Part shown: positions 1 to 64,000 of the stretch, piece by piece
How the letters are laid out: each line of letters begins with the position of its first letter
Position numbering within the stretch: position 1 is the first letter of the stretch
Origin: Malacoraja senta
Taxonomy: Eukaryota
Assembly: GCA_038087875.1 (NCBI GenBank)
Contig: CM075981.1
Coordinates: forward strand, 682,001 to 746,000
DNA: 64,000 bases
Direction: 5' to 3'
The notes under the pieces: model-generated
The model's input: the letters and a program-made list of their open reading frames with translations, nothing else
The model's database searches: none
What the model was told of the DNA's origin: nothing
Made by a program: the position numbers and the translations under genes

Positions 1-975
1 GTCCTTCCTCAGATTAGGAGACCAAAACTGTACGCAATACTCCAGGTGTGGTCTCACCAAGACCCTGTACAACTGCAGTAGAATCTCCCTGCTCCTATAC
101 TCAAGTCCTTTTGCTATGAATGCTAACATACCATTCGCTTTCTTCACTGCCTGCTGCACCTGCATGCCTACTTTCAATGACTGGTGTACATGACACCCAT
201 GTCTCGTTGCATCTCCCCTTTTCCTAATTGGCCACCATTCAGGTAATAGTCTACTTTCCTGTTTTTGCCACAAAGTGGATAACCTCACATTTATCCACAT
301 TATACTGCATCTGCCATGCATTTGCCCACTCACCCAGCCTATCCAAGTCATCTTGCAGCCACCTAGCACACTCCTCACAGCTAACAGTGCCTGCCAGCTT
401 CGTGTCATCCACAAACTTGGAGATGTTGCATTCAATTCCCTCGTCCAGATCATTAATATATATTGAAAATAGCTGGGGTCCCAGCACTGAGCTTTGCGGT
501 ACCCCACTAGTCACTGCCTGCCATTCTGAAAAGGACCCGTTTACTCCTACTCTTTGCTTCCTGTCTGCCAGCCAGTTCTCTATCCACATCAATACTGAAC
601 CCCCAATACCGTGTGCTTTAAGTTTGTATATTAATCTCTTATGTGGGACCTTGTCGAAAGCCTTCTGAAAGTCCAGATATAACACATCCACTGGTTCTCC
701 CTTATCCACTCTACTAGTTACATCCTAGAAACTTCTATAAGATTCGTCAGACATGATTTACCTTTCATAAATCGATGCTGACTTTGTTCAATGATTTCAC
801 CATTTTCCAAATGTGCTGCTATCCCATCTTTAATAACTGACTCTAGCAGTTTCCCCACTACCGATGTTAGACTAACTGGTCTGTAATTCCCCGTTTTCTC
901 TCTCCCTCCATTTTTAAAAAGTGGGGTTACATTAGCTACCCTCCAATCCTCAGGAACTACTCCAGAATCTAAAGA
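1..975 (-). mobile_element. CR1-type LINE fragment (RT region), 5'-truncated; continuation of the copy split by L1
   Basis: ORF 251..709 has LDFQKAFDKVPH, GVPQSSVLGP, FVDDTK (CR1 RT motifs); same text follows the L1 tails at 12242, 32096 and 44609. Confidence 0.93.
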
Positions 976-1314
976 CTAATCTTTCTCATAGCCTACATGT
1001 TACCCTGGCCTGTTCCTACATCAAAACTAACTTTAAAATATCCATTGACCTTGCCTCCACACCCCTGCAATTTATCTGCAATAAATAGCTACATTAACCA
1101 TATTACCTGATACAGCACCCCAAGTATTGTATAAGGATTGTATAATCACTTGCTTTTAGGAAAGAATTATGCCAAACAGCAGAACTGGTTTTGTTTAAAA
1201 AGATGTTTATTAACAAACATATTTTATTGGTTAACCTAAGCTGCTCTTGTCATTAGAGGTGAGAACAGTAATTAGTGATCAATTGATATAATAACCAGAT
1301 GGGTCTTTCAAAAG

Positions 1315-1835
1315 CATCGTGTTATAGGAAAGATGTTGTCTAGCTGGAAAGGATACAGAGAAGATTTATGAGGATGTTGCCAGGATTACATGGTCTGAGC
1401 TATAGTGAGGTTGAGTAGGCTGGGATTCCATTCCTTGGAGCGCAGGAGGATGAGCGGTGATCTTATAGAGATGTATAAAATTACAAGAGGAATAGATTGG
1501 GTAGATGCACAGTGTCACTTTCCCAGTGCAGGTGAATCGGGGACCAGAGGACATAGGTGTAATGTGAAGGGGAAAAGATTCAATAGGAATCTGAGGGGTA
1601 ACTTTTTCACAGAAAGGGTGGTGGGTATATGGAACAAACTGCCAGAGGAGGTAGTGAGGCAGGGACTATCCTAACGTTTTAGATACAGTTAGATAGGGTA
1701 CTTGGATAGGACAGGTTTGGAGGGATATGGGGCAAATGCGAGCAGGTGGAACTAGTGTAGCTGGCCTGGGACATGTTGGCTGGTGTCGGCAAGTTGGGCA
1801 GAAGGGCCTGTTTCCACACTGAGTCACACTATGAC
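1315..1835 (+). mobile_element. CR1-type LINE 3' fragment, second family (also ~13830-14345, ~33685-34200, ~46195-46710)
   Basis: Encodes LGFHSLERRRMSGDLIEMYKI...RNFFTERVVGIWNKLP (CR1 ORF2 C-terminus); ends in aagggcctgtttccacactg...ctatgact tail. Confidence 0.88.
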
Positions 1836-2192
1836 TGTGTATATAGCAATTATTTTGGAAAAGAACTTCATGAAAGCATTTGAAGGGATTTCTACTGTAA
1901 AACCAAGGTAATGTGTCTGTGTCTGAGGGTGAATCCAGAAGTTAACCCTCACTCTTGTTTAGGGAGTTTGTACGTTCTCCCCGTGACCGCCTGGGTTTTC
2001 TCCGAGATCTTCAGTTTCCTCCCACACTCCAAAAACGTATTGGTTAGTAGGTTAGTTGGCTTGGTATAAGTATAAATAGTCCCCAGTGCATGTAGGATGT
2101 TAATGCGTGGGATCACTGTTCGGTGCGGACTCGGTAGGCGAAGGGCCAGTTTCCACGCTGTATCTCTAAACTAAACTAAACTAGTTTAGGTT

Positions 2193-2462
2193 TAAGAAAG
2201 AACTGCAGATGCTGGAAAAAACGAAGGTAGTAAAAAATGCTGGAGAAACTCAGCGGGTGAGGCAGCATCTATGGAGCGAAGGAATAGGTGATGTTTCGGG
2301 TCGAGATCCTTCTTCAGACTGATGTGGAGGTGGGGGCGGGAGGCAGGAAGAAGAACGGAAGAGAAGGTGACAGTAGGCTGTGGGAGAGCTGGGAAGGGAA
2401 GGGGAAGGAGGGAGAAAGCAAGGACCACCTGAAATTGGAGAAGTCAATGTTCATACTGCTGG
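2193..2462 (-). mobile_element. Penelope-like element 3' end fragment (also ~14693-14962, ~34559-34828, ~47059-47328)
   Basis: Minus strand reads S-M-N-I-D-F-S-N-F-R (resembles PLE ORF C-terminus), then a pyrimidine-rich UTR, a hammerhead-like core and the agatgctgcc...ctccagca terminus. Confidence 0.72.
2287..2320 (-). ncRNA. Decayed minimal type-I hammerhead ribozyme motif in PLE end
   Basis: Minus strand AGT-CTGAAGA-A-GGATCTCGACCC-GAAA-CATC-ACC; CUGANGA and GAAA cores present, stems II and III mutated. Confidence 0.6.
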
Positions 2463-2799
2463 AGTACACTACATATAGTAACTACACTACTACAAGTGTA
2501 GGTGGGCAGTTTGGTCAGCATGGTCAAGTTGGGAAGAAGGGCCTGTTTCTGCACTATATGACTATGAGTTTAACTCTGGTGCCAGTGTCCCACCCTGCTC
2601 TGCCCCACTCACCCTTCACCCTGGCACTGTGACATGCGGGTGGATTTGGACTTGACCATGGTTCTCCACACCTCACAGATCTGATAACCCACCCTGCATA
2701 CTGTCATAACAACCCTAACCCGTGGAACCAATGATTTGGTTTCAAAATATTTACACTGTTGTTCAAATCTTCTTATCAACCTCACAACTTCCTATTTCT

Positions 2800-3240
2800 C
2801 AAAAACAGACATATAATGCTGGAGTAACTCAATGGGCCAGGCAGCATCTCCAGAGAACATGGATAGGTAAGGTTTTGGGTTGGGACCCTTCTTCAGGCTG
2901 ATTGTAGTAGGGGGGAGAAAGCTGGGAGAGAGGTGGGGGAAGGCTGAAGCCTGGCAAGTGATAGGTGGATACAGGTGAGGGAGAGAGGGTTATTGGCTGA
3001 TGGGTGGACGAAGGCCAGAGATGGAAAGAAGATAAAAGGCTGTGAGATATGGTGATATGAGATATTGAGAGAAGAGGCATGAAATATGAAGCTGGAAGAA
3101 AGGATATATATATATATATATATATAGATGTGGAAAGGGACGGAGATTAGGGGAAAAGATTGTTGTGGGTTAATTACTTAACACTAGAAAATTCAATGTT
3201 CCCACCATTGGGTTGCAATCTACTCGAGCGGACTATCAGA
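2800..3240 (-). mobile_element. Penelope-like element 3' fragment with (TA)n insertion (also ~15300-15730, ~28450-28860, ~35165-35605)
   Basis: Minus strand R-L-Q-P-N-G-G-N-I-E-F-S-S-V-K-stop, then CTGAAGAAGGGTCCCAACCC hammerhead-like remnant and PLE terminus. Confidence 0.7.
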
Positions 3241-3283
3241 TATCACTGCATCTGTACTTCCTTGTGTCTTCCTGTTTCTCAAC

Positions 3284-3389
3284 CTATTTTGTTGTGAGTT
3301 GCTCACATTGTGTTGTCACACTGCTACACTGGTGATGGAGAGGCTTGTTCTGGGTGATATTTGTGGTGTTGGGTTTGCTGAAGGTGGAA
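3284..3389 (-). pseudogene. Orphan receptor stalk-like exon (106 nt, phase 1 to 2) with in-frame TGA; copies at 15776-15881, 35650-35755, 48142-48247 and 59843-59948(+); open copy at 28904-29009
   Basis: gcag|TT...AATAG|GTTGAG; VPPSANPTPQISPRTSLSITSVAV*QHNVSNSQQNR; same phases and N-R| ending as the functional stalk exon. Confidence 0.6.
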
Positions 3390-5144
3390 CTGCAACCACC
3401 ACCAGAGACCTAGGTTCAATTCTGACCTCCGGCGCTATCAGTGTGGAGTTTGCACGTTCTCCCTGTGACCGCGTGGGTCTCCTCTGGGTGCTCCGGCATC
3501 CTCCCACATCCCCAAAACGTGTGGCTCTGTAGGTTAATTGGCCCTCTTGTCGAATTGCACTCAATGTGTAGGGAGTGCATGCAAAAGCGGTGTAACGTGG
3601 GACTAGTGTGAACAGGTGATCGATGGTCAGCGTGGACTCGGTGGGCCGAAGGGTCTGTTTCCATGCTGTATCTCGAACCAGCATGTGATTCGATGCCAAA
3701 TTCCACCTGACAATGGTGCTGTGAAGAACCTCGAGACTTTTCCAGCACCTTTAATGCACTGTTGAAATGCAAGTTGCAATGCAAAATGAAATTATTGCAA
3801 AGAATTGCTCAATAAACCTTTAGTCAGAGGGTGATGAATCTGTGGAATTCTTTGCCACAGAGGCTGTCAGTGGATATTTTTAAGGCAGAGATAGAGAGAT
3901 TCTTAATTAGTTCAGGTGTCACGGGTTATGGGGAGAAGGCAGGAGAATGGGGTTAGGAGGGAGAGATGGATCAGCCATGATTGAATGGCGCAATAGACTT
4001 GATGGGCCGAATGGCCTAATTCTACTCCTTTCACCTAAGAACTTATGACAAAATTCAGCCATCTTCATTTACATTGGATTACTTTAACCATTATTCAAAG
4101 TGCAGCATTTTACACGGCAATTCTATTGGTAATAAAGTTAAAAGTTCACATTCTGGAGAGCCAGCTTTGAGTTCTAGTCTACGTACTGCTGTCTTTTGGG
4201 TGAATGTCAGGATGTACAGAAGTGTCTGCAAACATTGGTGCCTTTTTGAGGCAGCGACTCCGATAAATAAAATGTTTGGAGCTGAGTTCCAGAGGTCACC
4301 CCTCACCCTGCCACTATGTCCTACAGTGGTATAGGACAGGCAGCACACCCTCCCCACTGACGATCAAGGAGCCTCTGTGTGGAGATAGATGATCAGATCA
4401 ATCCAGATCATGTTCATAAGTTATAAGAGCAGAATTAGGACATTCGGCCCATCAAATCCACTCCGCCATTCAATCAATCATGGCTGATCTATCTTTCCCT
4501 CTCGACCCCATTCTCCTGCCTTCTCCCCATAACCCCCGACACTCGTACTAATCAAGAATCTATCAATCTCCGCCTTAAAAATGTCCTTTGACTTGGCCTC
4601 CACATCCTTCTGTCGCAATGATTTCCACAGATTCACCACCCTCTGACTAAAGAAATTCGTTCTCATCTCCTTTCTCAAACTATGCCCTTTTATTCTGAGG
4701 CTAGGGCACAAATTCATCACCCTCTCTCTCAAGGGTGTCTTGGGTGACTTTCCCAGGCTACTTGAGCCACACCATGGGCCAGCGTAGACATCCAGCAAAA
4801 GGTCAGTTTGTGGCAGGGTGTGGTGGAGATGCCCTTCAAAATAAGGGAAGGTATCCCACGCCAGTGGGCCACATGAGTGGCAAGGGTATGGGGTAAATTT
4901 GTGTAATTTGTGTAAACAGTATTGAATGTATGTCTAGCCTCCGAGAATGTCGGATGGAGTTTTGTAAGGATCATGAATTGTATATATTTTATTTTTCTAA
5001 TAAAGTATATTTTGAAATTTAAAAAAACCCGGAGTCAGAGTGTTGTGGGTTCAACTCCCACTCCAGATGCTGTCACTCTGGCCTGCTGCTCTGCTGTCTG
5101 CTCTCGCAAGCCTGCTTTCTCTCTTCAGTGCAGCACGGAGGTGC

Positions 5145-5535
5145 AGCGGTTAGCTGCTGCCTCACAGCGCCAGAGACCCGGGTTTGATCCTGACTACGGG
5201 TGCTGTCTGTGTGGAGTTTGAACGTTCTCCCTGTGACCTCGTGGGTTTCCTCCAGGTGCTCTGGTTTCCTCCCACATCCCTAATCCATGCGAGTTTGTAG
5301 GTTAAATACCTCTGCAAGATTGTCGCAAATGTGTAGGGAATGGATGAGAAAAGTGGGATAACAGAACTAGTGTGTACAGGTAGACAAAAATGCTGGAGAA
5401 ACTCAGCGTTTTTGTCTACCTTCATGTTCCAGCATCTGCAGTTCCTTCTTAAACATTGTGTGTACAGGTGATCAATGGTCGGCGTGGACTCGGTGGGCCA
5501 ATGGGCCTGTTTCCATACGGTATCTCTAAACCAAG
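5145..5535 (+). mobile_element. tRNA-derived V-SINE with an internal PLE-derived hairpin insertion (related SINEs at ~1965-2190, 3400-3680, 17589-17825, 20870-21100, 23885-24180, 27845-28145, 27170-27440(-), 56250-56545)
   Basis: A-box/B-box-like head (gtgcagcggt...gggtttgatcc), V-domain gttctccctgtgacc...ggtttcctcccaca, LINE-like tail gggcctgtttcc...gtatctctaaac. Confidence 0.85.
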
Positions 5536-5822
5536 CATAGAAACATAAAAACATAGAAAATAGGTGCAGGAGTAGGCCATTCGTCCCTTCGAGCCTGCAC
5601 CGCCATTCAATATGATCATGGCTGATCATCCAACTCAGTATCCTGTACCTGCTTCCTCTCCATACCCCCTGATCCCTTTAGCCACAAGGGCCACATCTAA
5701 CTCCCTCTTAAATATAGCCAATGAACTGGCCTCAACTACATTCTGTGGCAGAGAATTCCAGAGATTCACCACTCTCTGTGTAAAAAATGTTTTTCTCATC
5801 TCGGTCCTAAAGGATTACCCCC
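5536..5822 (-). mobile_element. 3' end of the CR1 LINE that is interrupted by L1
   Basis: catagaaa-type tail repeats at 5536-5560; sequence resumes after the L1 poly(A) at 12242. Confidence 0.9.
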
Positions 5823-6059
5823 TTTTTTTTTTTTTTTACTGACTTCCGGTGGCGCTATGGAGGCTTGAGTCCAGTGCCAACTAGCTCCGTGCCGAAGAAT
5901 CTGAAAACGGGAGAAAATCGGGTCTTACCTGCAGCGATCGCGATCTGAACGGCTGCCTGCCGCGTGACGTCATCAGGCGCGCGACTTTGATGGTATGTCG
6001 ATGCAACATACCCCCCCCCCCCCCGTGGGCCAAAAAAAACCGTTAAAGGGAAACCACCG

Positions 6060-7060
6060 ATGGAAGAGGTAGGCCTAACTGAGGCCTCGGCCTCAGTTAC
6101 AATGACGGCCCAGGAAGACCCAACGAAGAAATCAAAGCAGAAAAAGTCTGAAATTGAAGATCTAAAACTTTTCTTGCTGTTGAAATTAAACAGATTCAAC
6201 TACAGTTGAAAACCTTCGAAGGAAATTTGAAATTGAATTTTAAAGAGGAACTTAACTCTTTCAAGGAAGATTTTAAAGCAGAAATGGATTCTACCGTTCA
6301 AGAAATACTGGAAGTCTGGAAGTGGTCGAGGGACGATGAGGCCAAGGAACAGATGGAAGTGCTGGAAGCCAGGCTCGTTTCGGTGGAATCGAGCATTAAT
6401 AGGGAGGTGATCCCCATTCATCAAGCACTTGATCAACATAGAACAGCGATAACCGAACTTGAGAAATGGGCGGCGACAAGTGAGGAAACTGTAAATCGAC
6501 TCCTTATTGAAAACCAACGCCTCTCCGGTATGGTGATCAAATTAAGTGATAAGTGTACCGATCTGGAGGGGCGTCAAAGACGCAAGAATTTAAGAATTGT
6601 AGGGATGAAAGAAGGAAGTGAGAGGGAAATGGGCCCTCGGGATTTTGTGGCAGACCTACTACAAAAAGCCTTAAAATTGGATCAGAAACCTTCACTCGGT
6701 CGAGCACATAGAGCGCAGGGGCGTCGTACACAAGATGATGCCCATCCAAGACAAATTATAGTAAAGGTGCAACTTGATCATGAATTTGACGAGATAATGA
6801 AGAAAATTGTCCGAAGCGGACAGCTCTATTTTGAAGGTGCGAGGTTCAGTATTTACCAAGATTATCCGGCAGAGGTCTTCAAGAAAAGAGCGCTGTTCAC
6901 TGAGACAAAAAGAATACTGAAGAAGGTACCTGCATTGAGATACGGCTTGCTTTACCCCGCAAGACTAAGAGTCACCTACAAGTAGAAGGAGCAATTTTTT
7001 ACAGACCACGAAAAAGCACTGGAATTTGCCAAAGAAATCGAGAACGTGACCACAGACTGA
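6060..7060 (+). pseudogene. L1 ORF1 (coiled coil/RRM/CTD), with a frameshift near 6165 and a premature TAG at 6983-6985
   Basis: DLEGRQRRKNLRIVG, RAHR, IYQDY, LLYPARLRVTY motifs. Confidence 0.92.
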
Positions 7061-7670
7061 AGAATTTGCATTACTCCTCAGGAGTCAAGGATTAATGGGA
7101 CTTCGCCAGATTTAAAAGGACCTTTAAAGTTCTTTTAAGAGCTTTAAGGACATTCGAAAACTGAAATGGACGGTGGACATTGGAGAAAACCGTGGTTTTT
7201 TATTTTTTAATCTTTTTTTATTTTTAGTATCAACTCTAAGAACAATAATATCATAGTTACGACCAATTGTTATTAATCACTATTACTATTTAGTATATTC
7301 ATATCTAACTATATATGTAACTACTAATACTTATTAAATATCTATATTATTACTAAAATTATTAACATCTATATTACTCATAAAAATTTAATACTAGGTA
7401 TGATTGATAACAATGATCAATAACTAAAAGTCTCTGGTTAACGTAGAAATGAGTTACATACTTATATTCTGTAGGAATATGTGCAAGAGGTAATTCAGCC
7501 TACGTCATAATAAGGTTTGACGGTTTTTCTCTTTATTTTTCAATTTAAAATTAAATTTATAGATTTAGCGAAGATATTAATACGGTATGTAGAGAATAAT
7601 AACGTTGTGAATTTATGCTGTTTTTGGACTTTTCTGCAGGGATATGTGCATATATATGTATGCATATGGG

Positions 7671-7671
<1 letters not shown>

Positions 7672-7723
<52 letters not shown>

Positions 7724-7742
7724 ATGTATGTGTATATATATA
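7672..7742. repeat. (TA)n/(TG)n microsatellite in the L1 inter-ORF spacer (also ~40037-40107)
   Basis: Direct inspection. Confidence 0.95.
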
Positions 7743-8119
7743 TGTTTGCTACTCCCAAAGAAGTTAATTGATTGTCAGAAATATTCATTTTTTTTTTCTC
7801 GGGCACGGAGCTGGGATTTTTTTTTTACAAAGGCTACGGAAGTCTTTAGAATTCTAGCCACGTTAGTGTGGCTATCACTAACTACACTAATTGTAGATGT
7901 AGTTTTTTTTCTTTCACCCTATACTAACCAATTCTATCACTTTTTTCACTTTAAATATTTTTATAACAATGTTTGAATGGAACAACAAGACTAATTCAAG
8001 GAGATGTGTTCGGAAGAGCGATGTATATTATTTAAAATTCATCTATTTGAGGTTCGGGAGCAGGGTCAGGTTTTATGTGTTGCACCTTCTGCTCGGTTAT
8101 AGACCACCTTAGAAACAAT

Positions 8120-11100
8120 ATGCAAGATGTTAATATGACAAGAGGGGGTGAGGGAATAACATTTTGTAGTTGGAATGTTAAGGGAATCAATGAACCAATT
8201 AAGAGAGGTAAAGTTTTGGCACATCTAAATTCAATCAAAACAGATATAATATTCCTTCAAGAAACACACCTTAAAAAGGAATCTCAACATAGACTTAAAG
8301 CTAAGTGGATCGCTGAATCATATCATTCCTCTTTTTCCCATAAGTCCAGAGGACAATATTAATTCGTAAAGGAATACCTTATACGCATTCATCAACAATA
8401 GCGGATATTGATGGTAGATATATTATATTAGTTGGAGAGTTAAATGGAGAAAAAGTGATTCTTCTTAATGTATATGGGCCTAATTTTGACAATCCTATGT
8501 TTTTTAATAAAACATTTAATATAATTCCTGAATTTACACAATATAAATTAATAATTGGAGGAGACTTCAATTGCACATTAGATTCATACTTAGATAGATC
8601 ATCAAGGCAAAAAAAAGTAAAATCTCAATCAAGTGTATTTTGAAATTCATTTATTAATACCACTAATATTAAGGATGTCTGGAGAATTGAAAATCCAACT
8701 GGACGGGAATATTCATTTTACTCACCAGTACATAAAACATACTCAAGAATAGATTATTTTTTAGCTGACTCCACGTTTATCCCATTTACTTACAACTCAA
8801 AATACCATAATATTATAATCTCAGATCACGCACCTGTAACATTCATGATTAAATTAAATGGAATGTCCGAGAAACAAACATATTGGAGATTTAACCCACA
8901 AATTTTGAACGAAAGTTCATGCCAGGAATATCTTATTAAACAGATTCAAATATTTTTTGAGGTAAATGACAACCCTGACACACCCACTTCTCTTATGTGG
9001 GAAACGTTTAAAGCGTTTGTTCGAGGTGCATTAATTTCTGCCCAAGTATTTTATAATAAAGAGGATTAAACAACAAACATTGGAAAGGGAAATCAAGCAA
9101 CTAGATATAGAAAATGCGAGAATGCCATCTATTTTAAAACATAATAAAATTGCTGTATTGAAATATAAATTAAACAAAATGTATTCAGAACAAGTAATAA
9201 AACTTTATCAAAAAACCAAACAATTACATTTCGAGTTTGGAGACAAACCACAAAAACTATTAGCACGTCAGTTATGAAAAATGGAGGGGGAAAAAATAAT
9301 TCATAAAATTAGAACAGATACAGGAGAATAATTAAAAATGCCCAAGGATATAAACGAGAGATTTCTCCAATACTATCATAATCTTTATTCAACTAAAACT
9401 GTAGTACAACCAGAAGGAATAGCAGATTTTTTACTAAAATGTAATTTAAAAGGTTTAGACTCAAACGATAGAGAATTATTAGAAAGGGAGATTACGATAA
9501 AGGATATTGAAGAGTCTATTGGCTCTTTAAAAAATGGTAAAGCAGTAGGACCAGATGGTTTAGGCTCTGAATTCTATAAAAAAATTTATGACTTGCTCTC
9601 CCCACGTTTACAAAGGCTGTATGAGCATATCTATACACAACAGAAACTTCCAGATACTTTAAATGAATCTATAATAACACTTATTCCTAAAGTTGATAAA
9701 GATCCGGAAGATCCGGGATCATATAGAGCAATTGCACTTTTAAATACAGATCAGAAAATATTAACTAAAATACTAGCGCATAGATTAAGTACAGTGATGA
9801 ATAAATTAATACACCCTGACCAAACAGGCTTTATTCAGAAACGGTACTCATATTATAATCTAAGAAGATTATTTAATATTATATATTCTAAGAGAATTAT
9901 TAATGAAGATCTAGCAATAATCTCACTTGACGCTGAAAAAGCTTTTGATCAGGTTGAATGGTCCTATTTATTTTCGGTGATGGAAAATATGCAGCTAGGG
10001 GAGAAATTCTGCACATGGATAAGACTGTTATATACAAACCCTACGGCTAGAATATTAACAAACCAAAGGTTGTCATCTAAATTCAGCCTATCTAGAGGTT
10101 GTAGACAAGGATGCCCGTTATCTCCATTATTATTTGCGCTTGCTATTGAGCCACTCGCAGAAAGAGTTAGGGGTCATCCGGAAATACATGGGTATAATAC
10201 AAAGGATACAGTGAATAAAATTTCTCTATACGCAGATGATGTACTAATTTAGATTACAAAACCAGAAATTAGTATTCCAAACTTATTAAAGCTAATAACC
10301 CAATTTGGTCTCTCAGGATACAGAATAAATTGGAATAAAAGTGAAATTATGCCAATAAGGGAACACAACAAACAGATAATACAACAATTTCCATTTAAAA
10401 TAGTAAATGAAAAATTCAAATACCTAGGCATTTACGTAACTAAGATATATACATCATTATTTAAAGCAAATTTTCCCCCATTACTGAACAAATTACATAA
10501 GAATATTCAATATTGGAAAACACTTCCTATCTCAATGGTTGGCAAAATTAATGCCATAAAAATGATTTTTTTACCACAAATATTATACCTTTTTCAGACA
10601 ATTCCGATATATTTGTCAAAAAACTTTTTTTTTAAATTGGATTCCATTGTTAATGATTTTATCTGGGATTATAAGAATCATAGGATAAACAAAAGACATT
10701 TGTGTAAATCAAAAATAAATGGAGGCTTGGTTCTACCAAATTTCCTGTTTTATTTTTGGGCAGTTAATATTAAAAATATGAATTTCTGGTTGGAAGAAAT
10801 AGATCAACAACCAGATTGGTTAAAAATGGAAAAGGAAGATTGTTTACCTTTTGATATCGGCTCGATATTATTTGCTACGTCTAAATTAAACAAAAAAATG
10901 TATATGGAAATCCCTATAATATTTAGTGCTATACGAATTTGGAAACAATTAAAAAATACATTAAAATTAGATAACATCACTTATTCTTCCAATTGTGAAT
11001 AACCCTTTGTTTAAACCCTCATGGTTGGACAGGGGTTTTACACAATGGAAGAAATATGGAATCAAAAATATGGGACATCTTTACAAGGAAGGCACTTTTC

Positions 11101-11921
11101 TTACATTTCAGGAGTTGCAACAGACTTATGGATTTCGAGGAAATGATTTTTTCAGATATCTTCAACTCAGAGATTATGTAAAATCGAATACTCAAAATTT
11201 TCGAATTAGAAATTCAGAAATTCTTGATGAATGTTGGAATAAACATCCTAATACAGAAAAATTAATATCATATATATATAATATTTTATTAGACAGTAAC
11301 ATTCCATCGACGGACTTACACAGACAAACATGGGAAAAAGAATTAAATCAAATAATAACGAAAGATACTTGGGAAGAAAGTTTACAACACATACATCAAT
11401 GTTCATTAAATGCCAGATATTCTTTAATACAATTTAAAGTAATACATAGGTTACATTATTCAAAAACAAAATTACATAAAATCTTTCAACATATCTCACC
11501 TATATGTGATAAATGTCAACATTTAGAAGCTAACTTATCTCATATGTTTGCAAACTGTATAAAAATAAAAAAATTCTGGGTAAATATTTTCAGTATAATA
11601 TCTAAAGTGACCAGCACACAATTGGACCCGGATCCAAAACTAATAATACTCGGAACATTAGAATTAAATCAAACATTTACAACAACACAAAGACACTTTA
11701 TTGATTATAGTATAATAACGGGAAAAAAATTAATTCTAAAATTTTGGAAAGGCCCTATAACCCCCACAATCAAAATGTGGATTATAGAAATGACGGAGAC
11801 CTTAAATGTGGAAAGAATCAGATTTGCCCTGTTGGACAAACAGGAATTATTCGTTGGAACATGGTCTCCCTTTATTGATTATTTAAAGGGTCAGAATGGT
11901 TCAGCACAAGAACCTGACTAG
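8120..11921 (+). pseudogene. L1 ORF2 (APE endonuclease, RT, CCHC), several stops and frameshifts
   Basis: SWNVKG, FLQETH, GGDFN, GPDG, QGCPLSP, YADD and CDKC...H...C motifs spread over fragmented ORFs. Confidence 0.95.
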
Positions 11922-12241
11922 CACTCGGGCTAAAGAATGGATGAAATGTTATACTCTGAAATGTACGAATATATCTCGAACGAAGTTTTTTATCTTAATA
12001 AATGTTTCCATTCTTCTTTAACTATCTTTTTCTTCTCTGTTTTCTTTTTTTTTTCTTTCTTTACTTCATCTATCTTTTTAGTTCTATCTAGTTTAAAATT
12101 TTTTTTAAAAAAAGGCAAAAGGTATTGGAGACAATGTAATAATAATTGACGATATTATCAATTTAAAAATGTAAGACTGGTAATGATGATAATATGTTGT
12201 GTTTTATCTCCAATAAAAAATATTTTCAAAAAAAAAAAAAA

Positions 12242-15200
12242 TGTTTTTCTCATCTCAGTCCTAAAAGATTTCCCCTTTATCCTTAAACTGTGACCCCTTG
12301 TTCTGGACTTCCCCAACATCGGGAGCAATCTTCCTGCATCTAGCCTGTCCAACCCCTTAACAATGTTGTAAGTTTCTATAAGATTCCCCCTCAATCTTCT
12401 AAATTCTAGCGAGTACAAGCCGAGTCTATCCAGTCTTTCTTCATATGAAAGTCCTGACATCCCAGGAATCAGTCTTGTGAACCTTCTCTGTACTCCCTCT
12501 ATGGCAAGAATGTCCTTCCTCAGATTAGGAGACCAAAACTGTACGCAATACTCCAGGTGTGGTCTCACCAAGACCCTGTACAACTGCAGTAGAATCTCCC
12601 TGCTCCTATACTCAAGTCCTTTTGCTATGAATGCTCACATACCATTCGCTTTCTTCACTGCCTGCTGCACCTGCATGCCTACTTTCAATGACTGGTGTAC
12701 CATGACACCCAGGTTTCGTTGCATCTCCCCTTTTCCTAATTGGCCACCATTCAGGTAATAGTCTACTTTCCTGTTTTTGCCACAAAGTGGATAACCTCAC
12801 ATTTATCCACATTATACTGCATCTGCCATGCATTTGCCCACTCACCCAGCCTATCCAAGTCATCTTGCAGCCTCCTAGCACACTCCTCACAGCTAATACT
12901 GCCTGCCAGCTTCGTGTCATCCGCAAACTTGGAGATGTTGCATTCAATTCCCTCGTCCAAATAATTAATATATATTGTAAATAGTTGGGGTCCCAGCACT
13001 GAGCTTTGCGGTACCCCACTAGTCACTGTCTGCCCTTCTGAAAAGGACCCGTTTACTCCTACTCTTTGCTTCCTGTCTGCCAGCCAGTTCTCTATCCACA
13101 TCAATACTGAACCCCCAATACCGTGTGCTTTAAGTTTGTATATTAATCTCTTATGTGGGACCTTGTCGAAAGCCTTCTGAAAGTCCAGATATAACACATC
13201 CACTGGTTCTCCCTTATCCACTCTACTAGTTACATCCTAGAAAAATTCTATAAGATTCGTCAGACATGATTTACCTTTCATAAATCCATGCTGACTTTGT
13301 CCAATGATTTCACCATTTTCCAAATGTGCTGCTATCCCATCTTTAATAACTGACTCTAGCAGTTTCCCCACTACCGATGTTAGACTAACTGGACTGTAAT
13401 TCCCCGTTTTCTCTCTCCCTCCATTTTTAAAAAGTGGGGTTACATTAGCTACCCTCCAATCCTCAGGAACTACTCCAGAATCTAAAGACTAATCTTTCTC
13501 ATAGCCTACATGTTACCCTGGCCTGTTCCTACATCAAAACTAACTTAAAAATATCCATTGACCTTGCCTCCACACCCCTGCAATTTATCTGCAATAAATA
13601 GCTACATTAACCATATTACCTGATACAGCACCCCAAGTATTGTATAAGGATTGTATAATCACTTGCTTTTAGGATAGAATTATGCCAAACAGCAGAACTG
13701 GTTTTGTTTAAAAAGCTGTTTATTAACAAACATATTTTATTGGTTAACCTAAGCTGCTCTTGTCATTAGAGGTGAGAACAGTAATTAGTGATCAATTGAT
13801 ATAATAACCAGATGGGTCTTTCAAAAGCATCGTGTGATAGGAAAGATGTTGTCTAGCTGGAAAGGATACAGAGAAGATTTATGAGGATGTTGCCAGGATT
13901 ACATGGTCTGAGCTATAGTGAGGTTGAGTAGGCTGGGATTCTATTCCTTGGAGCGCAGAGGATGAGGGGTGATCTTATAGAGATGTATAAAATTACAAGA
14001 GGAATAGATTGGGTAGATGCACAGTGTCACTTTCCCCAGTGCAGGTGAATCGGGGACCAGAGGACATAGGTGTAATGTGAAGGGGAAAAGATTCAATAGG
14101 AATCTGAGGGGTAACTTTTTCACAGAAAGGGTGGTGGGTATATGGAACAAACTGCCAGAGGAGGTAGTGAGGCAGGGACTATCCCAATGTTTTAGATACA
14201 GTTAGATAGGGTACTTGGATAGGACAGGTTTGGAGGGATATGGGGCAAATGCGAGCAGGTGGAACTGGCCTGGGACATGTTGGCTGGTGTCGGCAAGTTG
14301 GGCAGAAGGGCCTGTTTCCACACTGAGTCACACTATGACTCTATGTGTATAGCAATTATTTTGGAAAAGAACTTCATGAAAGCATTTGAAGGGATTTCTA
14401 CTGTAAAACCAAGGTAATGTGTGTGTGTCTGAGGGTGAATCCAGAAGTTAACCCTCACTCTTGTTTAGGGAGTTTGTACGTTCTCCCCGCCTGGGTTTTC
14501 TCCGAGATCTTCAGTTTCCTCCCACACTCCAAAAACGTATCGGTTAGTTGGTTAGTTGGCTTGGTATAAGTATAAATAGTCCCCAGTGCATGTAGGATGT
14601 TAATGCGTGGGATCACTGTTCGGTGCGGACTCGGTAGGTGAAGGGCCAGTTTCCACGCTGTATCTCTAAACTAAACTAAACTAGTTTAGGTTTAAGAAAG
14701 AACTGCAGATGCTGGAAAAAACGAAGGTAGTAAAAAATGCTGGAGAAACTCAGCGGATGAGGCAGCATCTATGGAGCGAAGGAATAGGTGATGTTTCGGG
14801 TCGAGATCCTTCTTCAGACTGATGTGGAGGTGGGGGCGGGAGGCAGGAAGAAGAACGGAAGCGAAGGTGACAGTAGGCTGTGGGAGAGCTGGGAAGGGGA
14901 GGGGAAGGAGGGAGAAAGCAAGGACCACCTGAAATTGGAGAAGTCAATGTTCATACCACTGGGGTACACTACATATAGTAACTACACTACTACTAGTGTA
15001 GGTGGGCAGTTTGGTCAGCATGGTCAAGTTGGGAAGAAGGGCCTGTTTCTGCACTATATGACTCTATGAGTTTAACTCTGGTGCCAGTGTCCCACCCTGC
15101 TCTGCCCCACTCACCCTTCACCCTGGCACTGTGACATGTGGGTGGATTTGGACTTGACCATGGTTCTCCACACCTCACAGATCTGATAACCCACCCTGCA

Positions 15201-16000
15201 TACTGTCATAACAACCCTAACCCGTGGAACCAATGATTTGGTTTCAAAATATTTACACTGTTGTTCAAATCTTCTTATCAACCTCACAACTTCCTATTTC
15301 TCAAAAACAGACATATAATGCTGGAGTAACTCAATGGGTCAGGCAGCATCTCCAGAGAACATGGATAGGTGACGTTTTGGGTTCGGACCCTTCTTCAGGC
15401 TGATTGTAGTAGGGGGGAGAAAGCTGGGAGAGAGGTGGGGGAAGGATGAAGCCTGGCAAGTGATAGGTGGATACAGGTGAGGGAGAGAGGGTTACTGGCT
15501 GATGGGTGGACGAAGGCCAGAGATGGAAAGAAGATAAAAGGCTGTGAGATGGTGATATGAGATATGGAAGAGGCATGAAATGTGAAGCTGGAAGAAAGGA
15601 TATATATATATATATATAGATGTGGAAAGGGACGGAGATTAGTGGAAAAGATTGTTGTGGGTTAATTACTTAAAACTAGAAAATTCAATGTTCCCACCAT
15701 TGGGTTGCAATCTACTCGAGCGGACTATCAGATATCACTGCATCTGTACTTCCTTGTGTCTTCCTATTTCTCAACCTATTTTGTTGTGAGTTGCTCACAT
15801 TGTGTTGTCACACTGCTACACTGGTGATGGAGAGGCTTGTTCTGGGTGATATTTGTGGGGTTGGGTTTGCTGTAGGTGGAACTGCAACCACCCCCAGAGA
15901 CCCCAGTTGGATTCTGACCTCCGGCGCTATCAGTGTGGAGTTTGCACGTTCTCCCTGTGACCGCGTGGGTCTCCTCTGGGTGCTCCGGTTTCCTCCCACA
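12242..16000. repeat. Older internal duplicate of 1-~3500 (offset ~12512, ~2% diverged); begins with the CR1 remainder 12242-~13490(-)
   Basis: ORFs 251/12763, 2192/14692 and 3299/15791 are paralogous; about 14 differences in the first 700 bp. Confidence 0.93.
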
Positions 16001-17133
16001 TCCCTAATACATGCGAGTTTGTAGGTTAAATACCTCTGCAAGATTGTCGCAAATGTGTAGGGAATGGATGAGAAAGTGGGATAACAGAACTAGTGTATAC
16101 ATGTAGACAAAAATGTCAGAGAAACTCATCGTTTTTGTCTACCGCTTTTCCAGCATCTGCAGTTTCTTCTTAAACATAGTGTGTACAGGTGATCAATGGT
16201 CGGCATGGACTCGGTGGGCCAATGGGCCTGTTTCCATGCGGTATCTATAAACCAAACTAATTCTACCCTTATCACTTATGATCTTATGACAAAAATTCAG
16301 CATCTTTTATTACATTGGATTATTTTAATCATTATTCAATGTGCAGGGTTTTACACAACAATTCAATTGGTAGTAAAGTTAAAAGTTCACATTCTGGAGA
16401 GCCTGCTTTGAGTTCTAGTCTATGTACTGCTGTCTTTTGGGTGAATGTCAGGATGTACAGACGTGTCTGCAAACATAGGTACAGAATTCAGCCATTTTCT
16501 CCATCGAGTCTACTCCGCCATTCAATCATGGATGATCTATCTTTCCCCCTCCATCCCATTCTCCTGCCTTCTCCCCACAACTTTTGTCACCCTGAGTAAA
16601 CCTGTCAATCTCCAATTTAAAAATATCCATTGACTTGGCCTCCACAGCCATCTGTGGCAATGAATTCCAACAGATTCATCACCCTCTGGTTAAAGAAATT
16701 CCTCCTCAAGTGGTCAAGTTAGATTGGACATAGGTGGGGTGTGGTGATGCTGTAGGGTCAAGGTGATGAGATTTGTCCATCTGCAACTGGTGAACACCCT
16801 CTTTGGCCCTGAAAAGCTAAACGATGATTATTGGACGTCATTCCATCAGAACAACAATATTGATATAACGATTACCCTTAATTTTTATCTTATTGTTCTA
16901 ACGCGTGTCCAAGTTCAATACTTGTAATCATGTAACCATTTTTATATCCCCATTGCTCAATGGTTCAATGGTACTTGATTGTCTCATGCACATGGGTACA
17001 GTGAAATTTCTTTTGCATAGAATTCAGTACAAATCTTACTTTATATAAGCACAGCTGAAGCTAAGAACAAGATTGTATTAATAGCAGATTATATGATACA
17101 GTACACTAGAGTTGCCACATTTCTGGCAGTATC

Positions 17134-17140
17134 TTATATT
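17134..17140 (-). CDS. Gene 1 candidate terminal coding exon (R-I-stop), followed by putative 3'UTR
   Basis: tttaag|A ATA TAA is phase 2 and compatible with the TM exon; the paralog at 59494-59500 reads A AAA TAA with the stop in the same place. Alternative: 16448-16466 (R-H-V-C-T-S-stop). Confidence 0.5.
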
Positions 17141-17828
17141 CTTAAACATCAAATTGATAAAAAAGTATTGTCATATTTTGGGCTTAAAGTCTCGTTGTCG
17201 TGGGGACTGCACTGGGTGGGAGTTGCAGGGGTCGGCCTGGCCTGGCGATGTTGTTGGTGCCTCCACCGCCGCTCCGTGCCGCTGCAGGACGTGTCCGCTC
17301 CGCACGCTCGTCCCCGACCTCTGTGGGGCCTCCAGCGGCACCCGATCCACCGGCTGCTGCAGGGCCTCCAGCAGCCCACTCGCACTCCGCCCACACCTCG
17401 ACCAACCAACGCACCCTTTTCCCCTCACCTCCCACGCCGTCTCCCAGCCAGCTCACCGGCACTGTTCTTCTCCTCCCTCCACCGCTGCCGACCCCATCTC
17501 CAACATCTCGGCTGTTTTTTTCCTTGAATAACAATTAAAACGCAGTTTATAATCTCTACCATCAAATTTTACCCGAGGAAATGACCCAGGGCGGCACAGT
17601 GGCGCAGCGGTAGAGTTACTGCCTTACAGCGCCAGAGACCCGGGTTTGGCGCTGTAAGGCAGCGTGGGTTTTATCCGGGTGCTCCGGTTTCCTCCCACAA
17701 TCCAAAGACGTGTAGTTTTGTAGGTTAATTGGCTTCTGTATAATTGTAAATTGTCCCTCATGTGTAGGATAGTGCGAGTGTACGGGGTGATCATTGGTCA
17801 GCGCGGATTTGGTTGGCTGTAGGGCCTA

Positions 17829-20017
17829 CAGTGCCCTCCATAATGTTTGGGACAAAGACCCATCATTTATTTATTTGCCTCTGTACTCCACAATTTGAGA
17901 ATAGTAATAGAAAAAAAAATCACATATGTTAAAGTGCACATTTTCAGATTTTTATACATTTTGATTTCACCAGGTAGAAATTACAGCAGTGATTATACAT
18001 AGTCCAGTTCAGGGCACCATAATGTTTGGGACACAACAATGTCATGTAAATGAAAGTAGTCATGTTTAGTATTTTGTTGCATATCCTTTGCATGGAATGA
18101 ATGCCTGAAGTCTGAGATTCATGGACATCACCAGTTGCTGGGTGTCTTCTCTGGTGATGCTCTGCCAGGCCTGTATTGCAGCCATCTTTAGCTTATGCTT
18201 GTTTTGGGGGCGAGTCACCTTCGGTTTTCTCTTCAGCATATAAAAGGCATGCTCAATTGGGTTCAGAATGACTTGGCCACTCAAGAATTGACCATTTTTT
18301 AGCTTTGAAAAATTCCTTTGTTGTTTTTGCAATATGTTTGGAATCATTGTCTTGCTGTAGAATGAACCGTCAACCTCTAGCAGATAGGATGTCTCTATAC
18401 ATGTCAGAATTCATTATGCTACTACCATCAGCAGTTGCATTACCAAGGAAGATAAATGGGTCAGTACCTTCAGCAGCCATACATGCCCAGGACATAACAC
18501 CGCCACCACCGTGTTTCACAGATGAGGTGGTATACTTTAGATCTTGGGCAGTTCCTTCCCTCCTCCATACTTTGCTCTTGCCATTACTCTGATATGTTAA
18601 TCTTACATAGGTACATAGATACATAGAAAATAGGTGCAGGAGTAGGCCATTTGGCCCTTCGAGCCTGCACCGCCATTCAATATGATCATGGCTGATCATC
18701 CAACTCAGTATCCCGTTACCTGCCTTCTCTCCATACCCCCTGATCCCCTTAGCCACAAGGGCCACATCTAACTCCCTCTTAAATATAGCCAATGAACTGG
18801 CCTCAACTACCCTCTTTGGCAGAGAGTTCCAGAGATTCACCACTCTCTGTGTGAAAAAGTTTTTCCTCATCTCGGTCTTAAAGGATTTCCCCCTTATCCT
18901 TAAGCTGTGACCCCTTGTCCTGGACTTCCCCAACATCGGGAACAATCTTCCTGCATCTAGCCTGTCCAACCCCATAAGAATTTTGTACGTTTCTATAAGA
19001 TCCCCTCTCAATCTCCTAAATTCTAGCGAGTATAAGCCAAGTCTATCCAGTCTTTCTTCATATGAAAGTCCTGACATCCCAGGAATCAGTCTGGTAAACC
19101 TTCTCTGCACTCCCTCTATGGCTATAATGTCCTTCCTCAGATTTGGAGACCAAAACTGTACGCAATACTCCAGGTGTGGTCTCACCAAGACCCTGTACAT
19201 CTCATCTGTCCACAAGACCTTTTTCCAGCACTGTGGTTGCTCTTTTAAGTACTTCTTCGCAAACTGTAAGCCGGCCATCCTACTTTTGCGGCTAACCAGT
19301 GGTTTGCATCTTGCAGTGTAGCCTCCGTATTTATGTTCATGAAATCTTCTGCAGACAGTGGTCATTGACAAATCCACGCCTGACTCCTGAAGAGTGTTTC
19401 TGATCTGTCGGACAGGTGTTTGGGGTTTTTTTTTTTATAGAGATAATTCTTTTGTCATCTTGGCCTGATGTTTTCCTTGGCCTGCCATTCCCTTTGCGAT
19501 TAGTAAGCTCACCAGTGCTCTCTTTCTTCTTAATGATGTTCCAAACAGTTGATTTTGGTAAGCCTAATGTTTGGCTGATGTTTCTAACAGTTTTATTCTT
19601 GTTTCTCAGTCTCAGAATGGCTTCTTTGACTTTCATTGGCACAACTTTGGTCCTCATGTTGATAAACAGCAATAAAAGTTTCCAAATGTGATGGAAAGAC
19701 TGGAGGAAAGACTAGGTGCTGAGAGCTTTCTTATCCCTGCATTGAGGAGGCAATTAAACACACCTGAGCAATTACAAACACCTGTGAAGCAATGAGTCCA
19801 AAACATTATGGTGCCCTGAAATGGGGGGACTGTGTATAAACACAGCTGTAATCTCTACATGGTGAAACCAAAATGTATAAAAATACCCTTTAATAAAATC
19901 TGTCCATGTGCACTTTCACCACATGTGATTTTTTTCTATTACAAATCTCAAATTGTGGAATACAGAGGCAAATAAATAAATGAAGGGTCTTTGTCCAAAA
20001 CATTATGGAGGGCACTG
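17829..20017 (-). mobile_element. Tc1 (IR/DR type) DNA transposon, defective, containing a CR1 insertion
   Basis: TA target duplication, CAGTGCCCTCCATAATG termini, ~210 bp inverted repeats with an inner CCATAATGTTT direct repeat, transposase motifs VLWTDE, QQDNDSKH, NPIEH. Confidence 0.95.
18605..19199 (-). mobile_element. 5'-truncated CR1 inserted into the Tc1 transposase
   Basis: YRVLVRPHLEYCVQFWSP...RKNFFTQRVVNLWNSLP; acatag tail repeats; splits transposase between TDE and KIN. Confidence 0.93.
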
Positions 20018-20115
20018 TATGTCCACACTTTATCTCCAGAATTCTAAAGTAAATTCCCATCATTTCCAATTGAATTTAATGTCATCACCAGAGTGAAGAG
20101 ATTACAAACTTTTAC

Positions 20116-20223
20116 CTTTTAAAAGTTGTCACACAGCTGATGGAAACCGGGAAGAGAAGCAGAACTCCAAAGAGTACCCAGCGTGACACACCCCAAACAC
20201 GGCGAACATTCAACACGATGTCC
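20116..20223 (-). CDS. Gene 1 transmembrane exon (108 nt, phase 2 to 2): RDIVLNVRRVWGVSRWVLFGVLLLFPVSISCVTTFK
   Basis: ttccag| acceptor, AAAAG|GTAAAA donor, hydrophobic helix containing Arg; phase-compatible with the stalk exon. Confidence 0.88.
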
Positions 20224-21148
20224 CTGGAAATCCAAGGAAATATTATTACTTCCACACAGAGTTATCAAAGATCAACGCTGGGAGATTATTTCCATCATAT
20301 TGCACACGGAATCATTCAGTGTGATCCAAGGTTGTGGCGTAGACATTGGTAAGATGTTTATATCGCAACATGCACCCATTCCTTGGAGGTGTTCCATGAC
20401 TACATACATTGACAACTTAGATGTTCATGTTGGTGGTCAGACATAGAGCATGAAAACATGTCCTTGGACCTAATTTCCCCACGCCGACCAAGATGTCCTT
20501 ATCGACACTATTCCCATCTGCCGGCCTTAGATGTTATTGTTGGAAGTATGATTAACGTGTTTACAGATTACACCAAAATTGTAGCATTTTGGATAGTACG
20601 ATAATCATAGACCACAGAGGGATAAGAAGCAACTGGTATGTTGGGCAGAGCAATGCCAGCCGGTATTGAACCATGATAAGTGTGAAGTTATTTGTTTTTG
20701 GCATCAAATAAGGGTAGACATTCACAATGGTAGGGCCACTGGGTGTACTAAGGACAGAGGGACTTTAATCAAGGCCAATGACTATTTATCAATGGACTGG
20801 AATGTGATCAGCCACGCTTTCTCAAAGTACTGGGCATGATTTTACTAACAATAGGATACGATCCTACCGGACTACTGGTGCTGTCAGTACATAGTTTGTA
20901 TGTTCTCCCTGTGATCACAAGAGTTTACTCTGGGTTCTCCAGTATCCTCCCACATTCCAAAGACATGCCGGTTTGTAGTAAATTGCCCCTAGTATGTAGA
21001 ACAGAACTAGTGTATGGGGTGATCGCTGATCAGAGCGGACTCGGTGGGCCAAAGGGTCCATTTCCACGCTGTATCTTTTAACTGAGCTGAACTGAACTTA
21101 ACTAATTTGTTCTCAGGTGAGGCTGAGTTGGCTCTTCGAGTTACTAAC

Positions 21149-21233
21149 CTGTTTGGAGGTGTTGAACCAAGAGACTCAGTGGAACTTGCTGCCTCGGTGG
21201 TGATGATCATATCTGGGCGGCTTGTTTGAGACC
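21149..21233 (-). CDS. Gene 1 stalk exon (85 nt, phase 1 to 2): GSQTSRPDMIITTEAASSTESLGSTPPN
   Basis: ctttatctccacaag| acceptor, AACAG|GTTAGT donor, S/T-rich; bridges V (phase 1) to TM (phase 2). Confidence 0.87.
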
Positions 21234-22550
21234 CTTGTGGAGATAAAGTGAATGAAGTTTTTGAACATTAAATGTCTGAGAGCACGTCCTGTGCCTCTTT
21301 AGTGAGGTGTGGGAGATGCCTCAGTTGGGAATGCTCTTGCTCTGTGTGGGGAGATTCCTGGGTTCAAATCCGACTCCACACATTTGGGCAAAGATCCTTC
21401 TGAGGCCACCATAGATGGACCAAGCCTCTTGATCTAGACAGGAGGCTCACCCATTAAGATGCCACCGGATGGTCGCAAGCATTCATTGACTTCTTTCATG
21501 CCCTTCAGAGTCCCACAGGCTGTGTTGTCTGCCTGCTGCTGGAGTTAGGCAAGTGTCTTCTACGTTGGAGAAGAACTTGGGAGTGGGAGGATCCATGGAC
21601 TATTTTCATTACGTGGACTGAATTGAAAATAATGCAATTTGGTTGGAGGTATCTACCTGAAACATTAAGTCTCGTCTCTCTCCATAAATGCTGCCCGACC
21701 CGTTGAGTATTTCATCTTGTACAGTTTGTGTGGCTCAGTGTAAAGTCTATATCACTCACATCATGCGGATTCTTAGTTCATAAGTTCATAAATAATAGGG
21801 GCAAAATTAGGCCATTTGGTCCATTGAGTCTACTCCGCCATTTAATCATGGCTGATCTATCTCTCCCTCTCAACCCCATTCTCCTGCCTTCTCCTCATAT
21901 CGCTTGACATGCGTACTAATCAAGAACATGTCAATCTCCACTTAAAATACCCAATGACTTGGCCCTCATTGGAAACATGGTAAAAGCTTTTCCCTGTACC
22001 TCAGTACAGGCGACAACAATAAACTGAGCTCATGAATCACCATAGTTTGTGAGACACAAGGAATTGCAGGTGTTGGAATCTTGAGCAATACACAAAGTGC
22101 TGGAGTAACTCAGCAAGTCAGGCAGCATCTGTGGATGGAATGAATAGACGATGTATAGGCTTGGGACCCTTCTTCAGATGTTGTGTGTGTGGTGGGTGTG
22201 ACATTGACGGGAAGGGGGAGAGGGTGAGGGGGTGGTTCCACCCCCCCTGCTCCAGTGAGGGGGCACCAGAGGTTCTGGTCCCGGAGAGATCGTGTTTGGG
22301 GAAATGAACCGTCAGCAGCAGGACCGCCGGTCCCCATTGATGAGATCCCCCCCACCCCCCACACTGCTCCTGGGACAGTGGGATCTTGGTGTGGCCCCAT
22401 GCAGCGGGTCCCCACTACCCCCCCTCACCTCCCCCCAAACTCCACCCCCCCCACGGACCCCCGGGGATGTGGCACCGTCAGGACCGAGGCCGGGAAATCC
22501 CAGGCTGGAATTTTCACATCTGGGGGAGTGAGGAGAGATCGTCAACGTAC

Positions 22551-22874
22551 CTTCAGAAACCTTCAATGAGATGGAGGTCTTTTCAATGAATGACAATATT
22601 CCCTTTCCTATCACACACCAGTAGCGTCCTTCATCACTCTTCTCCAGGTTGTTGATGGTTACTGAAAGTATCTGTTCTGTTTTGTTATCAGTCATCGATG
22701 TTCCCCCTTGTCGTGGGTGATCAGTAGAAACCACGGTAGATGATTTCCAGTAATCATCACCTTTACTCCATAGCTTCCTGTTGTCACTGTATTCCTGATC
22801 ATATGGACATTCCACAGTGACCGACTGCCCCAACTCTCCCCTCACCTCCTCGGGTCCAGTTATTCCCCATGACC
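22551..22874 (-). CDS. Gene 1 Ig V-type domain exon (324 nt, phase 1 to 1), CD300/pIgR/TREM-like (MDIR-like)
   Basis: cccacag|GG acceptor, GAAG|GTACGT donor; GITGP..V.G.LGQSVTVECPY, LW, LSVTINNLEKSDEGRYWC; NKT sequon. Confidence 0.94.
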
Positions 22875-23029
22875 CTGTGGGCACATTAATGATGAAAGAT
22901 CACTCACACTGCAGCAACACAAGCTGAGGTTTAACAATAAAAAACATGTCATTTGTGCTGTTCAGACAGGTTCATGGTTTCGCATAGATCATGTGCAGCA
23001 AGGGACTGCAGGTGCTGGTTTACACCAAA

Positions 23030-23170
23030 GATAGACACAAAGAGCTGGAGTAACTCAGCGGGGCAGCCAGCATCTCTGGAGAAACCGACAGGTGATGTTC
23101 CCTCACCCATTCCTTCTCTCCAGAGATGCTGCCCGTCCCGCTGAGTTACTCCAGCATTTTGTGTCTCTCT
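23030..23170. repeat. Fold-back hairpin of inverted PLE-derived termini (similar at ~23440-23640 and in gene 2 intron 1)
   Basis: gctggagtaactcagcggg...catctctggagaaa and ttctctccagagatgctg...cccgctgagttactccagc are reverse complements. Confidence 0.8.
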
Positions 23171-24852
23171 TCTTTTGCATAGAACCTGTTGCACTTTAAT
23201 GCTTTTCCCGCAGGTGTTAATTCCCATTTCACCGGGATTGTTCCCCAAGTTCCAGTGAAAGCAGAAGTGCTTCTGAATCTACCTGGCGCCCGGATCATCC
23301 TTCCCTGTGGGCGTGGCTTGACCTGAGTGGTGGTCATGTGACAGGAAGCCAAACCTGTCACTCACTCTGACCCACCCTGTGTTCAATCTCACTACAACCC
23401 ACTTCCCCATTGAACAAGTAGAAACAAGGAACTGCAGATGCTGGTTAATACTCAAAAGGACACAAAGTGCTGGAGTAACTCAACGGGTCAGGAACTATCT
23501 CTGGAGAAAGTGGAATTCTCTGGGTGAAAAGGTTTTTCCTCATTTGAGTCCAAAATGGCCTACCCCTTATTCAGGTCTCAACCGTAAACGTCACCTATCC
23601 ATGTTCTCCAGAGATGCTGCCTGACCTGCTGACTTACTGGTATGGTATGGTATATGGACACACTGATTTGTTTTGTAGTAAATGCCTACTATGTTCTGTG
23701 TGCTGAAGCAAAGCAAGAATTTCATTGTCCTATCAGGGACACATTACAATAAACTCACTTGGACTTGAACTTGAACTCCAGCACTTTGTGCTTTACTAAA
23801 GCTGAATAGGCAGCTGCCTGTGATGCCTCAGCAGGTCAGGCAACATCGCTGGAGAACATGGATATGTAATGTTACAGGTAGAGACATGGTGGCACAGTGG
23901 CACAGGGGTAGAGTTGCTGCCTTACAGCGCCAGAGACCCGTGTTTGATCCTAACCTCGGGTGCTGTCTGTACGGAGTTTGTACGTTCTCCCCGTGACAGC
24001 GTGTGCTTTCTCCAGTTTCCTCCCACACTCCAAAGACATGCAGGTTTGTAGGTTAACTGGCTTATGTTAAAATTGTAATTTGTTCCTCGTGTGTAGGATA
24101 GTGTTACTGTGCCATGTGATCGATGGTCGGCGTGGACTTTGTGGGCCAAAGGGCCTGTTTCCGTGCTGTATCTCTAAAGTCACTAAAGGAAAGTCACCAA
24201 GTGATGCAGCTTGACCTGCAGTGTTACTCCAGCACTTTGTGTTTTACTAAATCTGAATAGCCAGTGGTGACTCAGCAGGTCAGGCAGCATCTGTGGAGAA
24301 CATGGATAGGTGACGTTTCAAGTCAAGACCATGAGATACTGCCTGACCTACTGAGTTACGCCAGCACTTTGTGCCCCATTGAACTAAACTTCCCGGCCTG
24401 AGGTGGAAGCTGGATCTGCCACTGATGTTTCAAACTCCACGTCCACCTGGAATAATCATGAGGTGTCTTTTTCACACAAAGTCTGGTCGGTGTATGGATC
24501 AAGCTGCCAGAGGAAATAGTTGAGGCAAGGACTATCCCATCATTTAAGAAACAGTTGGACAGGTACATGGATAGGACAGGTTTGAAGGGACATGTACCAA
24601 ACGTAAACAGGTGGGACAGGTGTTACTGAGACATGTTGGCCGGTGTGGGTAAGTTGGGCCGAAGGGCCTGTTTCCACACTGTATCACTATGACTCTAACA
24701 CATGTGAAACTCTGCAGATTCAGGAGCTGGGGTGGAGACACATCATCAGATCAGTCCAGGTCCGAACTCAGAGGCTGGGGAAAGCACGGTGTGAAGAACA
24801 GCTCGAGCAGCAGAGTCTGTTGTAAGGAAGCTGGCTTTTCTCAGAGTGGAGA

Positions 24853-25062
24853 TGTAGAGCCGTGCATGTTCCTTTAACATGGTGACCTCACTTCTACTAA
24901 CCACTCCCCATTAGCTTCAGTATAAATGTAACCTTCCCACCCCTAGCTCGCTCTCTAGCTCCGGTAACGGACCACGAACAGCTAGGGCAATATGTGTGTA
25001 TACGAATACAATGTATGCAATAAACTAGAGTGAAGACACCATGTGTTTGGACAGTCTTTACA
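24853..25062 (+). mobile_element. 210 bp solo LTR in gene 1 intron 1
   Basis: TG...CA ends, GAGA 4-bp target duplication (24849-24852 and 25063-25066), TATAAA at 24921, AATAAA at 25019; empty site in gene 2 near 57243. Confidence 0.8.
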
Positions 25063-25300
25063 GAGAGATTACCACAACTTCTCCAAATGCTAAATTGGAC
25101 AGTCACTCTGGTGCTTCCTCATTTGAGATGCCCGCCTGTTCCCATCGGCTGGCTTTCACAGGTTTTTTCTTTGAATATGCTAAGGTTTAGGTTCAACATT
25201 TCCCATTGCAGTGCGTGGAGGGAGTGCCGTGTGTCTTTGATAGACACTAAATGCTGGAGTAACGCAGCGGGTCAGGCGGCATCTATGGAGAGAAGGAATG

Positions 25301-25334
25301 GGTGACGTTTTGGGTCGAGACCCTTCTTCAGACC
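25301..25334 (-). ncRNA. Best-preserved minimal hammerhead ribozyme motif (paralog 57472-57505)
   Basis: GGT-CTGAAGA-A-GGGT-CTCG-ACCC-AAAA-CGTC-ACC: stems I and II and palindromic ACGT stem III intact; G12 changed to A. Confidence 0.65.
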
Positions 25335-25539
25335 GAGTGTCGGGGGGTGGAGGAAGTCAAGAGATATGCAAGAGGTAAGGCGTGAAAACGACAGAACAAA
25401 GCAGATGGTGATAAGGAAATGTAGATCGCAGAGCCGGAGAGCAGGAGGAATCACAGAGGGGGAACAGCGAGGGAGGGTGTTGCAGAATTCTCGTCGGGTA
25501 GAAGAGGAGAACTTCTGTCCCAGGCTAACTGAACCACAC

Positions 25540-25790
25540 CAAAAGTCAGAGAGTCGTTGGTTCAACTCCCACTCCCGAAGCTCGAGGACAGAGGGAGTGC
25601 GGTACTGAGGGGAATCACCACTGCTGGAGGTGATGTCACTTTGCCGAGGCATTTAGCTGATCTGCTGTCTGCTCTCTCAAGTCACTGAGAAAGTTCACCT
25701 GTAGATAGTTTGCACCAGAATAGTGGAGCAAACTATCTGTTCTGGGGCCAAGAGTTACCCCTACACCCAAGATCAACAGGGCCAGCTGCG
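25540..25790 (+). mobile_element. Possible ancient DeuSINE/SacSINE-like remnant
   Basis: ggttcaactcccactcc...gagggagtgc...actgctggagg resembles that family as I recall it; highly degenerate. Confidence 0.35.
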
Positions 25791-26170
25791 GACTTTAATT
25801 CTCAGGCTGCGGCCTCTGGTCCTAGACTCTCCCATTAATGGAAACATCCTCATCCCATCCACTCTATCCAGGCCTTCATTATTCGGTATTAAACATTAAA
25901 CTTCATTATTCGGTAAGTTTCAATGAGGTCCACAAGGCCAGGCAAGCTCTAGATGGTTATCTCCCTTCTCCACAGGGAGCTAGCTGTGTGCGATTTGGCT
26001 GCACACAACACGACAACAGCCGCTGATGGAAGTCTCTACAGGAACTAACGAGTGTTAAGCAATTGATCATCAGCTCCCCACACAGTACAGAGAAGTCCTC
26101 GGTTACAAATAATTCAAGGCGCTGGTAAATAATTCTAAAGAACAGAGCATTTTGTAAAACAACGATTTAC

Positions 26171-26267
26171 CTGGTGTGAGACCAACAGCGACAAGAACCA
26201 GCAGAGCGACTGTTCCCCTGGATCTGGGCCGTTTCTGGTGGGTGAATTCTCCCTGTCCCACCGCCAT
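26171..26267 (-). CDS. Gene 1 leader exon (97 nt): MAVGQGEFTHQKRPRSRGTVALLVLVAVGLTP
   Basis: Kozak gacATGG, hydrophobic core, CCAG|GTAAAT phase-1 donor matching the V acceptor; conserved in gene 2. Confidence 0.88.
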
Positions 26268-26299
26268 GTCTCGGCTACGTTGGATCGGTTTGGTCCCTG

Positions 26300-26420
26300 C
26301 ACTGCGTTTGAGTTGTCCTCTTCCTCATTCACAACAGAAGTCAAACAGTCAATTTCCGTTTACTCAGGAAACGACTTTGCAGTGGTTCGAGACTAACTTG
26401 GTGACTCACTTGCCACCTCC
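26300..26420 (-). promoter_or_regulatory. Putative proximal promoter of gene 1 with Ets/PU.1-like GAGGAA (26321-26326) and AP-1 TGACTCA (26402-26408)
   Basis: Short motifs just upstream of the leader ATG in a block conserved between paralogs; motif matches alone are weak evidence. Confidence 0.3.
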
Positions 26421-27899
26421 CCCAGCCTCCTCACCACGGACAATGCACCTATCAGGAGTGCGCTGCAACGCTCTCCTGTTGCCTGGATTGGAGCATCTCC
26501 TCGAAGCTCTGCTTCATCCTGGTGACATTTGCCCACTTGACTGGCGCTCTGTCCGCCACTGCAAACATTCCCTTGCCCACCCCCTCAACCCCCTCCCCCA
26601 AATGCAGGCACACTGTGTCCGAACTTGAATGGGGTTAGGAGGCAGAGATCAGCCATGTTTGAATGGCGGAGTAGACTCGATGGGCCGAATGGCCAAATTC
26701 TACTCCTGGAATGTGTGAACTTTTTCACACAGAGAGTTGTGAGTCTGTGGAATCCTCTGCCTCAGAGGGCGGTGGAGGCAGGTTCTCTGGATACTTTCAA
26801 GAGAGAGCTAGATAGGGCTCTTAAAGATGGCGGAGTCAGGGAAATGGGGAGAAGGCAGGAAAGGGGTACTGATTGTGGATGATCAGCCATGATCATATTG
26901 AATGGCAATGCTGGCTCGAAGAGCCGAAAGGCCTACTCCTGCACATATTGTCTATTGTCTATTGCCAAACGCGATCAGATAAGTCAACTCACGTCACCAG
27001 ATAAACTCCTTGAAGGACAATTCACATATTTGAGCATCGGAGACCGGGTAAAGCTTAGTTTGAGGATGTGATTCATAAAATCATAGAGTGATACAGCACG
27101 GAAACAACTTGCCCTATGCCGATCAAGATGTCCCATGTACGCTAGTCCCTCTTTAGTTTAGTTTAGTTTAGAGATACAGTGCGGAAACAGGCCCTCCGGC
27201 CCACCGTGTCCGCACCGTCCAGTGATCCCCGCACATCAACACAAATGTTTACATTTACACCAACCCAATTAACCTACAAAGCTGTTCATCTTTGGAGTGT
27301 GGGAGGAAACTGAAGTTCTCGGAGAAAACTCATGCAGGTCACTGGGAGAAAGTACAGACTATGTACAGACAAGCACCTGTAGCCAGGATCAAACCCGGGT
27401 ATCTGGCGCTGTTATACAATGTAAGGCAGCAACTCTACGGCTGCGCCACCGTAAAAATCAGGCCTTTGTTTGACCCCTGTCCCTACAAACCTTTCCTATT
27501 CACGTACCATGTCCTAATGCTTTTAAATGTTGTTAATAGTACCTGTCTCCACTAGCTCCTCTGGACATGTTCCTTCCATATACCCATCAGCTTCTGTGAG
27601 ATAACATTGTTGAGGTAGGATTAGGGTTGTGTGAGGGAGAAGACAAAGGAGATTGCATATACTAGAATCTGGAACAATAGGCAGAACACCTGAAAAACTC
27701 AACGGGTCAGGCAGCATCTGTGGAGGCAAAAAGTGCATGTTTGTATTCCGGCCGAGACACTACTTCGGGCTGAGGGTAAAAAATGGATATTTACCAATAT
27801 ATGAGGAGATGGGTCAAATGCGGGCAAGTGGGACTAGTGGACTAGGGTGGCGCAGTGGTAGAGCTGCTGCCTTACAGCGCTTACAGACAGGTTCGACTG

Positions 27900-30800
27900 T
27901 TAGACAGACTACGGGTGCTGTCTGTATGGAATTTGTACATTCTCCCTGTGACCGCCTGGGTTTTCTTCGAGATCTTCATTTTCCTCCCACACTCCAAAAA
28001 TATAGGTTTGTAGGTTAGTTGGCTTGGAACAGCTGTAAATAGTCCCTAGTGCGTGTAGGATAGTGTTAATGCGTGGGGATTGCTGTTCGGTGCGGGCTCG
28101 GTGGGACGAAGGGTCAGTTTCCACGCTGTATCTCTAAACTAAACTATTGTGGGTAAGCAGTTTGGTCAGCATGGTCAAGTTGGGAAGAAGGGCCTGTTTC
28201 TGTGCTATATGACTCTATGAGTTTAACTCTGGTGCCAGTGCCCCGCCCTGCTCTGCCCCACTCACCCTTCACGCTGGCACTGTGACATGTAGGTGGATTT
28301 GGATTTGACCATGGTTCTCCACACCTCACAGATCTGATAACCCACCCTGCATAGTCATAACAACCCTAACCCGTAGAACCAATGATTTGGTTTCAAAATA
28401 TTTACACTGGTGTTCAAATCTTCTTATCAACCTCACAACTTCCTATTTCTCAAAAACAAACATATAATGCTGGAGTAACTCAATGGGCCAGGGAGCATCT
28501 CCAGAGAACATGGATAGGTAACGTTTTCGGTTGGGACCCTTCTTCAGGCTGATTGTAGTAGGGGGGAGAAAGTTGGGAGAGAGGTGGGGGAAGGATGAAG
28601 ACTGGCAAGTGATAGGTGGATACAGGTGAGGGAGAGATGGTTATTGACTGATGGGTGAACGAAGGCCAGAGATGGAAAGAAGATAAAAAGCTTTGGGATA
28701 TGGAGAGAAGAGGCATGAAATGTGAAGCTGGAAGAAAGGATATATATAGTTGGAAAGGGATGGAGGTTAGGGGAAAGGATTGTTGTGGGTTAATTACTTA
28801 AAACTAGAAAATTCAATGTTCCCACCATTGGGTTGCAATCTACCCGAGCAGACTATCAGATATTACTGCATCTGTACTTCCTTGTGTCTTCCTGTTTCTC
28901 AACCTATTTTGACGTGAGTTGCTAGCATTGTGTTGTAACACTGCTACACTGGTGATGGAGAGGGTTGTACTGGGTGATATTTGTGGGGTTGGGGTTGCTG
29001 AAGGTGGAACTGCAACCACCACCAGAGACCTAGGTTCAATTCTGACCTCCGGCGCTATCGGTGTGGAGTTTGCACGTTCTCCCTGTGACCGCTGGGTCTC
29101 CTCTGGGTGCTCCGGCATCCTCCCACATCCCCAAAACGTGTGGCTCTGTAGGTTAATTGGCCCTCTTGTCGAATTGCACTCAATGTGTAGGGAGTGCATG
29201 CAAAAGCGGTGTAACGTGGGACTAGTGTGAACAGGTGATCGATGGTCAGCGTGGACTCGGTGGGCCGAAGGGTCTGTTTCCATGCTGTATCTCGAACCAG
29301 CATGTGATTCGATGCCAAATTCCACCTGACAATGGTGCTGTGAAGAACCTCGAGACTTTTCCAGCACCTTTAATGCACTGTTGAAATGCAAGTTGCAATG
29401 CAAAATGAAATTATTGCAAAGAATTGCTCAATAAACCTTTAGTCAGAGGGTGATGAATCTGTGGAATTCTTTGCCACAGAGGCTGTCAGTGGATATTTTT
29501 AAGGCAGAGATAGAGAGATTCTTAATTAGTTCAGGTGTCACGGGTTATGGGGAGAAGGCAGGAGAATGGGGTTAGGAGGGAGAGATGGATCAGCCATGAT
29601 TGAATGGCGCAATAGACTTGATGGGCCGAATGGCCTAATTCTACTCCTTTCACCTAAGAACTTATGACAAAATTCAGCCATCTTCATTTACATTGGATTA
29701 CTTTAACCATTATTCAAAGTGCAGCATTTTACACGGCAATTCTATTGGTAATAAAGTTAAAAGTTCACATTCTGGAGAGCCAGCTTTGAGTTCTAGTCTA
29801 CGTACTGCTGTCTTTTGGGTGAATGTCAGGATGTACAGAAGTGTCTGCAAACATTGGTGCCTTTTTGAGGCAGCGACTCCGATAAATAAAATGTTTGGAG
29901 CTGAGTTCCAGAGGTCACCCCTCACCCTGCCACTATGTCCTACAGTGGTATAGGACAGGCAGCACACCCTCCCCACTGACGATCAAGGAGCCTCTGTGTG
30001 GAGATAGATGATCAGATCAATCCAGATCATGTTCATAAGTTATAAGAGCAGAATTAGGACATTCGGCCCATCAAATCCACTCCGCCATTCAATCAATCAT
30101 GGCTGATCTATCTTTCCCTCTCGACCCCATTCTCCTGCCTTCTCCCCATAACCCCCGACACTCGTACTAATCAAGAATCTATCAATCTCCGCCTTAAAAA
30201 TGTCCTTTGACTTGGCCTCCACATCCTTCTGTCGCAATGATTTCCACAGATTCACCACCCTCTGACTAAAGAAATTCGTTCTCATCTCCTTTCTCAAACT
30301 ATGCCCTTTTATTCTGAGGCTAGGGCACAAATTCATCACCCTCTCTCTCAAGGGTGTCTTGGGTGACTTTCCCAGGCTACTTGAGCCACACCATGGGCCA
30401 GCGTAGACATCCAGCAAAAGGTCAGTTTGTGGCAGGGTGTGGTGGAGATGCCCTTCAAAATAAGGGAAGGTATCCCACGCCAGTGGGCCACATGAGTGGC
30501 AAGGGTATGGGGTAAATTTGTGTAATTTGTGTAAACAGTATTGAATGTATGTCTAGCCTCCGAGAATGTCGGATGGAGTTTTGTAAGGATCATGAATTGT
30601 ATATATTTTATTTTTCTAATAAAGTATATTTTGAAATTTAAAAAAACCCGGAGTCAGAGTGTTGTGGGTTCAACTCCCACTCCAGATGCTGTCACTCTGG
30701 CCTGCTGCTCTGCTGTCTGCTCTCGCAAGCCTGCTTTCTCTCTTCAGTGCAGCACGGAGGTGCAGCGGTTAGCTGCTGCCTCACAGCGCCAGAGACCCGG

Positions 30801-31557
30801 GTTTGATCCTGACTACGGGTGCTGTCTGTGTGGAGTTTGAACGTTCTCCCTGTGACCTCGTGGGTTTCCTCCAGGTGCTCTGGTTTCCTCCCACATCCCT
30901 AATCCATGCGAGTTTGTAGGTTAAATACCTCTGCAAGATTGTCGCAAATGTGTAGGGAATGGATGAGAAAAGTGGGATAACAGAACTAGTGTGTACAGGT
31001 AGACAAAAATGCTGGAGAAACTCAGCGTTTTTGTCTACCTTCATGTTCCAGCATCTGCAGTTCCTTCTTAAACATAGTGTGTACAGGTGATCAATGGTCG
31101 GCGTGGACTCGGTGGGCCAATGGGCCTGTTTCCATGCGGTATCTCTAAACCAAGCATAGAAACATAAAAACATAGAAAATAGGTGCTGGAGTAGGCCATT
31201 CGTCGCTTCGAGCCTGCACCGCCATTCAATATGATCATGGCTGATCATCCAACTCAGTATCCTGCACCTGCATCCTCTCCATACCCCCTGATCCCTTTAG
31301 CCACAAGGGCCACATCTAACTCCCTCTTAAATATAGCCAATGAACTGGCCTCAACTACATTCTGTGGCAGAGAATTCCAGAGATTCACCACTCTCTGTGT
31401 AAAAAATGTTTTTCTCATCTCGGTCCTAAAGGATTACCCCCTTTTTTTTTTTTTTTACTGACTTCCGGTGGCGCTATGGAGGCTTGAGTCCAGTGCCAAC
31501 TAGCTCCGTGCCGAAGAATCTGAAAACGGGAGAAAATCGGGTCTTACCTGCAGCGAT
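27900..31557. repeat. Third paralog of the ~1970-5938 block (offset ~25619); diverged to ~29100, near-identical afterwards
   Basis: ORFs 4074/29693, 4478/30097 and 4922/30541 translate identically. Confidence 0.93.
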
Positions 31558-32095
31558 TTGGAAAGGCCCTATAACCCCCACAATCAAAATGTGGATTATA
31601 GAAATGACGGAGACCTTAAATGTGGAAAGAATCAGATGTGGAATCAGAATCAAATGTGGAAAGAAAAGAATCAGATTTGCCCTGTTGGACAAACAGGAAT
31701 TATTCGTTGGAACATGGTCTCCCTTTATTGATTATTTAAAGGGTCAGAATGGTTCAGCACAAGAACCTGACTAGCACTCGGGCTAAAGAATGGATGAAAT
31801 GTTATACTCTGAAATGTACGAATATATCTCGAACGAAGTTTTTTATCTTAATAAATGTTTCCATTCTTCTTTAACTATCTTTTTCTTCTCTGTTTTCTTT
31901 TTTTTTTTTCTTTCTTTACTTCATCTATCTTTTTAGTTCTATCTAGTTTAAAAATTTTTTTTAAAAAAGGCAAAAGGTATTGGAGACAATGTAATAATAA
32001 TTGACGATATTATCAATTTAAAAATGTAAGACTGGTAATGATGATAATATGTTGTGTTTTATCTCCAATAAAAAATATTTTCAAAAAAAAAAAAA
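31460..32095 (+). mobile_element. Internally deleted L1 (636 bp): 98 bp of 5' end joined to the 3' end, in the same insertion site as the full copies
   Basis: Matches 5841-5938 plus 11744-12241; same T15 5' flank, poly(A) and CR1 flanks. Confidence 0.95.
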
Positions 32096-35000
32096 TGTTT
32101 TTCTCATCTCAGTCCTAAAAGATTTCCCCTTTATCCTTAAACGGTGACCCCTTGTTCTGGACTTCCCCAACATCGGGAACAATCTTCCTGCATCTAGCCT
32201 GTCCAACCCCTTAAGAATTTTGTAAGTTTCTATAAGATTCCCCCTCAATCTTCTAAATTCTAGCGAGTACAAGCCAAGTCTATCCAGTCTTTCTTCATAT
32301 GAAAGTCCTGACATCCCAGGAATCTGTCTGGTGAACCTTCTCTGTACTCCCTCTATGGCAAGAATGTCCTTCCTCAGATTAGGAGACCAAAACTGTACGC
32401 AATACTCCAGGTGTGGTCTCACCAAGACCCTGTACAACTGCAGTAGAATCTCCCTGCTCCTATACTCAAGTCCTTTTGCTATGAATGCTAACATACCATT
32501 CGCTTTCTTCACTGCCTGCTGCACCTGCATGCCTACTTTCAATGACTGGTGTACCATGACACCCACGTCTCGTTGCATCTCCCCTTTTCCTAATTGGCCA
32601 CCATTCAGGTAATAGTCTACTTTCCTGTTTTTGCCACAAAGTGGATAACCTCACATTTATCCACATTATACTGCATCTGCCATGCATTTGCCCACTCACC
32701 CAGCCTATCCAAGTCATCTTGCAGCCACCTAGCACACTCCTCACAGCTAACAGTGCCTGCCAGCTTCGTGTCATCCACAAACTTGGAGATGTTGCATTCA
32801 ATTCCCTCGTCCAGATCATTAATATATATTGAAAATAGCTGGGGTCCCAGCACTGAGCTTTGCGGTACCCCACTAGTCACTGCCTGCCATTCTGAAAAGG
32901 ACCCGTTTACTCCTACTCTTTGCTTCCTGTCTGCCAGCCAGTTCTCTATCCACATCAATACTGAACCCCCAATACCGTGTGCTTTAAGTTTGTATATTAA
33001 TCTCTTATGTGGGACCTTGTCGAAAGCCTTCTGAAAGTCCAGATATAACACATCCACTGGTTCTCCCTTATCCACTCTACTAGTTACATCCTAGAAACTT
33101 CTATAAGATTCGTCAGACATGATTTACCTTTCATAAATCGATGCTGACTTTGTTCAATGATTTCACCATTTTCCAAATGTGCTGCTATCCCATCTTTAAT
33201 AACTGACTCTAGCAGTTTCCCCACTACCGATGTTAGACTAACTGGTCTGTAATTCCCCGTTTTCTCTCTCCCTCCATTTTTAAAAAGTGGGGTTACATTA
33301 GCTACCCTCCAATCCTCAGGAACTACTCCAGAATCTAAAGACTAATCTTTCTCATAGCCTACATGTTACCCTGGCCTGTTCCTACATCAAAACTAACTTT
33401 AAAATATCCATTGACCTTGCCTCCACACCCCTGCAATTTATCTGCAATAAATAGCTACATTAACCATATTACCTGATACAGCACCCCAAGTATTGTATAA
33501 GGATTGTATAATCACTTGCTTTTAGGAAAGAATTATGCCAAACAGCAGAACTGGTTTTGTTTAAAAAGCTGTTTATTAACAAACATATTTTATTGGTTAA
33601 CCTAAGCTGCTCTTGTCATTAGAGGTGAGAACAGTAATTAGTGATCAATTGATATAATAACCAGATGGGTCTTTCAAAAGCATCGTGTTATAGGAAAGAT
33701 GTTGTCTAGCTGGAAAGGATACAGAGAAGATTTATGAGGATGTTGCCAGGATTACATGGTCTGAGCTATAGTGAGGTTGAGTAGGCTGGGATTCCATTCC
33801 TTGGAGCGCAGGAGGATGAGCGGTGATCTTATAGAGATGTATAAAATTACAAGAGGAATAGATTGGGTAGATGCACAGTGTCACTTTCCCAGTGCAGGTG
33901 AATCGGGGACCAGAGGACATAGGTGTAATGTGAAGGGGAAAAGATTCAATAGGAATCTGAGGGGTAACTTTTTCACAGAAAGGGTGGTGGGTATATGGAA
34001 CAAACTGCCAGAGGAGGTAGTGAGGCAGGGACTATCCTAACGTTTTAGATACAGTTAGATAGGGTACTTGGATAGGACAGGTTTGGAGGGATATGGGGCA
34101 AATGCGAGCAGGTGGAACTAGTGTAGCTGGCCTGGGACATGTTGGCTGGTGTCGGCAAGTTGGGCAGAAGGGCCTGTTTCCACACTGAGTCACACTATGA
34201 CTGTGTATATAGCAATTATTTTGGAAAAGAACTTCATGAAAGCATTTGAAGGGATTTCTACTGTAAAACCAAGGTAATGTGTCTGTGTCTGAGGGTGAAT
34301 CCAGAAGTTAACCCTCACTCTTGTTTAGGGAGTTTGTACGTTCTCCCCGTGACCGCCTGGGTTTTCTCCGAGATCTTCAGTTTCCTCCCACACTCCAAAA
34401 ACGTATTGGTTAGTAGGTTAGTTGGCTTGGTATAAGTATAAATAGTCCCCAGTGCATGTAGGATGTTAATGCGTGGGATCACTGTTCGGTGCGGACTCGG
34501 TAGGCGAAGGGCCAGTTTCCACGCTGTATCTCTAAACTAAACTAAACTAGTTTAGGTTTAAGAAAGAACTGCAGATGCTGGAAAAAACGAAGGTAGTAAA
34601 AAATGCTGGAGAAACTCAGCGGGTGAGGCAGCATCTATGGAGCGAAGGAATAGGTGATGTTTCGGGTCGAGATCCTTCTTCAGACTGATGTGGAGGTGGG
34701 GGCGGGAGGCAGGAAGAAGAACGGAAGAGAAGGTGACAGTAGGCTGTGGGAGAGCTGGGAAGGGAAGGGGAAGGAGGGAGAAAGCAAGGACCACCTGAAA
34801 TTGGAGAAGTCAATGTTCATACTGCTGGAGTACACTACATATAGTAACTACACTACTACAAGTGTAGGTGGGCAGTTTGGTCAGCATGGTCAAGTTGGGA
34901 AGAAGGGCCTGTTTCTGCACTATATGACTATGAGTTTAACTCTGGTGCCAGTGTCCCACCCTGCTCTGCCCCACTCACCCTTCACCCTGGCACTGTGACA

Positions 35001-38000
35001 TGCGGGTGGATTTGGACTTGACCATGGTTCTCCACACCTCACAGATCTGATAACCCACCCTGCATACTGTCATAACAACCCTAACCCGTGGAACCAATGA
35101 TTTGGTTTCAAAATATTTACACTGTTGTTCAAATCTTCTTATCAACCTCACAACTTCCTATTTCTCAAAAACAGACATATAATGCTGGAGTAACTCAATG
35201 GGCCAGGCAGCATCTCCAGAGAACATGGATAGGTAAGGTTTTGGGTTGGGACCCTTCTTCAGGCTGATTGTAGTAGGGGGGAGAAAGCTGGGAGAGAGGT
35301 GGGGGAAGGCTGAAGCCTGGCAAGTGATAGGTGGATACAGGTGAGGGAGAGAGGGTTATTGGCTGATGGGTGGACGAAGGCCAGAGATGGAAAGAAGATA
35401 AAAGGCTGTGAGATATGGTGATATGAGATATTGAGAGAAGAGGCATGAAATATGAAGCTGGAAGAAAGGATATATATATATATATATATATAGATGTGGA
35501 AAGGGACGGAGATTAGGGGAAAAGATTGTTGTGGGTTAATTACTTAACACTAGAAAATTCAATGTTCCCACCATTGGGTTGCAATCTACTCGAGCGGACT
35601 ATCAGATATCACTGCATCTGTACTTCCTTGTGTCTTCCTGTTTCTCAACCTATTTTGTTGTGAGTTGCTCACATTGTGTTGTCACACTGCTACACTGGTG
35701 ATGGAGAGGCTTGTTCTGGGTGATATTTGTGGTGTTGGGTTTGCTGAAGGTGGAACTGCAACCACCACCAGAGACCTAGGTTCAATTCTGACCTCCGGCG
35801 CTATCAGTGTGGAGTTTGCACGTTCTCCCTGTGACCGCGTGGGTCTCCTCTGGGTGCTCCGGCATCCTCCCACATCCCCAAAACGTGTGGCTCTGTAGGT
35901 TAATTGGCCCTCTTGTCGAATTGTACTCAATGTGTAGGGAGTGCATGCAAAAGCGGTGTAACGTGGGACTAGTGTGAACAGGTGATCGATGGTCAGCGTG
36001 GACTCGGTGGGCCGAAGGGTCTGTTTCCATGCTGTATCTCGAACCAGCATGTGATTCGATGCCAAATTCTACCTGACAATGGTGCTGTGAAGAACCTCGA
36101 GACTTTTCCAGCACCTTTAATGCACTGTTGAAATGCAAGTTGCAATGCAAAATGAAATTATTGCAAAGAATTGCTCAATAAACCTTTAGTCAGAGGGTGA
36201 TGAATCTGTGGAATTCTTTGCCACAGAGGCTGTCAGTGGATATTTTTAAGGCAGAGATAGAGAGATTCTTAATTAGTTCAGGTGTCACGGGTTATGGGGA
36301 GAAGGCAGGAGAATGGGGTTAGGAGGGAGAGATGGATCAGCCATGATTGAATGGCGCAATAGACTTGATGGGCCGAATGGCCTAATTCTACTCCTTTCAC
36401 CTAAGAACTTATGACAAAATTCAGCCATCTTCATTTACATTGGATTACTTTAACCATTATTCAAAGTGCAGCATTTTACACGGCAATTCTATTGGTAATA
36501 AAGTTAAAAGTTCACATTCTGGAGAGCCAGCTTTGAGTTCTAGTCTACGTACTGCTGTCTTTTGGGTGAATGTCAGGATGTACAGAAGTGTCTGCAAACA
36601 TTGGTGCCTTTTTGAGGCAGCGACTCCGATAAATAAAATGTTTGGAGCTGAGTTCCAGAGGTCACCCCTCACCCTGCCACTATGTCCTACAGTGGTATAG
36701 GACAGGCAGCACACCCTCCCCACTGACGATCAAGGAGCCTCTGTGTGGAGATAGATGATCAGATCAATCCAGATCATGTTCATAAGTTATAAGAGCAGAA
36801 TTAGGACATTCGGCCCATCAAATCCACTCCGCCATTCAATCAATCATGGCTGATCTATCTTTCCCTCTCGACCCCATTCTCCTGCCTTCTCCCCATAACC
36901 CCCGACACTCGTACTAATCAAGAATCTATCAATCTCCGCCTTAAAAATGTCCTTTGACTTGGCCTCCACATCCTTCTGTCGCAATGATTTCCACAGATTC
37001 ACCACCCTCTGACTAAAGAAATTCGTTCTCATCTCCTTTCTCAAACTATGCCCTTTTATTCTGAGGCTAGGGCACAAATTCATCACCCTCTCTCTCAAGG
37101 GTGTCTTGGGTGACTTTCCCAGGCTACTTGAGCCACACCATGGGCCAGCGTAGACATCCAGCAAAAGGTCAGTTTGTGGCAGGGTGTGGTGGAGATGCCC
37201 TTCAAAATAAGGGAAGGTATCCCACGCCAGTGGGCCACATGAGTGGCAAGGGTATGGGGTAAATTTGTGTAATTTGTGTAAACAGTATTGAATGTATGTC
37301 TAGCCTCCGAGAATGTCGGATGGAGTTTTGTAAGGATCATGAATTGTATATATTTTATTTTTCTAATAAAGTATATTTTGAAATTTAAAAAAACCCGGAG
37401 TCAGAGTGTTGTGGGTTCAACTCCCACTCCAGATGCTGTCACTCTGGCCTGCTGCTCTGCTGTCTGCTCTCGCAAGCCTGCTTTCTCTCTTCAGTGCAGC
37501 ACGGAGGTGCAGCGGTTAGCTGCTGCCTCACAGCGCCAGAGACCCGGGTTTGATCCTGACTACGGGTGCTGTCTGTGTGGAGTTTGAACGTTCTCCCTGT
37601 GACCTCGTGGGTTTCCTCCAGGTGCTCTGGTTTCCTCCCACATCCCTAATCCATGCGAGTTTGTAGGTTAAATACCTCTGCAAGATTGTCGCAAATGTGT
37701 AGGGAATGGATGAGAAAAGTGGGATAACAGAACTAGTGTGTACAGGTAGACAAAAATGCTGGAGAAACTCAGCGTTTTTGTCTACCTTCATGTTCCAGCA
37801 TCTGCAGTTCCTTCTTAAACATTGTGTGTACAGGTGATCAATGGTCGGCGTGGACTCGGTGGGCCAATGGGCCTGTTTCCATACGGTATCTCTAAACCAA
37901 GCATAGAAACATAAAAACATAGAAAATAGGTGCAGGAGTAGGCCATTCGTCCCTTCGAGCCTGCACCGCCATTCAATATGATCATGGCTGATCATCCAAC

Positions 38001-38206
38001 TCAGTATCCTGTACCTGCTTCCTCTCCATACCCCCTGATCCCTTTAGCCACAAGGGCCACATCTAACTCCCTCTTAAATATAGCCAATGAACTGGCCTCA
38101 ACTACATTCTGTGGCAGAGAATTCCAGAGATTCACCACTCTCTGTGTAAAAAATGTTTTTCTCATCTCGGTCCTAAAGGATTACCCCCTTTTTTTTTTTT
38201 TTTACT

Positions 38207-40035
38207 GACTTCCGGTGGCGCTATGGAGGCTTGAGTCCAGTGCCAACTAGCTCCGTGCCGAAGAATCTGAAAACGGGAGAAAATCGGGTCTTACCTGCAG
38301 CGATCGCGATCTGAACGGCTGCCTGCCGCGTGACGTCATCAGGCGCGCGACTTTGATGGTATGTCGATGCAACATACCCCCCCCCCCCCGTGGGCCAAAA
38401 AAAACCGTTAAAGGGAAACCACCGATGGAAGAGGTAGGCCTAACTGAGGCCTCGGCCTCAGTTACAATGACGGCCCAGGAAGACCCAACGAAGAAATCAA
38501 AGCAGAAAAAGTCTGAAATTGAAGATCTAAAACTTTTCTTGCTGTTGAAATTAAACAGATTCAACTACAGTTGAAAACCTTCGAAGGAAATTTGAAATTG
38601 AATTTTAAAGAGGAACTTAACTCTTTCAAGGAAGATTTTAAAGCAGAAATGGATTCTACCGTTCAAGAAATACTGGAAGTCTGGAAGTGGTCGAGGGACG
38701 ATGAGGCCAAGGAACAGATGGAAGTGCTGGAAGCCAGGCTCGTTTCGGTGGAATCGAGCATTAATAGGGAGGTGATCCCCATTCATCAAGCACTTGATCA
38801 ACATAGAACAGCGATAACCGAACTTGAGAAATGGGCGGCGACAAGTGAGGAAACTGTAAATCGACTCCTTATTGAAAACCAACGCCTCTCCGGTATGGTG
38901 ATCAAATTAAGTGATAAGTGTACCGATCTGGAGGGGCGTCAAAGACGCAAGAATTTAAGAATTGTAGGGATGAAAGAAGGAAGTGAGAGGGAAATGGGCC
39001 CTCGGGATTTTGTGGCAGACCTACTACAAAAAGCCTTAAAATTGGATCAGAAACCTTCACTCGGTCGAGCACATAGAGCGCAGGGGCGTCGTACACAAGA
39101 TGATGCCCATCCAAGACAAATTATAGTAAAGGTGCAACTTGATCATGAATTTGACGAGATAATGAAGAAAATTGTCCGAAGCGGACAGCTCTATTTTGAA
39201 GGTGCGAGGTTCAGTATTTACCAAGATTATCCGGCAGAGGTCTTCAAGAAAAGAGCGCTGTTCACTGAGACAAAAAGAATACTGAAGAAGGTACCTGCAT
39301 TGAGATACGGCTTGCTTTACCCCGCAAGACTAAGAGTCACCTACAAGTAGAAGGAGCAATTTTTTACAGACCACGAAAAAGCACTGGAATTTGCCAAAGA
39401 AATCGAGAACGTGACCACAGACTGAAGAATTTGCATTACTCCTCAGGAGTCAAGGATTAATGGGACTTCGCCAGATTTAAAAGGACCTTTAAAGTTCTTT
39501 TAAGAGCTTTAAGGACATTCGAAAACTGAAATGGACGGTGGACATTGGAGAAAACCGTGGTTTTTTATTTTTTAATCTTTTTTTATTTTTAGTATCAACT
39601 CTAAGAACAATAATATCATAGTTACGACCAATTGTTATTAATCACTATTACTATTTAGTATATTCATATCTAACTATATATGTAACTACTAATACTTATT
39701 AAATATCTATATTATTACTAAAATTATTAACATCTATATTACTCATAAAAATTTAATACTAGGTATGATTGATAACAATGATCAATAACTAAAAGTCTCT
39801 GGTTAACGTAGAAATGAGTTACATACTTATATTCTGTAGGAATATGTGCAAGAGGTAATTCAGCCTACGTCATAATAAGGTTTGACGGTTTTTCTCTTTA
39901 TTTTTCAATTTAAAATTAAATTTATAGATTTAGCGAAGATATTAATACGGTATGTAGAGAATAATAACGTTGTGAATTTATGCTGTTTTTGGACTTTTCT
40001 GCAGGGATATGTGCATATATATGTATGCATATGGG

Positions 40036-40088
<53 letters not shown>

Positions 40089-43000
40089 ATGTATGTGTAT
40101 ATATATATGTTTGCTACTCCCAAAGAAGTTAATTGATTGTCAGAAATATTCATTTTTTTTTTCTCGGGCACGGAGCTGGGATTTTTTTTTTACAAAGGCT
40201 ACGGAAGTCTTTAGAATTCTAGCCACGTTAGTGTGGCTATCACTAACTACACTAATTGTAGATGTAGTTTTTTTTCTTTCACCCTATACTAACCAATTCT
40301 ATCACTTTTTTCACTTTAAATATTTTTATAACAATGTTTGAATGGAACAACAAGACTAATTCAAGGAGATGTGTTCGGAAGAGCGATGTATATTATTTAA
40401 AATTCATCTATTTGAGGTTCGGGAGCAGGGTCAGGTTTTATGTGTTGCACCTTCTGCTCGGTTATAGACCACCTTAGAAACAATATGCAAGATGTTAATA
40501 TGACAAGAGGGGGTGAGGGAATAACATTTTGTAGTTGGAATGTTAAGGGAATCAATGAACCAATTAAGAGAGGTAAAGTTTTGGCACATCTAAATTCAAT
40601 CAAAACAGATATAATATTCCTTCAAGAAACACACCTTAAAAAGGAATCTCAACATAGACTTAAAGCTAAGTGGATCGCTGAATCATATCATTCCTCTTTT
40701 TCCCATAAGTCCAGAGGACAATATTAATTCGTAAAGGAATACCTTATACGCATTCATCAACAATAGCGGATATTGATGGTAGATATATTATATTAGTTGG
40801 AGAGTTAAATGGAGAAAAAGTGATTCTTCTTAATGTATATGGGCCTAATTTTGACAATCCTATGTTTTTTAATAAAACATTTAATATAATTCCTGAATTT
40901 ACACAATATAAATTAATAATTGGAGGAGACTTCAATTGCACATTAGATTCATACTTAGATAGATCATCAAGGCAAAAAAAAGTAAAATCTCAATCAAGTG
41001 TATTTTGAAATTCATTTATTAATACCACTAATATTAAGGATGTCTGGAGAATTGAAAATCCAACTGGACGGGAATATTCATTTTACTCACCAGTACATAA
41101 AACATACTCAAGAATAGATTATTTTTTAGCTGACTCCACGTTTATCCCATTTACTTACAACTCAAAATACCATAATATTATAATCTCAGATCACGCACCT
41201 GTAACATTCATGATTAAATTAAATGGAATGTCCGAGAAACAAACATATTGGAGATTTAACCCACAAATTTTGAACGAAAGTTCATGCCAGGAATATCTTA
41301 TTAAACAGATTCAAATATTTTTTGAGGTAAATGACAACCCTGACACACCCACTTCTCTTATGTGGGAAACGTTTAAAGCGTTTGTTCGAGGTGCATTAAT
41401 TTCTGCCCAAGTATTTTATAATAAAGAGGATTAAACAACAAACATTGGAAAGGGAAATCAAGCAACTAGATATAGAAAATGCGAGAATGCCATCTATTTT
41501 AAAACATAATAAAATTGCTGTATTGAAATATAAATTAAACAAAATGTATTCAGAACAAGTAATAAAACTTTATCAAAAAACCAAACAATTACATTTCGAG
41601 TTTGGAGACAAACCACAAAAACTATTAGCACGTCAGTTATGAAAAATGGAGGGGGAAAAAATAATTCATAAAATTAGAACAGATACAGGAGAATAATTAA
41701 AAATGCCCAAGGATATAAACGAGAGATTTCTCCAATACTATCATAATCTTTATTCAACTAAAACTGTAGTACAACCAGAAGGAATAGCAGATTTTTTACT
41801 AAAATGTAATTTAAAAGGTTTAGACTCAAACGATAGAGAATTATTAGAAAGGGAGATTACGATAAAGGATATTGAAGAGTCTATTGGCTCTTTAAAAAAT
41901 GGTAAAGCAGTAGGACCAGATGGTTTAGGCTCTGAATTCTATAAAAAAAATTATGACTTGCTCTCCCCACGTTTACAAAGGCTGTATGAGCATATCTATA
42001 CACAACAGAAACTTCCAGATACTTTAAATGAATCTATAATAACACTTATTCCTAAAGTTGATAAAGATCCGGAAGATCCGGGATCATATAGAGCAATTGC
42101 ACTTTTAAATACAGATCAGAAAATATTAACTAAAATACTAGCGCATAGATTAAGTACAGTGATGAATAAATTAATACACCCTGACCAAACAGGCTTTATT
42201 CAGAAACGGTACTCATATTATAATCTAAGAAGATTATTTAATATTATATATTCTAAGAGAATTATTAATGAAGATCTAGCAATAATCTCACTTGACGCTG
42301 AAAAAGCTTTTGATCAGGTTGAATGGTCCTATTTATTTTCGGTGATGGAAAATATGCAGCTAGGGGAGAAATTCTGCACATGGATAAGACTGTTATATAC
42401 AAACCCTACGGCTAGAATATTAACAAACCAAAGGTTGTCATCTAAATTCAGCCTATCTAGAGGTTGTAGACAAGGATGCCCGTTATCTCCATTATTATTT
42501 GCGCTTGCTATTGAGCCACTCGCAGAAAGAGTTAGGGGTCATCCGGAAATACATGGGTATAATACAAAGGATACAGTGAATAAAATTTCTCTATACGCAG
42601 ATGATGTACTAATTTAGATTACAAAACCAGAAATTAGTATTCCAAACTTATTAAAGCTAATAACCCAATTTGGTTCACTCTCAGGATACAGAATAAATTG
42701 GAATAAAAGTGAAATTATGCCAATAAGGGAACACAACAAACAGATAATACAACAATTTCCATTTAAAATAGTAAATGAAAAATTCAAATACCTAGGCATT
42801 TACGTAACTAAGATATATACATCATTATTTAAAGCAAATTTTCCCCCATTACTGAACAAATTACATAAGAATATTCAATATTGGAAAACACTTCCTATCT
42901 CAATGGTTGGCAAAATTAATGCCATAAAAATGATTTTTTTACCACAAATATTATACCTTTTTCAGACAATTCCGATATATTTGTCAAAAAACTTTTTTTT

Positions 43001-44608
43001 AAAATTGGATTCCATTGTTAATGATTTTATCTGGGATTATAAGAATCATAGGATAAACAAAAGACATTTGTGTAAATCAAAAATAAATGGAGGCTTGGTT
43101 CTACCAAATTTCCTGTTTTATTTTTGGGCAGTTAATATTAAAAATATGAATTTCTGGTTGGAAGAAATAGATCAACAACCAGATTGGTTAAAAATGGAAA
43201 AGGAAGATTGTTTACCTTTTGATATCGGCTCGATATTATTTGCTACGTCTAAATTAAACAAAAAAATGTATATGGAAATCCCTATAATATTTAGTGCTAT
43301 ACGAATTTGGAAACAATTAAAAAATACATTAAAATTAGATAACATCACTTATTCTTCCAATTGTGAATAACCCTTTGTTTAAACCCTCATGGTTGGACAG
43401 GGGTTTTACACAATGGAAGAAATATGGAATCAAAAATATGGGACATCTTTACAAGGAAGGCACTTTTCTTACATTTCAGGAGTTGCAACAGACTTATGGA
43501 TTTCGAGGAAATGATTTTTTCAGATATCTTCAACTCAGAGATTATGTAAAATCGAATACTCAAAATTTTCGAATTAGAAATTCAGAAATTCTTGATGAAT
43601 GTTGGAATAAACATCCTAATACAGAAAAATTAATATCATATATATATAATATTTTATTAGACAGTAACATTCCATCGACGGACTTACACAGACAAACATG
43701 GGAAAAAGAATTAAATCAAATAATAACGAAAGATACTTGGGAAGAAAGTTTACAACACATACATCAATGTTCATTAAATGCCAGATATTCTTTAATACAA
43801 TTTAAAGTAATACATAGGTTACATTATTCAAAAACAAAATTACATAAAATCTTTCAACATATCTCACCTATATGTGATAAATGTCAACATTTAGAAGCTA
43901 ACTTATCTCATATGTTTGCAAACTGTATAAAAATAAAAAAATTCTGGGTAAATATTTTCAGTATAATATCTAAAGTGACCAGCACACAATTGGACCCGGA
44001 TCCAAAACTAATAATACTCGGAACATTAGAATTAAATCAAACATTTACAACAACACAAAGACACTTTATTGATTATAGTATAATAACGGGAAAAAAATTA
44101 ATTCTAAAATTTTGGAAAGGCCCTATAACCCCCACAATCAAAATGTGGATTATAGAAATGACGGAGACCTTAAATGTGGAAAGAATCAGATTTGCCCTGT
44201 TGGACAAACAGGAATTATTCGTTGGAACATGGTCTCCCTTTATTGATTATTTAAAGGGTCAGAATGGTTCAGCACAAGAACCTGACTAGCACTCGGGCTA
44301 AAGAATGGATGAAATGTTATACTCTGAAATGTACGAATATATCTCGAACGAAGTTTTTTATCTTAATAAATGTTTCCATTCTTCTTTAACTATCTTTTTC
44401 TTCTCTGTTTTCTTTTTTTTTTCTTTCTTTACTTCATCTATCTTTTTAGTTCTATCTAGTTTAAAATTTTTTTTTAAAAAAGGCAAAAGGTATTGGAGAC
44501 AATGTAATAATAATTGACGATATTATCAATTTAAAAATGTAAGACTGGTAATGATGATAATATGTTGTGTTTTATCTCCAATAAAAAATATTTTCAAAAA
44601 AAAAAAAA
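38207..44608 (+). mobile_element. Full-length disabled L1, duplicate of 5841-12241
   Basis: Same ORF fragments; retains 3 bp (near 42675) that copy A lacks. Confidence 0.96.
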
Positions 44609-47600
44609 TGTTTTTCTCATCTCAGTCCTAAAAGATTTCCCCTTTATCCTTAAACTGTGACCCCTTGTTCTGGACTTCCCCAACATCGGGAGCAATCTTC
44701 CTGCATCTAGCCTGTCCAACCCCTTAACAATGTTGTAAGTTTCTATAAGATTCCCCCTCAATCTTCTAAATTCTAGCGAGTACAAGCCGAGTCTATCCAG
44801 TCTTTCTTCATATGAAAGTCCTGACATCCCAGGAATCAGTCTTGTGAACCTTCTCTGTACTCCCTCTATGGCAAGAATGTCCTTCCTCAGATTAGGAGAC
44901 CAAAACTGTACGCAATACTCCAGGTGTGGTCTCACCAAGACCCTGTACAACTGCAGTAGAATCTCCCTGCTCCTATACTCAAGTCCTTTTGCTATGAATG
45001 CTCACATACCATTCGCTTTCTTCACTGCCTGCTGCACCTGCATGCCTACTTTCAATGACTGGTGTACCATGACACCCAGGTTTCGTTGCATCTCCCCTTT
45101 TCCTAATTGGCCACCATTCAGGTAATAGTCTACTTTCCTGTTTTTGCCACAAAGTGGATAACCTCACATTTATCCACATTATACTGCATCTGCCATGCAT
45201 TTGCCCACTCACCCAGCCTATCCAAGTCATCTTGCAGCCTCCTAGCACACTCCTCACAGCTAATACTGCCTGCCAGCTTCGTGTCATCCGCAAACTTGGA
45301 GATGTTGCATTCAATTCCCTCGTCCAAATAATTAATATATATTGTAAATAGTTGGGGTCCCAGCACTGAGCTTTGCGGTACCCCACTAGTCACTGTCTGC
45401 CCTTCTGAAAAGGACCCGTTTACTCCTACTCTTTGCTTCCTGTCTGCCAGCCAGTTCTCTATCCACATCAATACTGAACCCCCAATACCGTGTGCTTTAA
45501 GTTTGTATATTAATCTCTTATGTGGGACCTTGTCGAAAGCCTTCTGAAAGTCCAGATATAACACATCCACTGGTTCTCCCTTATCCACTCTACTAGTTAC
45601 ATCCTAGAAAAATTCTATAAGATTCGTCAGACATGATTTACCTTTCATAAATCCATGCTGACTTTGTCCAATGATTTCACCATTTTCCAAATGTGCTGCT
45701 ATCCCATCTTTAATAACTGACTCTAGCAGTTTCCCCACTACCGATGTTAGACTAACTGGACTGTAATTCCCCATTTTCTCTCTCCCTCCATTTTTAAAAA
45801 GTGGGGTTACATTAGCTACCCTCCAATCCTCAGGAACTACTCCAGAATCTAAAGACTAATCTTTCTCATAGCCTACATGTTACCCTGGCCTGTTCCTACA
45901 TCAAAACTAACTTAAAAATATCCATTGACCTTGCCTCCACACCCCTGCAATTTATCTGCAATAAATAGCTACATTAACCATATTACCTGATACAGCACCC
46001 CAAGTATTGTATAAGGATTGTATAATCACTTGCTTTTAGGATAGAATTATGCCAAACAGCAGAACTGGTTTTGTTTAAAAAGCTGTTTATTAACAAACAT
46101 ATTTTATTGGTTAACCTAAGCTGCTCTTGTCATTAGAGGTGAGAACAGTAATTAGTGATCAATTGATATAATAACCAGATGGGTCTTTCAAAAGCATCGT
46201 GTTATAGGAAAGATGTTGTCTAGCTGGAAAGGATACAGAGAAGATTTACGAGGATGTTGCCAGGATTACATGGTCTGAGCTATAGTGAGGTTGAGTAGGC
46301 TGGGATTCTATTCCTTGGAGCGCAGAGGATGAGGGGTGATCTTATAGAGATGTATAAAATTACAAGAGGAATAGATTGGGTAGATGCACAGTGTCACTTT
46401 CCCAGTGCAGGTGAATCGGGGACCAGAGGACATAGGTGTAATGTGAAGGGGAAAAGATTCAATAGGAATCTGAGGGGTAACTTTTTCACAGAAAGGGTGG
46501 TGGGTATATGGAACAAACTGCCAGAGGAGGTAGTGAGGCAGGGACTATCCCAATGTTTTAGATACAGTTAGATAGGGTACTTGGATAGGACAGGTTTGGA
46601 GGGATATGGGGCAAATGCGAGCAGGTGGAACTGGCCTGGGACATGTTGGCTGGTGTCGGCAAGTTGGGCAGAAGGGCCTGTTTCCACACTGAGTCACACT
46701 ATGACTCTATGTGTATAGCAATTATTTTGGAAAAGAACTTCATGAAAGCATTTGAAGGGATTTCTACTGTAAAACCAAGGTAATGTGTGTGTGTCTGAGG
46801 GTGAATCCAGAAGTTAACCCTCACTCTTGTTTAGGGAGTTTGTACGTTCTCCCCGCCTGGGTTTTCTCCGAGATCTTCAGTTTCCTCCCACACTCCAAAA
46901 ACGTATCGGTTAGTTGGTTAGTTGGCTTGGTATAAGTATAAATAGTCCCCAGTGCATGTAGGATGTTAATGCGTGGGATCACTGTTCGGTGCGGACTCGG
47001 TAGGTGAAGGGCCAGTTTCCACGCTGTATCTCTAAACTAAACTAAACTAGTTTAGGTTTAAGAAAGAACTGCAGATGCTGGAAAAAACGAAGGTAGTAAA
47101 AAATGCTGGAGAAACTCAGCGGATGAGGCAGCATCTATGGAGCGAAGGAATAGGTGATGTTTCGGGTCGAGATCCTTCTTCAGACTGATGTGGAGGTGGG
47201 GGCGGGAGGCAGGAAGAAGAACGGAAGCGAAGGTGACAGTAGGCTGTGGGAGAGCTGGGAAGGGGAGGGGAAGGAGGGAGAAAGCAAGGACCACCTGAAA
47301 TTGGAGAAGTCAATGTTCATACCACTGGGGTACACTACATATAGTAACTACACTACTACTAGTGTAGGTGGGCAGTTTGGTCAGCATGGTCAAGTTGGGA
47401 AGAAGGGCCTGTTTCTGCACTATATGACTCTATGAGTTTAACTCTGGTGCCAGTGTCCCACCCTGCTCTGCCCCACTCACCCTTCACCCTGGCACTGTGA
47501 CATGTGGGTGGATTTGGACTTGACCATGGTTCTCCACACCTCACAGATCTGATAACCCACCCTGCATACTGTCATAACAACCCTAACCCGTGGAACCAAT

Positions 47601-49499
47601 GATTTGGTTTCAAAATATTTACACTGTTGTTCAAATCTTCTTATCAACCTCACAACTTCCTATTTCTCAAAAACAGACATATAATGCTGGAGTAACTCAA
47701 TGGGTCAGGCAGCATCTCCAGAGAACATGGATAGGTGACGTTTTGGGTTCGGACCCTTCTTCAGGCTGATTGTAGTAGGGGGGAGAAAGCTGGGAGAGAG
47801 GTGGGGGAAGGATGAAGCCTGGCAAGTGATAGGTGGATACAGGTGAGGGAGAGAGGGTTACTGGCTGATGGGTGGACGAAGGCCAGAGATGGAAAGAAGA
47901 TAAAAGGCTGTGAGATGGTGATATGAGATATGGAAGAGGCATGAAATGTGAAGCTGGAAGAAAGGATATATATATATATATATAGATGTGGAAAGGGACG
48001 GAGATTAGTGGAAAAGATTGTTGTGGGTTAATTACTTAAAACTAGAAAATTCAATGTTCCCACCATTGGGTTGCAATCTACTCGAGCGGACTATCAGATA
48101 TCACTGCATCTGTACTTCCTTGTGTCTTCCTATTTCTCAACCTATTTTGTTGTGAGTTGCTCACATTGTGTTGTCACACTGCTACACTGGTGATGGAGAG
48201 GCTTGTTCTGGGTGATATTTGTGGGGTTGGGTTTGCTGTAGGTGGAACTGCAACCACCCCCAGAGACCCCAGTTGGATTCTGACCTCCGGCGCTATCAGT
48301 GTGGAGTTTGCACGTTCTCCCTGTGACCGCGTGGGTCTCCTCTGGGTGCTCCGGTTTCCTCCCACATCCCTAATACATGCGAGTTTGTAGGTTAAATACC
48401 TCTGCAAGATTGTCGCAAATGTGTAGGGAATGGATGAGAAAGTGGGATAACAGAACTAGTGTGTACATGTAGACAAAAATGTCAGAGAAACTCATCGTTT
48501 TTGTCTACCGCTTTTCCAGCATCTGCAGTTTCTTCTTAAACATAGTGTGTACAGGTGATCAATGGTCGGCATGGACTCGGTGGGCCAATGGGCCTGTTTC
48601 CATGCGGTATCTATAAACCAAACTAATTCTACCCTTATCACTTATGATCTTATGACAAAAATTCAGCATCTTTTATTACATTGGATTATTTTAATCATTA
48701 TTCAATGTGCAGGGTTTTACACAACAATTCAATTGGTAGTAAAGTTAAAAGTTCACATTCTGGAGAGCCTGCTTTGAGTTCTAGTCTATGTACTGCTGTC
48801 TTTTGGGTGAATGTCAGGATGTACAGACGTGTCTGCAAACATAGGTACAGAATTCAGCCATTTTCTCCATCGAGTCTACTCCGCCATTCAATCATGGATG
48901 ATCTATCTTTCCCCCTCCATCCCATTCTCCTGCCTTCTCCCCACAACTTTTGTCACCCTGAGTAAACCTGTCAATCTCCAATTTAAAAATATCCATTGAC
49001 TTGGCCTCCACAGCCATCTGTGGCAATGAATTCCAACAGATTCATCACCCTCTGGTTAAAGAAATTCCTCCTCAAGTGGTCAAGTTAGATTGGACATAGG
49101 TGGGGTGTGGTGATGCTGTAGGGTCAAGGTGATGAGATTTGTCCATCTGCAACTGGTGAACACCCTCTTTGGCCCTGAAAAGCTAAACGATGATTATTGG
49201 ACGTCATTCCATCAGAACAACAATATTGATATAACGATTACCCTTAATTTTTATCTTATTGTTCTAACGCGTGTCCAAGTTCAATACTTGTAATCATGTA
49301 ACCATTTTTATATCCCCATTGCTCAATGGTTCAATGGTACTTGATTGTCTCATGCACATGGGTACAGTGAAATTTCTTTTGCATAGAATTCAGTACAAAT
49401 CTTACTTTATATAAGCACAGCTGAAGCTAAGAACAAGATTGTATTAATAGCAGATTATATGATACAGTACACTAGAGTTGCCACATTTCTGGCAGTATC

Positions 49500-49506
49500 T
49501 TATATT
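49500..49506 (-). CDS. Gene 2 candidate terminal coding exon (R-I-stop)
   Basis: Identical to 17134-17140. Confidence 0.5.
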
Positions 49507-50194
49507 CTTAAACATCAAATTGATAAAAAAGTATTGTCATATTTTGGGCTTAAAGTCTCGTTGTCGTGGGGACTGCACTGGGTGGGAGTTGCAGGGGTCG
49601 GCCTGGCCTGGCGATGTTGTTGGTGCCTCCACCGCCGCTCCGTGCCGCTGCAGGACGTGTCCGCTCCGCACGCTCGTCCCCGACCTCTGTGGGGCCTCCA
49701 GTGGCACCCGATCCACCGGCTGCTGCAGGGCCTCCAGCAGCCCACTCGCACTCCGCCCACACCTCGACCAACCAACGCACCCTTTTCCCCTCACCTCCCA
49801 CGCCGTCTCCCAGCCAGCTCACCGGCACTGTTCTTCTCCTCCCTCCACCGCTGCCGACCCCATCTCCAACATCTCGGCTGTTTTTTTCCTTGAATAACAA
49901 TTAAAACGCAGTTTATAATCTCTACCATCAAATTTTACCCGAGGAAATGACCCAGGGCGGCACAGTGGCGCAGCGGTAGAGTTACTGCCTTACAGCGCCA
50001 GAGACCCGGGTTTGGCGCTGTAAGGCAGCGTGGGTTTTATCCGGGTGCTCCGGTTTCCTCCCACAATCCAAAGACGTGTAGTTTTGTAGGTTAATTGGCT
50101 TCTGTATAATTGTAAATTGTCCCTCATGTGTAGGATAGTGCGAGTGTACGGGGTGATCATTGGTCAGCGCGGATTTGGTTGGCTGTAGGGCCTA

Positions 50195-52383
50195 CAGTGC
50201 CCTCCATAATGTTTGGGACAAAGACCCATCATTTATTTATTTGCCTCTGTACTCCACAATTTGAGAATAGTAATAGAAAAAAAAATCACATATGTTAAAG
50301 TGCACATTTTCAGATTTTTATACATTTTGATTTCACCAGGTAGAAATTACAGCAGTGATTATACATAGTCCAGTTCAGGGCACCATAATGTTTGGGACAC
50401 AACAATGTCATGTAAATGAAAGTAGTCATGTTTAGTATTTTGTTGCATATCCTTTGCATGGAATGAATGCCTGAAGTCTGAGATTCATGGACATCACCAG
50501 TTGCTGGGTGTCTTCTCTGGTGATGCTCTGCCAGGCCTGTATTGCAGCCATCTTTAGCTTATGCTTGTTTTGGGGGCGAGTCACCTTCGGTTTTCTCTTC
50601 AGCATATAAAAGGCATGCTCAATTGGGTTCAGAATGACTTGGCCACTCAAGAATTGACCATTTTTTAGCTTTGAAAAATTCCTTTGTTGTTTTTGCAATA
50701 TGTTTGGAATCATTGTCTTGCTGTAGAATGAACCGTCAACCTCTAGCAGATAGGATGTCTCTATACATGTCAGAATTCATTATGCTACTACCATCAGCAG
50801 TTGCATTACCAAGGAAGATAAATGGGTCAGTACCTTCAGCAGCCATACATGCCCAGGACATAACACCGCCACCACCGTGTTTCACAGATGAGGTGGTATA
50901 CTTTAGATCTTGGGCAGTTCCTTCCCTCCTCCATACTTTGCTCTTGCCATTACTCTGATATGTTAATCTTACATAGGTACATAGATACATAGAAAATAGG
51001 TGCAGGAGTAGGCCATTTGGCCCTTCGAGCCTGCACCGCCATTCAATATGATCATGGCTGATCATCCAACTCAGTATCCCGTTACCTGCCTTCTCTCCAT
51101 ACCCCCTGATCCCCTTAGCCACAAGGGCCACATCTAACTCCCTCTTAAATATAGCCAATGAACTGGCCTCAACTACCCTCTTTGGCAGAGAGTTCCAGAG
51201 ATTCACCACTCTCTGTGTGAAAAAGTTTTTCCTCATCTCGGTCTTAAAGGATTTCCCCCTTATCCTTAAGCTGTGACCCCTTGTCCTGGACTTCCCCAAC
51301 ATCGGGAACAATCTTCCTGCATCTAGCCTGTCCAACCCCATAAGAATTTTGTACGTTTCTATAAGATCCCCTCTCAATCTCCTAAATTCTAGCGAGTATA
51401 AGCCAAGTCTATCCAGTCTTTCTTCATATGAAAGTCCTGACATCCCAGGAATCAGTCTGGTAAACCTTCTCTGCACTCCCTCTATGGCTATAATGTCCTT
51501 CCTCAGATTTGGAGACCAAAACTGTACGCAATACTCCAGGTGTGGTCTCACCAAGACCCTGTACATCTCATCTGTCCACAAGACCTTTTTCCAGCACTGT
51601 GGTTGCTCTTTTAAGTACTTCTTCGCAAACTGTAAGCCGGCCATCCTACTTTTGCGGCTAACCAGTGGTTTGCATCTTGCAGTGTAGCCTCCGTATTTAT
51701 GTTCATGAAATCTTCTGCAGACAGTGGTCATTGACAAATCCACGCCTGACTCCTGAAGAGTGTTTCTGATCTGTCGGACAGGTGTTTGGGGTTTTTTTTT
51801 TTATAGAGATAATTCTTTTGTCATCTTGGCCTGATGTTTTCCTTGGCCTGCCATTCCCATTGCGATTAGTAAGCTCACCAGTGCTCTCTTTCTTCTTAAT
51901 GATGTTCCAAACAGTTGATTTTGGTAAGCCTAATGTTTGGCTGATGTTTCTAACAGTTTTATTCTTGTTTCTCAGTCTCAGAATGGCTTCTTTGACTTTC
52001 ATTGGCACAACTTTGGTCCTCATGTTGATAAACAGCAATAAAAGTTTCCAAATGTGATGGAAAGACTGGAGGAAAGACTAGGTGCTGAGAGCTTTCTTAT
52101 CCCTGCATTGAGGAGGCAATTAAACACACCTGAGCAATTACAAACACCTGTGAAGCAATGAGTCCAAAACATTATGGTGCCCTGAAATGGGGGGACTGTG
52201 TATAAACACAGCTGTAATCTCTACATGGTGAAACCAAAATGTATAAAAATACCCTTTAATAAAATCTGTCCATGTGCACTTTCACCACATGTGATTTTTT
52301 TCTATTACAAATCTCAAATTGTGGAATACAGAGGCAAATAAATAAATGAAGGGTCTTTGTCCAAAACATTATGGAGGGCACTG
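50195..52383 (-). mobile_element. Tc1 with CR1 insertion, duplicate of 17829-20017
   Basis: TA|CAGTG...CACTG|TA; same chimeric ORF at 50736..51743. Confidence 0.95.
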
Positions 52384-52481
52384 TATGTCCACACTTTATC
52401 TCCAGAATTCTAAAGTAAATTCCCATCATTTCCAATTGAATTTAATGTCATCACCAGAGTGAAGAGATTACAAACTTTTAC

Positions 52482-52589
52482 CTTTTAAAAGTTGTCACAC
52501 AGCTGATGGAAACCGGGAAGAGAAGCAGAACTCCAAAGAGTACCCAGCGTGACACACCCCAAACACGGCGAACATTCAACACGATGTCC
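52482..52589 (-). CDS. Gene 2 transmembrane exon
   Basis: Identical to 20116-20223 with the same splice sites. Confidence 0.88.
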
Positions 52590-53514
52590 CTGGAAATCCA
52601 AGGAAATATTATTACTTCCACACAGAGTTATCAAAGATCAACGCTGGGAGATTATTTCCATCATATTGCACACGGAATCATTCAGTGTGATCCAAGGTTG
52701 TGGCGTAGACATTGGTAAGATGTTTATATCGCAACATGCACCCATTCCTTGGAGGTGTTCCATGACTACATACATTGACAACTTAGATGTTCATGTTGGT
52801 GGTCAGACATAGAGCATGAAAACATGTCCTTGGACCTAATTTCCCCACGCCGACCAAGATGTCCTTATCGACACTATTCCCATCTGCCGGCCTTAGATGT
52901 TATTGTTGGAAGTATGATTAACGTGTTTACAGATTACACCAAAATTGTAGCATTTTGGATAGTACGATAATCATAGACCACAGAGGGATAAGAAGCAACT
53001 GGTATGTTGGGCAGAGCAATGCCAGCCGGTATTGAACCATGATAAGTGTGAAGTTATTTGTTTTTGGCATCAAATAAGGGTAGACATTCACAATGGTAGG
53101 GCCACTGGGTGTACTAAGGACAGAGGGACTTTAATCAAGGCCAATGACTATTTATCAATGGACTGGAATGTGATCAGCCACGCTTTCTCAAAGTACTGGG
53201 CATGATTTTACTAACAATAGGATACGATCCTACCGGACTACTGGTGCTGTCAGTACATAGTTTGTATGTTCTCCCTGTGATCACAAGAGTTTACTCTGGG
53301 TTCTCCAGTATCCTCCCACATTCCAAAGACATGCCGGTTTGTAGTAAATTGCCCCTAGTATGTAGAACAGAACTAGTGTATGGGGTGATCGCTGATCAGA
53401 GCGGACTCGGTGGGCCAAAGGGTCCATTTCCACGCTGTATCTTTTAACTGAGCTGAACTGAACTTAACTAATTTGTTCTCAGGTGAGGCTGAGTTGGCTC
53501 TTCGAGTTACTAAC

Positions 53515-53599
53515 CTGTTTGGAGGTGTTGAACCAAGAGACTCAGTGGAACTTGCTGCCTCGGTGGTGATGATCATATCTGGGCGGCTTGTTTGAGACC
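53515..53599 (-). CDS. Gene 2 stalk exon
   Basis: Identical to 21149-21233 with the same splice sites. Confidence 0.87.
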
Positions 53600-54915
53600 C
53601 TTGTGGAGATAAAGTGAATGAAGTTTTTGAACATTAAATGTCTGAGAGCACGTCCTGTGCCTCTTTAGTGAGGTGTGGGAGATGCCTCAGTTGGGAACGC
53701 TCTTGCTCTGTGTGGGGAGATTCCTGGGTTCAAATCCGACTCCACACATTTGGGCAAAGATCCTTCTGAGGCCACCATAGATGGACCAAGCCTCTTGATC
53801 TAGACAGGCGGCTCACCCATTAAGATGCCACCGGATGGTCGCAAGCATTCATTGACTTCTTTCATGCCCTTCAGAGTCCCACAGGCTGTGTTGTCTGCCT
53901 GCTGCTGGAGTTAGGCAAGTGTCTTCTACGTTGGAGAAGAACTTGGGAGTGGGAGGATCCGTGGACTATTTTCATTACGTGGACTGAATTGAAAATAATG
54001 CAATTTGGTTGGAGGTATCTACCTGAAACATTAAGTCTCGTCTCTCTCCATAAATGCTGCCCGACCCGTTGAGTATTTCATCTTGTACAGTTTGTGTGGC
54101 TCAGTGTAAAGTCTATATCACTCACATCATGCGGATTCTTAGTTCATAAGTTCATAAATAATAGGGGCAAAATTAGGCCATTTGGTCCATTGAGTCTACT
54201 CCGCCATTTAATCATGGCTGATCTATCTCTCCCTCTCAACCCCATTCTCCTGCCTTCTCCTCATATCGCTTGACATGCGTACTAATCAAGAACATGTCAA
54301 TCTCCACTTAAAATACCCAATGACTTGGCCCTCATTGGAAACATGGTAAAAGCTTTTCCCTGTACCTCAGTACAGGCGACAACAATAAACTGAGCTCATG
54401 AATCACCATAGTTTGTGAGACACAAGGAATTGCAGGTGTTGGAATCTTGAGCAATACACAAAGTGCTGGAGTAACTCAGCAAGTCAGGCAGCATCTGTGG
54501 ATGGAATGAATAGACGATGTATAGGCTTGGGACCCTTCTTCAGATGTTGTGTGTGTGGTGGGTGTGACATTGACGGGAAGGGGGAGAGGGTGAGGGGGTG
54601 GTTCCACCCCCCCTGCTCCAGTGAGGGGGCACCAGAGGTTCTGGTCCCGGAGAGATCGTGTTTGGGGAAATGAACCGTCAGCAGCAGGACCGCCGGTCCC
54701 CATTGATGAGATCCCCCCCACCCCCCACACTGCTCCTGGGACAGTGGGATCTTGGTGTGGCCCCATGCAGCGGGTCCCCCCTACCCCCCCTCACCTCCCC
54801 CCAAACTCCTCCCCCCCACGGACCCCCGGGGATGTGGCACCGTCATGACCGAGGCCGGGAAATCCCAGGCTGGAATTTTCACATCTGGGAGAGTGAGGAG
54901 AGATCGTCAATGTAC

Positions 54916-55239
54916 CTTCAGAAACCTTCAATGAGATGGAGGTCTTTTCATTGAATGACAATATTGCCTTTCCTATCACACACCAGTAGTATCCTTCATC
55001 ACTCTTCTCCAGTTTGTCGATGGTTACTGAAAGTATCTGTTCTGTTTTGTTATCAGTCATCGAAGTTCCCCCTTGTCGTGGGTGATCAGTAGAAACCACG
55101 GTCTCAGATGTCCAGTAATCATCACCTTTACTCCATAGCTTCCTGTTGTCACTGTATTCCCGATCATATGGACATTCCACAGTGACCGACTGCCCCAACT
55201 CTCCCCTCACCTCCTTGTGTCCAGTTATTCCCCTTGACC
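54916..55239 (-). CDS. Gene 2 Ig V-type domain exon (324 nt), CD300/pIgR-like
   Basis: cccacag|GG acceptor, GAAG|GTACAT donor; SDEGYYWC; 11 aa differences from gene 1. Confidence 0.94.
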
Positions 55240-58200
55240 CTGTGGGCACATTAATGATGAAAGATCACTCACACTGCAGCAACACAAGCTGAGGTTTAAC
55301 AATAAAAAACATGTAATTTGTGTGTTCAGACAGGTTCATGGTTTCGCATAGATCGTGTGCAGCAAGGAACTGCAGGTGCTGGTTTACACCAAAGATAGAC
55401 ACAAAGAGCTGGAGTAACTCAGCGGGACAGGCAGCATCTCTGGAGAAACCGACGGGTGATGTTCCCTCACCCATTCCTTCTCTCCAGAGATGCTGCCCGT
55501 CCCGCTGAGTTACTCCAGCATTTTGTGTCTCTCTTCTTTTGCATAGAACCTGTTGCACTTTCATGCTTTTCCCGCTGGTGTTAATTCCCATTTCACCAGG
55601 ATTGTTCCCCAAGTTCCAGTGAAAGCAGAAGTGCTTGTGAATCTACCTGGCGCCCAGATCATCCTTCCCTGTGGGCGTGGCTTGACCTGAGTGGTGGTCC
55701 TGTGACAGGAAGCCAAACCTGTCACTCAATCTGACCCACCCTGTGTTCAATCTCACTACAACCCACTTCCCCATTGAACAAGTAGAAACAAGGAACTGCA
55801 GATGCTGGTTAATACACAAAAGGACACAAAGTGCTGGAGTAACTCAACGGGTCAGGAACTATCTCTGGAGAAAGAGGAATTCTCTGGGTGAAAATGTTTT
55901 TCCTCATTTGAGTCCAAAATGGCCTACCCCTTATTCAGGTCTCAACCGTAAACGTCACCTATCCATGTTCTCCAGAGATGCTGCCTGACCTGCTGACTTA
56001 CTGGTATGGTATGGTATATGGACACACTGATTTGTTTTGTAGTAAATGCCTACTATGTTCTGTGTGCTGAAGCAAAGCAAGAATTTCATTGTCCTATCAG
56101 GGACACGTTACAATAAACTCACTTGAACTTGAACTTGAACTCCAGCACTTTGTGCTTTACTAAAGCTGAATAGGCAGCTGCCTGTGATGCCTCAGCAGAT
56201 CAGGCAACATCGCTGGAGAACATGGATATGTAATGTTACAGGTAGAGACATGGTGGCACAGTGGCACAGGGGTAGAGTTGCTGCCTTACAGCGCCAGAGA
56301 CCCATGTTTGATCCTGACCTCGGGTGCTGTCTGTACGGAGTTTCCACGTTCTCCCCGTGACAGCGTGGGCTTTCTCCAGTTTTCTCCCACACACCAAAGA
56401 CGTGCAGGTTTGTAGGTTAATTGGCTTTCGTTAAAATTGTAAATTGTTCCTAGTGAGTAGGCTAGTGGTAGTGTGCCGGGTGGTCGCTGTACGGCGTGGA
56501 CTTGGTGGGCAAAAGGGCCTGTTTCCGTGCTGTATCTCTAAAGTCACTAAAGGAAAGTCACCAAGTGATGCAGCTTGACCTGCAGTGTTACTCCAGCACT
56601 TTGTGTTTTACTAAAGCTGAATAGCCAGTGGTGACTCAGCAGGTCAGGCAGTATCTGTGGAGAACATGGATTGGTGACGTTTCAAGTCAAGACCATGAGA
56701 TACTGTCTGACCTACGGAGTTACCCCAGCACTTTGTGCCCCATTGAACTAATCTTCCCGGCCTGTGGTGGAAGCTGGATCTGCCACTGATGTTTCAAACT
56801 CCACGTCCACGTGGCATAATCATGAGGTGTCTTTTTCACATAAAGGCTGGTGGGTGTATGGATCAAGCTGCCAGAGGAGGTAGTTGAGGCAAGGACAATC
56901 CCATCATTTAAGAAACAGTTAGACAGGTACATGGATAGGATAGGTTTGAAGGGACATGGACCAAACGTGGACAGGTGGGACTAGTGTTGCTGAGACATGT
57001 TGGCCGGTGTGGGCAAGTTGGGCTGAAGGGACTGTTTCTACACTGTATCACTCTATGACTCTAACACATGTGAAACTCTGCAGATTCAGGAGCTGGGGTG
57101 GAGGCACATCATCAGATCAGTTCAGGTCCGCTCACAAGCCACAAGACAAATGCCTTGAAGGAGCTCAGAGGCTGGGGAAAGCACGGTGTGAAGAACAGCT
57201 CGAGCAGCAGAGTCTGTAAGGCAGCTGGTTTTTCTCAGAAGGGAGAGATTACCACAACTTCTCCAAATGCTAAATGGGACAGTACTTCCTCATTTAAGAT
57301 GCCCGCCTGTTGCCAATGGCTGACTTTCACAGGTTTTATCTTTGAATGTGCTAAGGTTTAGGTTCAACATTTCCCATTGCAGTGCGTGGAGGGAGTGCCG
57401 TGTGGCTTTGATAGACACAAAATGCTGGAGTAACGCAGCGGGTCAGGCTTCATCTCTGGAGAGAAGCAATGGGTGACGTTTTGGGTCGAGACCCTTCTTC
57501 AGACCAACAGTCAGGGAGTGAGGAAGTCAAGAGATATATAAGGGGTAAAGCATTTAGCTGATCTGCTGTCAAGTCACTGAGAAAGTTCACCTGGAGATAG
57601 TTTGCACCAGAATAGTGGAGCAAACTCTCTGGTCTGGGGGCAAGAGTTACCCCTACACCCAACATCAACAAGGCCAGCTGTCGGGTAATTTTCTACAGGG
57701 AGTTAGCGGTGTGCCATTTGGCTGTGTACAGCATCACAACAGTCATTAGTGCAGGAAAGAACAAGTCTGCAAGCACTTTATCTTGAGCAACTCGTAGCCC
57801 AGTAGTCTGCTCTGTGGCTCAAAATAATTCAAGGTGCTAGTAAATAATTCTGAAGAACAGATCATAAGTTCATTAGTACTAGGAGCAGAATTAGGCCATT
57901 TGGCCCATCAAGTCTACTCTCCTCCATTCAATCATGGCTGATCTATCTTTCCCTCTCAACTAAATCCTCCTGCCTTCTCCCCAGGACTCCTGACACCAGT
58001 ACTGATCAAGAATCTAGCCATCTCTGCCTTAGAAATATCTATTGACTGCCTCCACAGCATTCTGCGGCAAAGAATTCCACAGTTTCACCACCTTCTAACT
58101 AAAGAAATTCCTCCTCATCTCCTTCCTAATGGAATGTCCTTTAATTCTGAAGCTGTGAGCTCTGGTCCTAGACTATCCCACTAGTGGAATCATCCTCACC

Positions 58201-58471
58201 CCATCCACTCTGTCCAGGCCTTTCACTATTTGGTAACTTTCAATGAGGTCCAGGTAGTTATCTCCCTTCTGCACAGGGAGCTAGCTGTGTGCAATTTGGC
58301 TGCATACAACACGACAACAACCGCTGATGGAAGTCTCTACAGGAACTAACGAGTGTTGAGCAATTTATCATCAGCCCCCCACACAGTACAGAGAGGTCCT
58401 TGGTTACAAATAATTCAAGGCGCCAGTAAATAATTCTAATGAACAGAGCATTTTGTAAAACAACGATTTAC

Positions 58472-58568
58472 CTGATGTGAGACCAACAGCGACAAGAACC
58501 AACAGAGCGACTGTTCCCCTGGATCTGGGCCGTTTCTGGTGGGTGAATTCTCCCTGTCCCACCGCCAT
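58472..58568 (-). CDS. Gene 2 leader exon: MAVGQGEFTHQKRPRSRGTVALLVLVAVGLTS
   Basis: gacATGG start, TCAG|GTAAAT donor; 2 nt differences from gene 1. Confidence 0.88.
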
Positions 58569-58879
58569 GTCTCAGCTGCGTTGGATCGGTTTGGTCCCTG
58601 CACTGCGTTTGAGTTGTTCCCTACCTCATTCACAACAGAAGTCAAACAGTCAATTTCCGTTTACTCAGGAAACGACTTTGCAGTGGTTCGAGACTAACTT
58701 GGTGACTCACTTGCCACCTCCCCCAGCCTCCTCACCACGGACAATGCACCTATCAGGACTGCGCTGCAACGCTCTCCAGTTGCCTGGATTGGAGCATCTC
58801 CTCGAAGCTCTGCTTCATCCTGGTGACATTTGCCTACTTGACTGGCGTTCTGTCCACCACCGCAAACATTCCCTTTATT

Positions 58880-59520
58880 TGGCCATTTGCTCCATCGAGT
58901 CTACTCCGCCGTTCAATCATGGATGATCTATCTTTCCATCTCCATCCCATTTTCCTGCCATCTCCCCACAACCTTTGACACCCCGAATAAACCTGTCAAT
59001 CTCCACTCCAAAAATATCCATTGACTTGGCCTCCACAGCCGTCTGTGGCAATGAATTCAACAGATTCATCACCCGCTGGCTAAAGAAATTCCTCCTCAAG
59101 TGGTCAAGTTAGATTGGACATAGGTGGGGTGTGGTGATGCTGTAGGGTCAAGGTGTGAACACCCTCTCTGGCCCTGAAAAGCTAAACGATGATTATTGGG
59201 CGTCATTCCTTCAGAATAACAATATTGATATAACGATTACCCTCAATTTTTATCTTATTCTTTTAACGCATGTCCACAGTTGTAATCATGTAACCGTTTT
59301 TGTATCCCCATTGCTCAATGGTTCAATGGTATTTTATTATCGCATGTACATGGGTACAGTGACATTTCTTTTGCATAGAATTCAGTAGAAGTTCAGTACT
59401 TTATATAAGCACAGCTGAAGCAAAGGACAAGAGTGTATTAATAGCAGATTATATGATACAGTACACAAGAGTTGCCACATTTCTCACGGTATTTTATTTT
59501 CTTAAACATCAAATTCGTAA
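58880..59520. repeat. Paralog of 16490-17170 (3' module of a further receptor gene; R-K-stop at 59494-59500, minus strand)
   Basis: Colinear similarity including non-TE sequence. Confidence 0.8.
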
Positions 59521-59569
59521 AAAAGTAGAGCCTTATTTTGGAAAACATACTTGGCGAATAAAGTGTGAT

Positions 59570-60073
59570 TCTGATTCTATTCGGCCGACCGTTCGGCCCA
59601 ACAAGTCCACACTGGCCATCAATCACCCGTTCACACTAGTCCCATGTTACACCACTTTTGCATGCACTTCCTACACATTTAGTGCAAATCGACAAGAGGG
59701 CCAAATAACCTACAAAGTCTTTGGGATGTGGGAGGAAACCGGAGCACCCAGAGGAGACCCACGGTGTCACAGGAAGAACCTGCAAACTCCACACTGATAG
59801 CACCGGAGGTCAGAATCAAACCGGGTCTCGGGGTGGTTGCAGTTCCACCTACAGCAAACCCAACCCCACAAATATCACCCAGAACAAGCCTCTCCATCAC
59901 CAGTGTAGCAGTGTGACAACACAATGCTAGCAACTCACGTCAAAATAGGTTGAGAAACAGGAAGACACAAGGAAGTACAGATGCAGTAATATCTGATAGT
60001 CCGCTCGAGTAGATTGCAACCCAATGGTGGGAACATTGAATTTTCTAGTTTTAAGTAACTAACCCACAACAAT
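59570..60073 (+). repeat. Inverted copy of the ~3170-3665 block (SINE, stalk-like exon, PLE end)
   Basis: Reverse complement including unique exon-like sequence; truncated by DIRS. Confidence 0.9.
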
Positions 60074-61469
60074 TTTACTTCGGAGTCACGTGAGTGACAA
60101 CGTGAAGAACCCCGCCAGTGCGCCTGCGCGTCATTACGTCAGACGCCTTGACGCAAACGGACGTGAGGAGCAGTGCTCCTCGAGTGGTTTGTAGTTTTTC
60201 AACTACAAGGTAAGTAAAAACTTTTTTACAGGTTTTCCAGGTCCGTTTACTGTGGGTCTATGGCGATTTTTTCCACCGACGCCATGGGAAAAAACGGACA
60301 GGGGGAAGAGGCGAGCGACATAGCCGACAGAAGTCGGGAAAGTCGGGAGTCCGCGGTTAGAGACCAACCGCCTCTAAACCCCGGTACAGTCGCCAGCGGT
60401 GAGCATAGCGACTGTGGACCTGGGGCTGGTGAAAACACAGTCAGCGCCTGTCGGGCAAAAGACAAAGTTTAAATCCCAACGGAGGGAGTCCCAGGCAATG
60501 AAGAAGCTCCAGGGCTAGATACTGCTTTAGAGCGTATTGCCCAAATAGAAAGCCTTTTACACAGGCTGTTGGAGCAAAGTTCACTCAGGAAGGAGTGTTC
60601 TGAAAGCCAAGCTGCTGGAAACAGTTCAAACAGCTCCTGGTACAGGGCTAGATACTGCTTTCGAGCGTATTGCCCAAATAGAAGCCTTTTTCATAGGTTG
60701 TTGGAGCAAACGTTCACTCAGGAAGGAGTGTACTGTAATCCAAGCTGCAGGAGCAGCTTAACAGCACCTGGCTCAGGGCTGATGGAATGCACCCTCAGGA
60801 ATGAGGAGCGTGCTACGGGTCATGAGATTTCAGACCCCGACTCTGACGGTGAGGCTGTACAAGGCGATGAAAGGCAGCTGCCAGATGTTCCACCCCTGGT
60901 AGTAGGATTCACTGCCCCGGCAGGGTCAGGAGAGCCATTAGGAAGAACTGGCCTCCTTAATAAATTACCTGGTTTACCATTAGCTGGAACAGCATGAAAT
61001 GGATGAGACTGCAAGAGTATCTGGAATCAGTTGCAGAGAATATTAAAGCTGCTGGGTTCTGGAATAACTGCTTTTACCAGAATAGCAGGTAACAACCAAA
61101 AGATGACGAAGTTGCATCAGCAAGCACTGGGGTTGCTATGCAGCACCCACTTCGAGAAGTGCTATACGGTCTACTATGAATCCGAAATTCGCAGCACTCT
61201 GCAAACCAAGTAATATACAAATTACCCAACTTACTCTTTGGAGAGATCTCGGGAGATGTATTAAAGAGTTGGAAGATGAAGCGATAACAGGATTGATGAA
61301 GACATCAATGGTTGTGAAGTCTGTAAAGAGGAAGTATCCTTTCAGACGTCATACGGATCCTGGACCAAGTCACTCATCAACGCAGGGACGTAGTTGGCGG
61401 CCTGCAGCGGGAGCAAGAACCAGTGGGCGTGCTTCCGGGAGAACCCAGGAATCTCAGGGTACTCAAATG

Positions 61470-63400
61470 ACTCAAGAGGTAGGTGGACCTGGTTCTCATG
61501 GGAACATACTAACTGGATTAAGTCCAAAAGTTGGAGGCAGGTTACATTTCTTCTATAATAATTGGAAGAAAATTACTTCAGATGTGGTAATCCTGAATAA
61601 TATACAAGGATTTCGAATTGAATTCAATCCAAATTATGATTTGCCTGTTCAGCATGTTACTAGCCGAACTCTGCACTTTGTACAAAAAGAAGTGATAGAG
61701 GTTCAGGTTGCAATTGAAACCCTATATAAAAAAGGGGTTATTGAAAAATCAGTCTACCAAAGTCACGAATTTGTGTCAAATATATTCCCTCGATCAAAAA
61801 AGGATGGAGGATGTAGGATTCTTGTAGATTTGATAAATCTGAATCCTTTTGTGCAATTTAGACATTTTAAAATGGAAACATTTGTGACTGCCAAACAGCT
61901 TATTTCAGAAGCATGTTATATGGCAACTATAGACTTGAAAGATGCATATTATTCAGTGTTTGTTCATTCAGAAGATAGGAAGTATCTTAAATTTAAATGG
62001 ATGAACCAGTTGTGGCAGTTCAAAGCTCTGCCTAATGGGTTAATATCTGCACCCAGAATATTCACAAAATTGTTAAAACCAATTCTGGGCTTGCTGAGTA
62101 GCCAGGGGCATGTACTAATGGCATATTTGGATGATGTCTTATTTATAGGAAAGACAAAACAGTCAACAGAAGTATCTGTTGCAGTTGTGAAATCAACTTT
62201 TGAAAATTTGGGGTTTCTAATTCATCCACAGAAATCTAGGTTAACACCATGTACCTCTATTAATTATTTGGGGTTCACAATTGATTCAGTCCAAATGAAT
62301 ATTACTTTGCCCAGGGAAAAGGGTGGATTTGATTAAAGATTGCAGTAATCTCCTAAACGAGCAAAAACCTTCAATTAGACAGGTGGCTCGTGTACTGGGA
62401 AAATTAGTAGCAGCATTCCCAGCAGTCCAATTCGGACCATTACATTATCAACAGCTGCAGAGACTTAAAGAACAGGCACCGAGAATGCATGTTGGTCATT
62501 TTGATAGAACCATGCAACTAACAACAAATGCTGTTTCTGATCTGCAGTGGTGGATTCTACATGTCTCAAGCAGTTCCAGCAAAGTGCTGATTGAACAACC
62601 TTCCATGATATTACAAACTGATGCCAGTGCACCAGGATGGGGTGCAACTGACTTAACATCTAGCTGAGAAGGCAGATGGAATCAGGAAGAGTCATTGTTA
62701 CTGCAGACATGGGGAATTAACTATTTGGAGCTTCTAGGATGTTTCTATGGGCTCCAAGCTTATTGTTCTAACACAACTAATAAGCATGTTCAAGTTCAAC
62801 AACAGTAGTTGTTTATATTAATGATATGGAATTAAGTCGGTGTCTTGTGACAAAATGGTTAATCAACTTTGGGCTTGGTGTATTGAAAAGAACATTTGGA
62901 TTTCAGCTATCTATCTACCAGGTAGAATGAACGCTAGCAGACACCAGGTCACGAAAAGTTCCATGATAATAAAGAATGGATGTTGAATCAAGGGGTATTC
63001 AATGATATAGTCATCAGATTTGGAATGACCGACATCGACTTGAATCATCAGCTATCGAGATATGTCTCATGGAAACCAGATCCAGGAGCAGTGGCGATTG
63101 ATGCTTTCTCGCTACATTGGGGTGGTATGTTTTCATATATATTTCCACCTTTCTGCTTCATAAGCCAATGTTTGCTTAAAATCAGGCAAGATGCTGCTTC
63201 AAGGGTATTGGTAGTACCAGATTGGCCTACACAGCCATGGTATCCGTTGATATTAGAATTTACAACACAAATGTTGATGAAAGTCCCAAAAAAGAGTAAT
63301 TTATTGCTGTACCCTGTACAGGGGAACAACATCCATTATATGATCGTTTGGATTTGTTGATTTGCAGGTTTTAAGAATGCCTTTTCTGGGACGAGGACTG
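61470..63400 (+). pseudogene. DIRS RT-RNase H-methyltransferase-like ORF, frameshifted
   Basis: ORF fragments 61176..62336, 62323..62667 and 62980..63360. Confidence 0.9.
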
Positions 63401-64000
63401 TCTGAGCATACTGTGGACATGCTTACGGCAGCCTGGAGGAAGAGCACTCAAAAACAGTACCTTTCTTATATTAAGAAATGGGAAGAGTTCTGGGTACAAA
63501 AGAATGTGCAATAAAGTACTGCAGATATTTCAAATGTTTAGAATTTCTGTCAAAACTTTATTATGATGAAGGTCTGAGTTGTAGTGCAATTAATTCAGCC
63601 AGAAGTGCATTGTCCTCATATTTGGTTCTGGATTCAGAAAGAAACTCAATTGGGTCACACCCAATTGTTTCCAGACTAATGAAAGGAATCTTTAATTCCA
63701 AACCACCGAAACCTAGGTACGTGACAATCTGGGATGTAAGTGTGGTACTGAAACTACTTCGTGATGGTCATCAAGTGTGTCTTTACCTTTGGTCAAGCTC
63801 AGTATGAAAGTATTCATGTTTATGGCATGAGTGACAGCACAACGAGTGCAAACACTTGGAAAATTACAAATAGACAGTATGGAAGTAACTAAAGACAAGG
63901 TTACATTCTATATCTATGACCTACTAAAGCAAATTAGGCCAGGTGTGACAGGATTTAAAATTATGCTAGCAGCATATCCAAATGATCCATGTCTCTGTAT
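63370..64000 (+). pseudogene. DIRS tyrosine recombinase ORF (N-terminal part), frameshifted
   Basis: LSEHTVDMLTAAWRKSTQKQY...W, then ORF 63478..63807 ending PRYVTIWDVSVVL. Confidence 0.85.

Follow-up and report, generated by a model that had tools for sequence, protein, structure and literature searches.

Two tandem skate genes as probable activating-type members of the elasmobranch CMRF35-like/pIgR-like receptors

The stretch of Malacoraja senta DNA analysed here, 64,000 nucleotides long and called the window, holds a pair of neighboring genes on its minus strand, A and B. They are probably intact five-exon skate genes that encode 227-aa type-I, activating-type members of the elasmobranch 'CMRF35-like / pIgR-like' paired receptors. 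The predicted receptor would consist of a signal peptide, one V-set domain of the CD300/pIgR type, a short Ser/Thr stalk, a transmembrane helix preceded by an Arg, and a 23-residue tail with no Tyr.

Exon structure of genes A and B

Read directly from the window sequence, gene A lies on the minus strand between 26267 and 17453. Exon 1 (26171-26267, 97 nt) opens with the ATG at 26267, contains the start codon and the signal peptide (MAVGQGEFTHQKRPRSRGTVALLVLVAVGLTP plus 1 nt) and ends in phase 1, with a GT donor after 26171. Exon 2 (22551-22874, 324 nt) encodes the V-set Ig domain, exon 3 (21149-21233, 85 nt) the Ser/Thr-rich stalk, and exon 4 (20116-20223, 108 nt) a membrane-proximal piece and the transmembrane helix (RWVLFGVLLLFPVSISCVTTF), including the Arg183 codon at 20183-20181. 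These four exons, with AG/GT sites at their boundaries and phases 1,1,2,2, form one open frame; the lengths, sites and phases given for them in an earlier note on this DNA proved exact. The same note had called the gene largely invisible among the listed open reading frames, which was overstated, as the V exon lies inside a 190-aa minus-strand ORF. With the corrected exon 5 (17453-17522), placed by homology to related skates and encoding the cytoplasmic tail RKKTAEMLEMGSAAVEGGEEQCR up to a TGA stop at 17455-17453, the protein is 227 aa long and not 206 aa. No further V exon was detected within gene A by tblastn. The leader of gene A equals that of Amblyraja radiata P0002 in 33 of 33 residues, and the promoter-proximal stretch upstream of it (26268-26574, minus strand) is common to gene B (58569-58875, 96%) and to the A. 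radiata genes.

Gene B (58568-49819, minus strand) is an intact tandem copy with the same five-exon architecture, and the second intact copy claimed in the earlier note was thus borne out. Its leader exon (58472-58568) carries P32S relative to A, and its V exon (54916-55239) differs from that of A by 16 nt and 11 aa, while the stalk (53515-53599), transmembrane (52482-52589) and tail (49819-49888) exons are identical to those of A. Altogether the two proteins show 12 residue differences, and both genes are intact throughout, in their ten exons as well as at every splice site.

Tandem duplication, selection and expression

The duplicated block spans 1-24764 and is repeated at 32366-57130, with a divergence of ~0.1% up to ~22,400 and of ~4% from there as far as 24,764. 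The change in divergence coincides with a G-rich tract of the V-stalk intron; genes A and B have ~99.9% identity downstream of the intron and ~96% upstream of it. The common part at ~99.9% identity comprises the stalk, the transmembrane segment and the tail, along with 17 kb of DNA downstream, with the V/leader halves ~4% apart. A very recent exchange may have left this pattern in the gene pair, in a process where recurrent exchanges would shuffle ectodomains onto signalling modules, a reading that we offer tentatively and consider unlikely.

The earlier description of an expanding family agrees with the tandem pair found here, with a tandem array of at least three family genes in A. radiata and with the lineage-specific clusters of the V-domain tree. 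Only family members and transposable elements were found in the window and in the A. radiata locus examined. The part of a third copy that had also been claimed came down to 660 bp of the gene's 3' flank (58882-59541, minus strand, matching 16491-17181 at 87%). Relaxed blastn and tblastn of 58.6-64 kb returned this flank copy and transposon matches only, and detected no leader, V, stalk, transmembrane or tail exon in 58.9-64 kb.

Sequencing runs matched to 16900-22899 showed equal depth on unique intron and exon and no gene-specific splice joints. Because introns are covered as evenly as exons, the runs holding gene A sequence behave as DNA and lend no transcript support. Between A and B, the V exon has a dN/dS of ~1.5 (13.5 replacement against 2.5 silent changes), no different from neutrality (P about 0.29), and we rejected positive selection on this exon; its divergence was 4.9%, compared with 4.1% in the adjoining intron. 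One or both copies might be unexpressed, or be young pseudogenes in which the recency of the duplication alone accounts for the open frames, an explanation that agrees with the neutral ratio and with the DNA-like behavior of the runs examined. Moreover, as the 3' halves are near-identical (~0.1% difference), the fact that one copy is intact is a poor guide to selection on it. We nevertheless regard this as quite improbable: not one of the ten exons or of their splice sites is damaged, the promoter-proximal 300 bp, the leader and the transmembrane segment are 92-100% conserved with A. radiata, and the V domain retains every framework residue.

There is also little chance that gene B is an assembly artefact, in which two haplotypes were set in tandem, or a repeat was first collapsed and then re-expanded in tandem. 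The 99.9% identity across 22.4 kb would fit such an origin, and the DNA runs gave no copy-number calibration, but the window has no gap and the upstream contexts of the two units differ beyond 26574 and 58875. In addition, the ~4% that separates the V/leader halves comes with indels and exceeds the allelic variation elsewhere in the block, and the same tandem arrangement is present in A. radiata. Two intact genes in a real tandem duplication is the reading that we follow.

The last exon and the V domain

Thorny-skate and little-skate proteins put the tail exon of gene A at 17522-17453 by homology. A. radiata P0002 (246 aa) and Leucoraja erinacea P0004 align to gene A exon by exon, tail included, and the annotated P0002 gene range ends at the position of the gene A stop codon. 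The earlier note had placed the tail at 17140-17134 on the minus strand, where an AG at 17142-17141 would be followed by Arg-Ile-stop only, for a protein of ~206 aa. This acceptor is legal and in the right phase, and the stretch homologous to the relic 3' flank at 58882-59541 starts at 17181, a short way upstream of it. However, the 70-nt exon at 17522-17453, which lies 380 bp upstream of the proposed tail, encodes a sequence identical to the annotated A. radiata tail at 17 of 23 residues and similar to the L. erinacea tail, and its stop is at the same position in four genes from three species. Moreover, the usable acceptor nearest after the transmembrane exon would normally be used first. We therefore hold a last exon starting after 17141 to be highly improbable, and dropped it for the exon conserved in related skates.

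The V domain of gene A has the core residues C55, W68 and C119, the motif SDEGRYWC and one NKT sequon at N96, and gave a Pfam V-set match of 7e-13. Its best PDB sequence matches were CD300lf (1e-15), CD300a (3e-10), TREM1/2 (~1e-5) and NKp44 (6e-4). The AF2 model of the domain (pLDDT 93.8, eight strands) had mouse CD300lf as its top Foldseek match (TM 0.90, 33% identity), followed by IREM-1/CD300f, pIgR D1, CD300a and TREM2; among solved structures, CD300lf leads pIgR D1, CD300a, TREM and antibody V domains by both sequence and fold. In the protein searches every named relative was 'CMRF35-like' or 'pIgR-like', and the best matches were CMRF35-like/CD300 proteins and not an unrelated Ig family. 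The V-domain tree placed A and B as sisters in a skate-only clade, inside an elasmobranch clade that stands next to the bony-vertebrate CMRF35-like domains and apart from the pIgR domains of birds and axolotl. The Pfam V-set match, the identity to A. radiata CMRF35-like proteins and the CD300lf matches in sequence and fold agree with the single-V, type-I CD300/pIgR-like receptor that had been proposed, and support genes A and B as predicted CD300/pIgR-like V-domain receptors.

The polymeric Ig receptor (pIgR) has four or five tandem V domains in tetrapods and two in teleosts, and a long tail with sorting signals. That gene A is a true pIgR gene has almost no probability, since, for all the low summed multi-domain E-values to human pIgR (1e-30) and the name 'pIgR-like' borne by its relatives, it encodes one V domain and not four or five, its 23-residue tail has nothing of the long pIgR cytoplasmic tail, its per-domain scores to pIgR (~2e-5) are far weaker than that to CD300lf, and the bird and axolotl pIgR domains stand apart in the tree.

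Among the other single V-domain innate receptors, a likeness that the window genes share with TREM/NKp44 and TIM, TREM and NKp44 use a charged transmembrane residue and DAP12; their matches were much weaker than that of CD300lf. The TIM V domain has six Cys, and its FG loop holds a metal-ion-dependent site for ligand binding. We rejected the TIM family, as the V domain of the window genes has two Cys only and neither the 60 sequence matches listed nor the 50 listed fold matches include a TIM chain.

The C-C' disulfide (W-C-x7-C) is absent from the V domain of gene A, which has S69 and S77 at the two positions. Its Cys pair is kept in the consensus of 41 relatives and is absent in skate members and in some shark members. 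This disulfide marks the V domains of CD300, pIgR and TREM; the window genes have Ser/Ser instead.

Transmembrane arginine, relatives and the receptor family

The hydropathy peak of protein A covers residues 185-203, and R183 is located at its outer edge, two residues before the hydrophobic core, where it could be a flanking residue and not a buried one. Conservation of R183 extends from sharks to skates, within a (L/F)RWxLF motif, and the combination of (L/F)RW(V/I/L)LF and a short tail is seen again in skates, Narcine, Hemitrygon and the shark Scyliorhinus. The tails of sister proteins in the family are ITIM-like (VxYxxV). Because of the conserved transmembrane Arg and the short tail, which is free of Tyr, we read the products of genes A and B as activating-type; at the level of sequence, these features mark them as the putative activating form, with the ITIM-bearing relatives as candidate partners.

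For genes A and B we infer expression and the following ligand binding and adaptor pairing. The V domain would bind a ligand, which by analogy with CD300 may be a lipid or a different surface pattern. Signalling would come from an ITAM adaptor of the DAP12/FcR-gamma type, an acidic residue of which would pair with the membrane Arg. Relatives that resemble A and B in the V domain but have ITIM tails would counteract this adaptor signal.

The proteins from other skates that we compared are automatic gene models, namely the RefSeq models 'CMRF35-like molecule 3' of A. radiata (P0002, P0001) and 'polymeric immunoglobulin receptor-like' of L. erinacea (P0004). Compared with the window genes, they have an identical or nearly identical leader, 72-76% identity in the V domain and the same stalk motif, and they have in common with them the transmembrane segment with Arg, RRVWGV.RWVLFG, and the tail KRK(K/R)TAE..EQ.R. 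The gene span (~8.8 kb) and the tandem arrangement match as well. On the other hand, the stalk of the window genes is shorter, without a Ser/Thr-rich piece of 19-24 residues, they have one V domain compared with three in P0004, and in the tree their V sequences group with each other as sisters.

Mammalian CD300 receptors likewise combine one V-set domain with a mucin-like stalk and a transmembrane segment, and mouse CD300lf/CLM-1 is the closest solved member. The window genes share with the CD300 group the split leader, the single phase-1 V exon, the Ser/Thr stalk and the transmembrane segment, and by architecture activating members such as CD300b/c/e are the nearest in mammals. Moreover, both CD300 and the skate family include paired forms, one with a charged transmembrane segment and short tail and one with an ITIM tail.

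The modular domain immune-type receptors of skate, or MDIRs, reportedly include one form with a charged transmembrane residue, and their domain numbers are said to run from one to six. The MDIR1-5 cDNAs are those of Raja eglanteria. We set the MDIRs beside the window genes, which have a V domain alone, by description only, and no protein named MDIR was present among the matches of the V-domain protein searches. PMC3031540 cites Cannon et al. (2006) for the MDIRs of clearnose skate and gives the accessions ABC86796, ABC86797 and ABC86799.

Related skates already have annotated orthologous members of this family, which means that genes of the kind have been described before; the family stands there under automatic names, and the pair reported here are ordinary new members. 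What they provide for the CD300-like paired receptors of cartilaginous fish is two correctly modelled, apparently unannotated members, with the last exon corrected. If exchanges between copies recur at the G-rich tract, they would be a germline way of diversifying receptors, in a lineage that is also without the C-C' disulfide. The family as a whole bears on the origin of activating/inhibitory innate receptor arrays before sharks and bony vertebrates diverged, a picture in which genes A and B alter nothing. The transmembrane Arg conserved from sharks to skates and the second disulfide lost in skates are useful details for studies of the family.

Exon structure and tail of gene A

The window is vertebrate DNA rich in transposable elements and contains no assembly gaps. 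On its minus strand, exons 1 to 4 of gene A, the first of two tandem receptor genes, match exactly those proposed in the earlier note. Exon 1 (26267-26171; 97 nt, phase 1) opens with an ATG at 26267, codes MAVGQGEFTHQKRPRSRGTVALLVLVAVGLTP and is followed by GTAAAT. Exon 2 (22874-22551; 324 nt), flanked by CCCACAG and GTACG, is a complete Ig V exon, while exon 3 (21233-21149; 85 nt) codes a Ser/Thr-rich stalk and exon 4 (20223-20116; 108 nt) codes RDIVLNVRRVWGVSRWVLFGVLLLFPVSISCVTTFK with two bases left over.

The earlier note placed the last exon after an AG at 17142-17141, which gave Arg-Ile-stop, an end at 17134 and a protein of ~206 aa. We replaced this exon because a tblastn search with P0002, a thorny skate (Amblyraja radiata) 'CMRF35-like molecule 3', aligned the tail at 17522-17453. 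The corrected exon 5 (17522-17453, minus strand; 70 nt), with acceptor TTATTCAAG before its first G, codes RKKTAEMLEMGSAAVEGGEEQCR and then TGA. The same tail with the same stop position recurs in two genes at the A. radiata locus on CM021389.1 (L001) and in P0004, a little skate (Leucoraja erinacea) 'polymeric immunoglobulin receptor-like' protein; moreover, the last base of the annotated P0002 gene range aligns with 17453, and both gene A and its tandem partner, gene B, yield uninterrupted 227-aa proteins with this exon. Based on these results we adopted a predicted protein of 227 aa for gene A in place of the 206-aa model. Since the supporting proteins are automatic models, the correction rests on homology, not transcripts.

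Ten bp past the stop codon begins a GC-rich stretch of ~183 bp (17260-17442) that is absent from the A. radiata locus, where the alignment skips from L001 18750 to 18760. The TM-tail intron holds a 335-aa chimeric ORF (18370-19377, and 50736-51743 in gene B) composed of a Tc1/mariner-like transposase remnant and a CR1-type LINE 3' end (RLDRLGLYSLEFRRLRGDLIETYK), at which read depth is thousands of times that of unique sequence.

Identity of the V domain and place in the family

The V exon matched the Pfam V-set at 7e-13. Its nearest database proteins were two A. radiata 'CMRF35-like molecule 3' entries, with V domains 76% and 72% identical and transmembrane (TM) segments 91-95% identical to that of gene A; the leader of one is identical to gene A's. 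Wider searches returned about 1,800 relatives from skates, rays, sharks, paddlefish, caecilians, platypus and one rodent, all the named ones being 'CMRF35-like molecule N' or 'polymeric immunoglobulin receptor-like'. Among solved structures, the best single-domain sequence match was mouse CD300lf (1e-15), followed by CD300a (3e-10), single pIgR domains and TREM1/2 (~1e-5), and more weakly by antibody light chains and NKp44 (6e-4). Congruently, a Foldseek search with an AlphaFold2 model of the domain (mean pLDDT 93.8) ranked mouse CD300lf first (TM 0.90, 33% identity), then human CD300f, pIgR D1, CD300a and TREM2. The CD300/pIgR-like assignment made from motifs is thus supported by sequence and fold. 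CD300 members bind lipids. The domain retains C55, W68, C119 and one conserved NKT sequon, but at the two positions of the second disulfide present in most of the family, 69 and 77, it has Ser.

A V-domain tree of 75 domains and 107 columns, built by a quick search and of limited resolution, placed A and B as sisters (support 94) in a skate-only clade (support 96), itself part of a batoid group. The elasmobranch clade that encloses them all (support 95) adjoins paddlefish, mammalian and caecilian CMRF35-like domains, and bird and axolotl pIgR domains fall outside, although the root was set on one of them. Domains group by species or lineage, as would be expected for birth-and-death or concerted evolution. 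At least three tandem genes ~11-13 kb apart lie at the A. radiata locus, with leaders at L001 10,001 and 20,741. The receptor family is known and already annotated in related skates; genes A and B seem to be new, unannotated members, because their own proteins were absent from the protein collection in both length ranges searched.

In A. radiata P0001 and P0002 and in L. erinacea P0004 the stalk exon carries an extra Ser/Thr-rich piece of 19-24 residues that the window genes lack. The DNA alignment with L001 16112-16375 points to a tandem duplication within the stalk exon, or to a deletion there. The C-terminus of P0001 reads ...VSISCDNF, which looks like the outcome of a frameshift after loss of 2 nt from the TM exon; this paralogue would have no cytoplasmic tail.

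Gene B and the duplicated block

Window positions 1-24764 recur at 32366-57130. Gene B, the second intact copy anticipated by the earlier note, has the same five-exon layout on the minus strand (58568-58472, 55239-54916, 53599-53515, 52589-52482 and 49888-49819) with all splice sites intact, and differs from gene A at 12 residues, 11 of them within the V domain. It appears to be a real second copy, as judged from the assembly structure and the parallel A. radiata arrangement, not from read depth. The supposed part of a third copy turned out to be a 660-bp copy of the gene's 3' flank (58882-59541); no gene exon was found in the last 4.5 kb of the window past it, where transposon sequences lie. 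A 386-aa retroelement ORF with reverse-transcriptase motifs (YLDDVLF) occupies 61176-62336, where a third gene copy would be expected.

Identity between the blocks is uneven. Up to ~22,400 they show ~23 differences in 22.4 kb (0.1%), but over the remainder, which spans the V exon and intron 1 sequence as far as 24,764, they diverge by ~4% (16 differences in the 324 nt of the V exon, 77 in 1,890 of the intron). The intron between the V and stalk exons contains a G-rich tract (22380-22480 and 54750-54850), with minus-strand stretches of five to eight G, at the point where identity switches from ~99.9% to ~96%. Upstream of 24,764, alignment between A and B resumes at 90-96%, takes in the leader and the 300 bp before it, and is then lost entirely. 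These figures mark the V/leader halves as older paralogues and the stalk-TM-tail halves, with their downstream DNA, as products of very recent duplication or homogenisation. The dN/dS between the two V exons was 1.5, which is not significant.

The 32-kb duplication also carries an AT-rich (~30% GC) L1-like LINE that has a coiled-coil ORF1 along with pieces of a reverse-transcriptase ORF (6206-11921 and 38571-44289). Two further repeat sets (1-3614, 12512-16070 and 44879-48467; 2497-5938, 28148-31557 and 34863-38304) consist of 3.4-3.6 kb blocks, 96-97.5% identical, with LINE reverse-transcriptase fragments and strong GC skew. At 20018-20450, where A and B are identical, contigs from two sequencing runs that behave as DNA (X1 and X2) carry mismatches to the window at 7 of 433 intron positions, and none has the window's letters there; another individual or a further copy may be the source of these reads.

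C-terminus and proposed signalling

Hydropathy peaks at residues 185-203 (VLFGVLLLFPVSISCVTTF), with Arg183 a little ahead of this segment and KRKK after it; the tail is devoid of tyrosine. Elasmobranch relatives show two types of C-terminus: one, found in skates, Narcine, Hemitrygon and Scyliorhinus, has a conserved (L/F)RW(V/I/L)LF TM segment and a short tail, and the other an uncharged TM segment and a long tail with ITIM-like motifs (for example VVYSSV, TYMNL and VVYSAV). Receptors such as CD300b/c/e, TREM, NKp44, LILRA and their relatives, in which a short tail accompanies a basic membrane residue (Arg or Lys), pair with DAP12 or FcR-gamma. By analogy with them, we propose with moderate confidence that the gene A protein would pair with DAP12 or FcR-gamma through its membrane Arg and short tail. 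The presence of these two C-terminus types matches what is typical of paired activating and inhibitory receptors.

What the first reader, a model, noticed from the sequence alone, without database searches (positions are those of the whole stretch)
22380..22550. Ectodomain swapping: duplication breakpoint in the V-stalk intron at a G-quadruplex-like tract
Identity between units falls from ~99.9% to ~95-97% at ~22410/54775, about 140 bp from the V donor. Genes 1 and 2 therefore have identical stalk/TM/tail but different leader-V modules. Unequal crossover here would make gene 1 a chimera (V from the left neighbour, signalling half from gene 2). The switch coincides with minus-strand GGGGG-N5-G8-N8-G6-N6-G7 (22411-22462). 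This suggests a recurrent germline route for recombining recognition and signalling modules. Prediction: a V exon near-identical to gene 1 about 9.5-9.8 kb left of the window, attached to a different stalk/TM.
Basis: partly seen in the sequence, partly recalled or inferred. Interest (0 to 1): 0.8.

Follow-up and report, generated by a model that had tools for sequence, protein, structure and literature searches.

The report
V-exon island in skate receptor array
In a skate's tandem array of CD300-like immune receptor genes, 32-kb repeat units are almost identical except for a 1.5-kb island around the ligand-binding V exon; the reported identity switch is one real edge of that island, but nothing shows that the G-rich tract beside it causes the exchange.

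Summary
Unit A (1-24764) and unit B (32366-57130) differ at 21 places in 22,413 bp (0.09%). From 22414 on they differ by about 4-5%, starting 137 bp downstream of the V-exon donor. The switch abuts the strongest G-quadruplex-type tract in the window.

- Genes 1 and 2 do share identical stalk, TM and tail exons and differ in V.
- Gene 1's V does not come from the left neighbour. V exons exist at the predicted place, on a different stalk, but they are only 88-90% identical.
- Gene 1 shares with that neighbour the leader exon, the presumed promoter region and the 5' part of intron 1, from about 23884 (0 substitutions in 4.9 kb).
- The divergent part is therefore a 1.47-kb island (22414-23883) between two roughly 30.9-kb near-identical copies.

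A second contig, C5746, carries at least 4 units and includes hybrid units whose breakpoint lies inside the V exon. This fits ordinary unequal crossover or gene conversion in a copy-number-variable array.

The G tract follows every V exon in the family and is also present in Amblyraja. Only 1 of 4 sharp junctions lies on it, so a causal role is unproven. This is a new member of a known kind, of moderate interest.

The parts
22343..22444 (.). Left junction (J_L): interval in which A/B identity falls from 99.9% to about 95%
   Evidence: ML change point 22413, support 22343-22413. The first differences are at 22414 (three alleles among the units) and 22444-22445.
22410..22462 (-). G-rich tract on the sense strand of the V-stalk intron, +89 to +141 nt from the V donor; candidate G-quadruplex and/or intronic G-run element
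   Evidence: ViennaRNA with G4 terms gives -48.8 against -29.4 kcal/mol without them. Conserved after every V donor tested and in Amblyraja.
54776..54827 (-). Copy of the G-rich tract in unit B (gene 2)
   Evidence: G4Hunter50 -2.46.
22414..23883 (.). Divergent core ('alpha' type) of unit A: 137 bp of intron 2, the V exon and about 1 kb of intron 1. It is 2.9% from the beta core of unit B overall (2.0-4.9% by segment).
22551..22874 (-). V exon of gene 1 (V-set Ig domain)
   Evidence: Pfam PF07686, E 8e-13; 75% identity to Amblyraja 'CMRF35-like molecule 3'; splice sites.
54916..55239 (-). V exon of gene 2 (beta type); 16 nucleotide and 11 residue differences from gene 1
   Evidence: (pN 0.052, pS 0.034).
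23884..23950 (.). Right junction (J_R) in intron 1. From here unit A is identical to the left neighbour's flank (Z) and about 6.8% from unit B. It is the likely junction of the tandem duplication.
   Evidence: the last Z-private difference is at 23883, then 0 substitutions to 28800.
22654..22698 (.). Position of a second breakpoint, inside the V exon, seen in units U1 and U3 of contig C5746. These 'gamma' units are beta-like at 22414-22653 and alpha-like from 22699.
   Evidence: hybrid V domain.
1..22413 (.). Near-identical part of unit A, containing the stalk, TM and tail exons of gene 1. Its copy is 32366-54779.
   Evidence: 21 differences.
21149..21233 (-). Stalk exon of gene 1
   Evidence: identical in gene 2.
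20116..20223 (-). Transmembrane exon of gene 1, with an Arg in the membrane span
   Evidence: identical in gene 2.
17453..17522 (-). Short cytoplasmic tail exon of gene 1, with the stop codon
   Evidence: identical in gene 2.
26171..26267 (-). Leader exon of gene 1. It lies in the spacer that is near-identical to the copy left of the window, which serves gene 0.
   Evidence: 2 nt differences from gene 2's leader at 58470-58568.
24765..32365 (.). Spacer of the tandem unit, about 100% identical to C5:674502-681235 just left of the window

Best explanation
The window holds two units of a head-to-tail array (period 32,365 bp) of activating-type, single-V CD300/CMRF35-like (MDIR-like) receptor genes in a skate or ray genome.

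Shown:
- The units are 99.9-100% identical over about 30.9 kb. That stretch carries the 3' part of the V-stalk intron, the stalk, TM and tail exons, a long intergenic stretch, the leader exon and the 5' part of intron 1.
- A 1.47-kb island (22414-23883) around the V exon stays 2-5% diverged. The reported switch at 22414 is the downstream edge of this island.
- The other edge (23884-23950) is where gene 1 joins a flank of the left neighbour's type.
- A second contig has more units and hybrid V exons.

Inferred:
- The array grew and is kept homogeneous by unequal homologous crossover and/or gene conversion between misaligned units.
- The junction at about 23884 is the crossover, between intron 1 of the left neighbour and intron 1 of the ancestral gene, that created the repeat.
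- The alpha core is either an older paralogous or allelic V-exon lineage captured by that exchange, or a short conversion patch.
- 22414 is the end point of an earlier exchange, inherited by units A and U2.

Net effect: one signalling half (Arg-bearing TM, short tail) is combined with different V domains. The G-rich tract beside the junction is a conserved element of the intron after every V exon in this family. It may favour breaks or branch-migration stops there, but it is equally likely to be an intronic G-run splicing element that simply sits where any V-proximal breakpoint would fall.
For: - Period and tiers of identity.
- Exon map and family: V-set; CMRF35-like molecules of Amblyraja and Pristis.
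- Stalk, TM and tail exons identical between genes 1 and 2.
- Two-sided island. The left neighbour Z is 5% from both alpha and beta in 22958-23883. It is then identical to the alpha units from 23884 to 28800, with 0 substitutions and 3 single-base indels. The spacer copy left of the window is about 100% identical.
- Alpha-beta divergence jumps from 2.0% to about 6.8% exactly at 23884, as expected if the flank beyond is of Z type.
- Contig C5746 is colinear with the whole window at 99.875% and differs at only 2 of 6,870 bp in the unique right flank. It carries units U1-U4 at the same period.
- Core types run gamma, alpha, gamma, beta in C5746, against alpha, beta in C5.
- The gamma V domain is an alpha/beta hybrid.
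- Shared variants among units give incompatible partitions, which requires exchange between units. Sites 3704 and 10633 group B with U2, whereas the core groups A with U2.
- Alpha and beta each carry derived states relative to 12 paralogous V copies, and no sampled paralog is a donor.
- In two sequencing runs, contigs coming from the left end at 22413, and both letter sets are present at 22445-22653.
Against: - The order of events cannot be resolved from one individual. A duplication followed by a conversion patch, two crossovers, and capture of a divergent allele all give the same picture.
- No donor for the alpha core exists in the assembly.
- C5746 might be an alternative assembly of the same array rather than the second haplotype. 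Its left end is cut, and I could not fetch more of C5.
- No long reads could be laid, so read-level continuity across 22414 and 23884 is untested.
- No expression data were found.
Confidence: 0.75

Rival explanations
1. G-quadruplex hotspot. The G-rich tract downstream of each V exon forms G4 or R-loop structures in the germline. These stall replication or nick the DNA, and so start or stop exchanges. V cassettes are therefore preferentially swapped at this site. This can be true on top of the main explanation.
For: - The tract is the strongest G4 candidate in 64 kb and the only one in the unit with runs of at least 4 G.
- J_L abuts it.
- It is conserved at +86 to +107 after all V donors tested and in another genus.
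- Homology between stalk-proximal and N-terminal V-exon copies ends inside the tract, at unit position 22438.
- G4 motifs are linked to recombination in other variant gene families, for example Plasmodium var genes (PMC5093961, found).
Against: - Only 1 of 4 sharp junctions lies on it. The gamma junction is in the V exon, 190-290 bp away. J_R is 1.4 kb away in repeat-derived intron sequence. The gene-0 C5/C3381 switch is about 320 bp away. All three have G4Hunter25 of 1.0 or less.
- Conditioned on a breakpoint that separates V from stalk, the coincidence has p of about 0.09.
- G runs 90-140 nt downstream of a donor are also what an intronic splicing enhancer looks like.
- Alignments tend to end in low-complexity sequence.
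Confidence: 0.2
2. A single unequal crossover at 22414 made gene 1 a two-part chimera, with V and everything upstream from the left neighbour and the signalling half from gene 2.
For: - Gene 1 does share its leader exon, the presumed promoter region and the distal part of intron 1 with the left neighbour.
- It shares its stalk, TM and tail with gene 2.
- V exons with a different stalk are present at the predicted distance.
Against: - The neighbour's V regions are 88.5% and 90.4% identical to gene 1's, not near-identical.
- In 22958-23883 the neighbour is the outgroup to alpha plus beta.
- Identity with the neighbour begins only at about 23884.
Confidence: 0.04
3. Assembly artefact. The 99.9% identity left of 22414 and the sharp switch come from collapse, polishing cross-talk or a haplotype switch at a homopolymer-rich tract that is hard to sequence.
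For: - Long C/G homopolymers are error-prone.
- The site at 22414 has three alleles, and 22444 is an indel in a C run.
- The region is present twice in the assembly, as C5 and C5746, with different unit numbers.
Against: - The same alpha-type junction is assembled independently in unit A (C5) and in U2 (C5746). These differ by more than 20 private variants elsewhere.
- The diagnostic differences continue for 2.3 kb in ordinary sequence.
- The units carry their own private and shared variants rather than being copies of one consensus.
- Contigs of two sequencing runs branch at 22413-22414 and hold both variant sets.
Confidence: 0.06
4. Selection-maintained island. The whole unit, V included, is repeatedly homogenised, but diversifying selection keeps distinct V exons. 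The island edges then mark how far linked divergence survives, not special sites.
For: - V-exon differences are mostly replacements: 13.5 non-synonymous against 2.5 synonymous, pN 0.052 against pS 0.034.
- Across genera the leader is 100% and the TM exon 95% identical at protein level, while V is only 68-71%.
Against: - pN/pS of about 1.5 on 16 differences is not significant.
- Flanking intron inside the island is as diverged as the exon on one side (4.4%), which is neutral-looking.
- The edges are steps, not gradients.
Confidence: 0.3

Closest known systems
CD300/CMRF35-like receptors; skate 'modular domain immune-type receptors' (MDIR)
   Same: - Single V-set domain, short stalk, and a TM with a basic residue or a signalling tail.
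- A multigene cluster.
- The best protein hits are named CMRF35-like molecules in Amblyraja radiata and Pristis pectinata.
- MDIRs of the clearnose skate are described as multigenic activating/inhibitory receptors related to CD300, TREM and pIgR (PMC3031540).
   Different: - The V domain here lacks the Cys after the conserved Trp that the Amblyraja relative P0002 has.
- No published description of this 32-kb array or of its copy-number variation was found. My literature search was shallow.
Unequal crossover and gene conversion in primate KIR, LILR and other paired-receptor clusters (from general knowledge)
   Same: - Head-to-tail gene arrays with haplotypes that differ in copy number.
- Hybrid genes whose ligand-binding and signalling halves have different histories.
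- Breakpoints in introns and intergenic repeats.
   Different: - The lineage (cartilaginous fish) and the family are different.
- Here the signalling half is homogenised and the V exon is kept apart as a small island, and one class of hybrids breaks inside the V exon.
G4-associated recombination in variant gene families (Plasmodium var genes, PMC5093961; Neisseria pilE and immunoglobulin switch regions from general knowledge)
   Same: A strong G-rich tract on the non-template strand lies next to a cassette that is exchanged.
   Different: No statistical enrichment of breakpoints at the tract is shown here (1 of 4). There is no biochemical evidence, and the exchange is in the germline, not somatic or programmed.

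Membership tests
CD300/CMRF35-like (MDIR-like) IgSF receptor | One extracellular V-set Ig domain encoded by a single phase-1 exon | tested here: met
   Pfam PF07686, E 8e-13 and 3e-12. Exon 22551-22874 with AG/GT sites, phase 1.
CD300/CMRF35-like (MDIR-like) IgSF receptor | Closest named relatives are CD300/CMRF35-like proteins | tested here: met
   75% and 72% identity to Amblyraja radiata 'CMRF35-like molecule 3', and 63% to Pristis pectinata CMRF35-like molecules 5 and 7.
CD300/CMRF35-like (MDIR-like) IgSF receptor | Extra intradomain disulfide (Cys after the conserved Trp of strand C, plus a partner) | tested here: not met
   At that position the window's V domains read Ser (…KLWSKG…), whereas Amblyraja P0002 has Cys (…KLWCKG…). 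This feature is typical of the family rather than strictly defining.
Activating-type paired receptor | Basic residue in the TM helix and a short tail without ITIM/ITAM | tested here: met
   The TM exon encodes an Arg inside the hydrophobic span. The tail is about 25 residues with no Tyr motif. Adaptor pairing was not tested.
Tandem segmental duplication evolving by unequal homologous exchange | Head-to-tail units of constant period | tested here: met
   Period 32,365 in C5. Periods 32,359-32,371 between four V copies in C5746.
Tandem segmental duplication evolving by unequal homologous exchange | Copy-number difference between otherwise allelic haplotypes | tested here: inconclusive
   C5 has 2 units, while C5746 has at least 3.4 units with the same right flank (2 substitutions in 6.9 kb). 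It is unproven that C5746 is the other haplotype.
Tandem segmental duplication evolving by unequal homologous exchange | Hybrid units and incompatible site patterns among units | tested here: met
   Gamma units are beta-like to 22653 and alpha-like from 22699. The partitions {B,U2} at 3704 and 10633 are incompatible with {A,U2} in the core.
G-quadruplex-forming sequence | Four or more G runs of at least 3 with short loops; high G4Hunter score | tested here: met
   Runs of 5, 8, 6, 7 (and 4) G with loops of 5-8. G4Hunter50 -2.32.
G-quadruplex-forming sequence | Folds into a quadruplex in vitro or in vivo | not testable with these tools
   Only an energy-model prediction is available: -48.8 against -29.4 kcal/mol.
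Recombination hotspot at a G4 motif | Breakpoints enriched at the motif over the background | tested here: inconclusive
   1 of 4 sharp junctions lies on the tract. One older homology boundary also ends in it. The sample is too small to judge.
Ectopic gene-conversion patch | An identifiable donor paralog that matches the converted tract | tested here: not met
   Outside the array units, the best match to 22300-23000 is 91%. Alpha- and beta-specific states are spread over many paralogs.

The most novel reading that the evidence does not exclude
The G-rich tract conserved 90-140 nt downstream of every V exon in this receptor family acts as a germline 'cassette boundary'. A G4- or R-loop-prone site would start or arrest exchanges, so that V exons are shuffled between genes and units while the signalling halves are homogenised. 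This would be a switch-region-like device for innate receptors of cartilaginous fish.
Probability: 0.12. Interest if true: 0.75.

Novelty: new member of a known kind. Interest (0 to 1): 0.38.

Why it matters
It is a clean, well-resolved example from a cartilaginous fish of how an innate immune receptor array evolves. Long tracts, including the signalling exons and the leader and presumed promoter region, are kept nearly identical by exchange between tandem units. A 1.5-kb island around the ligand-binding exon stays distinct, and new hybrid V domains arise by crossover inside the exon. Copy number appears to differ (2 against at least 4 units) within one assembly. This extends to skates the mode of evolution known from KIR, LILR and CD300-type clusters. 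It also gives a concrete locus for population work on V-exon diversity. If breakpoints were shown to be enriched at the conserved G-rich tract, it would link non-B DNA to germline diversification of innate receptors. The present data do not show that.

Tried and rejected
I recovered C5:669435-678536 only, through loci of the genome search. The region C5:678537-682000 and anything further left were seen only as hit tables.

2. Read laying returned only contigs of about 100-150 nt, swamped by high-copy repeats in both introns. It cannot show unit counts, phasing or long-range continuity. I used it only for 'both variant sets present' and 'contigs end at 22413'.

3. No RNA runs hold the stretch, so splicing and expression are unverified. 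The exon map rests on protein homology and splice sites.

4. Comparing trees for the V side and the stalk side across about 10 paralogs gave only weakly supported differences. L009/L010 are 11.8% apart on the stalk side and 5.3% apart in V. This is too weak to call the trees either congruent or incongruent.

5. Polarising the alpha/beta differences with 12 paralogs found no donor and no contiguous donor-like tract.

6. L009 against L010 shows a gradual change in divergence, not a sharp one, so it was not counted as a junction.

7. The first literature search was badly posed and mostly returned skateboarding papers. Only PMC3031540 was useful.

8. I did not run structure prediction, the protein atlas or complex prediction, because they do not bear on a breakpoint question.

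Full report
**1. What is at the coordinates**

The window is G000:C5:682001-746000. A self-comparison shows one long direct repeat. Positions 1-24764 match 32366-57130 at 99.5%, with a period of 32,365 bp.

A base-by-base alignment splits this into two regimes. There are 21 difference events in 1-22413 (0.09%), the last at 21595. From 22414 on there is a difference every 20-25 bp.

A two-rate likelihood puts the change point at 22413, with support interval 22343-22413.

On the + strand, C runs occupy 22410-22413, 22418-22424, 22431-22436, 22445-22452 and 22458-22462.

**2. The genes**

The minus-strand ORF at 22551-22884 is a V-set Ig domain (Pfam PF07686, E 8e-13). Its best relatives are 'CMRF35-like molecule 3' of Amblyraja radiata (75% and 72% identity) and CMRF35-like molecules of Pristis pectinata. 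The genome is therefore a skate or ray other than those two species.

This is the CD300/pIgR-like group that the literature calls MDIR in the clearnose skate (PMC3031540).

Mapping the Amblyraja proteins to the window and reading the splice sites gives this model for gene 1, all on the minus strand:

| Exon | Coordinates |
|---|---|
| Leader | 26171-26267 |
| V | 22551-22874 |
| Stalk | 21149-21233 |
| TM (Arg inside the span) | 20116-20223 |
| Short tail, with stop | 17453-17522 |

Gene 2 is the same model shifted by about 32.3-32.4 kb.

The stalk, TM and tail exons of the two genes are identical, and the leaders differ at 2 nt. The V domains differ at 16 nt and 11 residues (pN 0.052, pS 0.034).

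The switch lies 137 bp into the V-stalk intron.

**3. The divergent part is an island with two edges**

The spacer of unit A (24765-31600) has a roughly 100% identical copy at C5:674502-681235, directly left of the window. From loci returned by the genome search I rebuilt C5:669435-678536. I call this left neighbour 'Z' and aligned it with all units.

- Z carries two V exons, at C5:670630-671714 and 672033-672560.
- These V regions are 90.4% and 88.5% identical to gene 1's V region, not near-identical.
- In unit positions 22958-23883, Z is about 5% from both units, which are 2% from each other. Z is therefore the outgroup there.
- The last Z-private difference is at 23883. From 23884 to 28800, Z shows no substitution against unit A or the C5746 units, only three single-base indels.
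- At the same point, the divergence between A and B jumps from 2.0% to about 6.8%.

Gene 1 is thus a three-part mosaic:

| Part of gene 1 | Shared with |
|---|---|
| Leader exon, presumed promoter region, distal intron 1 | Left neighbour (Z) |
| 1.47-kb core, 22414-23883 (V exon plus flanking intron) | Its own |
| 3' part of intron 2, stalk, TM, tail | Gene 2 |

**4. A second version of the array**

Contig C5746 (109.8 kb), read in reverse complement, is colinear with the entire window at 99.875%. It differs at only 2 of 6,870 bp in the unique right flank. It nevertheless holds four V copies at the same period, in units U1 (cut by the contig end), U2, U3 and U4.

The variable sites define three core types:

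| Core type | Units | Pattern |
|---|---|---|
| alpha | A, U2 | Reference type of unit A |
| beta | B, U4 (the last unit) | Differs from alpha across the whole core |
| gamma | U1, U3 | Beta-like at 22414-22653, alpha-like from 22699 |

The gamma breakpoint lies inside the V exon. It yields a hybrid V domain, with an alpha-like N-terminal two-thirds and a beta-like C-terminal third.

Outside the cores all units are about 99.9% identical. They share variants in incompatible groupings. For example, B groups with U2 at 3704 and 10633, whereas A groups with U2 in the core. That pattern requires exchange between units.

If C5746 is the other haplotype, unit number differs (2 against at least 4) within one animal.

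**5. Mechanism**

These are the standard marks of a tandem array evolving by unequal homologous crossover and/or gene conversion.

The jump at 23884, where the flank becomes Z-type, is best read as the crossover between intron 1 of the left neighbour and intron 1 of the ancestral gene. That crossover would have created the repeat.

The alpha core cannot have come from Z. No donor exists elsewhere in the assembly: the best non-array match is 91%. Alpha and beta each carry derived states relative to 12 paralogous V copies.

I cannot separate three histories:
- An unequal crossover in an animal heterozygous for two old V-exon lineages, so that both were captured on one chromosome.
- A duplication followed by a short conversion patch from a donor that is lost or unsampled.
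- Two successive crossovers in an older, diverged array.

In all three, 22414 is a genuine exchange end point that units A and U2 inherited.

**6. The G-rich tract**

It is a strong candidate G4:
- It is the only motif in the unit with runs of at least 4 G.
- It is the top G4Hunter site of the window.
- ViennaRNA with G4 terms gives -48.8 kcal/mol, against -29.4 without them.

It is also a fixture of the family. All V donors tested in paralogous copies have a G-rich tract at +86 to +107 (one N-terminal V copy has it at +175). The Amblyraja gene has one at +96.

Homology between stalk-proximal and N-terminal V-exon copies ends inside it, at unit position 22438.

Against a causal role, three other sharp junctions lie off any G4 motif, with G4Hunter25 of 1.0 or less:
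- The gamma junction, at 22654-22698.
- J_R, at 23884-23950.
- The C5/C3381 switch in gene 0, which has 28 substitutions up to unit position 22093 and none afterwards.

Given a breakpoint that separates V from stalk, the chance of hitting the tract within 30 bp is about 9%. G runs shortly downstream of a donor are also typical of intronic splicing enhancers (general knowledge). I put the hotspot idea at about 0.2.

**7. Artefact check**

- The alpha junction is assembled twice, in A and in U2, in contigs that differ by more than 20 private variants.
- The diagnostic differences extend over 2.3 kb of ordinary sequence.
- In two public runs, contigs arriving from the left end at 22413, and both letter sets occur at 22445-22653.

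No long reads could be laid, so an assembly chimera is unlikely (about 0.06) but not excluded.

**8. Verdict**

What is there is an ordinary but nicely resolved case of concerted evolution with a V-exon island and intragenic hybrids, in a skate CD300/MDIR-like array. It is a new member of a known kind. The G4 link is a lead, not a finding.

Noticed in passing
L034 about 7366 (C5746 about 107366; unit position 22777): Unit U1's V exon has a 1-bp deletion that shifts the frame after '...SDNR'. It is either a pseudogenised unit or a consensus error.
   Followed up: partly
L039 about 3430 (C5 about 675968; unit position 26231): The left neighbour's copy of the leader exon carries a single-base insertion relative to all other units. 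If real, it would break gene 0's reading frame.
   Followed up: no
window 24847-25062: A roughly 212-bp insertion is present in unit A, in Z and in the C5746 inner units, but absent from unit B. It has 99-100% identical copies on many contigs of the genome, so it looks like a very young, possibly active short interspersed element.
   Followed up: partly
L007 against L008 (C3381:47304-50446 against C5:669651-672791): Gene 0 shows the mirror image of the finding. Its two V exons and upstream flank are identical in the two contigs, but the stalk side is 2.8% diverged. The switch is at unit position about 22093-22130, in the same intron and about 320 bp from the G tract.
   Followed up: partly
C3381:52545-55056 (L011, L021, L040): Contig C3381 holds an extra V-exon unit, 97% identical to gene 0's N-terminal V exon and flank, that C5 lacks at this place. 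This is further structural variation in the cluster.
   Followed up: no
window 1-3614, 11812-16070, 31665-35980, 44180-48467; also 2497-5938 / 28148-31557 / 34863-38304: 4.3-kb and 3.4-kb segments are repeated within each unit at about 97% identity. They are older internal duplications or large transposable elements.
   Followed up: no
window 26171-26267 and 20116-20223 against L041 (Amblyraja radiata): Across genera the leader peptide is 100% and the TM exon 95% identical at protein level, while the V domain is only 68-71% identical. The V exon evolves much faster than the rest of the gene.
   Followed up: partly
window 7000-12000 and 39000-44000: There is a 5-kb AT-rich block (GC 0.28-0.32) inside each unit, against about 0.45 elsewhere.
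   Followed up: no
window 18370-19377 (minus): A 335-aa ORF fuses Tc1/mariner-like transposase pieces with a reverse-transcriptase C-terminal segment. These are nested transposable-element remains between the tail and TM exons.
   Followed up: no
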